DNA from: a virus | IMG/VR virus record: IMGVR_UViG_3300011977_000003 | Coordinates: 1 to 38,504 of that record | Reading direction: 5' to 3' (one strand) | Length of the DNA stretch: 38,504 nucleotides | Shown: piece after piece, positions 1-38,504 of the stretch | How the letters are laid out: every line of letters begins with the position of its first letter | Position numbering within the stretch: position 1 is the stretch's first letter | The notes under the pieces: generated by a model | The model's database searches: none | Told to the model about the DNA's origin: nothing | Seen by the model: the letters and a program-made list of their open reading frames with translations, nothing else | Program-made: the position numbers and the translations under genes

Positions 1-77
1 CTTGTCGGTGATCTGGGTCAGGGCCTTGGCGAACTTGTTCTCCGGGAACTGGACCTTGTACTTGTCGGCCACCCAGA
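1..77. repeat. Terminal direct repeat, copy 1 (circular-assembly overlap)
   Basis: Bases 1..77 match 38428..38504 exactly by direct comparison. Confidence 0.95.
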
Positions 78-1434
78 TGTAGAGCTGGGCGTCGTCGGCG
101 TCTCTCCAGTATTTGTTCGGCCGGTTCCACGGCAGCTTGCCCTTGACTTCGATCGCGCCGGAGAGTTCGTTGAAGCGGATCCCCTGGAGCGCTGGATCGT
201 TCTCCAGGATCAGCGCCGCGTTGGTGATCACCGTCCGGATGTCGCCGTTCTCGTTCCTGAGCAGTTTGAGCTTCCAGGCCTCGTCTGAGTCTTCAGGGAT
301 CTCCTCGTTCTCGAAGTCCAGGACGGCCGTGTCCTGCCGGTCTTTGTCGACCGTGTGGATCGTCTCCGGATCTTCGGAAGCGAACGCTGCCATCGCTTTG
401 TAGCTCTGGGTGTCCCGGCCGCTCTTGTCCTCGTTGCCTTCATCCAGGTGGCCGAACTTGTGGATCCGGACCAGGTCGAAGGCGTTGCAGAGCTGGCCGC
501 CTGCCGGATCCGTCGAGTGGTTCGAGTAGGCGAAGGTCTCGCCGTCGTAGATCACGAGACCGGCAGCAGTGGAGCCCGCCGCGTAGGTGTAGCGGTCGGC
601 CTTGGCCGTCTGGGTGTAGACGTCCGGCAGGAACTTCGCGATCGCCTCCGGGATCGTGTAGGTCCGGCAGAAGGCGCCGACGATGCCCTTCTTGGTCAGA
701 GGGTCGCCCTGCTTGTCGGCCTGGCGCTTCCGGATGTCCGTCATCCTGGAGGAGTACGGCCAGAAGCTCGTGTCCGTCCAGTCCGGGTACTCGGCCAGGA
801 CGCTGTCGGCCTTTAGGAAGGGCGCGTCGTAGTACTTGAAGAACGGCTCGACGCCGGTGCTGTTGCTCGGCCAGTACATGAGGCGCGTCGGCTGGAAGGT
901 CGAGTCGTCGAAGTAGTCGATGCCGATCTTCTCGGCGATCTTCCTGGCGATCGCTTCGTATTCATCCGGAGAGACCTCGCGGTCGAGCGGCATGATCAGA
1001 CGGTAGCGCGGCGTGGCCTTCGAGTGCTTGTGCGTCGAGTAGACCGCCATGGCTCCGGTGATCTCCAGGTTGTTCATGAGGTTGTCCCAGAAGTCGGCAG
1101 GAGGGAAGTCCAGGTCCAGGGTGAGGATCTGACGGGCGAGGACGTAGCCGGTCTTCCGGCGTCCTTCCTTCAAGTGTCCGCCGACGAAGCCGCCGATGTC
1201 CTTGATCCGGTCCTGCTGCTCCTTTGACATTTTCATGTACTCGGCGTGGGTCTCCGGAGTCTCCACGGACTTCGAGAGCTTCAGCAGCAGGGCGGACCAG
1301 TAGATGGTCTTGTTCTTCCAGGCTGTCTCGAAGCGGCTCTTGCCGGTAGAGATCAGGAGCTCGCCGTTGTTCTGTATCTGTAGATGGTGGTCGGCGAGGC
1401 GTAGGACCTCGGCCGTGTTTGCTTTATTTGTCAT
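1..1434 (-). CDS. DNA primase/helicase, N-terminal part (primase-like domain); continues across the circular junction into 37378..38504
   Basis: This ORF is not in the track because it runs off the window edge. My translation from the ATG at 1434 reads MTNKANTAEVLRLADHHLQIQNNGELLISTGKSRFETAWKNK...RPNKYWRDADDAQLYIWVADKYKVQ with no stop. The last residues equal the start of ORF 37378..38499. The frame arithmetic is exact: 1357 + 1127 nt = 828 codons. The start overlaps the upstream stop by 11 nt. Confidence 0.85.
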   Translation of the reverse strand, partial: MTNKANTAEVLRLADHHLQIQNNGELLISTGKSRFETAWKNKTIYWSALLLKLSKSVETPETHAEYMKMSKEQQDRIKDIGGFVGGHLKEGRRKTGYVLARQILTLDLDFPPADFWDNLMNNLEITGAMAVYSTHKHSKATPRYRLIMPLDREVSPDEYEAIARKIAEKIGIDYFDDSTFQPTRLMYWPSNSTGVEPFFKYYDAPFLKADSVLAEYPDWTDTSFWPYSSRMTDIRKRQADKQGDPLTKKGIVGAFCRTYTIPEAIAKFLPDVYTQTAKADRYTYAAGSTAAGLVIYDGETFAYSNHSTDPAGGQLCNAFDLVRIHKFGHLDEGNEDKSGRDTQSYKAMAAFASEDPETIHTVDKDRQDTAVLDFENEEIPEDSDEAWKLKLLRNENGDIRTVITNAALILENDPALQGIRFNELSGAIEVKGKLPWNRPNKYWRDADDAQLYIWVADKYKVQFPENKFAKALTQITDK

Positions 1435-1915
1435 AATCCGCGACCTCCGCGTTCTTCTTCAGCCTGTTGGCCCGGTTCTCAGCGCTGACGAACTCCCGCT
1501 GGTAGTCACGGTAGGAGGCGAGCGCGTCGCGCTGCCTTTGCTTCAGGTCCTTCAGCTTGGCCTTCAGTTCTTTGAGCCGCTCCCGGTAGGCCCGGCCCTC
1601 TTTGGTCTTGCAGTACTCAGCCAGGCGCTCGATCTGGCCGGTGAGCTTGTCGATCTCCGGCTGCATCTCTGTCGCCCTGGTGTGTTGCTCCACGGCCTTG
1701 TTGGCCAGGTCTCTCCGGCCGTCCAGGAGGGCAGAGGCGCGTTGACCGCAGTGCTGGACGATGATGGCCCGCAGCTCGTCCCGGTGTTCATAGTCTTCGT
1801 CGACCAGTTTGAGCAGCTTCCGGAGTCGGGTTGCGTCGGTCGGGAAGAACTTGTCCAGCACGATGGTCGTGTGGCCCCTGCCTTCGTTGAATGTAAAAGA
1901 GATAATATTCTCCAT
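1424..1915 (-). CDS. Hypothetical coiled-coil protein (replication module)
   Basis: 163-aa ORF. The RBS aaggagg lies 5 nt upstream of the ATG at 1915. The C-terminal half is charged and heptad-like. No family recognised. Confidence 0.7.
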   Translation of the reverse strand: MENIISFTFNEGRGHTTIVLDKFFPTDATRLRKLLKLVDEDYEHRDELRAIIVQHCGQRASALLDGRRDLANKAVEQHTRATEMQPEIDKLTGQIERLAEYCKTKEGRAYRERLKELKAKLKDLKQRQRDALASYRDYQREFVSAENRANRLKKNAEVADYDK

Positions 1916-1948
1916 CGGTTCCTCCTTGCTTGTTTATGGGTAGATCCT

Positions 1949-1969
1949 CCGGGGGCGCAGGGCCCCCGG
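1949..1969 (-). promoter_or_regulatory. GC hairpin downstream of VR2 (putative DGR target-recognition cruciform)
   Basis: Stem ccgggggc (1949-1956) pairs with gcccccgg (1962-1969) around a 5-nt loop. On the minus strand it starts 9 nt after the stop of ORF 1979..2548. There is no T-run, so it is not a canonical terminator. Confidence 0.65.
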
Positions 1970-1978
1970 GATTTATGA

Positions 1979-2548
1979 TCAGTTGATAAGGAAAGCCGGG
2001 CGGACGCCGACGGAGTCCGAGGCGTTCCAGCCGGTGGCAAAACCGGTGACGTTGACGCGGCAGAAATGCGTCGCAGAGTCCTTTCGCTTGTTCTGGAGCC
2101 AGCCCCACTCCCAGCAGTTCTGCCGGAAGGCGATCCGGTTCTTCCGGTCCTTCATGAGCTCCCATTGCTCGCAGCCGTCCGGCTCGAAGTACTCAGCGTC
2201 CTCCTGGTCGAAGATCTCACCGAAGAACGGGATCCGGAGCAGGTCGCCGTTGTCGAACGGGACCATCCTGTCGCCCCAGTCGTCGAAGAGGTCGAGGATC
2301 TCCTTGCTCCTGAGCGTCTCCCTGAGGTCGCTCTCTTCATAGCCGCCCTTGTTGGTGTTCTTCCTGTTCATCGGGTAGGCCTCGTCGAGGTACTGATCCA
2401 GCAGGAAGAGGGCGCCCTTCGGCGTGACCGTCTGGCATGTGGCCGTATAATGGCCGACGCGGATCTGGTCGCCGGTCTGGGTCTCGGTGGTCTTGGTGAG
2501 CGTCTTCCGGTAGACGTCAATGCTGTGCATAGTCTCGAAGATTTCCAT
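1979..2548 (-). CDS. DGR target protein 2: small C-type-lectin-fold-like protein with a variable C-terminus
   Basis: 189-aa ORF with RBS aaggagg before the ATG at 2548. The C-terminus SATHFCRVNVTGFATGWNASDSVGVRPAFLIN aligns to the TR-encoded peptide, with changes only at TR Asn/A-containing codons. No N-terminal hydrophobic signal or TM segment is visible. Confidence 0.85.
   Translation of the reverse strand: MEIFETMHSIDVYRKTLTKTTETQTGDQIRVGHYTATCQTVTPKGALFLLDQYLDEAYPMNRKNTNKGGYEESDLRETLRSKEILDLFDDWGDRMVPFDNGDLLRIPFFGEIFDQEDAEYFEPDGCEQWELMKDRKNRIAFRQNCWEWGWLQNKRKDSATHFCRVNVTGFATGWNASDSVGVRPAFLIN
1991..2077 (-). repeat. DGR variable repeat 2 (VR2)
   Basis: 87-bp block aligned by hand to TR 16064..16150. 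It has 15 mismatches, and all fall at adenines of the TR coding (minus) strand. Confidence 0.85.
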
Positions 2549-2559
2549 GTGTGTCCTCC

Positions 2560-4533
2560 TTAGTCTTTCTTGTAGAAGGGCGTCTCGTAGGTGTCGCCCT
2601 TTAGTGGCAGGCCCGGCGCCCAGTCTATGGGCTGGCTCATGATGTCGTTGATCACGGCCGGGGCCTTGGTGTCTTCGTTCGGCACGTCGACGATCATCTC
2701 GTCGTGGACGTGCATCACGATCTTGTAGCCCAGCTCGCTGACCCGTGTCATGGCCACGGCCAGGCAGTCCCTCGCGGTCGCCTGGACGATGTTCTCGACC
2801 AGCTTCCCGCCGTATGTCTCAGTCTCTCCCCATTGCTTCGTCTCCTGGTTCACGCCCATGTAGACGATGTGGTCGCGGCCGTCCCTTGGGTCCAGCTTCA
2901 GCCGGGTGTCCCAGTAGCAGAGCTTCCGGCCGCTTGGCAGCTTGATGAAGAGGTTGCCGTTGATGTAGCTGAAGGCGATGCCGTGAGCGATCCGGACGGT
3001 CCGGTGCTCCTCGATCGCAGTCTTGGCAGCCAGCTCGCACGTCCTCCAGAGCTTCGGGATCTTCGGGTTGGCAGCCCTCCAGGCGTCCACGACGGCCTGA
3101 AGCTCCTCCTCCGGGATCGTTCCGCCCTTGTCCATGCGCTTCATGGCTCCAATGCCTCCCTGGTAGCCGCAGGCCAGCTCGGCGACCTTGCCCTTCTGTC
3201 TGAGGTGGCCGTTCTCGCCGTGCTTGACGACTGGCACCTTGTACATCTGGCTGGCCGTCTCGCAGTAGATGTCCTTCCCGGCCCGGAAGGCTTCCAGCCG
3301 CCACTCCTCCCCGGAGATCCAGCTGATCACCCTGGCCTCGATCGCCGCGAAGTCTGAGACGACGAAGCGGCAGCCGTCCGAAGGGATGAAGGCCGTCCGG
3401 ATCAGCTCGGAGAAGACGAAGGCCGTCTCCCCGAAGAGGGTCTGCATGGTGTCGAAGTCACCGGCAGCGGCGAGCTCCCTGGCCAGATCGAGATCCGGCA
3501 GCGAGTTCTTCGCGAGGTTGTGCGTCTGCACCAGTCGGCCAGCCCAGCGCCCGGAGCGGTTGGCTCCGTAGAACTGGAGGATCCCGCGAAGGCGGTGATC
3601 CTGGCAGACGGCCGTCAGCATCGTGCTGTATTTGGCCACGCTGGTCTTGCCGAGCGCCGTCCGGATCTCCAGCATCCTCCGGACGTTCTCCGGAAGATCT
3701 CCGGCCAGCGCTTCCGCGATGGTGTCCTTCGTGACGCTGGCCATCTCGACGCCCTGGCTGGCCAGCCATTTCTTCAGCTGGGCCAGGCTGTTCGGGTTGC
3801 TGAGGCCCGTGATGGTCTGGGCCTCTTCTTGTAGTTCCTGGCGCCGCTGGGTGTCATACTCGACGATTTTCTCGACCATCGGGATGTCCAGCTTCACGCC
3901 GTTGTCGTTCATGTGCTGATCCAGGGACCAGAGCGCCTGCTCCGCGTCCGGGATCTTGTAGACTGCCAGCCTCTTCAGGATCTCCTGCTCCGTGACGACG
4001 TCCTGCCGGTTGTACGCGATGAAGAGCTTCCACTTCTCCGGGTCGTGCGCCGGGAGGTTGCGCGTCCGCTGCCCGTTCGTCCGTGTTGGCTTGCAGGGCT
4101 TAGAGAAGAACTGGATCAGGGCCTTGCCCTGGGGGTCCTTCAGCTTGTCCTCCGGAAGGCCCAGCGCCATGCCCGCGTCTGCCAGGTTGCCCGGCAGGCC
4201 CATCGTGAGGGCCTTGATCATCGTGCAGCGCCACTCTTCCGGAGGCATGGCCGCGCCGGTCCACTTGGCCAGGCACGTCCGCTCGAAGTTCGCGTTGAAG
4301 GCTGTCTTGACGATGGACGGGTCCGTGAGCGCCTGGCGGAACTCGTAGAGCTCCTCGTCGAAGTCCCGGTCGACCGCCAGCGTGTCGATCACATGGACCT
4401 CGTCCTCGTCGTCGTACTTATAGCCGATCAGCAGGATGTCGAAGTCGGGCGCCTCCGTGTAGGCGTAGACGCCCGCCTTGGCCAGATCCACGGAGCTGTA
4501 GGTCTCGATGTCTATCCCCATTACTCTGTGCAT
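2560..4533 (-). CDS. Family A DNA polymerase with N-terminal 3'-5' exonuclease
   Basis: 657 aa. Contains GIDIETYS (Exo I DxE), DFAAIEARV (Pol A motif A-like) and MHVHDE (motif C-like). RBS aaggaggagg. Confidence 0.9.
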   Translation of the reverse strand: MHRVMGIDIETYSSVDLAKAGVYAYTEAPDFDILLIGYKYDDEDEVHVIDTLAVDRDFDEELYEFRQALTDPSIVKTAFNANFERTCLAKWTGAAMPPEEWRCTMIKALTMGLPGNLADAGMALGLPEDKLKDPQGKALIQFFSKPCKPTRTNGQRTRNLPAHDPEKWKLFIAYNRQDVVTEQEILKRLAVYKIPDAEQALWSLDQHMNDNGVKLDIPMVEKIVEYDTQRRQELQEEAQTITGLSNPNSLAQLKKWLASQGVEMASVTKDTIAEALAGDLPENVRRMLEIRTALGKTSVAKYSTMLTAVCQDHRLRGILQFYGANRSGRWAGRLVQTHNLAKNSLPDLDLARELAAAGDFDTMQTLFGETAFVFSELIRTAFIPSDGCRFVVSDFAAIEARVISWISGEEWRLEAFRAGKDIYCETASQMYKVPVVKHGENGHLRQKGKVAELACGYQGGIGAMKRMDKGGTIPEEELQAVVDAWRAANPKIPKLWRTCELAAKTAIEEHRTVRIAHGIAFSYINGNLFIKLPSGRKLCYWDTRLKLDPRDGRDHIVYMGVNQETKQWGETETYGGKLVENIVQATARDCLAVAMTRVSELGYKIVMHVHDEMIVDVPNEDTKAPAVINDIMSQPIDWAPGLPLKGDTYETPFYKKD

Positions 4534-4547
4534 CTGTTTCCTCCTCC

Positions 4548-5096
4548 TTAGAAGTCGTCGTCCTCGTCATCCTCGAAGCCGTCGCCGAAGTCGGACTCGG
4601 CAGAGGCGCGGGCAGCGCCCAGACGGGTGTCGTCTTTGAGCTTCTGGATGTTGTTCAGACCGACGCCGACGCCCTTGTTGCCGTTGGTGTTGAAGGCGTA
4701 GAAGTTGATGGAGGCACGGCCCCAGCAGCCGGAGTAGACCTCGTCCGGGTCGAGGATCTCGTTCAGATCCTTGTCGACGATGCCGGGCTTCTGGGTGCTG
4801 TTGGCGTTCAGGAAGTACATGCCCTCATACTCCGGAGCCTCGTCGGCTCTCTCGTCGTCTCCGTCACGGAGCGGGAGCTTCAGGTTCGCGGGCTTCTTGC
4901 CGCCCCACTTGGAGGCGATGCCTTCCTGGACAGCTTCCTCGATGGCTGCCTTGATCTTCTTGATCGTGGCCTTGTCCTCCTTCGGGATCAGCAGGCACAC
5001 GCTGTACTTGGCGTCCTGGCCAGCCTGGAAGGCGCGGCTCTTGAAGATGTTCACATAGCTGAAACGGACCTTGCCGGTGATAACTTTTGTACTCAT
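4548..5096 (-). CDS. DUF2815-family phage protein (ssDNA-binding-like)
   Basis: 182 aa. The N-terminus MSTKVITGKVRFSYVNIFK and the acidic tail DDEDDDF are typical of the DUF2815 partner of DUF2800/PolA modules. Confidence 0.75.
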   Translation of the reverse strand: MSTKVITGKVRFSYVNIFKSRAFQAGQDAKYSVCLLIPKEDKATIKKIKAAIEEAVQEGIASKWGGKKPANLKLPLRDGDDERADEAPEYEGMYFLNANSTQKPGIVDKDLNEILDPDEVYSGCWGRASINFYAFNTNGNKGVGVGLNNIQKLKDDTRLGAARASAESDFGDGFEDDEDDDF

Positions 5097-5111
5097 AGTT
5101 TTATATCCTCC

Positions 5112-6299
5112 TTAGAATTGCGGGATCGCGTCCGGATCCTCGTCTGTGTTGTTGAAGTCGGCCTTCGCGGCCTCTGTCGTGTTGATTGCTTCGCGCTTGT
5201 CGCTCTCCGGGACCAGGACCGGCTTGCCTGCCGGTTTGATCAGCAGGTCGCCCAGGGTCGTCGTGAGCTTCTTCTTGCCGACGATCTTCTCCATGGCGGT
5301 GATGCCGTAGAGCTTGCGCTCGTAGAGCATCGCCTCGTCGTAGCCAGCGGCCACGAGCTTCTCGGCCACTTTGAGGTCGTCCGCGTACTTGCGGATGGAT
5401 CTGCCCTCGACCAGCTTCCAGCCGTCGAAGTGCTTCCCGGCGAGAGCCTGCTCCAGGGCGTAGGCCTGGATGTCCTCGACCCACTTCTTCACGGAGTCGG
5501 CACGGCCCAGGACCTCGCCGATCTCCTCGTCAGTGAGAAGCGGGGGAGCCTTGAAGTCGTCCTTCGCGATCTCCAGGTTGTACTCGGCACGCTTGCGGCA
5601 GATCGCCTTGGCCGGGCACCAGCGGCACCAGTCGCCGCAGGCCATGTAGTCGGTGCCCTCCAGCGCCATGATGGCACGGGGCGCGACGTCTTCCTCAGCC
5701 CAGAGCAGGAGCTCGGAGAGCGGGACCTCCTCGGTGCTGACGTGATCCAGGCGGGGCTGGATGATCGTGTAGCGGACCGTCTCGAAGTCGTAGAGGTCGC
5801 CGAAGAGGGCAGAAGCGCCCAGGCCGTAGAGCCTCAGCTGAGCGTTGTGCTCGGCGTTCACCTTGACGCCTTTGCCGTACTTCAGGTCGATGACCTCGAT
5901 CGTGCTGCCGCCGATCACGACGGCGTCGCTGGTTCCGAAGGACTCCGGCACCCACTTGTCGAGACTGAAGTGCTGCTCGATCATGAGCTCCGCGTCGGAT
6001 CCGGCAGCGGCCAGGTGCTCGATGACCGTGTCCGCGTAGAAGTCGGTGGCCTCGTCCATCTCGCCGCACCAGTACTCGTTCTCCTGGAGCTTGGCCAGTT
6101 CCTTGTCGTACTGCTTCGGGGTGATCTCCCCGATGTTTCTCCTCAGCTTCAGCTCGGCGACCGCGTGGGCCAGGGTGCCCTCGTCAGCGTAGGGACTGGA
6201 GCCTGGGGGTGGGAGCTGGGCCGAGAGGGCGACGGAGCCGGGGCAGTTGATCCACCTCTCCGCGCTGCTCGGCGGCAGCTTGGCATGTTTACTCGGCAT
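5112..6299 (-). CDS. DUF2800-family PD-(D/E)XK (Cas4-like) nuclease
   Basis: 395 aa. Contains the KLPPSSAERWINCPGS N-terminal signature and a Cys cluster (CGDWCRWCPAKAIC). It occupies the conserved position upstream of DUF2815/PolA. Confidence 0.75.
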   Translation of the reverse strand: MPSKHAKLPPSSAERWINCPGSVALSAQLPPPGSSPYADEGTLAHAVAELKLRRNIGEITPKQYDKELAKLQENEYWCGEMDEATDFYADTVIEHLAAAGSDAELMIEQHFSLDKWVPESFGTSDAVVIGGSTIEVIDLKYGKGVKVNAEHNAQLRLYGLGASALFGDLYDFETVRYTIIQPRLDHVSTEEVPLSELLLWAEEDVAPRAIMALEGTDYMACGDWCRWCPAKAICRKRAEYNLEIAKDDFKAPPLLTDEEIGEVLGRADSVKKWVEDIQAYALEQALAGKHFDGWKLVEGRSIRKYADDLKVAEKLVAAGYDEAMLYERKLYGITAMEKIVGKKKLTTTLGDLLIKPAGKPVLVPESDKREAINTTEAAKADFNNTDEDPDAIPQF

Positions 6300-6666
6300 T
6301 GAGGGCCTCCTTTGCTTTATCCATGAGAGCCGGGAGATCTGAGAGAGCGACCTCGGTCAGCTTCTCGACTCCGAACTCCTTGATCAGGTCGCTGGCCATG
6401 TTCTTGCCGACCTTCTTGTTGAGCTTTGCCAGGGTCTTGCGGACCTCCACGCGGAAGTCTTCGGAGACCTCCGGAGCAGGAGCCTCGTCAGGCTGGCCAG
6501 CGTCCTCTTCCTGAGGCTTTTCTGCCTTCTTCGGGTTCTTCTTAGGCTTCGGCTCTTCGTCGCTCTGAGGGGCTTCTGGAGCCTTCTGGGCGGGTGCCGC
6601 TTCCGGCACTCCGATGATGTGCTTCTTGAACTCTTCGAGAGAGTCAAACGTGATAGTGATCTTCAT
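6289..6666 (-). CDS. Hypothetical protein with a Pro/Glu/Lys-rich linker
   Basis: 125-aa ORF with RBS aaggagg upstream of the ATG at 6666. No family recognised. Confidence 0.6.
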   Translation of the reverse strand: MKITITFDSLEEFKKHIIGVPEAAPAQKAPEAPQSDEEPKPKKNPKKAEKPQEEDAGQPDEAPAPEVSEDFRVEVRKTLAKLNKKVGKNMASDLIKEFGVEKLTEVALSDLPALMDKAKEALNAE

Positions 6667-6765
6667 TGTGTATGTCCTCCTTATTTGGTATAATGTTGAG
6701 TGTGTCCTTGGGCGCTGGCTTCGGTCAGGGCCCTTTTTTCATGTCCGGCATGAAGTTCACCTCCT

Positions 6766-7407
6766 TTACAGTTTGCCGTGCCGGTTCCTGAGCTCGAAGG
6801 TGAACTCCTGGACCAGCAGCGCATACTCGGACGGGCCTGCCTTGCCTTCGAGATAGGCGTCGGCGTTGCTGTCTCCGTTGTATGTCATCAGCACCCAGTA
6901 GGGATCCGAGTGTCTTCCGAAGAGCTCCCGGAGGTAGTCGGCCGCGACCATCATGTTCGGGCCCGCCTCCCAGATCTGGCTCTCGGTGACTCCCAGCCGC
7001 TCCATCCGGTCCGCGTGCCAGTAGGTGCTGACCTGCATCAGCCCGTAGCAGCCGCCGTTCACGGCCTGGGTGTTGTATGTGCTCTCATAGAAGGCGACGG
7101 CCTCCAGGAACTCCGGCTCGAAGCCGTAGGCCTCACCGGCTGCCTCAGCAGCGGCCTCGATCTCGTCGGGGATCTCCGGGTCGTTGTAGGGCTCCGGCTC
7201 GTAGACGAGAGGCGCTTCGGTCTCTTCTTCGATCGGCTCGGAGTAGGTGGCCAGGATCACCGGGGCCTCTTCAGATTGCAATGAGGCGGCAGCCTGGCGC
7301 TGGTACTCCGTCGCACTGTGCCAGTGTGCTGTGCCCGCCAGGGCGCCGATCATGCAGCCGATCGCCGCGCTGATCAGGTTCTCCTTCCATGTGTGTCTTC
7401 TTCTCAT
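6766..7407 (-). CDS. Membrane-anchored lytic transglycosylase (SLT domain)
   Basis: Contains AFYESTYN...GCYGLMQVS...YNGD, the Glu-Ser / GLMQ SLT signature. There is an N-terminal TM segment (LISAAIGCMIGALAG). I prefer the ATG at 7407 (RBS ggagga 5 nt upstream) over the track start at 7440. Confidence 0.8.
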   Translation of the reverse strand: MRRRHTWKENLISAAIGCMIGALAGTAHWHSATEYQRQAAASLQSEEAPVILATYSEPIEEETEAPLVYEPEPYNDPEIPDEIEAAAEAAGEAYGFEPEFLEAVAFYESTYNTQAVNGGCYGLMQVSTYWHADRMERLGVTESQIWEAGPNMMVAADYLRELFGRHSDPYWVLMTYNGDSNADAYLEGKAGPSEYALLVQEFTFELRNRHGKL

Positions 7408-7492
7408 GTGTGTCCTCCATGCTTTTCCGGATCGCGTCATAGGCAGCCATCGCCAGCATCGTAAGATCCGGAGCTTCGTTGCTTCTTGCCAT
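7271..7492 (-). CDS. Hypothetical small protein; 3' half overlaps the SLT gene out of frame
   Basis: A strong RBS gaaggagg precedes the ATG at 7492. The first ~30 aa look protein-like, while the remainder is Arg/Gly/Pro-rich and overlaps 6766..7407. The true extent is uncertain. Confidence 0.35.
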   Translation of the reverse strand: MARSNEAPDLTMLAMAAYDAIRKSMEDTHEKKTHMEGEPDQRGDRLHDRRPGGHSTLAQCDGVPAPGCRLIAI

Positions 7493-7505
7493 TGTGGCCT
7501 CCTTC

Positions 7506-7522
7506 GTAGAAAATTTTTCTAC
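7506..7522. promoter_or_regulatory. Operator-like palindrome GTAGAAAA-T-TTTTCTAC (copy A)
   Basis: Perfect 8+1+8 palindrome, identical to the copy at 9874..9890. It lies between the HTH gene stop (7525) and the RBS of ORF 7492. Confidence 0.6.
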
Positions 7523-7524
7523 CT

Positions 7525-7731
7525 TTAGCTTAAAAAAATAAGGGCTTGCTCCTCAGCTGTCTCGATGCCGAGGATCTCGCTGAGCTTCTTGATCTCTGAC
7601 GGTTTGAACTGGGTCTGGTTCTCGATCTTCATGGTCAGCGCCTTGGGAGAGATCCAGAGCTGGCTGGCGATGTAGTTGAGCTTCAGGCCGCTGGCGTCGA
7701 TCTTCTCGCGGAGCAGCTTCGTGTTTGTCAT
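7525..7731 (-). CDS. Small HTH DNA-binding protein (Cro/XRE-like)
   Basis: 68 aa. LKLNYIASQLWISPKALTMKIEN resembles a helix-turn-helix. ATGA start/stop overlap with the upstream HNH gene. Confidence 0.65.
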   Translation of the reverse strand: MTNTKLLREKIDASGLKLNYIASQLWISPKALTMKIENQTQFKPSEIKKLSEILGIETAEEQALIFLS

Positions 7732-8570
7732 GTGTTGCCTCCTCTCTTTTTCTTTCGTTTTCTCTTGCTGATGGCCTGCTTCAGTCTGACGACGCCCAGG
7801 CCTGCCTCCGTGAGCTCAGGATCCTCGAAGCGAAGCCCGAGACGGGTGAGGGTGCAGTTCTCGCCCTTCGTCACGAGGATCAGGTTGCTGATGTCGCAGT
7901 TCAGCTTGTTGCTGTCCTTGAAGGTCACGGCCATGCCCTCAGGGATCGGGCCGTTGTGTTCTTCCCAGACGGCCCTGTGCAGGAACTCCCAGCGCTCCCA
8001 GAGCGTTCCCTCCATGGACTTCTTCCGGAGCTTGTAGCCGTCAGAGTTGACCACAACGGAGCCGACCGGCAGCTCGTTCACCGGGCGCTCGCCCTTCTTG
8101 AACTGGGTGGAGCGGACTCTGGCCAGCTTCTCCGGGTCGTGCTTGCAGATCTCCTCGATCGTCTTGCCCTTGGTCCCCGGAGGGTGGCCCTTCTGGTACC
8201 AGCCGGTCACGCCGGACTTGATGCCGTGGCGCTGCCGGAACTGTTTCATGCAGGTGGGCGTCATCTCGTAGCCGAAGAGCTCCTTCACCCGCTCGGCCAT
8301 CTCCTTCGAGCTCACGCCCCAGGAGTTGTCCCGGATGTATTCGTACATGCCCTGGGGGTACTTGGTCTGGTACTTCCAGTACTCCGCGCCGGTCCATTGC
8401 TTCATGCCGTTCCGGTAGCCGTGATTGCCCCGGAAGGCCTTCATGCTCTGATCGGTGAAGCTGGTGCCGCACTTGTCATTCACCAGGGCGGCCAGCTCGC
8501 GGTCTCTTAGTTTTGGGGCCCACTCTTTGACCAGGTCGTGGACCTCTTGCGGGTATCTGTACACTGCCAT
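7728..8570 (-). CDS. HNH homing-type endonuclease
   Basis: 280 aa. The C-terminal HRAVWEEHNGPIPEGMAVTFKDSNKLNCDISNLILVTKGEN is an HNH_3-type motif. The tail is basic (KRKRKKKR). Confidence 0.8.
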   Translation of the reverse strand: MAVYRYPQEVHDLVKEWAPKLRDRELAALVNDKCGTSFTDQSMKAFRGNHGYRNGMKQWTGAEYWKYQTKYPQGMYEYIRDNSWGVSSKEMAERVKELFGYEMTPTCMKQFRQRHGIKSGVTGWYQKGHPPGTKGKTIEEICKHDPEKLARVRSTQFKKGERPVNELPVGSVVVNSDGYKLRKKSMEGTLWERWEFLHRAVWEEHNGPIPEGMAVTFKDSNKLNCDISNLILVTKGENCTLTRLGLRFEDPELTEAGLGVVRLKQAISKRKRKKKRGGNT

Positions 8571-8687
8571 CTATTTGCCATCCCTCCAGAACTCCCTCAT
8601 GCAGAGGCTGATCAGCACCAGCATCAGCAGGATCCCGGCCATGCAGCCGACGATCAGCCCGGCGATCAGGATCATGATCTTGGTCAT
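8571..8687 (-). CDS. Small single-pass membrane peptide (38 aa)
   Basis: Not in the track. My translation is MTKIMILIAGLIVGCMAGILLMLVLISLCMREFWRDGK. RBS ggagga lies before the ATG at 8687, and the stop abuts the next start at 8570. Confidence 0.5.
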   Translation of the reverse strand: MTKIMILIAGLIVGCMAGILLMLVLISLCMREFWRDGK

Positions 8688-8698
8688 CGGTTCCTCCT

Positions 8699-8959
8699 TT
8701 ACTTAGTCCCCCCCGTCTGGGTGCGTGCCTCCAGCATGACGGGGACCTGCTGGTGGCCGTTGTTGTAGCCGTATTCGTCCATGTGGACCATGGTCTTGAA
8801 GGCGAGCTCGCCGTTCTCGATGATCTGGGTGGCGATCTTCGTCATGCCTTCCGCCCGCTTCAGCTCTCTGTCGAGCTCCTCGTCCGTGAGCTCCTCGTCA
8901 TTGAGGCGCTCCAGCTGCTCGAAGAGGTGGTTGTTCAGGTCTTGCAGCGTGTTCTTCAC
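8699..8959 (-). CDS. Hypothetical acidic protein
   Basis: 86-aa ORF in the early operon, overlapping the upstream gene by 4 nt. No family recognised. Confidence 0.6.
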   Translation of the reverse strand: MKNTLQDLNNHLFEQLERLNDEELTDEELDRELKRAEGMTKIATQIIENGELAFKTMVHMDEYGYNNGHQQVPVMLEARTQTGGTK

Positions 8960-9243
8960 TCGTCCACCACCTCCTCGATGTCGGTGAGCTTGTAGATGTT
9001 CTTGCTCTTCGGTTTCAGCTGGCAGAGCACGGCGAGCACGTCATACATGGCCGTCGTGTTTGCGTCTCCTCCGATGTCGGCGTAGATCTTCGAGCCGTTG
9101 TTGAAGGTGATCTTGGCCACTTCCTTGTGGAAGCCGTCCTTGTCGACGTTCATGCAGGCCTTGATCGAGATGACGTCCTTGTCCCTGGTGTATTGCAGGG
9201 CCTCCGTGAGTTTTTCAAATGCTTTGTTCAGTCCCTTGTCCAT
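8956..9243 (-). CDS. Hypothetical protein
   Basis: 95-aa ORF with RBS aaggagg before the ATG at 9243. Confidence 0.6.
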   Translation of the reverse strand: MDKGLNKAFEKLTEALQYTRDKDVISIKACMNVDKDGFHKEVAKITFNNGSKIYADIGGDANTTAMYDVLAVLCQLKPKSKNIYKLTDIEEVVDE

Positions 9244-9261
9244 GTGTGTCCTCCTTAGTTT

Positions 9262-9840
9262 TCAATGTACAAACAGAACGATCTGGTCGTTGTAGAGCTC
9301 GTAGGTCATGCAGCCGCAGTCGAAGCGGATGTAGTTCCAGTCGGTCGCCTCGTAGAGCGGGAGGCGCTCCGTCTCGCCGGTTCTCCGGAGCTGGCCGTGG
9401 CGGTTGATCTCATAGGTCGGAACGCTGTGCAGGATCGTGACCTTCTCCCGGGCGAAGCCGAACCAGTCATAGAGGAGATCCTTCGCTTCGTCGTCAGTCA
9501 TGACGCGGCCTGCTGCTCTCAGATGATCATAGTCGACCTGCCTGGTGTTCTCCTTCATCTCGTAGGGCTGCCACTCCAGCTCGTGGTCGAGCTTCTTCTG
9601 GAGCTCCTCGATCTGCTTCTTCAGGGCCGCCTTTTCAGCCTCGGCCTCGCGGATCTTCTGCCAGCGCTGGCTGTTGAGCGTCCGCTGGATCCTGGTGGCC
9701 AGGCCGTTCGTGTTGAGCTTGAAGGCCTTGCAGAAGGCGTCCTTGTCGCCGTCGAACTGTACATACTCTTCCTCGATCACGCGGTAGGTCTCGCTGCTGG
9801 GATAGTAGCCGGTGCGGGCTTCAAATTCTTCGAGCATCAT
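9262..9840 (-). CDS. Hypothetical early protein (first gene of the leftward early operon)
   Basis: I chose the start ATGATG at 9840, which is preceded by gaggagg. The track extension to 10167 would cross the promoter region and the repressor start. Contains a central coiled coil (KAALKKQIEELQKKL). Confidence 0.65.
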   Translation of the reverse strand: MMLEEFEARTGYYPSSETYRVIEEEYVQFDGDKDAFCKAFKLNTNGLATRIQRTLNSQRWQKIREAEAEKAALKKQIEELQKKLDHELEWQPYEMKENTRQVDYDHLRAAGRVMTDDEAKDLLYDWFGFAREKVTILHSVPTYEINRHGQLRRTGETERLPLYEATDWNYIRFDCGCMTYELYNDQIVLFVH

Positions 9841-9873
9841 GGTGGTGTGTCCTCCTCGTAGTTGTGTTTCTTG

Positions 9874-9890
9874 GTAGAAAATTTTTCTAC
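9874..9890. promoter_or_regulatory. Operator-like palindrome GTAGAAAA-T-TTTTCTAC (copy B)
   Basis: Perfect palindrome, extended to 19 bp by flanking g/c. It sits just downstream of the -10 of the leftward promoter. Confidence 0.65.
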
Positions 9891-9898
9891 CTGCACAT

Positions 9899-9927
9899 AG
9901 AATACATCGCCGGAGAAAAGAAGTCAA
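9899..9927 (-). promoter_or_regulatory. Leftward early promoter candidate (TTGACT-17-TATTCT)
   Basis: On the minus strand, TTGACT is the reverse complement of 9922-9927 and TATTCT of 9899-9904, with a 17-nt spacer. Operator copy B follows immediately. Confidence 0.55.
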
Positions 9928-9944
9928 CAAAAATTTCCGAAAAA

Positions 9945-9962
9945 GTAGAAAATATTTTCTCC
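9945..9962. promoter_or_regulatory. Operator-like imperfect palindrome GTAGAAAA-TA-TTTTCTCC (copy C)
   Basis: It has one mismatch and a 2-nt centre relative to copies A and B. It overlaps the -35/spacer of the rightward promoter. Confidence 0.5.
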
Positions 9963-9974
9963 CCATGATATAAT
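9946..9974 (+). promoter_or_regulatory. Rightward repressor/integrase promoter candidate (extended -10 TGaTATAAT)
   Basis: Perfect TATAAT at 9969-9974, preceded by TG at 9966-9967. The -35 is weak (tagaaa at 9946-9951). RBS gaggagg precedes the ATG at 9995. Confidence 0.55.
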
Positions 9975-9994
9975 GGCGCCGAGGAGGCGATCCC

Positions 9995-10426
9995 ATGAAT
10001 GAATTAGGAAAGAAGATCAAGCAGAGGCGCGAAGAGCTTGGCCTCAGCCAGGACGAGCTCGCCCGGATGCTTGGATATAAACACAAGAGCTCGATCAATA
10101 AGATCGAGCTGGGCGCTGCCGATGTTCCCAGGGCGAAGGTCCCGGCCTTCGCGAAGGCGCTGGGCATGACCGCGATCGAGTTCTCCGGATGGACGGAAGA
10201 ACGGAAGGCCCTCAGCTTTTCCTATTGCATGGAGCAGCAGATGAGGATCCTCGGCTGGGTCGTCTTATACGATGCAGACGGGAACGTGATCCTCACCCAC
10301 GAGGGTGCGGAGTATGAGATCACTGAGGAGAGCATGAAAGAACTGGAGAGCCGTGTGGCTCTTTATTTAGATTTCCTTTTGACAGAGTTGACGAAGACCT
10401 CCAGGAAGATCGGAGGCCCGAAGTGA
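9995..10426 (+). CDS. XRE-family HTH repressor (CI-like), no S24 peptidase domain evident
   Basis: 143 aa. LGKKIKQRREELGLSQDELARMLGYKHKSSINKIELG is a classic XRE HTH. It is divergent from the early operon. Confidence 0.85.
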   Translation: MNELGKKIKQRREELGLSQDELARMLGYKHKSSINKIELGAADVPRAKVPAFAKALGMTAIEFSGWTEERKALSFSYCMEQQMRILGWVVLYDADGNVILTHEGAEYEITEESMKELESRVALYLDFLLTELTKTSRKIGGPK

Positions 10427-11934
10427 TCGGCGCGATTTATGCCCGGTACTCGAACGGGCCGAACCAGACAGACCAGTCGATCGAGGGCCAGGTGGCCGAC
10501 TGCCGGGCGTATGCTGAGCGGAACGGGATCCAGATCGTGGAGATCTATGCCGACCGGCACATCTCCGGGAAGAGCATCGTCGGCCGGAACGAGTTCCAGA
10601 GGATGCTGCACGACGCGGAGCAGCATCGCTTCGAGTGCGTGATCGTCTGGAAGATCGACCGCTTCGGCCGGGATCGCCAGGACATTGCCATCTCGAAGAT
10701 GAAGCTGAAGAAGGCAGGCGTCCGCCTTATGTATGCCGAGGAAGCCGTTCCGGAAGGTCCGGAGGGGATCATCCTGGAGAGCGTGCTGGAAGGCCTGGCC
10801 GAGTATTACAGCGCGGACCTGAGGCAGAAGATCCTCCGGGGCATGAGGGAGACCGCGAAGAAGGGCCAGTATTGCGGCCAGCCGCTTCCGATCGGGTACG
10901 CGGTAGACGAGGACCGGCACATCATAATCGACGAGGAGAAGGCTGCCGTCGTCCGTGAGGCCTTCCGGATGCACATCGCCGGAGCCCAGACGAAGGAGCT
11001 GATCGAACTCTTCCGGAAGAACGGGATCACCGGCAGGCGTGGCCGCCCGATCTCCCAGGCCGTGATCTATCGGATGCTGAGGAACGAGAAGTACCTGGGC
11101 CGCTTTGAGATCCAGGGCGTGGAGATCCCCGCCGAGCCGATCATCGACCAGGCGACCTTCGACGAGGCCGCCAGGCATTTCAAAACGAGCCGGAACAATG
11201 CAGCAGGGAGGGCGAAGGTGGACTATTTGCTGAGCTGTAAATGCTTTTGTGGATATTGTGGCGCCATGTTGAACGCTGAGAGCGGCACCAGTAAGACGGG
11301 GAAGGTGTACCACTATTACAAGTGCGGGGCGAAGAAGCGCGGGGCGAAGTGCGAGCTGAAGCCGATCCAGCGCGACCACTTCGAGGACCGCGTGATCGAG
11401 GCGACCGTCCAGGACATGCTGACCGATGACATGATCGGGAAGCTCACGACGCGGATCCTGGAGATCCAGGAGCAGGACGACGCTGCTGATCCGGCCGCCG
11501 CGTATAGGAAGCAGCTGGACTCGAACCGGAAGAAGCAGCGGAACCTACTGGACGCCATAGAGGAAGGGACCGGAGCGAAGGGTCTGGCCGGGCGTCTCGC
11601 TCAGCTGGAAGCTGAAGAGGGGGAGCTGGTCCTGGAGATCGAGCGGGCAGAAATAAAAAAGCCCCGACTCACCGAAGAGGTGGTCGGGGCGTGGCTCCGT
11701 TCGTTCAGGGACGGGGATGTGGACGACGCTGCCTTCCGGCAGCGCCTTGTGGACACGTTCATCGCCCGGATCGAGGTCAGGAACGGCCAGGCGATGATCT
11801 TCTACAACATAAAAGAAAATGGACCGCACTCAAAAGTTCGAGTACGGTCCGAATGGTGGAGCCCGCGCAGCCGTACTCGAACTCGCGAGCCCTTCGTCGC
11901 TGATGGGTATATTATACTGCCCATTGCCATATAA
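10423..11934 (+). CDS. int: Large serine recombinase (phage integrase)
   Basis: 503 aa. Contains the resolvase N-terminal domain (AIYARYS...QSIEGQ), a recombinase domain, a zinc ribbon (CGYCG...YHYYKCGAKKRGAKC) and a coiled coil. The GTG start overlaps the repressor stop (GTGA). Confidence 0.9.
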   Translation: MIGAIYARYSNGPNQTDQSIEGQVADCRAYAERNGIQIVEIYADRHISGKSIVGRNEFQRMLHDAEQHRFECVIVWKIDRFGRDRQDIAISKMKLKKAGVRLMYAEEAVPEGPEGIILESVLEGLAEYYSADLRQKILRGMRETAKKGQYCGQPLPIGYAVDEDRHIIIDEEKAAVVREAFRMHIAGAQTKELIELFRKNGITGRRGRPISQAVIYRMLRNEKYLGRFEIQGVEIPAEPIIDQATFDEAARHFKTSRNNAAGRAKVDYLLSCKCFCGYCGAMLNAESGTSKTGKVYHYYKCGAKKRGAKCELKPIQRDHFEDRVIEATVQDMLTDDMIGKLTTRILEIQEQDDAADPAAAYRKQLDSNRKKQRNLLDAIEEGTGAKGLAGRLAQLEAEEGELVLEIERAEIKKPRLTEEVVGAWLRSFRDGDVDDAAFRQRLVDTFIARIEVRNGQAMIFYNIKENGPHSKVRVRSEWWSPRSRTRTREPFVADGYIILPIAI

Positions 11935-11940
11935 AGCAAA

Positions 11941-11967
11941 AGAAGCCCGGCACGATGCCGGGCTTCT
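11941..11967. terminator. Bidirectional intrinsic terminator between convergent units
   Basis: 11-bp perfect stem (agaagcccggc / gccgggcttct) with a 5-nt loop. It is flanked by an A-rich run upstream and TTTCTTT downstream, so U-tracts are available on both strands. Confidence 0.7.
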
Positions 11968-11971
11968 TTCT

Positions 11972-12076
11972 TTAGTCTTCCATGTATTTGCCAGCGATCC
12001 AGAGCGCGACCGTTCCGGCGCCCAGCGGACCGATGGCCACGATGGCGATCAGTATGGCCACAATCAGCACTTCCAT
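11972..12076 (-). CDS. Small hydrophobic peptide (34 aa) at the end of the lysis cassette
   Basis: Not in the track. My translation is MEVLIVAILIAIVAIGPLGAGTVALWIAGKYMED. RBS aggagg lies 5 nt before the ATG at 12076, directly after the endolysin stop. Confidence 0.5.
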   Translation of the reverse strand: MEVLIVAILIAIVAIGPLGAGTVALWIAGKYMED

Positions 12077-12086
12077 GGTGTCCTCC

Positions 12087-13649
12087 TTAGCTGAGCAGCT
12101 TGTTGACCTTGGCCTGCACCCGGGCGTAGTCATAACCGGCAGCAGTCAGGCGGGCCTTGCGGTCCGATCCGTTGCCCCACTTCCCGGCGATCACTTCCTG
12201 GGCCAGCTCGTCGATGGACTTGCTGGATCCGCTGACCAGGGCGTTGACTTTGCTCTGCACGGCGTTGTAGTCGTAGCCTGCCGCTGTGAGCCTGTCCTTG
12301 CGCTCCTGGCCATTTCCCCAGGATCCGGCCAGGACTTCCTTGGCCAGTTCGTCCACGGTCTTCTTGGCCGGTTCCGGAGCCGCCACCAGCTGATTGACGC
12401 GGGCCTGCACGGCGCTGTAGTCATAACCGGCAGCAGTCAGGCGGGCCTTGCGGTCGTCGCCGTTGCCCCAGACGCCTGCCAGGACTTCCCTGGCCAGCTC
12501 CTCGACGCTCTTCCTGGCGCTTCCGGAGCTCTTGCCGTACTTCGGCTTGGCGTAGCCCCGGATGTTCCCGTGGCCGATCTTGCGGGTGGTCCTGCCGACC
12601 ACGCCGCCGCTGATGTTGCCCTCGATCGCGGTGATCATGCCGCCGCTGACCTTCTCGACGATGCCGATGTGGTCAGAGAAGCCGTCGTTCGGCTGGGTGT
12701 TGTCGTCCCAGTTGTAGACGATCAGCCAGCCAGGCTCCGGTGTGACGGTGCCGTCCTCCTCCCAGATCCCGGCCTTCTTGAAGAGCTTCACATGCTCCTC
12801 GACGCCGCACTCCGGACCGCCGATCAGATCGACCGCGCCCAGCTTGATGAAGGCAGCCGAGACGGTAGTGTCGCAGAAGGCGTCGGTGTAGCTGACCTTG
12901 TAGCCTCTGGCCCTTGGCGTGTAGCTGTTGTAGGTGTCAATGATGACGTGGTGCGTCCCGGCCGAGCGGCTGAGCCCGATCCAGGAGCGCATGACGGCCA
13001 GCACGTCCTCAGCTGTCACGCCCTTGACCGCAGTCTCCGGAACGGTGACGGGCTTGCTGGTGTTGCGCTGAGAGCAGTCCACGTTCCCGCTGATGCCGGG
13101 CACGCTGCCCTTGCTGGTGTACTGCCAGATCAGCCAGTCGCCGCTGTAGCTGAGCTTGCTGGCCCACTGAGCGACCCACCAGGAGAACGGCAGCTGTGAA
13201 GCGTCCAGGCGGTTCTTGATCCAGCTGGTCGAAGCGTAGACTCCGGCCGGGATCCCGTTCGCCTGGAGGCGTTCGCAGATGATCCTCAGGAAGCGCGTCC
13301 GGTCGGCTCTGTTGAGCTGATCAGAGCGGCCCTTGCCGCTGCCTTCGGCGTACTCGCTGTCCAGGAAGATCGGCAGCACGAACTTCATGCCCTTGGCCTC
13401 CTGGATGATGAAGTCCGCCTCCTCGATGGCTTCTGCGTCCGTGATGGACGTCGGGAAGAAGTAGAGGGAGAAGGGGATGCCGAGAGCCTCGCAGGCGGCT
13501 CTGTTTTCCTTGTACTTCGTGTCGTAAACGATCCGGCCGTTGCCATAGCCACGGTAGCCCAGCCGGATGATGGCGGCCTCGATGCTGCCCGAGACCGCCT
13601 TCCAGTCGATCGTCCCCTGAAAAGCGGAGACGTCAATGATCGGTTTCAC
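12087..13649 (-). CDS. Modular endolysin: GH25 muramidase + CHAP/NlpC-like peptidase + 3 x CW_7 (Cpl-7) wall-binding repeats
   Basis: The N-terminal IIDVSAFQGTIDW...WQYTS is GH25. The central domain has a Cys...His pattern (AFCDTTVS...DHIGIV). The protein ends with three xELAxEVxAGxWGNGxxRKxRLTAAGYDYxxVQxKVN repeats. Confidence 0.9.
   Translation of the reverse strand: MKPIIDVSAFQGTIDWKAVSGSIEAAIIRLGYRGYGNGRIVYDTKYKENRAACEALGIPFSLYFFPTSITDAEAIEEADFIIQEAKGMKFVLPIFLDSEYAEGSGKGRSDQLNRADRTRFLRIICERLQANGIPAGVYASTSWIKNRLDASQLPFSWWVAQWASKLSYSGDWLIWQYTSKGSVPGISGNVDCSQRNTSKPVTVPETAVKGVTAEDVLAVMRSWIGLSRSAGTHHVIIDTYNSYTPRARGYKVSYTDAFCDTTVSAAFIKLGAVDLIGGPECGVEEHVKLFKKAGIWEEDGTVTPEPGWLIVYNWDDNTQPNDGFSDHIGIVEKVSGGMITAIEGNISGGVVGRTTRKIGHGNIRGYAKPKYGKSSGSARKSVEELAREVLAGVWGNGDDRKARLTAAGYDYSAVQARVNQLVAAPEPAKKTVDELAKEVLAGSWGNGQERKDRLTAAGYDYNAVQSKVNALVSGSSKSIDELAQEVIAGKWGNGSDRKARLTAAGYDYARVQAKVNKLLS
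12090..12509 (-). repeat. Three in-frame CW_7-encoding DNA repeats (about 141-150 nt period)
   Basis: Near-identical stretches such as gtagtcataaccggcagcagtcaggcgggccttgcggtc occur at about 12127 and about 12418, with a diverged middle copy. Confidence 0.8.
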
Positions 13650-13864
13650 TGATCCGTGCCGTCCTCGGGCTTGTTGCCCGCGTCAGCGAGACCCTCGCCG
13701 AGTACATAGCCGATTACCGTGGCTCCGGCCATGATGAGGGCGGTGATCTGCTGGGCCGTGTTCTCCCCGCCTCCCAGGGCGACGATCAGCATGGCCACAA
13801 ACGACGCGATGCTGAGCCAGAACTTCCGGCTCGTCAGCTTTCTGATCCAGTCAATTTTCTGCAT
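13646..13864 (-). CDS. Holin (phiLC3-like, two TM segments)
   Basis: 72 aa. Contains LTSRKFWLSIASFVAMLIVAL and ALIMAGATVIGYVLG TM segments and an acidic C-terminus. It overlaps the endolysin start by 4 nt. Confidence 0.75.
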   Translation of the reverse strand: MQKIDWIRKLTSRKFWLSIASFVAMLIVALGGGENTAQQITALIMAGATVIGYVLGEGLADAGNKPEDGTDQ

Positions 13865-13878
13865 GTTTCTGTCCTCCT

Positions 13879-14205
13879 TTATTCTTTGTGCAGTGGTAGC
13901 TTCTCGACCTCTGCCATGATCCGCTTGGCCGTCCCGTTGCCTCCCAGTGCAGCGTAGGGCTTGTAGAGGTACTCGTGCAGGTTCTCGTATTCGTCCTGGG
14001 TGATGTAGCCGCGCTCGATGTACGAGGCGCCCAGGTAGACGATCCGGTCATGCCCGAGGCCCATGAGCATGTCGCTCTGGAGCTTCTCGGCCGCGCTGCT
14101 TTTGTCCTTCTTCAGGTCGTGCCGCTGGATCAGGTAGAGGATTATTGAACACGCCCCGCTGGATGTCAGGGCGGTCAATACAGCGATTAAAATGGTTTCG
14201 TTCAT
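13879..14205 (-). CDS. N-terminally membrane-anchored protein of the lysis cassette (function unknown; possible second holin or regulator)
   Basis: 108 aa with a single N-terminal TM segment (ILIAVLTALTSSGACSIILYLI). It lies directly upstream of the holin. Confidence 0.55.
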   Translation of the reverse strand: MNETILIAVLTALTSSGACSIILYLIQRHDLKKDKSSAAEKLQSDMLMGLGHDRIVYLGASYIERGYITQDEYENLHEYLYKPYAALGGNGTAKRIMAEVEKLPLHKE

Positions 14206-14238
14206 TCTGTTGTCCTCCTATGGAGAAGCTCCGGAGCT

Positions 14239-14436
14239 TTACGCTTCCGGAGCTTCCTCTTCTTCGTTTTCTACCACATAGGGCTGGCCGGTGATCTCCT
14301 CGTATTCTTCCGGAGTGATCCAGGGGTTGCTGGTCGGATGGGTCACGGCGTTGTAGACGCGGGCCCCGTTCCAGACTCCCGCGTTGTAGTACTTCTTCAC
14401 CTTTGCGAAGTGCTTGCTGTGTGTAGTGTTTGCCAT
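14239..14436 (-). CDS. xkdX: XkdX-family phage protein
   Basis: 65 aa. Contains YYNAGVW...ITPEEYEEITGQPY, the XkdX-type ITxEEYxxITG signature. Its position between the tail and lysis genes is typical. Confidence 0.7.
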   Translation of the reverse strand: MANTTHSKHFAKVKKYYNAGVWNGARVYNAVTHPTSNPWITPEEYEEITGQPYVVENEEEEAPEA

Positions 14437-14440
14437 GGTC

Positions 14441-14758
14441 TTATACCTCCTCCAGATTAATGTCGGCCATCATCGCGACGTATTCGATGTTGGCCTGGGT
14501 CTTCATCTCAGCGAGCTCCTGAGCAGTCAGGTCGCGCAGGATGAACCAGTAGTTCGCCCCGACCTTCGTGATCTGGACGAGCTCCATGTTCTCGTGGACC
14601 TCCTCGTGCTCGCCGTCGCTGATCGTCACTGTGCTGAGGTTGTCGGTGAAGACGTCCTCGGTGATCTTCTTGCTGCTGATGTAGTTGTTCCCGTTGAGGC
14701 CGAGCCCCTCCAGGGTTGTCCCATCAGCCAGCGTAATCGTCCATGTCCTTTTTTCCAT
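14441..14758 (-). CDS. Hypothetical protein (XkdW-position)
   Basis: 105-aa ORF with RBS aaaggag before the ATG at 14758. It overlaps the 3' tail of the RT ORF. Confidence 0.6.
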   Translation of the reverse strand: MEKRTWTITLADGTTLEGLGLNGNNYISSKKITEDVFTDNLSTVTISDGEHEEVHENMELVQITKVGANYWFILRDLTAQELAEMKTQANIEYVAMMADINLEEV

Positions 14759-15972
14759 GTTGGTCTCCTTTCAAACAGTTGATAGAATAGCAGGCTTAGG
14801 TTGCTGATCTGCTGGCGCGACATACGCCTCCAGTTTCCGCCCAGCCAGGACTTGAAGGAGTTCTCGATCTCCTCGTAGGTCATGGCCCCAGCTTCGAGCT
14901 TTCGCTTGTAGGCCTTCAGCTTGCGGCGCTCTCTGGTGACGCTCTTCGGGTTGATCTTTCGGATCACTCTGCCGGTCTCTGTCAGAGAGTAGCCGATCTG
15001 TAGGTAACGATAGAAGCCGGACAGCTTGCAGATCCGTGTCTTCTTTTCGTTGATGATAATGCCGTACTCCTCGGCGATCTGCTTCACGCCTTCCAGGACA
15101 GCCTGAAGGAGCTCCCTGCTGTCACTGATCACATGTGTGTCGTCGGTGTATCTGCCGAAGAGCTGGCAGCCCATCACGATCGAGATGTAGTTGTCGATCC
15201 GGTACGGGTGGATGATGCCGACGTCCTGGGAGACTTGGTTCCCTATGTCGACGCCCTTCCTGAGCATCTTCTCGCCGGTCAGTGCTCCCGGGTCCACGAA
15301 GCGGTTCATCGTCGGGTCGACCTTGCCGTGATAGAGTTCCGCGATCTCTTCATCAGAGAAGCGGGAGACATCCAGCTCGAAGGTCTTGAAGATGTCACCG
15401 ATCAGCTCCATGGCCACGTCCGCGACGTCTGGATCCTGTTCCCTTCGGATGAAGTAGTCGAGGGTGGCGAGGATCGGCGTGTGCCGTATGTTGCCATAGT
15501 AGCCGGAGAAGTCGATGAAAAGCACCCAGCCGTCATTGCTGCCGGTCTTCATGTAATAGTGGTGCAGATCTTCCTCGAAGTGTCTCCGGTGGAAGCTGAC
15601 GCCCTTGCCCTTCTGGCTCGCGCTGTTGGTATAGGCCAGATATTTGTGGATCGACGGGCTGATCACTTCATCGCATAGCAGATGATTGACCGCCTTGTCT
15701 CTCATGATGTTGCTGGTGATGTACCGGCTGTGGCCCCGCTCATTGATCGGGAACTTCGCGCCGGGTGCCGGTTTGTAGGTGCCGTGCATGATCTCGTCCT
15801 GGATCTTCGCCGTCTGGAGCAGCTGGGTCATTTCATACAGTTGGGTCTTGTACTTGAAGCGGCCGCCCTTCATGGCCTTGGTGCCTGCCTCATAGATCAG
15901 GTTTGCATCATACAATTTGTTCATAAAAATTAACCACGCAATAGTGACAGCGGTCGTAACCGGCCACGTCAT
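14626..15972 (-). CDS. DGR reverse transcriptase
   Basis: Contains FIDFSGYYGNI (motif A), DIGNQVSQ (the DGR-specific GxxxSQ motif) and GRYTDD (YxDD). It lies directly downstream of the TR. The start may be the ATG at 15924 (MNKLYDANLIY) rather than 15972, and neither has a clear SD. The last ~44 aa are low complexity and overlap the next gene. Confidence 0.9.
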   Translation of the reverse strand: MTWPVTTAVTIAWLIFMNKLYDANLIYEAGTKAMKGGRFKYKTQLYEMTQLLQTAKIQDEIMHGTYKPAPGAKFPINERGHSRYITSNIMRDKAVNHLLCDEVISPSIHKYLAYTNSASQKGKGVSFHRRHFEEDLHHYYMKTGSNDGWVLFIDFSGYYGNIRHTPILATLDYFIRREQDPDVADVAMELIGDIFKTFELDVSRFSDEEIAELYHGKVDPTMNRFVDPGALTGEKMLRKGVDIGNQVSQDVGIIHPYRIDNYISIVMGCQLFGRYTDDTHVISDSRELLQAVLEGVKQIAEEYGIIINEKKTRICKLSGFYRYLQIGYSLTETGRVIRKINPKSVTRERRKLKAYKRKLEAGAMTYEEIENSFKSWLGGNWRRMSRQQISNLSLLFYQLFERRPTWKKGHGRLRWLMGQPWRGSASTGTTTSAARRSPRTSSPTTSAQ

Positions 15973-16063
15973 GGTTGGTATTTATCGGCATGGCTGCCGA
16001 ACGGATAACTCTTCCTTTCCCATTGCCGTGCGCGGGTTCCAGCCCGATAGGATGCACGGTTGT

Positions 16064-16156
16064 GAAATCCGGGCGGACGCCGATGGAGTTCGAGGCGTTC
16101 CAGTTGTTGGCATTACCGTTGTTGTTGACGTTGCAGAAATTCGTCGCTGACTGAAC
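16064..16156 (-). repeat. DGR template repeat (TR)
   Basis: 93 bp located between the avd-like stop (16167) and the RT. On the minus strand it encodes VQSATNFCNVNNNGNANNWNASNSIGVRPDF with 10 AAC/AAT codons. It matches VR1 and VR2 except at its adenines. Confidence 0.9.
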
Positions 16157-16166
16157 ATAACAAGAG

Positions 16167-16715
16167 TTACCCGGTGGTGTTGCGCTTTGGTCCTTTCAAA
16201 TACTTCTTAAAACGGTTGTCAGACTGCCGCAGGCTCTTGATTGTTTTGAACAGGTGCTCGATCTCCAGCACGATGCTGGTGTATTTGTTTTTATCTGCCG
16301 GAAGGACCTCTGCTATGTATTGCAGCTCGTCCTGGAGCATATTGCAGCACTCCATCGCTTTGTCCCACTGTAGACGTCTTTCCTCGAACTCTGGCCAGTA
16401 TTCCGGCCAGATCGTGTTCGCCGCTCTCATGTGGACGCTGATGTCCTGGCAGAAGGTGAGCACCCTGGTCCGTTCCTGCTGGATGAACCAGAGATTGAAG
16501 TCTTCCTCCTGTTCGCGGATCCTTTTGGCCAGCTCCTCCCGCTCTCCATCGTCCACGACATAGGCGGTCACGGCCTTGATGTGCTTCTCGAAGCGTTTCT
16601 GGCTGTAACCGAAGGTAGCCATCAGCTCGGCAGTGATCCGTTTTCTGATGTTGTAGACCAGGTGCTGAGCGCGGAGTGGTGACTCCGAGCGCTCGCTCTT
16701 TGGGATGTCTGACAT
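16167..16715 (-). CDS. avd: Avd-like DGR accessory protein (helical, basic C-terminus)
   Basis: 182-aa ORF in the canonical position between the target gene and the TR. The sequence looks predominantly helical, with a basic tail (RFKKYLKGPKRN). The assignment rests on synteny plus weak motif resemblance. Confidence 0.6.
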   Translation of the reverse strand: MSDIPKSERSESPLRAQHLVYNIRKRITAELMATFGYSQKRFEKHIKAVTAYVVDDGEREELAKRIREQEEDFNLWFIQQERTRVLTFCQDISVHMRAANTIWPEYWPEFEERRLQWDKAMECCNMLQDELQYIAEVLPADKNKYTSIVLEIEHLFKTIKSLRQSDNRFKKYLKGPKRNTTG

Positions 16716-16736
16716 GCTTGGTTATCTCCTTATCAT

Positions 16737-16757
16737 CCCGGGCCACGAGGGCCCGGG
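16737..16757 (-). promoter_or_regulatory. GC hairpin downstream of VR1 (putative DGR target-recognition cruciform)
   Basis: Stem cccgggcc (16737-16744) pairs with ggcccggg (16750-16757) around a 5-nt loop. On the minus strand it starts 9 nt after the target stop. No T-run. Confidence 0.65.
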
Positions 16758-16766
16758 GATTGTTGA

Positions 16767-17738
16767 TCAATAGATCAGGAAAGCCGGGCGGACGCCGATG
16801 GAGAGCGAGGCGCCCCAGGCGTCGGCACCACCGTTGTGGTCGACGTTGCAGAAAAGCGTCGCTGACTGAACATCACGGAGCCACCAGTTCTGTCTGTTGC
16901 AGATCAGATCCGGACGCGCCTGGAAAAGCGCGAGCTGAGTCTTGTCTGCCCCGGTGTCGTAGCCGTTCTGAGCGCCCCCGCCCCAGGCGTGGGATCCGTA
17001 GACCATGTGCTCGTTCATGAGGTCGATCTGGCTATCCTGCCATGCCCAGCCGGAGCTCGCGCCGTTGGAGACGGCGTTGGCCAGCAGGACACGGTGGCTG
17101 AGGATGTGATTCGCTCCAAAGTCCGCCTTGACCGTGGCCAGAGCATCGGCCAGGCCGCTCGTCTTCATCTTGCTGCCGAAGTAGGAGCCGGTCGTGACGT
17201 TGGTGTCATTCATGACGCCGTTGTAAAGAGCTTTGTCCGGGAAGACCAGCATGTGGTGGGTGGTCAGCTCTGTGTCTCCGCAGTGGAGACGATAGTCAGC
17301 ATGAGCCGCCCAGTACTTCCGGCCGTTAATCGTCCAGTAGCCTCCGACGCGGACCTTGTCGAACCTGCCCGCTCTGATGTCAGCGGACTGCTCATCTGTG
17401 AAGCTGGTACCAAGATCATGCTCGAAGGGCATGGCGTTGGCGCGGGTCGCTCCGTCCGTTTCGAGGGCTTTGATCAGGCCCTCGATCGTCTCAATGCTGA
17501 GGGCGTTTTCTTCGGTTTTGCCGAAGATCTCATTGATCGCTCCGATCAGGCTGTCCTTGTCCTCCGTTTCGAGTGTGGCCAGATCTCCGCCGATGAAAGT
17601 CTTCAGGGCTGAGAGAGGCAGGGCCTTGACGCCGGTGCCGTCTGCCAGTCTGACGAGGACGATGTCCGCGCCGCTGGAGACCGCGCTGATCGCGGGCTCC
17701 TCGTTGAAGCGTCTGCCGTTTTCAATGTCAATCTGCAT
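16767..17738 (-). CDS. DGR target protein 1: tail-fibre/receptor-binding protein with a C-type-lectin-fold-like variable C-terminus
   Basis: 323 aa and the last gene of the tail module. The C-terminus VQSATLFCNVDHNGGADAWGASLSIGVRPAFLIY aligns to the TR-encoded peptide, with changes only at Asn/A-containing codons. Confidence 0.85.
   Translation of the reverse strand: MQIDIENGRRFNEEPAISAVSSGADIVLVRLADGTGVKALPLSALKTFIGGDLATLETEDKDSLIGAINEIFGKTEENALSIETIEGLIKALETDGATRANAMPFEHDLGTSFTDEQSADIRAGRFDKVRVGGYWTINGRKYWAAHADYRLHCGDTELTTHHMLVFPDKALYNGVMNDTNVTTGSYFGSKMKTSGLADALATVKADFGANHILSHRVLLANAVSNGASSGWAWQDSQIDLMNEHMVYGSHAWGGGAQNGYDTGADKTQLALFQARPDLICNRQNWWLRDVQSATLFCNVDHNGGADAWGASLSIGVRPAFLIY
16779..16871 (-). 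repeat. DGR variable repeat 1 (VR1)
   Basis: 93-bp block at a constant offset of 715 from the TR. It has 14 mismatches, and all fall at adenines of the TR coding strand. Confidence 0.9.
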
Positions 17739-17753
17739 AGTTTTTCTCCTTCC

Positions 17754-18731
17754 TTATGCGTATGCGTATTTCCAGTCGACCATGATCACATTGTCATCGT
17801 CGTCCAGGATCATGTTGCCGTCGTCATCCCTGAGCGGTGCGAAGTAGTCGTTGTGGATGGCCATATACTCCGCCAGGGTGAGACGTTCCTCGTGGTCTGT
17901 CGTGATGTTGATCAGATGACCGGCCACGTCCTCGTCCAGAAGGTCCTGCACTGTAGCAAACCAGGCGTTGAAGGCGTTCTGGCTCGTGCGCTGGAACTCT
18001 CTGAGGTTCTCGGTGATCTCGGTGAGGTTGGCCTCTCCTCGATCCTCCAGGTCCGTGATGTAGTTGTTGATCGTGGTCGTGTAGCCGTCGTAGGCCTGCT
18101 GGGCCATGTCCAGGAACTCTTCGTAGCTGGCGTCCGACTTGTCCACGAACTCGTCATAGAAGGCATTGAACTGGGCGAAGAAGACCTCCGTGTCAATGCT
18201 GTCAATGAACTGGGTGATGTAGCCGCAGACGGAGCTGTCCGGTCTGGTGTCTGTGATCGCGCTCTGGGTGATCGTGGCCATGTTGGTGCTGATCCGGATC
18301 GTGGCCAGGCTCAGCTCGTAGTAGTCGCCGCTGGTCGGTCGGATCAGCTCCGGAGCGACCGGAGACGACGCAGCCGTGCCGGTCTTGATGATGATCTCGC
18401 AGAGCCGGTCTCTGTAGTTGACGCGCAGGACGACGCGGTCGATCCTGCTGTACTGGGTGGGAGCTGTCGCCAGCTCGTAGGTGCTCTCCGCCGCGTCATA
18501 GGCGAAGGCGCCATTGATCAGGCCGAAGCCCGGGCGGACCTTAACGGTCAGGCCGGTGTCACCGGCGAGGACCTGGAAGCAGTCCGCTGGCCTGGCCAGC
18601 ACTCCGTTGGTGAGCAGCTTCGCGAACAGAAGCCGGAAAAGCTCCGACGTTTCTGCCCGGTCGAAGATCGGCATACCTTCGGAGTCGACTCCGGTGATCT
18701 CGGAGTCAAAATAGCCGTATCTCATAGCCAT
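17754..18731 (-). CDS. Tail fibre/baseplate structural protein
   Basis: 325 aa (MAMRYGYFDSEITGVDSEGMPIF...). It lies between the Tal-position gene and the DGR-diversified fibre. The function is assigned by position only. Confidence 0.55.
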   Translation of the reverse strand: MAMRYGYFDSEITGVDSEGMPIFDRAETSELFRLLFAKLLTNGVLARPADCFQVLAGDTGLTVKVRPGFGLINGAFAYDAAESTYELATAPTQYSRIDRVVLRVNYRDRLCEIIIKTGTAASSPVAPELIRPTSGDYYELSLATIRISTNMATITQSAITDTRPDSSVCGYITQFIDSIDTEVFFAQFNAFYDEFVDKSDASYEEFLDMAQQAYDGYTTTINNYITDLEDRGEANLTEITENLREFQRTSQNAFNAWFATVQDLLDEDVAGHLINITTDHEERLTLAEYMAIHNDYFAPLRDDDGNMILDDDDNVIMVDWKYAYA

Positions 18732-18732
18732 G

Positions 18733-19845
18733 TTATGATGCCTCCCTCTTGATTAGTTTCTTGATGGACGTCATCGCCCCGGTCCCGAAGATCACGCTGA
18801 GCGTCTGCTTGCTGCCTTCGTAGACCTCCTGGATCTCGGTGATCCTTTTGATCGTCTCGATCCCGACGTCCGTGTATCTGTAGGTGCAGAGATCTCCCAG
18901 GTCGAAGTCGGTCATGTAGATCAGGTTCGCGTCCGGATCGACGTCGCTGTTGACCGTCTCCACCTTCTCGTACTCCGCCAGCTTCTCCAGGCCACGCTGC
19001 CGGAGCAGCGCCCGGTACTGGGCGGCCGTGTAGGTGTGCTCGGTGCCTCCGTCGTCCGTGTAGGTGCTTTGCAGATCCCTGGCGTCCACCCAGAGCTCCC
19101 GGCGTTCCTCGTCGGCGCTGCTTCGGATGTCCACCTCCACGATGACCCTGGCCGTGCCTTCTCCCTCTCCGGCGACATAGGCGAAGTTCTTGCAGTCCGA
19201 CTCGTCCCTGTCATAGACCGCGTTCTTCACGTTGAAAAAGCTGTCAGAGAAGATGGCCCAGCTGTTGACGTCCTGGGTGTCCCTTCGGTCTTTGCCCTGC
19301 CAGAGCTCGAAGCTGAGCGTGTTGGCCAGGTAGTCATAGATCAGCCGGTGGCTGAGCTCCTGGGTCTGCTCGATCTCGTAGAGCTTGTCGCCCAGGCGGT
19401 CGCCGGTAGCTGTGACCGTGACGCTCGTCCCGATGCCGTGCTGGGTTCCCAGCCGGATCTCCGGGATCTTCCGGTCCGCGTCGCTCGGGCTGATCACATA
19501 CTTGTTGACCAGCTGGCGGCCGATGGCCTCCGGCGTTCCAGTGATGTTCACCTGGCCGTTGATCACCCGGTTGTTGAGCAGCTCCTCGGCAAAATAGCCC
19601 TTGCAGTATGCAGTCCTCGCCCCCTTTGCGTCCCGGGCGAAGTTGACCTCGCGGATCACGCCGAGATCCGTCCGGTCGCTCCGGTAGAGGTAGCGCCCGG
19701 TGTTCATGAGCTCAAAGAACTCGGCGGGAGTGTATAGCTCGAAGAGACCGGGGGCGTAGTACCTCCGGTCCCAGATCATTGTGTTGAACACGCTGATGAT
19801 CCCCAGCGTGTCGAAGTTTTCGTCGAGTATGATCAAATTCATCAT
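18733..19845 (-). CDS. Tail-tip protein (Tal position; resembles the siphovirus Gp37-like family)
   Basis: 370 aa (MMNLIILDENFDTLGIISVFNTMIWDRRYYAPGLFEL). It lies immediately after the Dit-like gene. Confidence 0.55.
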   Translation of the reverse strand: MMNLIILDENFDTLGIISVFNTMIWDRRYYAPGLFELYTPAEFFELMNTGRYLYRSDRTDLGVIREVNFARDAKGARTAYCKGYFAEELLNNRVINGQVNITGTPEAIGRQLVNKYVISPSDADRKIPEIRLGTQHGIGTSVTVTATGDRLGDKLYEIEQTQELSHRLIYDYLANTLSFELWQGKDRRDTQDVNSWAIFSDSFFNVKNAVYDRDESDCKNFAYVAGEGEGTARVIVEVDIRSSADEERRELWVDARDLQSTYTDDGGTEHTYTAAQYRALLRQRGLEKLAEYEKVETVNSDVDPDANLIYMTDFDLGDLCTYRYTDVGIETIKRITEIQEVYEGSKQTLSVIFGTGAMTSIKKLIKREAS

Positions 19846-19849
19846 AGGC

Positions 19850-20770
19850 CTACACCCCCAGATACTTCGGCGTATAGAAGAGGTTGACGTCCAGGTTCGT
19901 GTAGTTCTCGTCCGCGTCGTACTCCAGATAGTTGTCGCCCACGGCGAGCTTGAAGGGCTCGCTCTTGCGGTCGATGTGCTGGTAGTAGTTGACGCCGTTC
20001 AGAGTGATGACCTGGTGCCGGTCGTTCGTGTCGATCAGCAGGATGTCGCCCTGCTGCATGGCCACGTTGACCCTCATATACTGGCCGGTGCCGGTGTTGG
20101 TGATCTTCGGGTTGGTGACTGGGCCTCTGGTGGCCACGAACTGGATCTGGACGCCCGTCGGGACGTCTCCGTCGTTGGCCAGCACGACCTCCTTGTACAG
20201 CGTGCGGTAGCCCATTGTCATGCCGCCCAGCAGCATCCCTCTGGCCTTGTCCGGGTAGTCCAGCTTGCCGCTGGTCATCCGGGTGCTCAGCATCCTCCAC
20301 GGGAAGGCGAAGAGCGCCGAGATGTTGGCCATGTTCTTGCCATAGTTGTCGACGTTGAGCATGTACGGATCCGGGCAGAGCAGGTCGACCAGGATCTTCA
20401 GCTTGTTGTCCATGTTCCGGACGGAAGCGAAGGTCCAGCCCTCCAGCTCGTACTCGATGTTCCGGCTCACGCCCATGTTGGTGATCAGTGCCTTGCCCGT
20501 GTACTTCGGGTTGAAGAACTTGATCACGTTGGCCCGGTTTTCCGGGTTGTTCTTGTTGCTCTTGAAGCTGGCCTCGATGTGGATGGGCCTCGGCTTGATC
20601 TTCTTGCCGTCGACGCTCGCCCCGTCGACCAGGGCGTTGTCTGATGTGCTGATGTCAAGCTCGGAGGACTCCAGTCCGGTCACTGCCGTGATGTCGATGT
20701 CCTCACCGGGTCCCATCCTCAGCGTCTTGCCGTTGCAGGTCAGCTCGATGGTTAATGTATTTTTTGTCAT
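19850..20770 (-). CDS. Distal tail protein (Dit-like)
   Basis: 306 aa. ATGA overlap with the tape measure stop. This is the conserved position downstream of the TMP. Confidence 0.65.
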   Translation of the reverse strand: MTKNTLTIELTCNGKTLRMGPGEDIDITAVTGLESSELDISTSDNALVDGASVDGKKIKPRPIHIEASFKSNKNNPENRANVIKFFNPKYTGKALITNMGVSRNIEYELEGWTFASVRNMDNKLKILVDLLCPDPYMLNVDNYGKNMANISALFAFPWRMLSTRMTSGKLDYPDKARGMLLGGMTMGYRTLYKEVVLANDGDVPTGVQIQFVATRGPVTNPKITNTGTGQYMRVNVAMQQGDILLIDTNDRHQVITLNGVNYYQHIDRKSEPFKLAVGDNYLEYDADENYTNLDVNLFYTPKYLGV

Positions 20771-23655
20771 TTCACACCTCCGACCATGTTCCGCAGCGCC
20801 TCGCGCTGTGCCTTGCTCACCTCGGACGGCGTAGCCACGGGCACGTTGTAGGTGTTCTCCTGCTCGAAGTGGTTGTCGTTGTTGACGATCGTGCCGACCG
20901 TGGACATGGCTCTCAGGTTCGCCGGTCCCGCTGCATTGAGCGCGAGGGTTCCGGCAGAGGCCGAGATCGCCGTCTGCATCTGGCCGACCATCTTGGCCGC
21001 CTGGGCCTTCATGTCCTTAATGGCCCGAGGCATGGAGTCCTCGAAGCCCTCAGCGATGCCGGGCGGGAGCCAGTGGCCGACCTCGTCCCGGAACTCCTTG
21101 GACGGTGAACTGATGCCCAGGGCGCTCTTGGCGCTGTCCAGGAGGCTCGTGGCCAGGTTGCTGACCTTATTCTTCAGCCAGTCCCAGCCGGAGCTGATGC
21201 CGTTCCAGAGGCCGCTCACGATGTCGCTGCCGATGCTGGTGATCCTGCTGGGCAGGTCCTTCAGTCCGTTCACGACGGAGTCGAAGAGCTGCTTCGCCGC
21301 AGCAGCGCCCTTGCTGGCCAGTTCTGAGCCCCAGGAGACGACCTTCGAGGCCGCGTTGCTGAGGTGTGTCCAGATCTGTCCGGGCAGCTGTGAGAGCGTG
21401 CTGGAGACCTTGCTGAGCATATTGCTGGCAGCGGTCGAAGCGTTCGAGACCATCTGCTGGCCCCAGCTGATGACCTTGTTCACGGCGTTGACCAGGTGCG
21501 TCCAGATCTTCCCCGGAAGTTCGGAGACGATGCTGTTCACCTTCGAGAGCATGTTGCTCATGGCCGTGGAGGCGTTGCTGAGCATCTGCTGACCCCACTG
21601 GATCAACTTGTTCACGGTGTTGACGAGATGGGTCCATACTTTTCCGGGAAGCTGCTGCACGATCGAGTTGATCTTGCTGAGCATGTTGGTCATGGCGGTG
21701 CTCGCGTTCGAGAGCATCTGCTGGCCCCAGGCGATCAGCTTGTTGATCGTGTTGACCAGGTGCGTCCAGACCTTCCCAGGAAGCTGCTGCACTATGCTGT
21801 TGATCTTGCTCAGCATGTTGGTCATCGCCGTGGAGGCGTTGCTGAGCATCTGCTGGCCCCACTGGACCAGTCGGGTGACGGTATTCACCAGGAAGGTCCA
21901 GACCTTCCCCGGCAGCTGGCTGACGATGGTGCTGATCTTGCTCAGCATGTTGGTCATCGCGGTGCCTGCTGACTGGAGCATGTTCTGGCCCCATTCCAGG
22001 AGCTTCGCGAGTGCATCGGAGAAGACCTCCGCCATCTTACCCGGCAGAGCGATCAGTGCATTGATCACGCCCTCCACCAGGAAGTTGCCCTGCTCCTGCA
22101 TGACCGTCGAAGGCGATGCTATACCGAAGAAGCTCTTGAAGGCGTCGAGGATAGCCCGGCCGATGTCCAGGATCGCCTGCCCGATGTTAGGCAGGGCGGA
22201 GATCAGGCCGTTGACGATGCCCTTCACCAGGTCCACACCGGCCTGGAGGAGCTTCGGGATCTGCTTGATCAGTGACGTGACCATGTAGGCCACGAGCTTC
22301 ACGATTGCAGGCAGGAGCTTCGGGAGTGCCTTGCCGATGCCCTGCACCAGGGCGGTGATGATCCGGCCAGCTGTCTCCAGGAAGCGGCCGGTGCCGTTGC
22401 CATCGATGAAGCTGGTGATCTTCTCGACGATCTTGTCCGCCGCGCCCTCCCAGTCGAAGTTCTCCAGCTTTTCGGCCGCGCTCTCCATCATGCCGAGGAT
22501 TGCGTCGCCGACTCCGGCCAGGCCGTTCTCGCTGAAGCCCTTCTGGATCTCCGCCAGCGCTCCGGCAGCCGCGTCGGCTGCATCGGCCAGCGGTCCCGCT
22601 GCCATGCTGTAGAGGCTGGTGGCGATGTTGCTCAGGCTGGTCTTGATCTGCTGGCTCTTGAACTCCAGCGTGTCGCTCACCTTAGCGTAGGCGTCACCGA
22701 CGACGTCGGCGTCCGTGCCCATCTGCTCCAGGTTGCTGTGGAAGACCTCGCCCTCCTGGGTGAAGATCGACATGGCCGCCTTGCCTGCCTCGATCGAGCT
22801 GAACATGTCGACCATGGACACGCCGGAGGCGTCTGCCGATGCCTGCATCATCCCCAGCACTTCGTCCAGGGTCGCGCCCGCGTCCATCATCTCGTTGAAG
22901 GACATGCCCGCGTACTTGCTGCCCTCGGCAGCCTTTTCGAGGTTCTTGGCGGCGACCGTGCCGTTCTTGCCCAGCTCAGCGATCAAGCTGTTCAGCTGGG
23001 TGGTGGCCTGTGCTGTAGGAGTACCCTGTGCCGTCATAGTGGCCAGGGAGGCGCCGACCTGTTCAAACGATACACCGAAGGCGGCAGCGGTCGGCGTGAC
23101 CTGTGCCAGGCTCGCGCCCAGCTCGCCCACGGTGGTGATGCCGAGGTTCTGGGTCTGGATCAGGACCTTCTGGACCTTGTCCAGAGACTCCTCGCCGCTC
23201 ATGCCGTAGGCGTTCATCGTCTTGGCAGTAGCCGAGAGGGCCGTGTCCACGTCAGTGAAGCCAGCAGCGGCCAGCTTCGCGGACTTCTCCAGTGTGAAGC
23301 CGAGATCCTCAGCAGGTACGGAAGCGGACAGCGCGGAGTAGGCTGCCTCAGCCAGGCCGTCAGCGGCCAGGCCGGTCGCAGAAGACAGATCCAGGATCGT
23401 GTCCGAGAGCTTCCCGAACTCCTCGTCCGTTCCGGTGAAGAGCGTGGAGACCTTCGCCATGGATGTCTCGAAGGACATGCCAGAGTTCAGGGCCTCCTTG
23501 CCCAGGTTGACGACGGCGTCCACGGCCTTCGTCATAAGATTGCCAGCGAACACGCCCAGCGCGTTCTTGGCGACGCTGCCGAGCGAGCTGGTGTTTTTCT
23601 CCAGCCCGCTCGTGTCCAGCGAAGTATCAAATTTTAGGGTTCCGTCTGATGCCAT
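20767..23655 (-). CDS. Tail tape measure protein
   Basis: 962 aa, Ala/Gly/Ser-rich and helical, with internal tandem repeats. It follows the chaperone genes. Confidence 0.9.
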   Translation of the reverse strand: MASDGTLKFDTSLDTSGLEKNTSSLGSVAKNALGVFAGNLMTKAVDAVVNLGKEALNSGMSFETSMAKVSTLFTGTDEEFGKLSDTILDLSSATGLAADGLAEAAYSALSASVPAEDLGFTLEKSAKLAAAGFTDVDTALSATAKTMNAYGMSGEESLDKVQKVLIQTQNLGITTVGELGASLAQVTPTAAAFGVSFEQVGASLATMTAQGTPTAQATTQLNSLIAELGKNGTVAAKNLEKAAEGSKYAGMSFNEMMDAGATLDEVLGMMQASADASGVSMVDMFSSIEAGKAAMSIFTQEGEVFHSNLEQMGTDADVVGDAYAKVSDTLEFKSQQIKTSLSNIATSLYSMAAGPLADAADAAAGALAEIQKGFSENGLAGVGDAILGMMESAAEKLENFDWEGAADKIVEKITSFIDGNGTGRFLETAGRIITALVQGIGKALPKLLPAIVKLVAYMVTSLIKQIPKLLQAGVDLVKGIVNGLISALPNIGQAILDIGRAILDAFKSFFGIASPSTVMQEQGNFLVEGVINALIALPGKMAEVFSDALAKLLEWGQNMLQSAGTAMTNMLSKISTIVSQLPGKVWTFLVNTVTRLVQWGQQMLSNASTAMTNMLSKINSIVQQLPGKVWTHLVNTINKLIAWGQQMLSNASTAMTNMLSKINSIVQQLPGKVWTHLVNTVNKLIQWGQQMLSNASTAMSNMLSKVNSIVSELPGKIWTHLVNAVNKVISWGQQMVSNASTAASNMLSKVSSTLSQLPGQIWTHLSNAASKVVSWGSELASKGAAAAKQLFDSVVNGLKDLPSRITSIGSDIVSGLWNGISSGWDWLKNKVSNLATSLLDSAKSALGISSPSKEFRDEVGHWLPPGIAEGFEDSMPRAIKDMKAQAAKMVGQMQTAISASAGTLALNAAGPANLRAMSTVGTIVNNDNHFEQENTYNVPVATPSEVSKAQREALRNMVGGVK
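21334..21993 (-). repeat. Five tandem 132-bp (44-aa) repeats inside the tape measure gene
   Basis: The unit is WGQQMLSNASTAMTNMLSKINSIVQQLPGKVWTHLVNTxNKLIx. The Trp codons of successive units fall at 21993, 21861, 21729, 21597 and 21465, and the partial next unit starts at 21333. Confidence 0.9.
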
Positions 23656-24290
23656 GACTCTCTTCCTCCATTCAATAGGGCGGAGGGGTTGCCTCCGTTC
23701 ATAAGTAGAGCAGAGAGGTCACTTTCGAGCTGTTGTCTGTCCTCAGATTGAGGGAGCCTGTATATGCGCTTCATGCGCTGATAATGTTGTTTTTGCTCCT
23801 TCGGCAATTTGGCCGGGATCTTCATGGTCCGGTAGCCGATGATCTTCATGATCTGGGTGTCCTCGGGCAGCGCCCGGAACAGAGCTCGAAACTGCCACCA
23901 GTGGAGAGAATGGCGTGCCAGGTCTATCTTGTAGGCCTGAAGGAACGCGGCGTAGATATAGTCCGCGTCGTACTCATACGAGAAGGGCGGGTTGTCGTTT
24001 CCTCCGCCTTCTTCGGCGTCTTCTTCGGAGCCGGTCATCTCTTGCGGCTCCTCGCCGCAGCGGTAAAACCAGAAAAGACGGTCCAGCGCCTCCTGGATCA
24101 CCTCGATCCCGTCAAAATACACGCCGGGGAAGTAAAGCCCCAGCGCCGTCTGGATCTTCTCGGTGTCCGAGAGGGTGACGTCCCGGATCATCTCCTCGAA
24201 GAGGATCCCGGTCCGGAAGCCGGTCTCGATCTTGACCGTCTGGCCGCCGATCTCGACGTCCTCAGGCAGGCCGTCGATCAGCAGGTTCAA
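23634..24290 (-). CDS. Phage Gp15-family tail assembly protein
   Basis: 218 aa, with HSLHWWQFRALF and an acidic central segment. Its TTG start overlaps the upstream stop. It lies just before the TMP. Confidence 0.6.
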   Translation of the reverse strand: MNLLIDGLPEDVEIGGQTVKIETGFRTGILFEEMIRDVTLSDTEKIQTALGLYFPGVYFDGIEVIQEALDRLFWFYRCGEEPQEMTGSEEDAEEGGGNDNPPFSYEYDADYIYAAFLQAYKIDLARHSLHWWQFRALFRALPEDTQIMKIIGYRTMKIPAKLPKEQKQHYQRMKRIYRLPQSEDRQQLESDLSALLMNGGNPSALLNGGRESWHQTEP

Positions 24291-24685
24291 TGCTTATTCT
24301 TCTTTGCAGAGATGACCTGCTGGGCGCGTTCGCGCTGGAGCTGTGCGTTCTGGCGCTGGGTGTACTTGTTCGTGAAGTCGTTGAGCTTCTTCTTCTCACC
24401 CTGAGCCCAGTCTGTCAGCTCCTCCACGGCCTTCAGGTGGACCATGATGTTGTGCTCCGATCCCTGGAAGACCTTGGCGGCCGTACCAGGCCCGAAGATG
24501 TCGTCGAAGTAGGTGTCGACCGTCGCGCACTGCTCCAGGTAGCCCTCCGCCGCGCTGCTGTACTGCTTGTTGCGGCTGGCCATAGCTGTCGCCTGCATCT
24601 TCTTGGTCGCCTCTTCATACGGACCCACGAAGTCCGCGTCCATAAAATCGCCCTGAAGCGTTACGCCGTTGATGATGATGTCCAT
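24287..24685 (-). CDS. Tail assembly chaperone (gpG position)
   Basis: 132-aa ORF between the tube gene and the Gp15-like/TMP genes, with RBS gaggagg. Assigned by position. Confidence 0.55.
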   Translation of the reverse strand: MDIIINGVTLQGDFMDADFVGPYEEATKKMQATAMASRNKQYSSAAEGYLEQCATVDTYFDDIFGPGTAAKVFQGSEHNIMVHLKAVEELTDWAQGEKKKLNDFTNKYTQRQNAQLQRERAQQVISAKKNKH

Positions 24686-24712
24686 GTTTTTCCTCCTCTG
24701 GTCAGTGCTTAA

Positions 24713-24750
24713 TTAAAAATCAGAGCCCGGCCGCACTGTTGACCGGGCTC
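24713..24750 (-). terminator. Intrinsic terminator/attenuator after the major tail gene
   Basis: The minus strand reads gagcccgg-tcaacagtgcgg-ccgggctc followed by tgaTTTTTaatt. It is an 8-bp GC stem with a U-tract, 67 nt downstream of the tube gene stop. Confidence 0.65.
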
Positions 24751-24816
24751 CGTCTGGCCACTTCCTGCCCGTGAGGTCAGTCGCGTGGTGCCAGCTGTTT
24801 GCTGTTGTGGTCCTTC

Positions 24817-25359
24817 TTAGGCGTCGTACTTGCCGCTGAAGGTTCCAGCCGTGAACTCCTTGGTCACGGTGTCGAACTTGCCCTGGACCGGATCACCGAC
24901 CGCGTGGAGCGTGCCGGAGACCTGGATCTTCTGGCCACCCTCGCCCTCGATGTCGCTGACTTCGTTGGCCACGGTGAACTGGCGGGCAGTGTACTCGGCA
25001 GTCTGAGCCGAAGGCGTGCCGATCGGGTTGAACAGATCCACGCGGACGTAGGTCAGCTGTGCAGCGTCTCCGGTCGCGTGGTCGCGCCCCATCTTGTAGA
25101 GCGCGTAGATTGCCTTCTGGGAAGGGATCAGCCTGGACTCATACGGGAACTCGGTCTCGTAGCCAGTGATGTCAGAGGAAGCCGTGACCTCGTTGATGTA
25201 GGTCTCGCTGTCCGTCTGAGCGTTGGGGCTCTCGTCCAGGGAAGTGAAGCCGGTGCCCATGAGCTCGTAGTCAGTGCCGATCAGCACATAGTCGGCGATG
25301 GCGTTCCTGAGCAGGGCGGCACGGCTGTCATCAAAAAGCTGAAGATTGAACTTTCTCAT
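24817..25359 (-). CDS. Major tail (tube) protein with an N-terminal NLQLF propeptide motif
   Basis: 180 aa, in the position after the connector genes and before the chaperones. The N-terminus is MRKFNLQLFDDS. Confidence 0.7.
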   Translation of the reverse strand: MRKFNLQLFDDSRAALLRNAIADYVLIGTDYELMGTGFTSLDESPNAQTDSETYINEVTASSDITGYETEFPYESRLIPSQKAIYALYKMGRDHATGDAAQLTYVRVDLFNPIGTPSAQTAEYTARQFTVANEVSDIEGEGGQKIQVSGTLHAVGDPVQGKFDTVTKEFTAGTFSGKYDA

Positions 25360-25363
25360 GTGC

Positions 25364-25789
25364 TTATGCCTCCTTGTGATAAATAAGTTCTAACTGTATC
25401 TGGTATCTGGCGTTCTGCATCGACTCGTCGAACAGATAGCCGGAAGACAGCACGGTCAGCTGTTCCGCGTGCATCCCTTTCGGGAGCTCCGGGAAGTTGC
25501 CAGCTGCATCCTGGGCCTCGACCCATGCCGCGAAGTCCTCATAGAAGGAGCTGTTCGCGATGTTCTGGATCCGGTCCATCCCGTAGTACTCACGGCTTCC
25601 GAAGTTGAACTGGTAGCGCCGGTCTGAGCTGCCGTCGATGTACGTCTCGATCACCGGGTTGAAGATCCCGGTCTCGATCGTGTACTCCTGAGGCTTATCG
25701 CCCAGGGCGTCCACCCTGAAGGCTCCGTCCGCCAGAATAGGGCAGGCCTCAAAGAACTGAGCCACGCCCTCGATGATTGAATTGACCAT
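25364..25789 (-). CDS. Tail terminator/completion-type protein
   Basis: I chose the start ATG at 25789 (RBS ggaggagc), giving MVNSIIEGVAQFFE... and 141 aa. Assigned by position. Confidence 0.5.
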   Translation of the reverse strand: MVNSIIEGVAQFFEACPILADGAFRVDALGDKPQEYTIETGIFNPVIETYIDGSSDRRYQFNFGSREYYGMDRIQNIANSSFYEDFAAWVEAQDAAGNFPELPKGMHAEQLTVLSSGYLFDESMQNARYQIQLELIYHKEA

Positions 25790-25800
25790 CACGCTCCTCC

Positions 25801-26178
25801 TTATGAGTTGATCAGCCGCAGGATCTGGTCCTTGTTGGCTGTCTTCATGCGCTCGAACCACATGCCGCCGCGCCTCGGGTCATAGCTCCGGGTCTGTGCG
25901 GTTCCGTAGTATTGGCGCCGTGCATACGGGGCGATGTACTTCACCTCGCCGGAGCCGATGACTGTGCCCAGCGTGCCGGATCTCTCCAGCGCTCCGGTCC
26001 GGAAGGGGACCAGGGGAGAGCAGAGCCGCAGCACTTCGCTGTCGATGATTTCCTGCTTCTTACTGAGCACGCCGTTGATCCTCGGCAGCGCTCCGGCGTT
26101 CCAGGTGATCTTGACCGACCCGTTCTTCCCGGTCGCCGTTGCGTCTTGTAGGTTCTGTATAGGCTTAAATGCCATCAT
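25801..26178 (-). CDS. HK97 gp10-like head-tail joining protein
   Basis: 125 aa, containing YIAPYARRQYYG...RGGMWFERMK. It belongs to the connector gene block. Confidence 0.5.
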   Translation of the reverse strand: MMAFKPIQNLQDATATGKNGSVKITWNAGALPRINGVLSKKQEIIDSEVLRLCSPLVPFRTGALERSGTLGTVIGSGEVKYIAPYARRQYYGTAQTRSYDPRRGGMWFERMKTANKDQILRLINS

Positions 26179-26615
26179 TCGCCTCCGATCCGCCAGTGCT
26201 GGACGGCCTTCGAGCCTCGGATCGTGTTATCCGCGTATTCCTTCACCGTGATGACGTCCGCCAGGTTGGCCTTGGCCAGCTCTTTGAGAGCAGGCTCGGC
26301 GACCGGCTCGGCGAGCTCTGTCGCACATGCCAGGACGATGTCGCCCTTCTGGATCGTCCAGTGATCAGCGGCTTCCTCAGCGGTCAGAGCCTTGAAGGCC
26401 ATCTCGCTGAGGTAGGTCTTGTCGTCCTGGACCTTGGCGTCGATCGGGATCCGGAGCTTGTAGGTGAGACTCTCGGAGTGAGCTCCATCCGTGGAGTGGC
26501 TGGAGCTCCTCGACTCGAAGAACGAGGCGCCGGTGATGCAGGTCGGGAAGTAGACCTCCCGCCTGTCAGCGCTCAGGCGCTTGTTAAAGAGAGTTATCGC
26601 TGTTTGCACATACAT
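26175..26615 (-). CDS. Head closure/adaptor protein
   Basis: 146 aa with RBS gggaggg before the ATG at 26615. Assigned by position in the connector block. Confidence 0.5.
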   Translation of the reverse strand: MYVQTAITLFNKRLSADRREVYFPTCITGASFFESRSSSHSTDGAHSESLTYKLRIPIDAKVQDDKTYLSEMAFKALTAEEAADHWTIQKGDIVLACATELAEPVAEPALKELAKANLADVITVKEYADNTIRGSKAVQHWRIGGE

Positions 26616-27015
26616 CGCAGCACCCTCCCATCTTGACCTTCCGGCTGAGCCATCCGGTCGGCAGCAGGTAGAGCCTGATCGCCTCGTAGATCTTCTTCCG
26701 AAGGGCCTCCTCAGCGGTCTGACCGTCCTGTGCTTCGGTCACATAGGTGACAGAGTAGCCGTCGTTGCTCTCGCTCTTCTTACCGGCAGCAGAGCTACCG
26801 GCAGCACTGGTCTGTTGTTCGTTGTTGTAGATCACCTCCGCAGCCGCGCACACCGCCAGCTTGACGTTGTCGTTCTCGACCGCGAAGATGTCGCCGTTCA
26901 CATAGGTGAGGTAGCTGATGGCCGCCTCAGCTTTGGTCTCGGCCTTGGAGAAGTCAGCCTCCGGGATCATTGTCCCGAAGGTCTGACTGTAAAACTCATA
27001 GCTAACGTAGCCCAT
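26584..27015 (-). CDS. Head-tail connector (gp6-like) protein
   Basis: 143 aa, the first gene after the major capsid gene. Assigned by position. Confidence 0.5.
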   Translation of the reverse strand: MGYVSYEFYSQTFGTMIPEADFSKAETKAEAAISYLTYVNGDIFAVENDNVKLAVCAAAEVIYNNEQQTSAAGSSAAGKKSESNDGYSVTYVTEAQDGQTAEEALRKKIYEAIRLYLLPTGWLSRKVKMGGCCDVCANSDNSL

Positions 27016-27034
27016 CAGCTCGCCCTCCTTTCAC

Positions 27035-28003
27035 TTAGGCAGTGAGGACGGCGAACGGGAAGCGCTGGTTCTTGTTGGTCTTCAGCGCGTTGATCGGGTT
27101 CGGGATCTCCCAGCCCAGTCTCATGACCGCACGGAGAGCGACCATGTCGTTCTGCATGAGGTTGTACGCGATGGTGCCGTCCGTGTTCTGGACCACGCCC
27201 TCGGTGAAGAGCTTGAAGGTGATGTCCTGGCGGATGGAGTAGACCAGCTGGCTGAAGTCGCCGGAGACCATCAGCGCTGCCGTAGGATCCCAGGATCCGT
27301 TGCGCGGGAAGGTCATGGCAGAGCCGTCCAGAGTGTAGTTGCCCGCCTGCTGCATGGAAGCCAGGAACAGAGGACGATCCTGCTTATCCTTCAGGCCGCG
27401 GAGCTTAGCTCTCATGCTGATGTCAGCCAGGTGGCCGGACACGAAGAAGCCGGACTCCTCGACCTTAGCGATCACGCCGCCCTCGCCCATGATGACGTCG
27501 TAGAGGTCATTCGTGCCGAGTGCGACGGTCGCGCCCGCAGCAGTAGCGGAAGGCACGAGGCCCGCTCTCCAGTTGGTAGGCTTGCCGGTTCCGAAGAAGA
27601 TGGCCTGGTCGATGACCTTGCCGAAGGCTTCCTGGATACGAGGACGAACCTCGCCCCAGATGTCGTAGTCGGCGTCGTCAAGAACTGCCTCAGGGATCGG
27701 AACGATGACAGCGACCTCCTCAGCGTAGAGGATCTTCTTGTCCCACTGCTGCTTGGTGGTCTTCTTCTGCTCGGTGTCTCCGTCCACGAAGTACGCGATC
27801 GGAAGAGCATCAAGCACGGGGAGCTTGGTCTGCTTGCTGGTCATGTTGGCCAGGCGGCGACCCATAGAGAGGGCAGCAGACTGAGCCACGGCGCCCTGGA
27901 TGATCTCGCGGGCGTTCTCCTCAGGAATGAGGGCCTCGGCGCCAGTTCTGTCGATGAGCTGGGCGTCGGTGTCGAAAAGCTGAAGATTAAAGTACTTTCT
28001 CAT
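27035..28003 (-). CDS. Major capsid protein (HK97-fold type) with an N-terminal NLQLF propeptide motif
   Basis: 322 aa, following the scaffold gene. The N-terminus is MRKYFNLQLFDTDAQ. Confidence 0.85.
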   Translation of the reverse strand: MRKYFNLQLFDTDAQLIDRTGAEALIPEENAREIIQGAVAQSAALSMGRRLANMTSKQTKLPVLDALPIAYFVDGDTEQKKTTKQQWDKKILYAEEVAVIVPIPEAVLDDADYDIWGEVRPRIQEAFGKVIDQAIFFGTGKPTNWRAGLVPSATAAGATVALGTNDLYDVIMGEGGVIAKVEESGFFVSGHLADISMRAKLRGLKDKQDRPLFLASMQQAGNYTLDGSAMTFPRNGSWDPTAALMVSGDFSQLVYSIRQDITFKLFTEGVVQNTDGTIAYNLMQNDMVALRAVMRLGWEIPNPINALKTNKNQRFPFAVLTA

Positions 28004-28027
28004 TGTGTTATACCTCCATAATGTTGA

Positions 28028-28660
28028 TCAGTATGTGCGCCTGATGGCCTTCCGGATGGCATTGTTGATCGAGTCGTTGCCCTGCTGGCCGGAGCTTCCG
28101 CCCTGGCCGGAGCTGTCCGTCCCGGTCTTTACTCTGTACGAGCCGCCCCCGGATGCCGTGAAGCGCGGGTTGTCTTTCAGGTACTTGGTGGCAGCCTTGT
28201 CGAAGTCGAGCTTGTCGTCCTCCTTCATGAGGGCGCCGATCTTGAACATGACATAGTCCAGATCCTCCTCGCGCACTCCCTTGGAGCGGAGCGCGTTGCT
28301 GTTCTTCAGTGCTGCCAGTTCGGCGAGCGCGTCGTCGCGCTCTTTGGTGATCTTGCTGGCGTCCGGCTTGCTGGCCGCCTGCTGGGCTTTATAGGCCGCG
28401 ATGGCCTGGGACACTTCCTCCTCGCTCATGCCCTGCTGTTTGAAGTAGGACGCGAGTGCAGCCTTCTCAGCTCTCTGTGCCCTGGCGTTCGCGATCTCTT
28501 CGGCCTGCTCGAAGCTGAAGGACCCGCCGCCGTTGCCGTTGTTCCCGGCGCTTCCTGCCTGGCCGCCGTTACCAGTCCCGGCTGTTCCACCCTGGGCACC
28601 GCCAGAGCCGCCCTGACCGCCGTCGTCGAAGAGCTGAAGGTTGAAGTGTTTGTTGATCAT
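28028..28660 (-). CDS. Scaffolding protein with an N-terminal NLQLF propeptide motif
   Basis: I chose the start ATG at 28660, giving MINKHFNLQLFDDGGQGGSGG... It has Gly-rich linkers and helical charged segments, and lies upstream of the capsid gene. Confidence 0.75.
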   Translation of the reverse strand: MINKHFNLQLFDDGGQGGSGGAQGGTAGTGNGGQAGSAGNNGNGGGSFSFEQAEEIANARAQRAEKAALASYFKQQGMSEEEVSQAIAAYKAQQAASKPDASKITKERDDALAELAALKNSNALRSKGVREEDLDYVMFKIGALMKEDDKLDFDKAATKYLKDNPRFTASGGGSYRVKTGTDSSGQGGSSGQQGNDSINNAIRKAIRRTY

Positions 28661-28758
28661 GTTTCTATTCCTCCGTTTTTGTAGTGTGCGTGAACACGTC
28701 CAGCTCGTTGAGGCAGAGCCGTCCGGCCATATTAAAAGCGCCCGGGACGAGGGGGCGC

Positions 28759-29055
28759 TCATAATATCGTGATAGTGTTCGGGTAGCTGTCCTGGATCCG
28801 GGTGATCCCGATGTACCAGGTGTCGATCAGAGCCTTGCCGGTGTCGTTGGTCGTCATCCAGCGGATCCGGACGTTGCCGGGCTCCTCGACCGTCTCGATC
28901 CTCATGCCCGCGATGGCCTCCAGGCCCTCGATCAGGGTGAGGGTGAGGGCAGAGACCGCAGCGCAGACGATGTTCTGGCCGGGCTCAGTGCCCTCCGGCC
29001 TGGGCGCGTGGCCCTCGACCGTTATGTTGTGAAGATCCAGGTGGACCTTGATCAT
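28759..29055 (-). CDS. prp: Prp-family cysteine protease (ribosomal-processing protease homologue, DUF464)
   Basis: I chose the start ATG at 29055 (RBS gggagg; ATGA overlap with the upstream gene). It is 98 aa: MIKVHLDLHNITVEGHAPRPEGTEPGQNIVCAAVSALT, with the His (GHA) and Cys (VCAAVS) dyad. Confidence 0.8.
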   Translation of the reverse strand: MIKVHLDLHNITVEGHAPRPEGTEPGQNIVCAAVSALTLTLIEGLEAIAGMRIETVEEPGNVRIRWMTTNDTGKALIDTWYIGITRIQDSYPNTITIL

Positions 29056-30383
29056 GTTGTGCCTCCCTTCTGGGCGGCGTCCATATCCGCCCGGCGCTGC
29101 CGCTCGGCCTTCTCCCTGGCACGGTTGGCAGCCTTCTCGGCCTGCTCCATCTGCCACTTGGCGTATGCCTGGGGAGAAGGAGAGATCCGGCCACGGGTCC
29201 GGCCCGTGTAGATCCGCTCCGTCTGTTCTTCGAGGCCCATGGCAGCGCTGAAGCGCTTGTACTCGTCAAGCTGGGCCTGGTATTTGCACCGGGCTGTCAG
29301 GATGTCGTCCGGATCCGCGTCGCCCTTCCTGAGGAGCTGCACCTGCTCACGCCGGGCTCTCATGGCCGTCTCCATCTGCCGCTGCTTCTGGGTGGCCTCG
29401 TAGGTCGTGTACTCCTTGCCCCGGAACTTCTTCGGCGCGTTCTCCTTGGCGTTCATCTGATCCAGCCACTCGTCCGACCAGTTCCGCTGGCTCACGCCAG
29501 GGATGAACGGGTAGTAGTTGTGGCGGCAGTTCCAGCCGCAGAGGCCCGGACCGGTGCCCAGGCCGCACTTGCTCGTCAGCTCTTCCTTGGTGTAGACCTT
29601 GCCCTGCCAGACCGTATGGGAGAGACGGGCGCCCGGGTGCCAGGAGACCTCGAAGAGGTTGGTGCCGAGGCGCTGGGCGTTCATGCTTGTGACCTGGCTG
29701 GCCAGCTGGCCGAAGCCGGTGAGCAGAGCGCGGCGTGCAGCCACGTCGATCCGGTTGTGCCAGCCGCTCGCGTAGTCGATGCCCCAGTCGCCGCCGTTCT
29801 CGTTCTTGAAGACGTGGTCCGTCCTCAGCCCGGAGCTGGTCATCTGGGAGACCATGCGCCGGATCAGCGTGTTGTAGTCGTAGGCTCCGTTGGCCATGCC
29901 GGTGATGGCGTCGTCCAGGTAGCCGTTGTAGACGTCAGCCAGGGGCGTGAAGACCCTGCCGGAGCTGCCGCCCATGTCGATCATGAAGCCGGTGCTCTTG
30001 GTGATGTTGTAGAGCTCCGTGGTGGACTGATCCACCAGGGCGTCCGTGATCTGCTGGAGCTCCGGGTTCTGCTCGTAGGGGATGAAGTCCTTGCCGGTCT
30101 TCTCGTAGAGCTCCTTGTCGCGGGTGTATTCCCGCTCGATGACCTCCATGTAGAGGCGCCGGACCTCTTCCTCGTTCCCCTGGACAGCTCTCCGGATCAT
30201 GGCCTCGATCTCCTGGTTGGTTGTGCCCAGGATCCGGAGGCGGTTGATCTGCCAGTCGGCCGAGTCGGTGATCGTTCCGGCCTTCTGGATCCTTCGGACG
30301 ATGTCCTCCATGATCTCCATCTCCAGCTGCCGGTATTTCTTCTCGATGCCCTCAGCCAGCAGGCTGCTGTAGCTCTCGTCCAT
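29052..30383 (-). CDS. Head morphogenesis / minor capsid protein (SPP1 gp7, Mu F-like)
   Basis: 443 aa, immediately after the portal gene. The C-terminus is basic. Confidence 0.75.
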   Translation of the reverse strand: MDESYSSLLAEGIEKKYRQLEMEIMEDIVRRIQKAGTITDSADWQINRLRILGTTNQEIEAMIRRAVQGNEEEVRRLYMEVIEREYTRDKELYEKTGKDFIPYEQNPELQQITDALVDQSTTELYNITKSTGFMIDMGGSSGRVFTPLADVYNGYLDDAITGMANGAYDYNTLIRRMVSQMTSSGLRTDHVFKNENGGDWGIDYASGWHNRIDVAARRALLTGFGQLASQVTSMNAQRLGTNLFEVSWHPGARLSHTVWQGKVYTKEELTSKCGLGTGPGLCGWNCRHNYYPFIPGVSQRNWSDEWLDQMNAKENAPKKFRGKEYTTYEATQKQRQMETAMRARREQVQLLRKGDADPDDILTARCKYQAQLDEYKRFSAAMGLEEQTERIYTGRTRGRISPSPQAYAKWQMEQAEKAANRAREKAERQRRADMDAAQKGGTT

Positions 30384-30386
30384 TGA

Positions 30387-31835
30387 TTACATCAGGATCC
30401 CGCCAGACTGGTCCGGGATCTTAGAGGCCGCGATCTCCACGGTCTCCCCGTACCACTTGGCGCGGTATTCCTCCGGGCTCATGACGCCCATGGCCACGTC
30501 CTGGCGGTCTTCCTGTCTTTCTGTCTGCTTGTCTTCGATGATGGAGTCGTCGAAGTCGATGGTGATGTCAGTCTCCAGCACCAGGTCCGGCACGTTGGCC
30601 GTCTGGCCCAGGCGGATGATGCAGCGGATCAGATCCTTCAGCACGTCCTCCAGGATGATCTCGTGCTTGCAGATCGTCCGGTACATGTCGCTGTTCTCGC
30701 TGATCACCTGGGTGGCCGTTGCGACCGTGCCCCTCTCGAACCGGTAGTACTGGGTGCCGAAGCCGCACTTGAAGGAGAGGAGGTTGAGGTCGTTGTTGAT
30801 GGCGTCCTCATGCTCCTGCACCCTGAGGCTCATGTTGACCTCGTGCATGGCTTCCTTGGTGTCCTTGAAGTAGTCCTCCGGCAGCTGGTAGAAGACGGAG
30901 TCGTCCGGATCAAAGACCTGATCGCCGTTGGCGTCGGTCAGCATTTCCGGAGCGACGAAGATCCTCTTCCTGCCCATGGTGAACTCGTTCGCGTAGCTGT
31001 CGTACTCGATGTCGATCTTGGCCAGGACGTCGATGCTGTTGGCGAAGAGGCTGATCCCCATCGGGTTGCTGTCGTCCTCGTCGACATTGTTGGCGATGTT
31101 CAGCTTGTCGATCACGAACTGAGGCTGGTCGCTGCCGGTCTCGACTCTGGCAGCCAGTCCCTCGAAGTGCGGGATCTCGTTCCACTCCTCCGGTGTCAGC
31201 TCTTTGCCGGATCCGGAAGAGCAGAGGACGACCGTGTTCTCGATGACGTACTGGAAGCCCAGGTCCTCGCCGTTCTCACCCACCCAGGGCTCCAGCTTGT
31301 GGTGCTGGAACTGGGCGTACTTCTTGCGCTTGTAGGTCTTCTCGAAGACGAAGATCACCTCCGTGACCCTGGAGTTCTCCCAGGCTGTCGGGAAGATGTT
31401 CTTCGCCACGACGTAGTCCAGCTTCACCTCAGCAGAGACCACGCGGCCCTCTTCATCCAGGACCATGTTGGTGAGGTAGGGGACATAGGCCACGGTCCCG
31501 GTGGCCGCCTTGCGCTCCTGGTACTCGTTGCCCTGCACGGTGAAGTTGGCGTCCTCCAGGACCTTCTTCACGAAGGCGTCCGTCGCCGGGTCCTTGATCG
31601 TGATCTTGACCTTCTCATTCAGGAGCAGGTCGCTGATGTCCTCGCAGATCTTCTTGGCCATGCCCAGGCTCTTCCGGTGGCAGCGCTCGTAGTGGCTCGC
31701 GCCGTGGTAGATCCGGTACTGGTGGAACTTCTTCACGTTCGACCTGTACCAGCTGTCCCACATGTCGATCTTGCTGTAGAAGGAGCTGTCGAGGGTGTCG
31801 ATGCCCTTCTTCTTGAAGTATTCAAAGATATTCAT
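30387..31835 (-). CDS. Portal protein (SPP1 gp6-like)
   Basis: 482 aa, directly downstream of TerL. The N-terminus MNIFEYFKKKGIDTLDSSFYSKIDMWDSWY is typical of this portal family. Confidence 0.85.
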   Translation of the reverse strand: MNIFEYFKKKGIDTLDSSFYSKIDMWDSWYRSNVKKFHQYRIYHGASHYERCHRKSLGMAKKICEDISDLLLNEKVKITIKDPATDAFVKKVLEDANFTVQGNEYQERKAATGTVAYVPYLTNMVLDEEGRVVSAEVKLDYVVAKNIFPTAWENSRVTEVIFVFEKTYKRKKYAQFQHHKLEPWVGENGEDLGFQYVIENTVVLCSSGSGKELTPEEWNEIPHFEGLAARVETGSDQPQFVIDKLNIANNVDEDDSNPMGISLFANSIDVLAKIDIEYDSYANEFTMGRKRIFVAPEMLTDANGDQVFDPDDSVFYQLPEDYFKDTKEAMHEVNMSLRVQEHEDAINNDLNLLSFKCGFGTQYYRFERGTVATATQVISENSDMYRTICKHEIILEDVLKDLIRCIIRLGQTANVPDLVLETDITIDFDDSIIEDKQTERQEDRQDVAMGVMSPEEYRAKWYGETVEIAASKIPDQSGGILM

Positions 31836-31836
31836 T

Positions 31837-33207
31837 TCAGATTGTTCCCTCCGCTTCTTCGATTGTTTCCTCCTCTTTTTCCTGCACCGGGAGGTAGTGC
31901 TTCAGCTTCGACCAGAGGCCCATCACCAGGTAGCGGATCGCGTCCATGCAGTGGTCGTTCTCCTTGACCGGCTTCTCCTGGCCTCGCTCGATGCTTTTCT
32001 TGTCGTATTCATAGAGCCCGAACTCGCGCCGGGCGTTCTCCTGCTTCGGGGAGATCGTGAGCATCCCGAAGGTGAGGAGCTTCTGCACCCTGGAGATCCC
32101 CAGGGCGACGTCGTTCTGTGCGTCCCGGAGCCGGACGCTGTAGCCGCAGCCCCGGACCGCTCGCTTGATCTCCTCCGCCAGGCCCGCAGCAGACGGGTCG
32201 ATGAAGACGTAGAAGCTGTTGCAGCTGTACTCCTCGTGGAGATCGTCCAGGAAGGCCACGAAGTCCTCCGCGTACTTGCTGGGGCTCTTCTGTGTCCCGG
32301 ACTCTCTGCCGCTGTGATAGTACTCCGCCAGGCCCTCCAGCCGGTGCTTGGTCATGTTGAGACCGGCCGCCTGGTAGGTGGTGGCGTTCTGCTGGCCATA
32401 GTCGACGCCCACGCCGATCAGCGGGAAGGCCTCCTCCTTCGTCCTGGCGACGTTCTTGCCGCCGAACATGTAGTAGATCAGCTCGTCCACGCCGATCGAG
32501 AGGCCCAGCCAGAGCCAGCGCCACTGGCGCTCGTCGATCTGCCTGAGGATCTCAGCCGACTCCAGGAGCTTCCGGCCGATCCAGGCCTCCGGCACGTCTC
32601 TGTAGTCCACATGGACGTGGATGCAGTCGGGGCGCTGCTCCATCTTGCGGGTCCACTGGACGACCGGAGCGTTCGGGTTCTTGGGCGGGTTATAGAGGTA
32701 GAGCATCTGGAAGCCTTCGTCGTTGCCTCGGATGAAGGTCGCCTCGATGTTCTGGAGCTCGTCCTCGCCTTCGCCCTGCTCGAAGAACTCGTTCACCTCG
32801 TCGATCATGACCAGCTTGATCGGCTTGCTCTCGTCGATGATGCCCTTGGTGTCGTCGATATTGTCGGAGCCGGTGAAGTAGATCGTGTTCCCGTTCTCCA
32901 GGAACGTGACCTCCATCGGGCTCACGGTGATCTTAAAGAGGCGCTCGTCGAGGCCCAGCCTCTTGATCGCTCTCTTGATCTCTTTGTATACGGTCTTCCG
33001 GAGCTTGTTGTGCCTCTTCCGGATGACGACGGCGCTCCCGTCGACGTCCTGCACGATCTTGAAGACCGTCTCGATCGCTGCCTCTGAGGACTTCGTCCCG
33101 GCTCGGCCAGAGGTGAGGATCTTGTGGGTGTGTTCCTCGTCGTTGAACACGTCCCAGAACTTAGGAATGATCAGGTCACTGATCCGGATCTCGTTGCTTT
33201 GTGTCAT
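31837..33207 (-). CDS. terL: Terminase large subunit (PBSX/XtmB-like)
   Basis: 456 aa. Contains the Walker A-like motif SGRAGTKSS and the acidic nuclease C-terminal half, and it precedes the portal gene. Confidence 0.9.
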   Translation of the reverse strand: MTQSNEIRISDLIIPKFWDVFNDEEHTHKILTSGRAGTKSSEAAIETVFKIVQDVDGSAVVIRKRHNKLRKTVYKEIKRAIKRLGLDERLFKITVSPMEVTFLENGNTIYFTGSDNIDDTKGIIDESKPIKLVMIDEVNEFFEQGEGEDELQNIEATFIRGNDEGFQMLYLYNPPKNPNAPVVQWTRKMEQRPDCIHVHVDYRDVPEAWIGRKLLESAEILRQIDERQWRWLWLGLSIGVDELIYYMFGGKNVARTKEEAFPLIGVGVDYGQQNATTYQAAGLNMTKHRLEGLAEYYHSGRESGTQKSPSKYAEDFVAFLDDLHEEYSCNSFYVFIDPSAAGLAEEIKRAVRGCGYSVRLRDAQNDVALGISRVQKLLTFGMLTISPKQENARREFGLYEYDKKSIERGQEKPVKENDHCMDAIRYLVMGLWSKLKHYLPVQEKEEETIEEAEGTI

Positions 33208-33874
33208 TGATAATAGTCACCCTCCGGATCTCACCGGTGCCGCTGCCGAGCTTGGAGCGCAGAAGTTCGAGCCGGAGCTTCTGTTCCTCGGTGGCGGTCT
33301 CGCCGCGTTCTTGCAGCATCTCGGTGTATTGCTTGATCAAGCCCCTGAGGGTGTCCATCGCCCGGGCCTGGGCCTTCATGAAGTTGGCCTGCTTGTCCCA
33401 GGCCTGCTGCACTTCCCAGCGCTCGCCGATGACGTTCCCGTCCTTCTCCTCGATCCGTTCGATCGTCTTGTCCTGCTGGCCCTTGACGTAGGCGATCTTC
33501 TGGGCCCTCACGATGGCCGTGTAGGAGAAGCGGATCTGGTCCCAGAGAAGATCCAGCGGATCGGCCTCCGCGATCTCTCCGAAGATCTCCAGCGTCTCCT
33601 CCGGCAGGTATTTGTTGTAGAAGCCGAACTTCTCGGCCCTCCTGTTTCCTTTTGGCGCCGCTCGGTTGCGGTTGCCAGGCTGTCCGCCTCGTTTCCGAGC
33701 GCTCGTTTTCTTTTCCGAGCGTTCGCTTTTCTTACCGTCCCAGTCATGGGTGCATTTCCATCGGCGGACCGTTCCCTCTGGGACTTCGAGCTGCCTGGCT
33801 ATTTCCACGAGTTTGAGGCCCTGTTTATATAAAGCCAGGGCCTCGTCCGCCTTCGCGTTCTTCGCCCTTGGCAC
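33176..33874 (-). CDS. terS: Terminase small subunit with an N-terminal HTH
   Basis: I prefer the GTG at 33874, which lies 4 nt after gaggaggtga. This gives VPRAKNAKADEALALYKQGLKLVEIARQLEVPEGTVRRWK. The track start at 33955 would include a terminator-like hairpin. Confidence 0.8.
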   Translation of the reverse strand: MPRAKNAKADEALALYKQGLKLVEIARQLEVPEGTVRRWKCTHDWDGKKSERSEKKTSARKRGGQPGNRNRAAPKGNRRAEKFGFYNKYLPEETLEIFGEIAEADPLDLLWDQIRFSYTAIVRAQKIAYVKGQQDKTIERIEEKDGNVIGERWEVQQAWDKQANFMKAQARAMDTLRGLIKQYTEMLQERGETATEEQKLRLELLRSKLGSGTGEIRRVTIINDTKQRDPDQ

Positions 33875-33913
33875 GACCTCACCTCCTCGCTGTATTCGGT
33901 GTTTTGGACAACG

Positions 33914-33943
33914 GAAAAGAGCAGGCGACTCTTCGCCTGCTCT
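33914..33943 (-). terminator. Terminator-like hairpin upstream of terS
   Basis: The 10-bp stem agagcaggcg (33918-27) pairs with cgcctgctct (33934-43). On the minus strand it is followed by TTTTCC. It lies 56 nt after the regulator gene stop. Confidence 0.5.
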
Positions 33944-33998
33944 CACTCGTTTCACGTTACCATAATATCACGTTCGTTTTTGCAATGTTTGCCGACTT

Positions 33999-34421
33999 TT
34001 AATTCCCGCCCAGCGCCTCCCCCAGATGTAGGACGCCCTGCTTCCGGAAGTAGTACGTCCTCCGGACGCTGTAGTTGATGATCTCAGCCACCTGGGCCAT
34101 CGGCACCCGGCCGATGTAGAACTCGGCCAGGACGGTCTTCTCGTTGTCATCCTCCAGCTGCTCGATGGCGTCGCCGATCTCGATGATCAGCAGGGCCTTC
34201 TCCTCCTGGAGCTGCTCGATCTGGTCCTCCAGATCGGCCACTTTGCAGATGATCTCGCTGACCTTGTCGACCGGAGACGTCTGCACCCGGTCGCGGTCGT
34301 ATTGGATCGCCCTGGCGCCGAGGCAGCTCCTCAACTCCTCACACCTCAGCTGCTTCCTCTTGATGGCGTACTCCTTCTTGCGGATCTGCATCAGATAGTC
34401 AAAAGTGTTTTGTAGGTCCAT
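33999..34421 (-). CDS. Sigma-70 region-4-like late transcription regulator (ArpU/RinA/DUF1492-type position)
   Basis: 140 aa. The C-terminal LAEFYIGRVPMAQVAEIINYSVRRTYYFRKQG is HTH-like. It lies immediately upstream of the packaging genes. Confidence 0.6.
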   Translation of the reverse strand: MDLQNTFDYLMQIRKKEYAIKRKQLRCEELRSCLGARAIQYDRDRVQTSPVDKVSEIICKVADLEDQIEQLQEEKALLIIEIGDAIEQLEDDNEKTVLAEFYIGRVPMAQVAEIINYSVRRTYYFRKQGVLHLGEALGGN

Positions 34422-34747
34422 AGGCTTGCTCCCTCCCTTCCTTCCTTCAGCAGATGCTCCAGCGAGACCACGATCTTGCCCGTGGCCAGGGCGTAGCCCA
34501 GCTCCCTGTTGGCGCCTCTGCTGTTTTCCCAGCCCGGGAGCTGGATCAGGTAGTCAGCCTTCGAGAGTATGAGCATGTCAATCTCCATGATCGTGTCATA
34601 GCTCAGCTCCTCGATCGGAACGACCTGGGAGAGTGCTGCCGGATTGATGACATCATAGCCCATGCGTGTGAGCTGCTTCGCTGACCACGCGAACTGCTTC
34701 TTGTAGTCAGGGTTGCCCGTGATCGGGCCGCTTAAATAACCTATCAT
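34391..34747 (-). CDS. DUF4406 / nucleoside 2-deoxyribosyltransferase-like protein
   Basis: 118 aa. Contains MIGYLSGPITGNPDYK...VINPA...LPGWENSRGANRELGYA, the signature of this family. Confidence 0.65.
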   Translation of the reverse strand: MIGYLSGPITGNPDYKKQFAWSAKQLTRMGYDVINPAALSQVVPIEELSYDTIMEIDMLILSKADYLIQLPGWENSRGANRELGYALATGKIVVSLEHLLKEGREGASLWTYKTLLTI

Positions 34748-34923
34748 GTGTATTTCCTCCCCGTTTTCTGATCCTTCAGGTGGATCCTGTTCGTTATGTC
34801 ATAACCGGCCAGAGCTGCCACGGCCTTGATCGTTCTGATCAGCTCGCTGACCTGCTCCGGCGCTTTGTCGGCCCTCTTGATGGCCTTGTCGGCCGTAGGG
34901 TCCGGATAGCCTTCCGCGTTCAC
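34744..34923 (-). CDS. Hypothetical small protein (59 aa, GTG start)
   Basis: Not in the track. My translation is VNAEGYPDPTADKAIKRADKAPEQVSELIRTIKAVAALAGYDITNRIHLKDQKTGRKYT. It has a GTGA overlap with the SNF2 stop and an ATGA overlap with the next start. Confidence 0.45.
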   Translation of the reverse strand: MNAEGYPDPTADKAIKRADKAPEQVSELIRTIKAVAALAGYDITNRIHLKDQKTGRKYT

Positions 34924-36167
34924 TTGGCCCTCCTCTCTTTGAGTGCTGCCAGCAGGGCCGCCTGGCTCGTGTCCTTGTTCTGTAGTGCTGCCATAACCTC
35001 CTCGTCGGCTGTGCCCTCAGCGATCAGGTGGTGGATGATCACCGGCTTTTCCTGGCCCTGCCGGTATAGCCTGGCGTTGGCCTGTTGGTAGAGCTCCAGG
35101 CTCCAGGTGAGGCCGTACCAGACGATCACATGGCCGCCCTCCTGAAGGTTGAGGCCATAGCCGACGCTGGCAGGGTGGGCCAGTAGCACCTGGACCTTCC
35201 CGGCGTTCCAGTCGGAGATGTCCTTCTCGTTCTCCAGGATCCTCGCGCCCTTGATCTTGCCCTGGATGGCCGCGAGGTCGTGCTTGTAGCTGTAGAAGAC
35301 CAGCACCGGGCTGTCCGTCGTGTCGACGATCTCGGCCAGGGCCTCCAGCTTCGCCTCGTGGATCTTCACGACCTTGCCTTCGTTCGTGTAGACGCTGCCG
35401 TTCGCTATCTGGAGGAGCTTGGTCATGACGGCCGCCGCGTTCAGGGCCGCGATGTCGTCGTCCTCGATCTGGAGGAGCTGGTCGCGCTCCATGCGCTTGT
35501 ATGCCTCCATCTCGTCCGGAGACAGCTGCACCGGGATCACGTTGTCGATCCTCTTGGGCAGCTTCAGGTAGTCGGCCGCGCTCATGCTGATGCAGATGTC
35601 GCTGATCTTGTCCTCGATCTCCTTCTGGGCGTTCCGGAAGGGCTCCCACTTATAGACGACGTAGCCGTTCCGTGCTCCGGGCCGGAAGTATCTCTCCCGG
35701 TAGGATCCCAGCGTCAGGCCCAGGCGCTCGCCCTGGTCCAGCAGGTAGACCTCGGCCCAGAGATCCATCAGCCCGTTGGGGCTCGGCGTGCCGGTGAGGC
35801 CGACGACTCTGCTCACGGACGGCATGGCCTTCTTCAGCGCCCGGAAGCGCTTGGCCTGGGGGTTCTTGAAGGAGCTCAGCTCGTCGATCACGATCATGTC
35901 GAACGGCCAGCCCTTCCTTAGTCCCTGGTAGTAGTTGATCAGCCAGATCACGTTGTCCCGGCCGATCACATAGATGTCGGCCTCAGCCCTCAGCGCCCGG
36001 ATCCGCTGCTGCTCGTTCCCCAGGACCTTCGAGATCCGGAGGTCCTTCAGGTGGTCCCACTTGGCGTGCTCCCTCGTCCAGGTGTCCTCGGCCACCCGCT
36101 TCGGGGCGATAACCAGGACGCGGGAGATCTCGAAGCGGTCATACATGAGCTCCTGGATCGCGGTCAT
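34920..36167 (-). CDS. SNF2-family helicase, main body (lacks its own Walker A; see the fragment at 36184..36279)
   Basis: Contains DELSSFKN (motif II), the helicase-C region LLAHPASVGYGLNLQ and QANARLYRQGQ (motif VI). The frame is open upstream to 36200 and reads ...SKTVITMTAIQEL. Confidence 0.85.
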   Translation of the reverse strand: MTAIQELMYDRFEISRVLVIAPKRVAEDTWTREHAKWDHLKDLRISKVLGNEQQRIRALRAEADIYVIGRDNVIWLINYYQGLRKGWPFDMIVIDELSSFKNPQAKRFRALKKAMPSVSRVVGLTGTPSPNGLMDLWAEVYLLDQGERLGLTLGSYRERYFRPGARNGYVVYKWEPFRNAQKEIEDKISDICISMSAADYLKLPKRIDNVIPVQLSPDEMEAYKRMERDQLLQIEDDDIAALNAAAVMTKLLQIANGSVYTNEGKVVKIHEAKLEALAEIVDTTDSPVLVFYSYKHDLAAIQGKIKGARILENEKDISDWNAGKVQVLLAHPASVGYGLNLQEGGHVIVWYGLTWSLELYQQANARLYRQGQEKPVIIHHLIAEGTADEEVMAALQNKDTSQAALLAALKERRAK

Positions 36168-36183
36168 CGTGATGACGGTCTTG

Positions 36184-36279
36184 CTAACCCAAGCCCATGT
36201 CTAAAAATAACCCGACTTTCGGGATCTTGATCACGAGCTCCATCGCTCTCTTTTGATAATCATGCGGCATGAACTTCAT
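36184..36279 (-). pseudogene. Detached N-terminal fragment of the SNF2 helicase, ending inside the Walker A motif
   Basis: My translation is MKFMPHDYQKRAMELVIKIPKVGLFLDMGLG followed by TAG. Deleting 4 nt (ttag) would restore GLGKTVITMTAIQEL in frame with 34920..36167. Confidence 0.75.
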
Positions 36280-36737
36280 CTGGCACCACCTCCTTCCTCT
36301 TCGTCGTGTTCTTTATGCCAGCGGGCGTGCTCCGCTTGGCTTGCAAAAATCATTAAATTCTCGGGTCTGTTGTCCTTCTTGTTTCTGTTAATGTGATGCA
36401 CGACCTCGCCCTTTTTCAGTGGCCGCCCGAGTATTTGCTCAGCCACGGTTCGATGTTCGTGTCTTCCGTTCACTTTTCTGTAGGTGTCAGCGGTTCCAGT
36501 GTCAAGCCTTGCCTTGCTTATCTTTTCCCGGACTTCCTTGGTCATTTTCTCTGCATTGTGTTGTCGATTGTATTCGCTCAGATGCGGGTGTCGTGTTATA
36601 GGACGCCCCTCTGGGTTGTACTTCTTCGATCGGTATCTCGCCTGACAGTCTCTGCAGCAGAAGGCCATCTTCTTCCCGACCATCTGGCTCGGGTATCTCT
36701 GGAACTCCTTGCCGCACCAGTCACATGTGTATTTCAT
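36276..36737 (-). CDS. HNH endonuclease
   Basis: I chose the start ATG at 36737 (RBS gggaggg). This gives MKYTCDWCGKEF...CCRDCQ (zinc-finger-like) and HRTVAEQILGRPLKKGEVVHHINRNKKDNRPENL (HNH). Its stop overlaps the ATG of the SNF2 fragment (ATGA). Confidence 0.85.
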   Translation of the reverse strand: MKYTCDWCGKEFQRYPSQMVGKKMAFCCRDCQARYRSKKYNPEGRPITRHPHLSEYNRQHNAEKMTKEVREKISKARLDTGTADTYRKVNGRHEHRTVAEQILGRPLKKGEVVHHINRNKKDNRPENLMIFASQAEHARWHKEHDEEEGGGAR

Positions 36738-37122
36738 AGCGATCCCTCCCGTCTTGCTTTCCATATACGTCCTTAAACTGGAAGGCGCTCCGGTCGATGC
36801 CGTACTCCTCGCGCCAGCGCTGGAAGCGGGGCGTATCAGAATATACCATCCCGAGATCTTCCAGAAGCTCACTGACTCCGACCGTGCCGTAGACGGTGAT
36901 CACCTTGGCCCCGACCTTCCTCATGCGTTTATGCTGCCATGCCTGGATCGGCGAGAGCCTGCCTGTGTCAGTCTTTAGCTCCACGAAGAGCGCCCTGCCA
37001 TCCGGGCATATAACCAGACGATCGGGCACGCCATCGTTACCGGGGCTTGTAAATTTCATCGCGAGAAGGCCGAGGCGATCGCAGCCTTCACGAAGCCATT
37101 TTTCTATAGTTTTTTCTCTCAT
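36721..37122 (-). CDS. VRR-NUC domain nuclease
   Basis: 133 aa. GVPDRLVICPDGRALFVELKTDTGRLSPIQ is the PD...ExK core of VRR-NUC. Confidence 0.8.
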   Translation of the reverse strand: MREKTIEKWLREGCDRLGLLAMKFTSPGNDGVPDRLVICPDGRALFVELKTDTGRLSPIQAWQHKRMRKVGAKVITVYGTVGVSELLEDLGMVYSDTPRFQRWREEYGIDRSAFQFKDVYGKQDGRDRYEIHM

Positions 37123-37133
37123 ATTGATCCTCC

Positions 37134-37406
37134 GGTGGTAACGAGCGCCGCGATTTTTTCCTATAATGCGCGTATTCGCCCTCGCGGGTGCCCGTTTTCG
37201 CGTGTGTACGGTATATTTTTAATAATCTATATAAAATCCTTGTTACCTCGTTACCATTACGCCGTCAGCCTTGCTGTTGCTGGCTTTTAGGTGGTAACGA
37301 GTAGGGTAACAAGTGTGGTAACGTGCGGCTGCTTGTTACCATTAGCCGCCGTTGCAGGTGGTAACGAGGGCCCCTCGTTACCGGCCCCCCTCGTTACCGT
37401 TACCAC
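37134..37406. repeat. Iteron cluster with an AT-rich spacer: putative replication origin
   Basis: GGTGGTAACGAG occurs at 37134, 37290 and 37357. Its complement CTCGTTACC occurs at 37247, 37374 and 37390. Additional GGTAAC/GTTACC cores occur at 37242, 37305, 37317, 37334 and 37399. An AT-rich stretch spans 37211-37240. Confidence 0.55.
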
Positions 37407-38504
37407 TTCGGCGGACGAAGACTCTCTGCTTGCCCAGATCCTTGATCCTCATGGTCGCGTTCGCGGGTCTTTCCCACTCCGGCAGCCTGGCCATGATGCT
37501 CGCGATCTCGTCGCCGTCGCGCCTTGTCCATTGGTTCTGGATCTTGCCGAAGCACTCGCAGAAGATCTCCATCGCGCTGACCTTTGTCCGCTGCATGGTG
37601 CCCACCTGCTGCTTCGGATCCAGGACGTCGCGCTGGCTGAAGTAGTCCTTGCGCTTGCCGAGGTCCCAGCTGTACCAGTCCTCCGGCAGCAGGGTGTCGA
37701 GGTAGTCGATCACCTGGCCCTCACGTTCGTCATACATGAGCGCCGCCTGCTGGGCCTTGGCCGCTTCCTTCTCCATCTCTGCATCCAGGAAGCTGTCCTC
37801 GCCCTCGGTGGCGTACATGGCCGCCTCGGCCCAGATCTGTGCCCTGGTGGCCTCTGTCATCTCCCAGACAGAGAGGCGGCCTCCGCCATCGACCGAGACG
37901 GGCCAGAAGCGCCGGTTGCCGGTGGCGTCCCTCAGGAAGCCGGTGGTGCTGTTGGTCGTTCCGCAGATGATCGCGGTCCTCGGGTGCCTCTCGACCACGC
38001 GGCCGTAGGCTGCCCGGTACTCGTCCACCTGCCGGGAGAGGAAGCCCTTCATCACGTCGATGTCAGCCTTCCGGGTTCCCTGCATCTCGCCGATCTCCAT
38101 GATCCAGACGCCCTGGAGCTTCTCGGCCGCCGTCTTGTCCCTGGTGTCTGCCAGGCTCAGGCTGTCGCTGAACCACTTGCCGCCCAGCTTCCGGAGCAGG
38201 GTGCTCTTGCCGATGCCCGGCTTCCCGTCGAGGACCAGCACGGTGTCGAATTTGCAGCCGGGCTCCCATACACGCTGAACCGCGCCGATCAGGGTCTTCC
38301 TCGTGACGGCCCGGACGTAGGGCGTGTCCTCCGCGCCCAGGTAGTCCACCAGCAGGGTGTCCACCCTCGGCACGCCGTCCCACTCCGGCAGCTGCCGTAT
38401 GTAGTCCCGCAGCGGATTGAAGCGCCGCTTGTCGGTGATCTGGGTCAGGGCCTTGGCGAACTTGTTCTCCGGGAACTGGACCTTGTACTTGTCGGCCACC
38501 CAGA
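37378..38504 (-). CDS. DNA primase/helicase, C-terminal part (VirE-family P-loop NTPase); continuation of 1..1434
   Basis: Contains the Walker A motif GKPGIGKST and the Walker B-like motif WIMEIGEM. The M at 38499 in the track is an internal GTG (Val), because the frame stays open to the window end and joins 1..1434. Confidence 0.85.
   Translation of the reverse strand, partial: WVADKYKVQFPENKFAKALTQITDKRRFNPLRDYIRQLPEWDGVPRVDTLLVDYLGAEDTPYVRAVTRKTLIGAVQRVWEPGCKFDTVLVLDGKPGIGKSTLLRKLGGKWFSDSLSLADTRDKTAAEKLQGVWIMEIGEMQGTRKADIDVMKGFLSRQVDEYRAAYGRVVERHPRTAIICGTTNSTTGFLRDATGNRRFWPVSVDGGGRLSVWEMTEATRAQIWAEAAMYATEGEDSFLDAEMEKEAAKAQQAALMYDEREGQVIDYLDTLLPEDWYSWDLGKRKDYFSQRDVLDPKQQVGTMQRTKVSAMEIFCECFGKIQNQWTRRDGDEIASIMARLPEWERPANATMRIKDLGKQRVFVRRSGNGNEGGR
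38428..38504. repeat. Terminal direct repeat, copy 2 (circular-assembly overlap)
   Basis: Exact 77-bp match to 1..77. It lies inside a coding frame that continues through the junction. Confidence 0.95.

Follow-up and report, generated by a model that had tools for sequence, protein, structure and literature searches.

A second, remote DGR target in the replication operon of an Oscillospiraceae siphovirus and its possible role inside the infected cell

Introduction

Why would a phage keep a DGR target among its replication genes? The founding example of these elements is the DGR of Bordetella phage BPP-1 (mtd-avd-TR-brt), and phage DGRs are understood almost entirely as devices that re-target tail fibres. 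The question is raised by a 189-aa ORF (1979..2548) in a viral sequence of 38,504 nt, IMG/VR record IMGVR_UViG_3300011977_000003, which is analysed here over its whole length and called the window. An earlier note on this DNA had proposed that the ORF ends in a second variable repeat (VR2) of the DGR that also diversifies a tail-fibre gene. The largest DGR survey states that remote targets are undetectable by it (PMC8144416).

Our overall explanation, to which we give a probability of about 0.8, is that the ORF is a second target of the DGR in the window and encodes a soluble DUF6273 protein, with an intracellular role as the part that we infer.

Results

Genomic setting

The window is the circular genome (~38.4 kb) of a temperate siphovirus that infects Oscillospiraceae and is related to Acutalibacter phage Fontainebleau. 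The genes that define the setting of the ORF are as follows.

1979..2548, (-) strand: second DGR target gene, coding for a 189-aa stand-alone DUF6273 (C-type-lectin-like) protein, 22 kDa, pI 4.9
2560..4533, (-) strand: family A DNA polymerase (PolA), immediately upstream of the target; Pfam DNA_pol_A, E 2e-22
1424..1915, (-) strand: coiled-coil ORF, 163 aa, between the target and VapE; syntenic in relatives; overlaps the VapE start by 11 nt
1..1434, (-) strand: VapE-type primase/helicase, 5' part; 827 aa; Pfam VapE-like_dom, E 3e-75
37378..38427, (-) strand: VapE-type primase/helicase, 3' part, continuing from 1..1434 across the circular junction
33999..34421, (-) strand: DUF1492 protein (ArpU/RinA-like regulator), directly upstream of the small terminase gene
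33176..33955: small terminase gene (TerS)

The operon is tightly packed, in the order DUF2800 nuclease, SSB, PolA, target, coiled-coil protein and VapE. The target had been placed between the family A polymerase and the primase/helicase, which is correct, with the 163-aa coiled-coil ORF intervening before VapE. The RBS had been placed 11 nt after the polymerase stop. The 11 nt are in fact the distance from the PolA stop to the target ATG (TAA-GGAGGACACAC-ATG), but the GGAGG RBS directly abuts the stop. Between ~9900 and the target gene, the minus strand had no promoter-like site, and its single terminator-like match was inside the VR. In transcription, the replication operon lies upstream of the DUF1492 and terminase genes. 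DUF1492 proteins act as late activators, and this DUF1492 gene likely marks where the late operon begins, past the target in the direction of transcription.

VR2 and its template

The window contains a single DGR, located at the end of the tail module and composed of target 1, a 182-aa accessory gene, the TR and the RT. Its parts and the elements around VR2 are as follows.

1991..2077, (-) strand: VR2; 15/15 mismatches on TR adenines; 11 A-bearing codons hypervariable
16064..16161, (-) strand: TR; template of VR2 in 16064..16150 and of VR1 over the full 98 nt; AAY codons in frame
16779..16876, (-) strand: VR1, inside the 323-aa tail-fibre-like target gene 16767..17738; 14 A-site mismatches
1996..2008, (-) strand: GC-rich element GGCGTCCGCCCGG at the VR2 3' end, identical in TR (16069..16081) and VR1 (16784..16796); its position corresponds to that of the GC-rich IMH portion in the BPP-1 model
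1970..1995, (-) strand: IMH-like segment CTTTCCTTATCAACTGATCATAAAT, resembling that of VR1 and unlike that of the TR (ATTTCACAACCGTG...)
1949..1969, (-) strand: GC hairpin, 8 bp stem and 5-nt loop, ~25 nt after the GC-rich element; presumed target-recognition hairpin
16737..16757, (-) strand: GC hairpin downstream of VR1, counterpart of 1949..1969; z -3.5
16167..16715, (-) strand: accessory gene, 182 aa, in the Avd position between VR1 and TR
14626..15972, (-) strand: DGR reverse transcriptase; Pfam RVT_1, E 1e-12; IGNQVSQ and YTDD in the translation, which we take to be motifs typical of DGR RTs

We made an ungapped comparison of VR2 (1991..2077) with the TR (16064..16150) on the coding (-) strand, at an offset of 14,073. 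The block of 87 nt contained 15 mismatches, and all 15 were on TR adenines. Adenines make up 24 of the 87 nt in the TR block, and the hypergeometric probability that 15 random positions would all fall on A is 5e-11. The claims of a second, remote VR of the same TR and of changes at TR adenines only were thus both confirmed. Every codon change listed before was found, and the C-terminal peptide of VR2, ...SATHFCRVNVTGFATGWNASDSVGVRPAFLIN, matches the one given by the earlier note.

Within the block that matches VR2, VR1 had 14 A-site mismatches to the TR. VR1 and VR2 differ from each other at the same AAY codons and thus were diversified independently, as had been suggested. VR1 and all VRs of 13 related genomes share the A-to-C change at 1995. 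This change is therefore a fixed difference between VR and TR (IMH versus IMH*-type), which leaves 14 VR2 mismatches as mutagenesis proper. The homology to the TR stops at 2077, and non-A mismatches at 2078 and 2080 sit just beyond the block. VR2 occupies codons 158-186 of the 189-aa ORF, in the reading frame that gives the AAY codons of the TR. Since its variable codons are AAY or ATC, mutagenesis would yield no stops.

A repeat might also result from ordinary paralogy with the fibre tip, from an assembly chimera or from chance, with no DGR action. Nothing beyond the existence of the repeat speaks for such an origin. Non-A mismatches inside the block had been named as the sign of paralogy, and there were none among the 15 in the window. 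The A restriction recurred in 14 other genomes, and a homologous locus was found both in the genome of an isolated phage and in many independent assemblies. We regard this explanation as refuted.

Diversification in relatives

In the Fontainebleau orthologue, 15/15 VR2/TR mismatches were at TR-A. We also scanned IMG/VR for the TR 3' end and paired the loci by contig name. In the 13 further related genomes obtained in this way, 168 of the 169 VR2/TR mismatches were at template adenines. Among 113 orthologues, an entropy of 2.9-3.6 bits was seen only at amino acids 161, 164, 166, 167, 168, 170, 172, 173, 175, 178 and 180, and these 11 hypervariable columns are exactly the A-bearing codons. The question of whether orthologues vary only at TR-A-templated codons can thus be answered for these 113 orthologues and 13 genomes: the variation was almost only there.

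The same pattern was observed at short distances. Within 90%-identity clusters (1,220, 302 and 62 members), the differences were confined to amino acids 160-180, and hundreds of VR variants occurred inside such clusters. Near-identical phages had flanks that were 99% identical and VRs that were 76-83% identical. The scaffold between the variable codons was invariant, and the TR was nearly invariant across relatives. Judged from these sequences, ORF 1979..2548 is a genuine target of the DGR in the window, and the diversification of VR2 seems to be ongoing in populations.

Putative cis signals and the DGR cassette

In the 25 nt after the GC-rich element, VR1 is like VR2 and the TR is different. 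The flanks of VR1 and VR2, including the hairpin, are ~75% identical over 150 nt, past the stop codon, and the spacing between hairpin and VR is the same for both. Compensatory double changes were found in all six core pairs of the hairpin among 19 diverse relatives. The IMH-like segment, the GC-rich element and the hairpin are putative cis signals for VR2. We also considered the VR2 hairpin as a terminator and rejected this candidate: the coding strand has no T-run, and the sole terminator-like call was on the opposite strand. The window gave no match to Rfam and no tRNA.

The RT gene is directly downstream of the TR. The 323-aa VR1 protein had a weak tail-fibre PHROG match in its N-terminal part in addition to DUF6273, and its gene comes after the Dit, Tal and fibre genes. 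The 182-aa accessory protein was kept in relatives, with 90% identity to its Fontainebleau counterpart; it had no Pfam match (E up to 1), no PHROG match and no BLASTP similarity to the Avd of Toutatis. If the BPP-1 paradigm applies, TR RNA would be reverse-transcribed with adenine-specific errors, and the cDNA would replace VR1 or VR2 independently, with the IMH and the hairpin as guides.

The 189-aa protein

That the ORF is real, as the earlier note held, is supported by its RBS, its Pfam DUF6273 match and more than 1,100 homologues with intact ORFs. The match to PF19789 (DUF6273) scored 26.4 bits against a cut-off of 23.5 and covered amino acids 111-188 only, and the match to phrog_21980 was full-length (E 3e-35). 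At the 50% identity level, the family of small variable proteins comprised 1,148 clusters.

A usable AF2 model was obtained from a diverse alignment of 91 sequences (pLDDT 86.5, one of the five models being confident); 52 close homologues gave a pLDDT of 51.5. In the model, the protein is a single globular domain and the VR forms a beta-hairpin (161-175). The best structural match in the PDB was the DUF6273 N-terminal domain of 9qa6 (E 1.3e-3, TM 0.56), and BFVD gave 20 matches, mostly DUF6273 proteins (E down to 2e-8, TM 0.6-0.73). The lectin-like fold claimed earlier was thus borne out as a DUF6273 fold by the model and these matches. In the proposed comparison with Mtd-type folds, the model matched DUF6273 domains, and Foldseek with the 189-aa model did not return Mtd. 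A PDB profile sequence search with E up to 10 found nothing.

We found no signal peptide, TM or hydrophobic segment in the 189-aa protein (GRAVY -0.71; maximum 19-residue hydropathy 0.6), in agreement with what had been noted. The product is predicted to be a soluble acidic single DUF6273 domain without an anchoring domain. Its similarity to the VR1 protein (the 323-aa fibre) is limited to the last 61 aa, which argues that it is not a duplicate of the tail fibre. Its whole-domain homologues were all DUF6273 proteins, and the variable hairpin is thus integral to the fold.

The VR1 and VR2 flanks are similar over the 150 nt, and the rest of the two genes is unrelated. This would fit a cassette transfer, in which an early gene acquired a copy of VR, IMH and hairpin at its end and now tolerates homing without any use for it. 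We consider such a bystander very improbable. The arrangement was kept down to ~50% polymerase identity (see below), and the ORFs of the many homologues were intact. In addition, the scaffold between the variable codons was invariant, VR2 lies in the AAY frame of the TR, and the hairpin is an integral part of the fold in the whole-domain DUF6273 homologues.

Three other leads on the function were followed. Members of the family were found fused to a PUA-like DUF3850 (in both orders), a Zn-ribbon-like segment, DUF6275 or DUF6353, and no secretion signal was present in any of these fusions. We downgraded the DUF3850, DUF6275 and DUF6353 fusions as a functional link. The fusion partners are also neighbouring genes, and the fusions may therefore be read-through events. 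A conserved disulfide, as an extracellular sign, was rejected: only Cys38 was invariant, Cys126 was not kept in a distant group, and Cys163 alternated with Ala between clusters. The IgA peptidase with a DUF6273 N-terminal domain was also dropped as a guide, its paper offering no transferable function. DUF6273 is also present in tail fibres, in receptor-binding proteins (RBPs) and in a multi-repeat protein of 3,973 aa; the fold is thus uninformative on the compartment.

Conserved position among non-structural genes

The orthologue search suggested earlier found homologous ORFs in the same PolA-VapE setting in relatives. The target came directly after a family A polymerase in ~60 loci, even at ~50% PolA identity. 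PolA was immediately upstream and VapE downstream in ~45 of 68 IMG/VR loci and in further genome loci. Locus searches with a single protein reached close relatives only. On other backbones, the gene was located behind a 1,421-aa primase-polymerase or a primase, or its surroundings were small early genes, regulators, DUF6353 proteins, a methylase and a DUF5906 primase. The 25 commonest PHROGs of 133 non-redundant neighbours from 52 other-backbone loci included no tail or head family. Similarly, no structural gene was next to the target in any of the ~110 loci examined, on several unrelated backbones. Neither of two marks of a tail fibre or RBP was seen: the gene holds the PolA-VapE position and not a place in a tail/baseplate module, and its product is a single 189-aa globular domain with no N-terminal anchor or trimerisation domain. 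That the gene is consistently placed among non-structural genes suggests that its product does something other than attach to the host.

Discussion

Inside the cell or on the virion

As described above, the gene stays among replication and early genes. We give roughly even odds to the reading that its product is a variable binder that acts inside the infected cell, made with the replication genes and not a part of the virion. It would bind a host factor that varies from strain to strain, for example a defence protein or a component associated with replication or nucleic acids. A point against this reading is that the timing and the compartment are deduced from gene order alone, in a genome whose genes outside the lysogeny module all have the same orientation. 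Early expression, a cytoplasmic location and a function beyond tropism, all put forward by the earlier note, are strengthened as inferences by the synteny and the neighbours. More tentatively, and with clearly less than even odds, the stand-alone DGR-diversified lectin-like family of Oscillospiraceae/Lachnospiraceae phages might in general be an intracellular early protein that is re-aimed at variable host factors.

The main rival to the intracellular reading is that the protein is a genuine DGR target but a conventional adhesin, either bound to the virion as a tip or decoration (Mtd-like) or released at lysis. Lectin-fold DGR targets of known function bind surface ligands, Mtd being the example. 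DUF6273 is the variable domain of the VR1 protein and of many tail-fibre, RBP and tentaclin proteins, and the scaffold and the beta-hairpin are common to VR1 and VR2. In the literature, small DUF6273 second targets are read as RBPs (PMC10743442; bioRxiv 10.1101/2024.10.15.618418). However, an anchoring or trimerisation domain is missing from the protein, which resembles the fibre in its last 61 aa only; its gene is packed tightly into the replication operon, and the ~110 loci on several unrelated backbones had no structural neighbour. In addition, VR1 and VR2 diversify independently, which makes a role that needs a specificity matched to the fibre unlikely. An adhesin is possible, at odds that we consider appreciable and well below even.

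Morons usually sit at prophage ends, and this gene does not, which is one of the points against a role in lysogenic conversion. In that case the prophage would express a variable lectin for the host and export it, for example in vesicles. The family is widespread in Oscillospiraceae and Lachnospiraceae prophages. There is also a precedent in Faecalibacterium, where a DGR-diversified DUF6273 tentaclin of a prophage was reportedly expressed in lysogens and present in extracellular vesicles (bioRxiv 10.64898/2026.05.08.723808). However, the gene in the window is deep in a lytic replication operon without a promoter-like site of its own, and its product has no secretion signal. We therefore consider lysogenic conversion improbable.

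On several unrelated phage backbones, small variable proteins have stayed beside polymerases, primases and early regulators. If the intracellular reading is true, the function of phage DGRs would reach beyond adsorption tropism and include post-entry host range or anti-defence, as an antibody-like diversification of phages against intracellular host variation. This would bear on anti-defence biology, host-range prediction and binder engineering. If the protein is instead an adhesin, replication operons can conceal genes with structural or host-binding functions, and DGR surveys limited to the vicinity of the RT would miss a recurrent class.

Comparison with known systems

The DGR of the window shares with BPP-1 a TR/VR pair with adenine-only changes, AAY codons and a lectin-fold target whose gene carries the VR at its 3' end. 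The two also agree in having a GC-rich element, IMH-type ends that are not the same in VR and TR, and a GC hairpin that follows the VR, as well as in the gene order, with an accessory gene separating target from TR and the RT further downstream. Unlike BPP-1, which has one adjacent target (the tail-fibre tip), the window has two, the second of them 14 kb away. This second target is a bare domain without an Mtd-like N-terminal part, inside a replication operon. The accessory protein of the window also differs in having no Avd match.

A small DUF6273 second target is not unprecedented, having been published for FP_Toutatis, Lelie, CP11 and nd4/nd12. In FP_Toutatis, gp24 is a 215-aa protein that consists of DUF6273 only, with a C-terminal VR 17,480 nt from the TR. 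It is encoded in the core genome among early genes, upstream of a replication-initiation gene, and the authors propose receptor binding (bioRxiv 10.1101/2024.10.15.618418). The window gene is likewise a small DUF6273-only second target, with a C-terminal VR remote from the TR. However, FP_Toutatis is a myovirus, its gp24 is not adjacent to a polymerase, and its VR1 target is a Hoc-like tentaclin. A BLASTP comparison of gp24 with the 189-aa protein revealed no similarity beyond the GVRPA motif. The Faecalibacterium prophages Lelie and CP11 have 'small DGR target proteins' (PMC11792537), and the gut phages nd4 and nd12 have a small second target, tgt2, described as part of the cassette (PMC10743442). 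As in the window, these four have one TR for a large and a small DUF6273 target, with the VR at the C-terminus of DUF6273 as a surface beta-hairpin, and both VRs vary across cognate genomes. They differ in belonging to other lineages, and their papers are silent on a replication-gene context.

More distant parallels are cellular. The DGRs of Treponema denticola and Legionella are described as having one TR and several distant VRs (PMC5758913, PMC4891356), and in multicellular bacteria lectin-fold DGR variable domains are described inside the cell as putative antigen sensors (PMC10907252). Unlike in the window, where the target is a 22-kDa stand-alone domain, the targets of these cellular elements are surface lipoproteins or large STAND/NLR-like proteins.

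The closest counterpart is in Acutalibacter phage Fontainebleau (ON453893.1). Its protein WAK78934.1 is a true orthologue, 189 aa long and 69% identical, and its gene has the same PolA-X-coiled-coil-VapE position. It is annotated as hypothetical only, and the paper on the phage mentions no DGR. The host of Fontainebleau (A. muris KB18, OMM12) is cultivable. With Fontainebleau in Acutalibacter muris KB18 as a cultivable model, the question of where the protein acts is directly testable.

A second variable repeat diversified from a remote template

The DGR lies at the end of the tail module, whereas the small ORF sits between the family A DNA polymerase and the primase/helicase, as the earlier note had located it, with one coiled-coil ORF before VapE. 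Most genes of the window are on the minus strand. The two regions, in transcription order, are as follows.

Dit, Tal and fibre-like protein genes
16767..17738: target gene of 323 aa, ending in VR1 (16779..16876), the third repeat copy
16167..16715: accessory ORF, 182 aa
16064..16161, minus strand: template repeat (TR)
14626..15972: reverse transcriptase (RVT_1; IGNQVSQ and YTDD motifs)
Holin and endolysin genes

DUF2800 nuclease, Enc34-type SSB and family A polymerase genes
1979..2548, minus strand: small ORF, 189 aa
1991..2077, minus strand: VR2, the 3′ end of the small ORF
Coiled-coil ORF, 163 aa
VapE primase/helicase, 827 aa, spanning the 1/38,427 genome junction
HNH gene, SNF2 helicase, DUF4406, DUF1492 regulator, then terminase genes

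VR2 aligned with TR positions 16064..16150 over 87 nt without gaps, at an offset of 14,073, and its homology to the TR ended at 2077. On the coding strand, all 15 mismatches were at template adenines, just as had been claimed, and every codon substitution listed in the earlier note was correct on re-alignment. As 24 of the 87 nt in the TR block are A, the hypergeometric probability of this outcome is about 5e-11. Over this block, VR1 had 14 A-site mismatches to the TR. In the shared frame, the TR has ten AAT/AAC codons and one ATC codon, and VR1 and VR2 encode different residues there, which bears out the claim that they were diversified independently. The A-to-C change at 1995 was common to VR1 and all VRs of 13 other genomes. 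It is therefore a fixed VR/TR difference rather than a product of mutagenesis.

We found that the TR, VR1 and VR2 all contain GGCGTCCGCCCGG. In the 25 nt after it, VR1 and VR2 are alike and the TR is different. VR1 and VR2 are each followed, at equal spacing, by a GC hairpin (8-bp stem, 5-nt loop), and all six core pairs of the hairpin showed compensatory double changes among 19 diverse relatives.

The orthologue in Acutalibacter phage Fontainebleau (WAK78934.1, 189 aa, annotated 'hypothetical') occupies the same genomic position, and the 15 differences between its VR2 and its own TR all lie at template adenines. We also searched IMG/VR with the 3′ end of the TR and matched VR2 and TR loci by contig; in the 13 further genomes obtained, 168 of 169 mismatches were at template adenines. 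Across 113 orthologues, the variable columns were exactly residues 161, 164, 166, 167, 168, 170, 172, 173, 175, 178 and 180 (entropy 2.9-3.6 bits, 12-16 residues), and the residues between them were invariant. The earlier note had proposed looking in orthologues for variation at the TR-A-templated codons, and it is indeed concentrated there. Within 90%-identity clusters of 1,220, 302 and 62 distinct sequences, differences were almost only in residues 160-180. Near-identical phages were 76-83% identical in the VR, compared with 99% in its flanks. Ordinary paralogy with the VR1 protein was excluded; BLASTP similarity between the two proteins was confined to the last 61 aa.

Judged by these alignments, the small ORF is a genuine DGR target. 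We showed that one TR and one reverse transcriptase are combined with two independently diversified VRs carrying equivalent cis signals. All DGR features open to testing were present except a recognisable Avd. The 182-aa accessory protein sits in the Avd position and is 90% conserved in relatives, but Pfam and PHROG searches gave no match for it, and it did not resemble the Toutatis Avd. It could be an accessory factor of a divergent or different kind.

Two apparent template alleles were recognized from the target proteins of very close relatives (loci L141, L003 and L007, protein clusters P0006 and P0004). One has fixed Cys163 and Trp174, as in the window, and the other has Ala163 and a hypervariable codon 174 (window codons 2060-2062 and 2027-2029). 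The co-variation of these states suggests that phages exchange DGR cassettes or TRs with one another. Separately, predicted ORFs of 81-84 aa that cover the TR itself (MTLDIVQSATNFCNVNNNGNANNWNASNSIGVRPDF...) share the 90% cluster of the target protein. They occur in the P0086 clusters (members P0121-P0123, P0126, P0130 and P0134) with little variation across many contigs. This clustering is a database artefact and could mislead cluster-based analyses.

The small protein

The polymerase stop and the ATG of the small ORF are 11 nt apart (TAA-GGAGGACACAC-ATG). The ribosome-binding site had been placed 11 nt after the stop; this distance proved to be the stop-to-ATG gap, and thus the site abuts the stop codon. 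In a scan of the window, no promoter-like site was found on the minus strand between ~9900 and the small ORF, and the sole terminator-like match on that strand in this interval falls within the VR.

The protein (22 kDa, pI 4.9, GRAVY -0.71) had no hydrophobic stretch fit for a signal peptide or membrane segment along its 189 aa, in agreement with the earlier reading. It matched DUF6273 in Pfam above threshold and phrog_21980 in PHROGs, where no function is assigned. A first structure model was poor; a second prediction used a 91-sequence alignment and gave pLDDT 86.5 and pTM 0.84 in one of its five models, the other four being less good. The best model predicts one globular domain, with the variable codons in a beta-hairpin (161-175) and the following loop. 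Foldseek matched the DUF6273 N-terminal domain of a Thomasclavelia IgA peptidase (9qa6, E = 1.3e-3), and classical C-type lectin domains appeared only at non-significant scores. About 20 DUF6273 proteins were matched among viral models, some stand-alone (160-210 aa) and some large fibre/RBP proteins.

Family distribution and gene neighbourhood

The family comprises more than 1,100 close sequences, and 1,148 representatives at the 50% cluster level, mostly of 170-200 aa. Its hosts are Oscillospiraceae and Lachnospiraceae, including Roseburia, Blautia, Dorea, Bilifractor and Porcincola. A family A polymerase directly upstream and VapE downstream were found at about 45 of 68 IMG/VR loci plus several genome loci, and this order was kept even where the polymerase was only ~50% identical. 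On other backbones, the family gene directly followed a 1,421-aa primase-polymerase (L061), lay 2.4 kb from an upstream primase (L014), or had an integrase within a few kilobases (L045 and L016). In L006, a small terminase gene lies ~2 kb downstream, which places the family gene at the end of the early region. Its neighbours in Lachnospiraceae prophages were a methylase, DUF6353 proteins and a DUF5906 primase. From 52 loci on other backbones, we compared 133 non-redundant immediate neighbours with PHROGs. The 25 commonest families included regulators or repressors of transcription and a few hydrolases, the rest having no assigned function, and there was no tail or head family among these 25; another 32 families were single matches. 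Fusions to PUA-like DUF3850 (in both orders), a Zn-ribbon-like segment, and DUF6275 or DUF6353 were also found. As the partners are also neighbouring genes, the fusions are weak evidence of a functional link.

Some Lachnospiraceae prophages (L053, L058, L144, L146, L151, L153, L155, L159, L160, L162-L165 and L170) have a second early-region gene whose C-terminus is of the DUF6273 type, usually at a distance of ~2 kb from the first. Both genes in most of these prophages terminate in a VR-like scaffold, and a GC hairpin with a CTTGT loop comes after it. The TR is outside ±10 kb of the loci. One family protein, P0119 (288 aa; L010 10001-10867), has a partial internal tandem duplication of the N-terminal part of the domain and a degenerate second C-terminus.

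Mechanism, function and known systems

In the paradigm of Bordetella phage BPP-1, TR RNA undergoes adenine-mutagenic reverse transcription, and the IMH and hairpin direct VR replacement. By analogy, the TR RNA here would be reverse-transcribed with adenine mutagenesis, and the IMH and hairpin would guide replacement of either VR1 or VR2. Remote and multiple targets are already known in bacterial DGRs, so the distance between the TR and VR2 would be no obstacle. Small DUF6273 second targets have been published for FP_Toutatis (bioRxiv 10.1101/2024.10.15.618418), Lelie and CP11 (PMC11792537), and nd4/nd12 (PMC10743442). Toutatis gp24 is 17,480 nt from its own TR and, like the small ORF of the window, is in the early region. 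A remote small DUF6273 target is not categorically new. However, such targets were previously undescribed in this phage lineage; the Fontainebleau description paper does not mention a DGR, and the largest DGR survey states that remote targets were beyond its detection (PMC8144416). The broadly conserved polymerase-target-primase synteny is also new, as is the apparent placement of this small-target family in non-structural regions across the examined backbones.

The earlier interpretation stands as regards a remote second DGR target; the function is still a proposal. Our favoured reading, with a probability of about 0.5, is that the small protein is expressed along with the replication genes and would act as a variable binder inside the cell. 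Three observations support this: the gene context is non-structural on several unrelated backbones, the protein shows no feature for anchoring or secretion, and VR1 and VR2 diversify independently of one another. At rather less than even odds, it would instead act as a conventional adhesin, either incorporated into the virion or set free on lysis, the role that the literature assumes for such targets. A report on a tentaclin (bioRxiv 10.64898/2026.05.08.723808) suggests an exported lectin expressed during lysogeny, which is a minor alternative for a protein with no apparent secretion feature; a tolerated by-stander target of the DGR is another. If the protein is an intracellular binder, it might tentatively represent a class of intracellular phage DGR targets re-aimed at host factors.

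Other features of the genome

An exact 77-nt terminal repeat (bases 1-77 = 38428-38504) shows the window to be a complete genome, circular or terminally redundant, with a length of 38,427 bp. Fontainebleau (ON453893.1) is the closest deposited phage, with 84% identity over a third of the query. The reverse transcriptase ORF overlaps the next ORF (14441..14758) by ~130 nt (14626-14758); its last ~55 residues are R/S/T-rich and resemble out-of-frame read-through, and the annotated Fontainebleau enzyme is ~100 aa shorter. The tape-measure gene has tandem 132-nt repeat units over ~660 nt (21274-21933), and the endolysin gene (12096-12517) has three ~131-nt repeats, probably cell-wall-binding modules. 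A protein with an SLT lytic-transglycosylase domain and a hydrophobic N-terminal stretch is encoded at 6766-7440, in the early operon and far from the lysis genes, and is kept in relatives. L141 (JBGUOB010000098.1, 38,091 bp), a near-identical phage genome with 96-100% protein identity over the compared genes, was placed in a 'Candidatus Cryptobacteroides' rumen MAG, almost certainly through mis-binning of a phage contig. This genome and the RUG rumen genomes together point to the rumen or gut as the source of the window.

Follow-up and report, generated by a model that had tools for sequence, protein, structure and literature searches.

The prototype of diversity-generating retroelements (DGRs) is that of Bordetella phage BPP-1 (mtd-avd-TR-brt), which diversifies one target, with an Mtd domain. 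In this phage the hairpin that follows the variable repeat (VR) is functional and has a variable stem and a conserved loop, a 4-nt GRNA loop being required (PMC3240598). In the RNA of the Bordetella DGR, the avd 3' end and the 3' end of the template repeat (TR) each form a duplex with a spacer of about 140 nt, and Avd resembles the S23 family (bioRxiv 10.1101/2023.10.23.563531). DGRs with two DUF6273 targets have already been published as well. Roseburia phage Shimadzu (LR596903), a myovirus with a Lachnospiraceae host, carries a tail-end DUF6273 target, Avd, TR and reverse transcriptase (RT), together with a second VR in a DUF6273-only protein of about 200 aa encoded in the early/recombination module; both VRs have been experimentally shown to diversify (bioRxiv 10.1101/575076). 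One TR and two DUF6273 targets are also found in the Faecalibacterium phages Lelie/CP11 and Toutatisvirus (PMC11792537, bioRxiv 10.1101/2024.10.15.618418), where one target is large and the other small, and in the nd4/nd12 'tentaclin' phages (PMC10743442). The second target of Toutatisvirus is a core gene located 17.5 kb from the TR (PMC11792537, bioRxiv 10.1101/2024.10.15.618418). Published models give the DUF6273 domain a C-type-lectin-like fold whose C-terminal end holds the VR (PMC10743442, PMC11792537, bioRxiv 10.1101/2024.10.15.618418).

The window analysed here is the whole 38,504-nt stretch of IMG/VR record IMGVR_UViG_3300011977_000003, which belongs to a temperate gut phage. Its closest relative is Acutalibacter phage Fontainebleau (ON453893), the prophage of A. 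muris KB18 from the OMM12 consortium, for which neither the sequence record nor the describing paper annotates or mentions a DGR. Fontainebleau has the same genome organisation and about 84% nucleotide identity over the cassette, and it shares the TR, VR1, VR2, hairpins and spacer; it differs in an RT frameshift, in some non-adenine mismatches in VR1 and in VR sequences that vary at adenine sites. The phage studied here has siphovirus-type tail genes and a relative infecting Acutalibacter, whereas Shimadzu is a myovirus of Lachnospiraceae. The order target-avd-TR-spacer-RT is that of BPP-1 and Shimadzu; in Toutatis, on the other hand, the target lies downstream of the RT. The DGR described in the initial annotation is real, and that interpretation was favoured alike by the mismatches between the repeats and by the classification of the RT. 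The element nevertheless has more parts than had been listed, including a second, remote target (Table 1). It is highly probable that this DGR is intact, has been active recently and probably still is, diversifying the tips of two of the phage's own proteins from one template. It is an ordinary, well-supported example of the two-target DUF6273 systems.

Table 1. Features of the DGR in the window (all on the minus strand).
Feature	Position	Strand	Description
Target gene 2	1979..2548	-	standalone DUF6273 protein, 189 aa; Pfam DUF6273 26.4 bits, above cut-off
Post-VR2 hairpin	1949..1969	-	8-bp GC stem CCGGGGGC/GCCCCCGG, 5-nt loop CCTGC
ATC-N7-ATC-N5-ATC motif, VR2	1970..1987	-	downstream of VR2; conserved across family
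VR2	1991..2077	-	second VR; distance to TR 14,073 nt
RT	14626..15924	-	DGR RT, 432 aa from ATG 15924; RVT_1; phrog_1423 141.8 bits; longest ORF starts 15972
Spacer (Sp) RNA	15925..16063	-	TR to RT start, 139 nt; 92% identical to Fontainebleau vs ~84% for region
Sp stem H5-H7	15976-15932	-	three-part stem
Sp hairpin H4	16000-15985	-	
Sp helices H1/H2	16067-16054 with 16031-16016	-	TR 3' end pairs with Sp; adjoin invariant GGGAAAGGA (16021-16013)
TR-bracketing duplex, 3' strand	16003..16012	-	AGAGTTATCC, inside Sp
TR	16064..16158	-	non-coding template repeat; contains 26 A and, read in VR frame, 10 AAY codons
TR-bracketing duplex, 5' strand	16163..16172	-	GGGTAACTCT; includes avd stop codon; pairs 16003-16012
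Accessory protein	16167..16715	-	182 aa, divergent Avd-like, ~40-aa insertion; AF2 four-helix bundle, pLDDT 79
Post-VR1 hairpin/cruciform	16737..16757	-	predicted 8-bp GC stem CCCGGGCC/GGCCCGGG, 5-nt loop CTCGT
ATC-N7-ATC-N5-ATC motif, VR1	16758..16775	-	between VR1 end and hairpin; includes stop codon; conserved
GC-rich block	16784..16796	-	GGCGTCCGCCCGG, IMH-like, VR1 3' end; identical in TR 16069-16081, VR2 1996-2008
VR1	16779..16873	-	variable repeat at target 1 3' end
Target gene 1	16767..17738	-	323 aa; last tail-module gene; C-terminal half (~residues 149-322) DUF6273 domain

The ORFs claimed earlier on the minus strand (14626..15972 for the RT, 16167..16715 and 16767..17738) are all present, and an exact, ungapped comparison at an offset of 715 bears out the adenine-only relation between TR and VR1: over 93 nt (16064-16156 against 16779-16871) there are 14 mismatches, and in 14/14 the TR base is an adenine (A>G at 7 sites, A>C at 5 and A>T at 2), with 0 at any other TR base. 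Because 25 of these 93 nt of the TR are A, the hypergeometric P for the bias is 3e-10. The homology includes another 2 nt on the 5' side (up to 16158/16873), and at either end it stops abruptly, as had been reported; the TR begins 9 nt past the stop of the ORF that precedes it (about 10 nt in the initial annotation), and the translations given there for TR and VR1, including the 10 AAY codons, are exact. As in BPP-1, the differences are adenine-specific and fall at AAY codons. Adenines occupy codon position 1 or 2 in 25/26 cases, none of the TR codons can mutate to stop, and about 1.5e14 peptide variants are reachable. VR2, the third copy of the repeat, lies at the 3' end of its ORF, and 15/15 of its mismatches coincide with adenines of the TR (P 5e-11); VR1 and VR2 show 0 differences at non-A sites.

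The cassette had been placed at the end of the tail module, and this is correct: TMP, Dit and a Sipho_Gp37-like protein are encoded upstream, and holin and endolysin downstream. Target 1 matches Pfam DUF6273 with E 8.6e-5 (22.9 bits, marginally below the 23.5 cut-off), and the whole homologous domain, beyond the repeat, is common to target 1 and the target 2 family (hhalign 97.7%). Profile searches found no solved relative of the targets, and the AF2 model of target 1 is of low confidence (pLDDT 45); a C-type-lectin-like fold is reported for such proteins and would be assigned here just from the DUF6273 match and the published models. Target gene 2 starts 11 nt past the DNA polymerase A stop, with its own AAGGAGG ribosome-binding site; it encodes a single-domain paralogue, presumably co-transcribed with the replication genes. 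It also matches phrog_21980 and is homologous to the small Shimadzu target (orf43, 28% identity, E 5e-11), which is encoded beside Erf/SSB instead of DNA polymerase A; the gene order around target 2 is the same in Fontainebleau and one prophage.

Target 1 presumably acts in receptor binding or adhesion. A rather unlikely alternative is that it binds non-host ligands (mucus, glycans) or serves another virion function, and not the host receptor. Its N-terminal tail-fibre PHROG match is weak (E 3e-4), and published DUF6273 targets include the Hoc-like/Ig-domain 'tentaclins', for which environmental ligands have been proposed (PMC10743442; bioRxiv 10.1101/2024.10.15.618418). However, target 1 closes the tail module directly after Dit, the Sipho_Gp37-like protein and a protein of 325 aa that has matches to the fibre collar, and it has no Ig domains. 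In the Faecalibacterium and nd4/nd12 phages the primary targets are Hoc-like/Ig-domain proteins or have an N-terminal VR.

The 182-aa protein had been called avd-like. In 71/71 related loci it is encoded beside a TR and its VR, and its predicted four-helix bundle and a full-length hhalign match to the annotated Avd of Shimadzu (98.1%, E 1.2e-13) indirectly support that name, despite the lack of a Pfam match. It is improbable that this protein does not do the work of Avd and is an unrelated helical protein sharing with Avd only its position in the cassette. Such a reading draws on the absence of any Pfam, NCBIfam, PHROG or PDB sequence match and of any link, whether by sequence or by profile, with PF05635 or the BPP-1 Avd structure, on a pI of 8.4, less basic than a typical Avd (Shimadzu 9.7), and on the insertion of about 40 aa, missing from the 136-aa Shimadzu Avd. 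Against it stand the full-length profile match, the strict linkage to TR, VR and RT in the 71 loci, and the best natural fold matches, which are in the S23/IVP family that Avd resembles (Foldseek 2rld/2gsc, prob 0.97-0.99, with an E of ~0.2 that is weak, as with any helical bundle).

The RT motifs FIDFSGYYGNI, RYTDD and DIGNQVSQ pointed out earlier were found in the ORF, which carries IGxxxSQ and YTDD. The closest solved structure is Bordetella bRT (8ub7), whose IGSLTSQ aligns with IGNQVSQ and whose YxDD is aligned too; Avd, targets and RNA show no detectable sequence similarity to those of BPP-1. The closest phage RTs belong to documented, published DGR phages, that of Shimadzu being 32% identical and those of the Faecalibacterium and nd4/nd12 phages only 23-27%. 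Classification as a group II, retron or defence RT was rejected, with scores far below the model cut-offs (NCBIfam group II best 47.7 bits against 300, retron 15 against 235; in PADLOC generic RT matches only, with defence RT (DRT) models far under their cut-offs). The start at ATG 15924 (MNKLYDA...) is more likely than that at 15972, since the closest relative does not share the upstream ATG. At the other end the true C-terminus is uncertain, because the ORF enters the next gene (14441..14758) by 133 nt, about its last 45 codons.

Each VR is followed by the ATC-N7-ATC-N5-ATC motif, kept family-wide 3' of both, and by a hairpin. Across the family the stems after VR1 vary yet stay paired around a conserved CTTGT loop, the same pattern as functionally shown in BPP-1, where a GC hairpin also lies soon after the VR and the structure of its stem, not the sequence, is conserved. 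The loop has 5 nt here (CYYGY; CTTGT-like) as opposed to the 4-nt GRNA consensus of BPP-1. There is no T-run on the coding strand at the post-VR1 hairpin. By analogy with the BPP-1 IMH, the GC-rich block may act as an IMH.

The spacer RNA is also conserved in structure. RNAalifold gives 35 pairs, 25 with double changes, and a covariation of 0.529 against 0.198 in shuffles, a score reached by 0/500 of them. The 10-bp duplex bracketing the TR is paired in 97.7% of cells, shows compensatory changes in 7/10 pairs (in Fontainebleau, TGACTCTT/AAGAGTCA) and has a score that 0/500 shuffles reach. The spacer recalls BPP-1 both in its length and in its two duplexes, one formed with the avd 3' end, the other with that of the TR.

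If the mechanism follows BPP-1, an RNA spanning the last accessory-gene codons, the TR and the 139-nt spacer would fold so that the TR is enclosed by the duplex, with its 3' end base-paired to the spacer next to the invariant GGGAAAGGA. The RT and the Avd-like protein would then cis-prime on this RNA and reverse-transcribe the TR, with misincorporation opposite its adenines, and the cDNA would replace the VR at either of two sites. The GC-rich 3' block common to both sites, the ATC-periodic motif and the GC hairpin with its conserved loop may mark each of them. The outcome would be up to ~1e14 variants of a surface patch of ~25 residues in the DUF6273 domain of two proteins.

Activity has left traces among the relatives. 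Three non-adenine TR differences from Fontainebleau (T>C, C>T, T>C) recur in both VRs of whichever phage has the corresponding TR, so that TR changes have been copied into both VRs since the split. In both target families, natural relatives vary mainly in the residues encoded by the VR: for target 1, 9-12 of the 14-15 differences from the nearest relatives (95-96% identical) fall within residues 291-314, and for target 2 (25 close relatives) column entropy is 1.22 bits in the VR and 0.16 elsewhere. VR2 is present in 15/16 testable related contigs, with 213/217 mismatches at A. It is very improbable that the cassette has lately become a relic, dead in this genome, whose repeats record past retrohoming. 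Inactivation does occur in the lineage, because the Fontainebleau RT is frameshifted by a 1-nt insertion in a G-run (annotated 341 aa) and its VR1 has 4 non-adenine mismatches; the odd tail of the RT ORF here, overlapping the next gene, points the same way. However, this RT is in frame throughout the conserved C-terminal region, both VRs have 0 non-adenine mismatches and the cis elements are all intact.

That the three repeats are ordinary paralogues diverged by positive selection or recombination, without any retroelement, would suit the homologous domain shared by the targets but is effectively refuted by the adenine-only differences (P ~1e-10 per VR), by the non-coding copy between Avd homologue and RT, and by the same pattern in 71 related viral loci, where 1019/1052 mismatches (97%) are at A. 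One adenine of the TR stands apart: the A at 16068 probably marks a fixed TR/VR (IMH*-type) difference and not a product of mutagenesis, since all four VRs, two in this phage and two in Fontainebleau, have C there.

Exact comparison of the template repeat (TR, 16064-16156) with the first variable repeat (VR1, 16779-16871) gives a gapless minus-strand alignment with a constant offset of 715 nt, in which 14 of the 93 positions differ. All 14 mismatches are located at TR adenines (seven A>G, five A>C and two A>T), a bias with a hypergeometric P of 3e-10 for the 25 adenines of the 93-nt block. The match reaches 2 nt further in the 5' direction (16158/16873) and ends abruptly on both sides. Besides, a window-wide repeat search revealed a third TR-like copy, VR2, whose alignment with TR contains 15 mismatches over 87 nt, again all at TR adenines (15/15; P 5e-11). 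The two variable repeats differ from each other at 18 sites, every one of them an adenine site and none elsewhere. A third VR was searched for and rejected, as the genome holds only three TR-like copies. VR1 and VR2 each end four codons upstream of the stop codon of the target gene (target 1, a 323-aa protein, and target 2, a 189-aa protein, respectively), and TR is non-coding. An adenine-biased TR/VR pair, a VR at the 3' end of a coding target and a non-coding TR are the properties by which a diversity-generating retroelement (DGR) is recognised, and all of them are found here. The initial annotation had proposed a DGR with VR1 only and had counted 14 TR/VR1 differences, all at TR adenines, which is the number obtained from the exact alignment; the peptides, the AAY codons and the reverse transcriptase (RT) motifs quoted there also proved exact. 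Its interpretation is supported, and it is extended by a second target, a divergent Avd, a hairpin rule and an RNA architecture.

Almost all TR adenines (25 of 26) are placed at codon positions 1 or 2, and ten of the codons are AAY. A stop codon is unreachable from any TR codon by mutation, and the reachable peptide variants number around 1.5e14. The A at TR position 16068 is C in both VRs of the window and in both VRs of Fontainebleau, an Acutalibacter phage; the probable reading is a fixed TR/VR difference close to the cDNA start, not a product of mutagenesis.

Coordinates of the retroelement, its target-site and RNA elements, and the integrase gene in the window
Feature	Position	Strand	Remarks
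TR	16064-16158	minus	
VR1	16779-16873	minus	
VR2	1991-2077	minus	3' end of 189-aa ORF 1979..2548; 14,073 nt from TR
Target 1	16767..17738	minus	323 aa
Target 2	1979..2548	minus	starts 11 nt after the DNA polymerase A stop; own AAGGAGG site
Accessory protein	16167..16715		182 aa
RT	14626..15924		longest ORF from 15972
Post-VR hairpins	16737-16757 (VR1), 1949-1969 (VR2)		start 21 nt after each VR
ATC motif	16758-16775 and 1970-1987		between end of TR/VR homology and hairpin; overlaps stop codon
TR-bracketing duplex, 10 bp	16172-16163 with 16012-16003		GGGTAACTCT (including avd stop codon) pairs with AGAGTTATCC
TR 3' end	16067-16054		pairs with 16031-16016; adjoins invariant GGGAAAGGA (16021-16013)
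Spacer hairpin	16000-15985		
Three-part stem	15976-15932		just before RT start
Serine integrase	10423..11934	plus	

Both VRs end with the GC-rich block GGCGTCCGCCCGG, and each is followed by an ATC-N7-ATC-N5-ATC stretch and then by a hairpin, absent from TR, with an 8-bp GC stem and a 5-nt loop. A GC-rich VR 3' end with a GC hairpin downstream is the arrangement associated with DGR target recognition. Across the family the stem sequences vary widely, with pairing kept through compensatory changes, and the loop is conserved, CTTGT being found in 15 of 26 distinct sequences; the same pattern appears after the VR2s. Guo et al. reported for the Bordetella phage BPP-1 that the structure of the stem matters, not its sequence, and that the loop sequence also matters (PMC3240598). 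The same rule of a variable stem and a conserved loop is followed here, but the loop itself differs, as it consists of five nucleotides (CYYGY) instead of the 4-nt GRNA loop, located 4-34 bp after the VR, that is the consensus of proteobacterial phages (PMC3240598). A role of the hairpins as terminators was also considered and rejected, since the coding strand has no T-run after them. The family form of the ATC motif is ATC-N6/7-(G/A)ATC-N5/7-ATC, often with GATC, and it occurs after both VRs and across related loci. BPP-1 has no described counterpart of this motif, which might contribute to target recognition or might consist of Dam-type methylation sites.

The RT matches Pfam RVT_1 and phrog_1423 'reverse transcriptase' (141.8 bits), and it contains IGNQVSQ as motif 4 ([ILV]GxxxSQ) and YTDD as the YxDD active site. 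Its closest solved structure is 8ub7_A, a 328-aa RT in which IGSLTSQ aligns with IGNQVSQ; since the YMDD of this chain is at residues 213-216, the position reported for Brt, the RT of BPP-1 (PMC3240598), 8ub7_A is the Bordetella bRT. Regarding other RT clades, the alternative raised by the initial annotation, the NCBIfam group II intron model gives 47.7 bits against a cut-off of 300, the NCBIfam retron and DRT models reach at most 20.6 bits (cut-offs 200-550), and PADLOC returns generic RT matches only, of at most 49 bits. From its sequence and its place beside TR, the enzyme appears to be of the DGR-clade type and not a group II intron, retron or defence RT. The nearest phage RTs belong to Fontainebleau (80% identical), the Roseburia phage Shimadzu (32%), the nd4/nd12 phages and Faecalibacterium phages; for most of these phages a DGR has been published. 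As the ATG at 15972 lacks conservation in Fontainebleau, the RT probably starts at 15924. At the other end, the RT ORF extends 133 nt into the next gene (14441..14758), and this overlapping tail, rich in Arg, Ser, Thr and Pro, resembles an out-of-frame read-through, so that the functional C-terminus of the RT is uncertain. The overlapping gene encodes 105 aa, has a good RBS and shares window positions 14626-14758 with the RT. In Fontainebleau, a 1-nt insertion in a G-run (ON453893.1 ~36280-36380, window ~14890) shifts the frame, which accounts for the 341 aa of the annotated RT; the insertion may genuinely inactivate the gene or may be a sequencing error.

The 182-aa accessory protein (pI 8.4) has no match in Pfam, NCBIfam, PHROGs or PDB. 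Profiles built from 37 and 49 relatives match neither PF05635 nor the solved Avd (4DWL and the 8ub7 complex); one of 49 family members touches PF05635 (E 0.015), the Pfam scan consisting of scattered chance matches. By sequence, the protein lies outside PF05635 (23S_rRNA_IVP superfamily). Its family comprises 174 close matches and forms 789 unannotated clusters at 50% identity. The AF2 model (pLDDT 79) predicts a four-helix bundle, with helices at residues 15-49, 56-101, 107-137 and 139-172, and the top natural Foldseek matches are 2rld and 2gsc (probability 0.97-0.99, target-normalised TM-score around 0.65, with an E of only around 0.2). Both structures are of the S23/IVP family, 2rld being annotated as S23 ribosomal protein family, and Avd has been described as S23-like in the paper on the bRT-Avd structure (bioRxiv 10.1101/2023.10.23.563531). 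A diverse profile of the accessory family and the Shimadzu protein annotated as Avd align over their full length, in 130 columns (hhalign 98.1%, E 1.2e-13), a value of 98% being reached only with the broader profile from an exhaustive search, against 14% with a narrow one. Compared with the Shimadzu Avd, which likewise has no Pfam or PDB match, the window protein carries an insertion of around 40 residues between helices 1 and 2. The protein is called Avd-like on account of its position between target and TR, its small modelled four-helix bundle and its homology to the Shimadzu Avd, and the first description of this ORF as 'avd-like' is borne out in the same way. This family of Avd-like proteins (around 175 aa) is invisible to Pfam, and DGR finders relying on PF05635 will therefore under-annotate such cassettes.

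The 139-nt spacer between TR and RT is 92% identical to that of Fontainebleau. RNAalifold, applied to 22 diverse loci, predicted 35 pairs, of which 25 show compensatory double changes. In the spacer, 96.6% of the cells are paired, versus 80% in shuffles and around 45% with slid partners, and the covariation is 0.529 versus 0.198 in shuffles, the score being reached by none of 500 shuffles. In the duplex bracketing TR, which was assessed on a separate alignment from the other spacer helices, 97.7% of the cells are paired, 7 of the 10 pairs show double changes and again 0/500 shuffles reach the score. An RNAalifold helix of 3 bp (H3, GGA/UCC) was superseded, as it never varies and its 3' arm belongs to this 10-bp duplex. 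The elements of a structured DGR RNA are found together here: a folded spacer, a duplex with the avd 3' end and a duplex with the TR 3' end. In the Bordetella DGR RNA, around 20 nt of avd and a 140-nt spacer flank TR, an 11-bp avd:Sp duplex adjoins the template:primer duplex, and the RT is bound by a long 3'-terminal stem of the spacer (bioRxiv 10.1101/2023.10.23.563531). This layout is mirrored in the window; the duplex and spacer fold seen by cryo-EM in Bordetella are recovered by covariation in an unrelated sequence background. Scans of the window with Rfam (at gathering thresholds) and for tRNAs found nothing.

Across the cassette, Fontainebleau (ON453893, host A. muris) shares around 84% identity with the window; gene order is shared as well, and so are TR, VR1 and VR2. 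Neither the Fontainebleau record nor the paper describing this phage mentions a DGR. The VR1 of Fontainebleau shows four non-adenine mismatches. Three non-adenine positions distinguish the TRs of the two phages (19, T>C; 40, C>T; 43, T>C). At every one of them, both VRs of a phage carry the base of its own TR, so sequence information has moved from TR to both VRs since the two phages split. Among 80 related IMG/VR loci, a TR/VR pair is found in all 71 that include upstream sequence, with 1019 of 1052 mismatches at adenines. Sixteen contigs hold both the cassette and the small gene; in 15 of them VR2 matches the TR of the same contig (213/217 mismatches at adenines), and in the sixteenth the VR2 region is cut at the contig end. 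Variation is also concentrated in the VRs of close relatives: i) column entropy for target 2, taken over 25 close relatives, reaches 1.22 bits at VR-encoded residues versus 0.16 elsewhere, ii) target 1 and each of its three nearest relatives (95-96% identity) differ at 14-15 residues, of which 9-12 lie within residues 291-314. Together with the copied TR changes, this pattern points to transfer and diversification by the DGR.

DGRs with one TR and two targets on DUF6273 proteins have already been described, and the element analysed here joins them. For Shimadzu, diversification of both VRs has been demonstrated, in culture as well as in mice (bioRxiv 10.1101/575076); Faecalibacterium phages have a one-TR DGR with 'large and small' DUF6273 targets (PMC11792537); one-TR, two-target DUF6273 DGRs are also found in the nd4/nd12 phages (PMC10743442); and in Toutatisvirus the second target is a core gene of unknown function, 17.5 kb from TR (bioRxiv 10.1101/2024.10.15.618418). 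The present analysis dissects in full a DGR from a common group of temperate gut phages, to which the Acutalibacter muris prophage of the widely used OMM12 mouse consortium also belongs.

DUF6273 (PF19789), a subgroup of the C-type-lectin-fold DGR variable proteins of the Mtd/TvpA type, is detected by Pfam in target 2 (26.4 bits, over the cut-off of 23.5) and falls just under it in target 1 (22.9 bits); the domain is carried by most relatives, and in both targets the VR is at its C-terminus. In a profile comparison (97.7%), residues 149-322 of target 1 align with residues 34-188 of target 2, that is, over the whole domain, so target 2 is essentially the isolated C-terminal domain of target 1. 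A C-type-lectin fold, put forward for target 1 in the initial annotation, is a candidate assignment: sequence and profile searches returned no significant solved relatives of either target family, and the AF2 model of target 1 has a pLDDT of 45, obtained from 42 homologues that are all at least 74% identical. Target 2 is 28% identical (E 5e-11) to orf43 of Shimadzu, which carries the VR2 of that phage and adjoins Erf and SSB genes. In the window, target 2 belongs to a replication module, in which an Enc34-type SSB, a PD-(D/E)XK nuclease and a VapE-like primase/helicase are also encoded. It is conceivable, if rather unlikely, that target 2 is not a virion protein but an early-expressed binding protein, intracellular or released. 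Three observations lead to this idea: no signal peptide is apparent by eye in its N-terminus, the gene has its own strong RBS after PolA, and distant phages, namely Shimadzu and 15 of the 16 relatives, retain a small homologue as a target among their early genes. If it were so, DGR hypermutation would serve more than receptor binding in phages: besides the tail protein, it would diversify a factor for host takeover or counter-defence, or else a secreted lectin. The role of the small DUF6273 target among replication genes is a point of interest, and the OMM12 prophage offers a system for probing it.

The phage genome is complete, with 38,427 bp, 60% G+C and nearly all genes on the minus strand. 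An exact 77-nt direct repeat is present at the window ends (1-77 and 38428-38504), which indicates a circular or terminally redundant assembly of the complete genome; the VapE-like gene spans the junction. The serine integrase implies that the phage is temperate. Target 1 is the last gene of the tail module, as initially proposed, since it comes after the genes for the tape-measure protein, Dit, a Sipho_Gp37-like protein and a 325-aa protein with fibre-collar matches. The latter (17754-18731, minus), directly upstream of target 1, has PHROG matches labelled 'head protein' over the N-terminal part and one labelled 'tail collar fiber protein' at the C-terminus, and is annotated as 'head protein' in Fontainebleau; its position points to a probable tail fibre or baseplate component that PHROG-based annotation mislabels. 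The tape-measure gene (20767..23655) contains tandem 132-nt (44-aa) repeats at 21274-21933, with the unit ...QWGQQMLSNASTAMTNMLSKINSIVQQLPGKVWTHLVNT....

Downstream of the cassette there are small ORFs, a holin region and a GH25-CHAP-CW_7 endolysin. The endolysin (12087-13649, minus) combines a GH25 muramidase, a CHAP domain and three C-terminal CW_7 cell-wall-binding repeats, the last corresponding to 131-nt DNA repeats at 12096-12517, and this make-up fits a Gram-positive Clostridia host. A related prophage (GCA_910586795.1, CAJUIU010000001.1, 118928-139497) is integrated beside smpB via a serine recombinase, which suggests a conserved attachment region for this phage group, and it shows the same order of PolA, 189-aa DUF6273 gene and VapE as the window.
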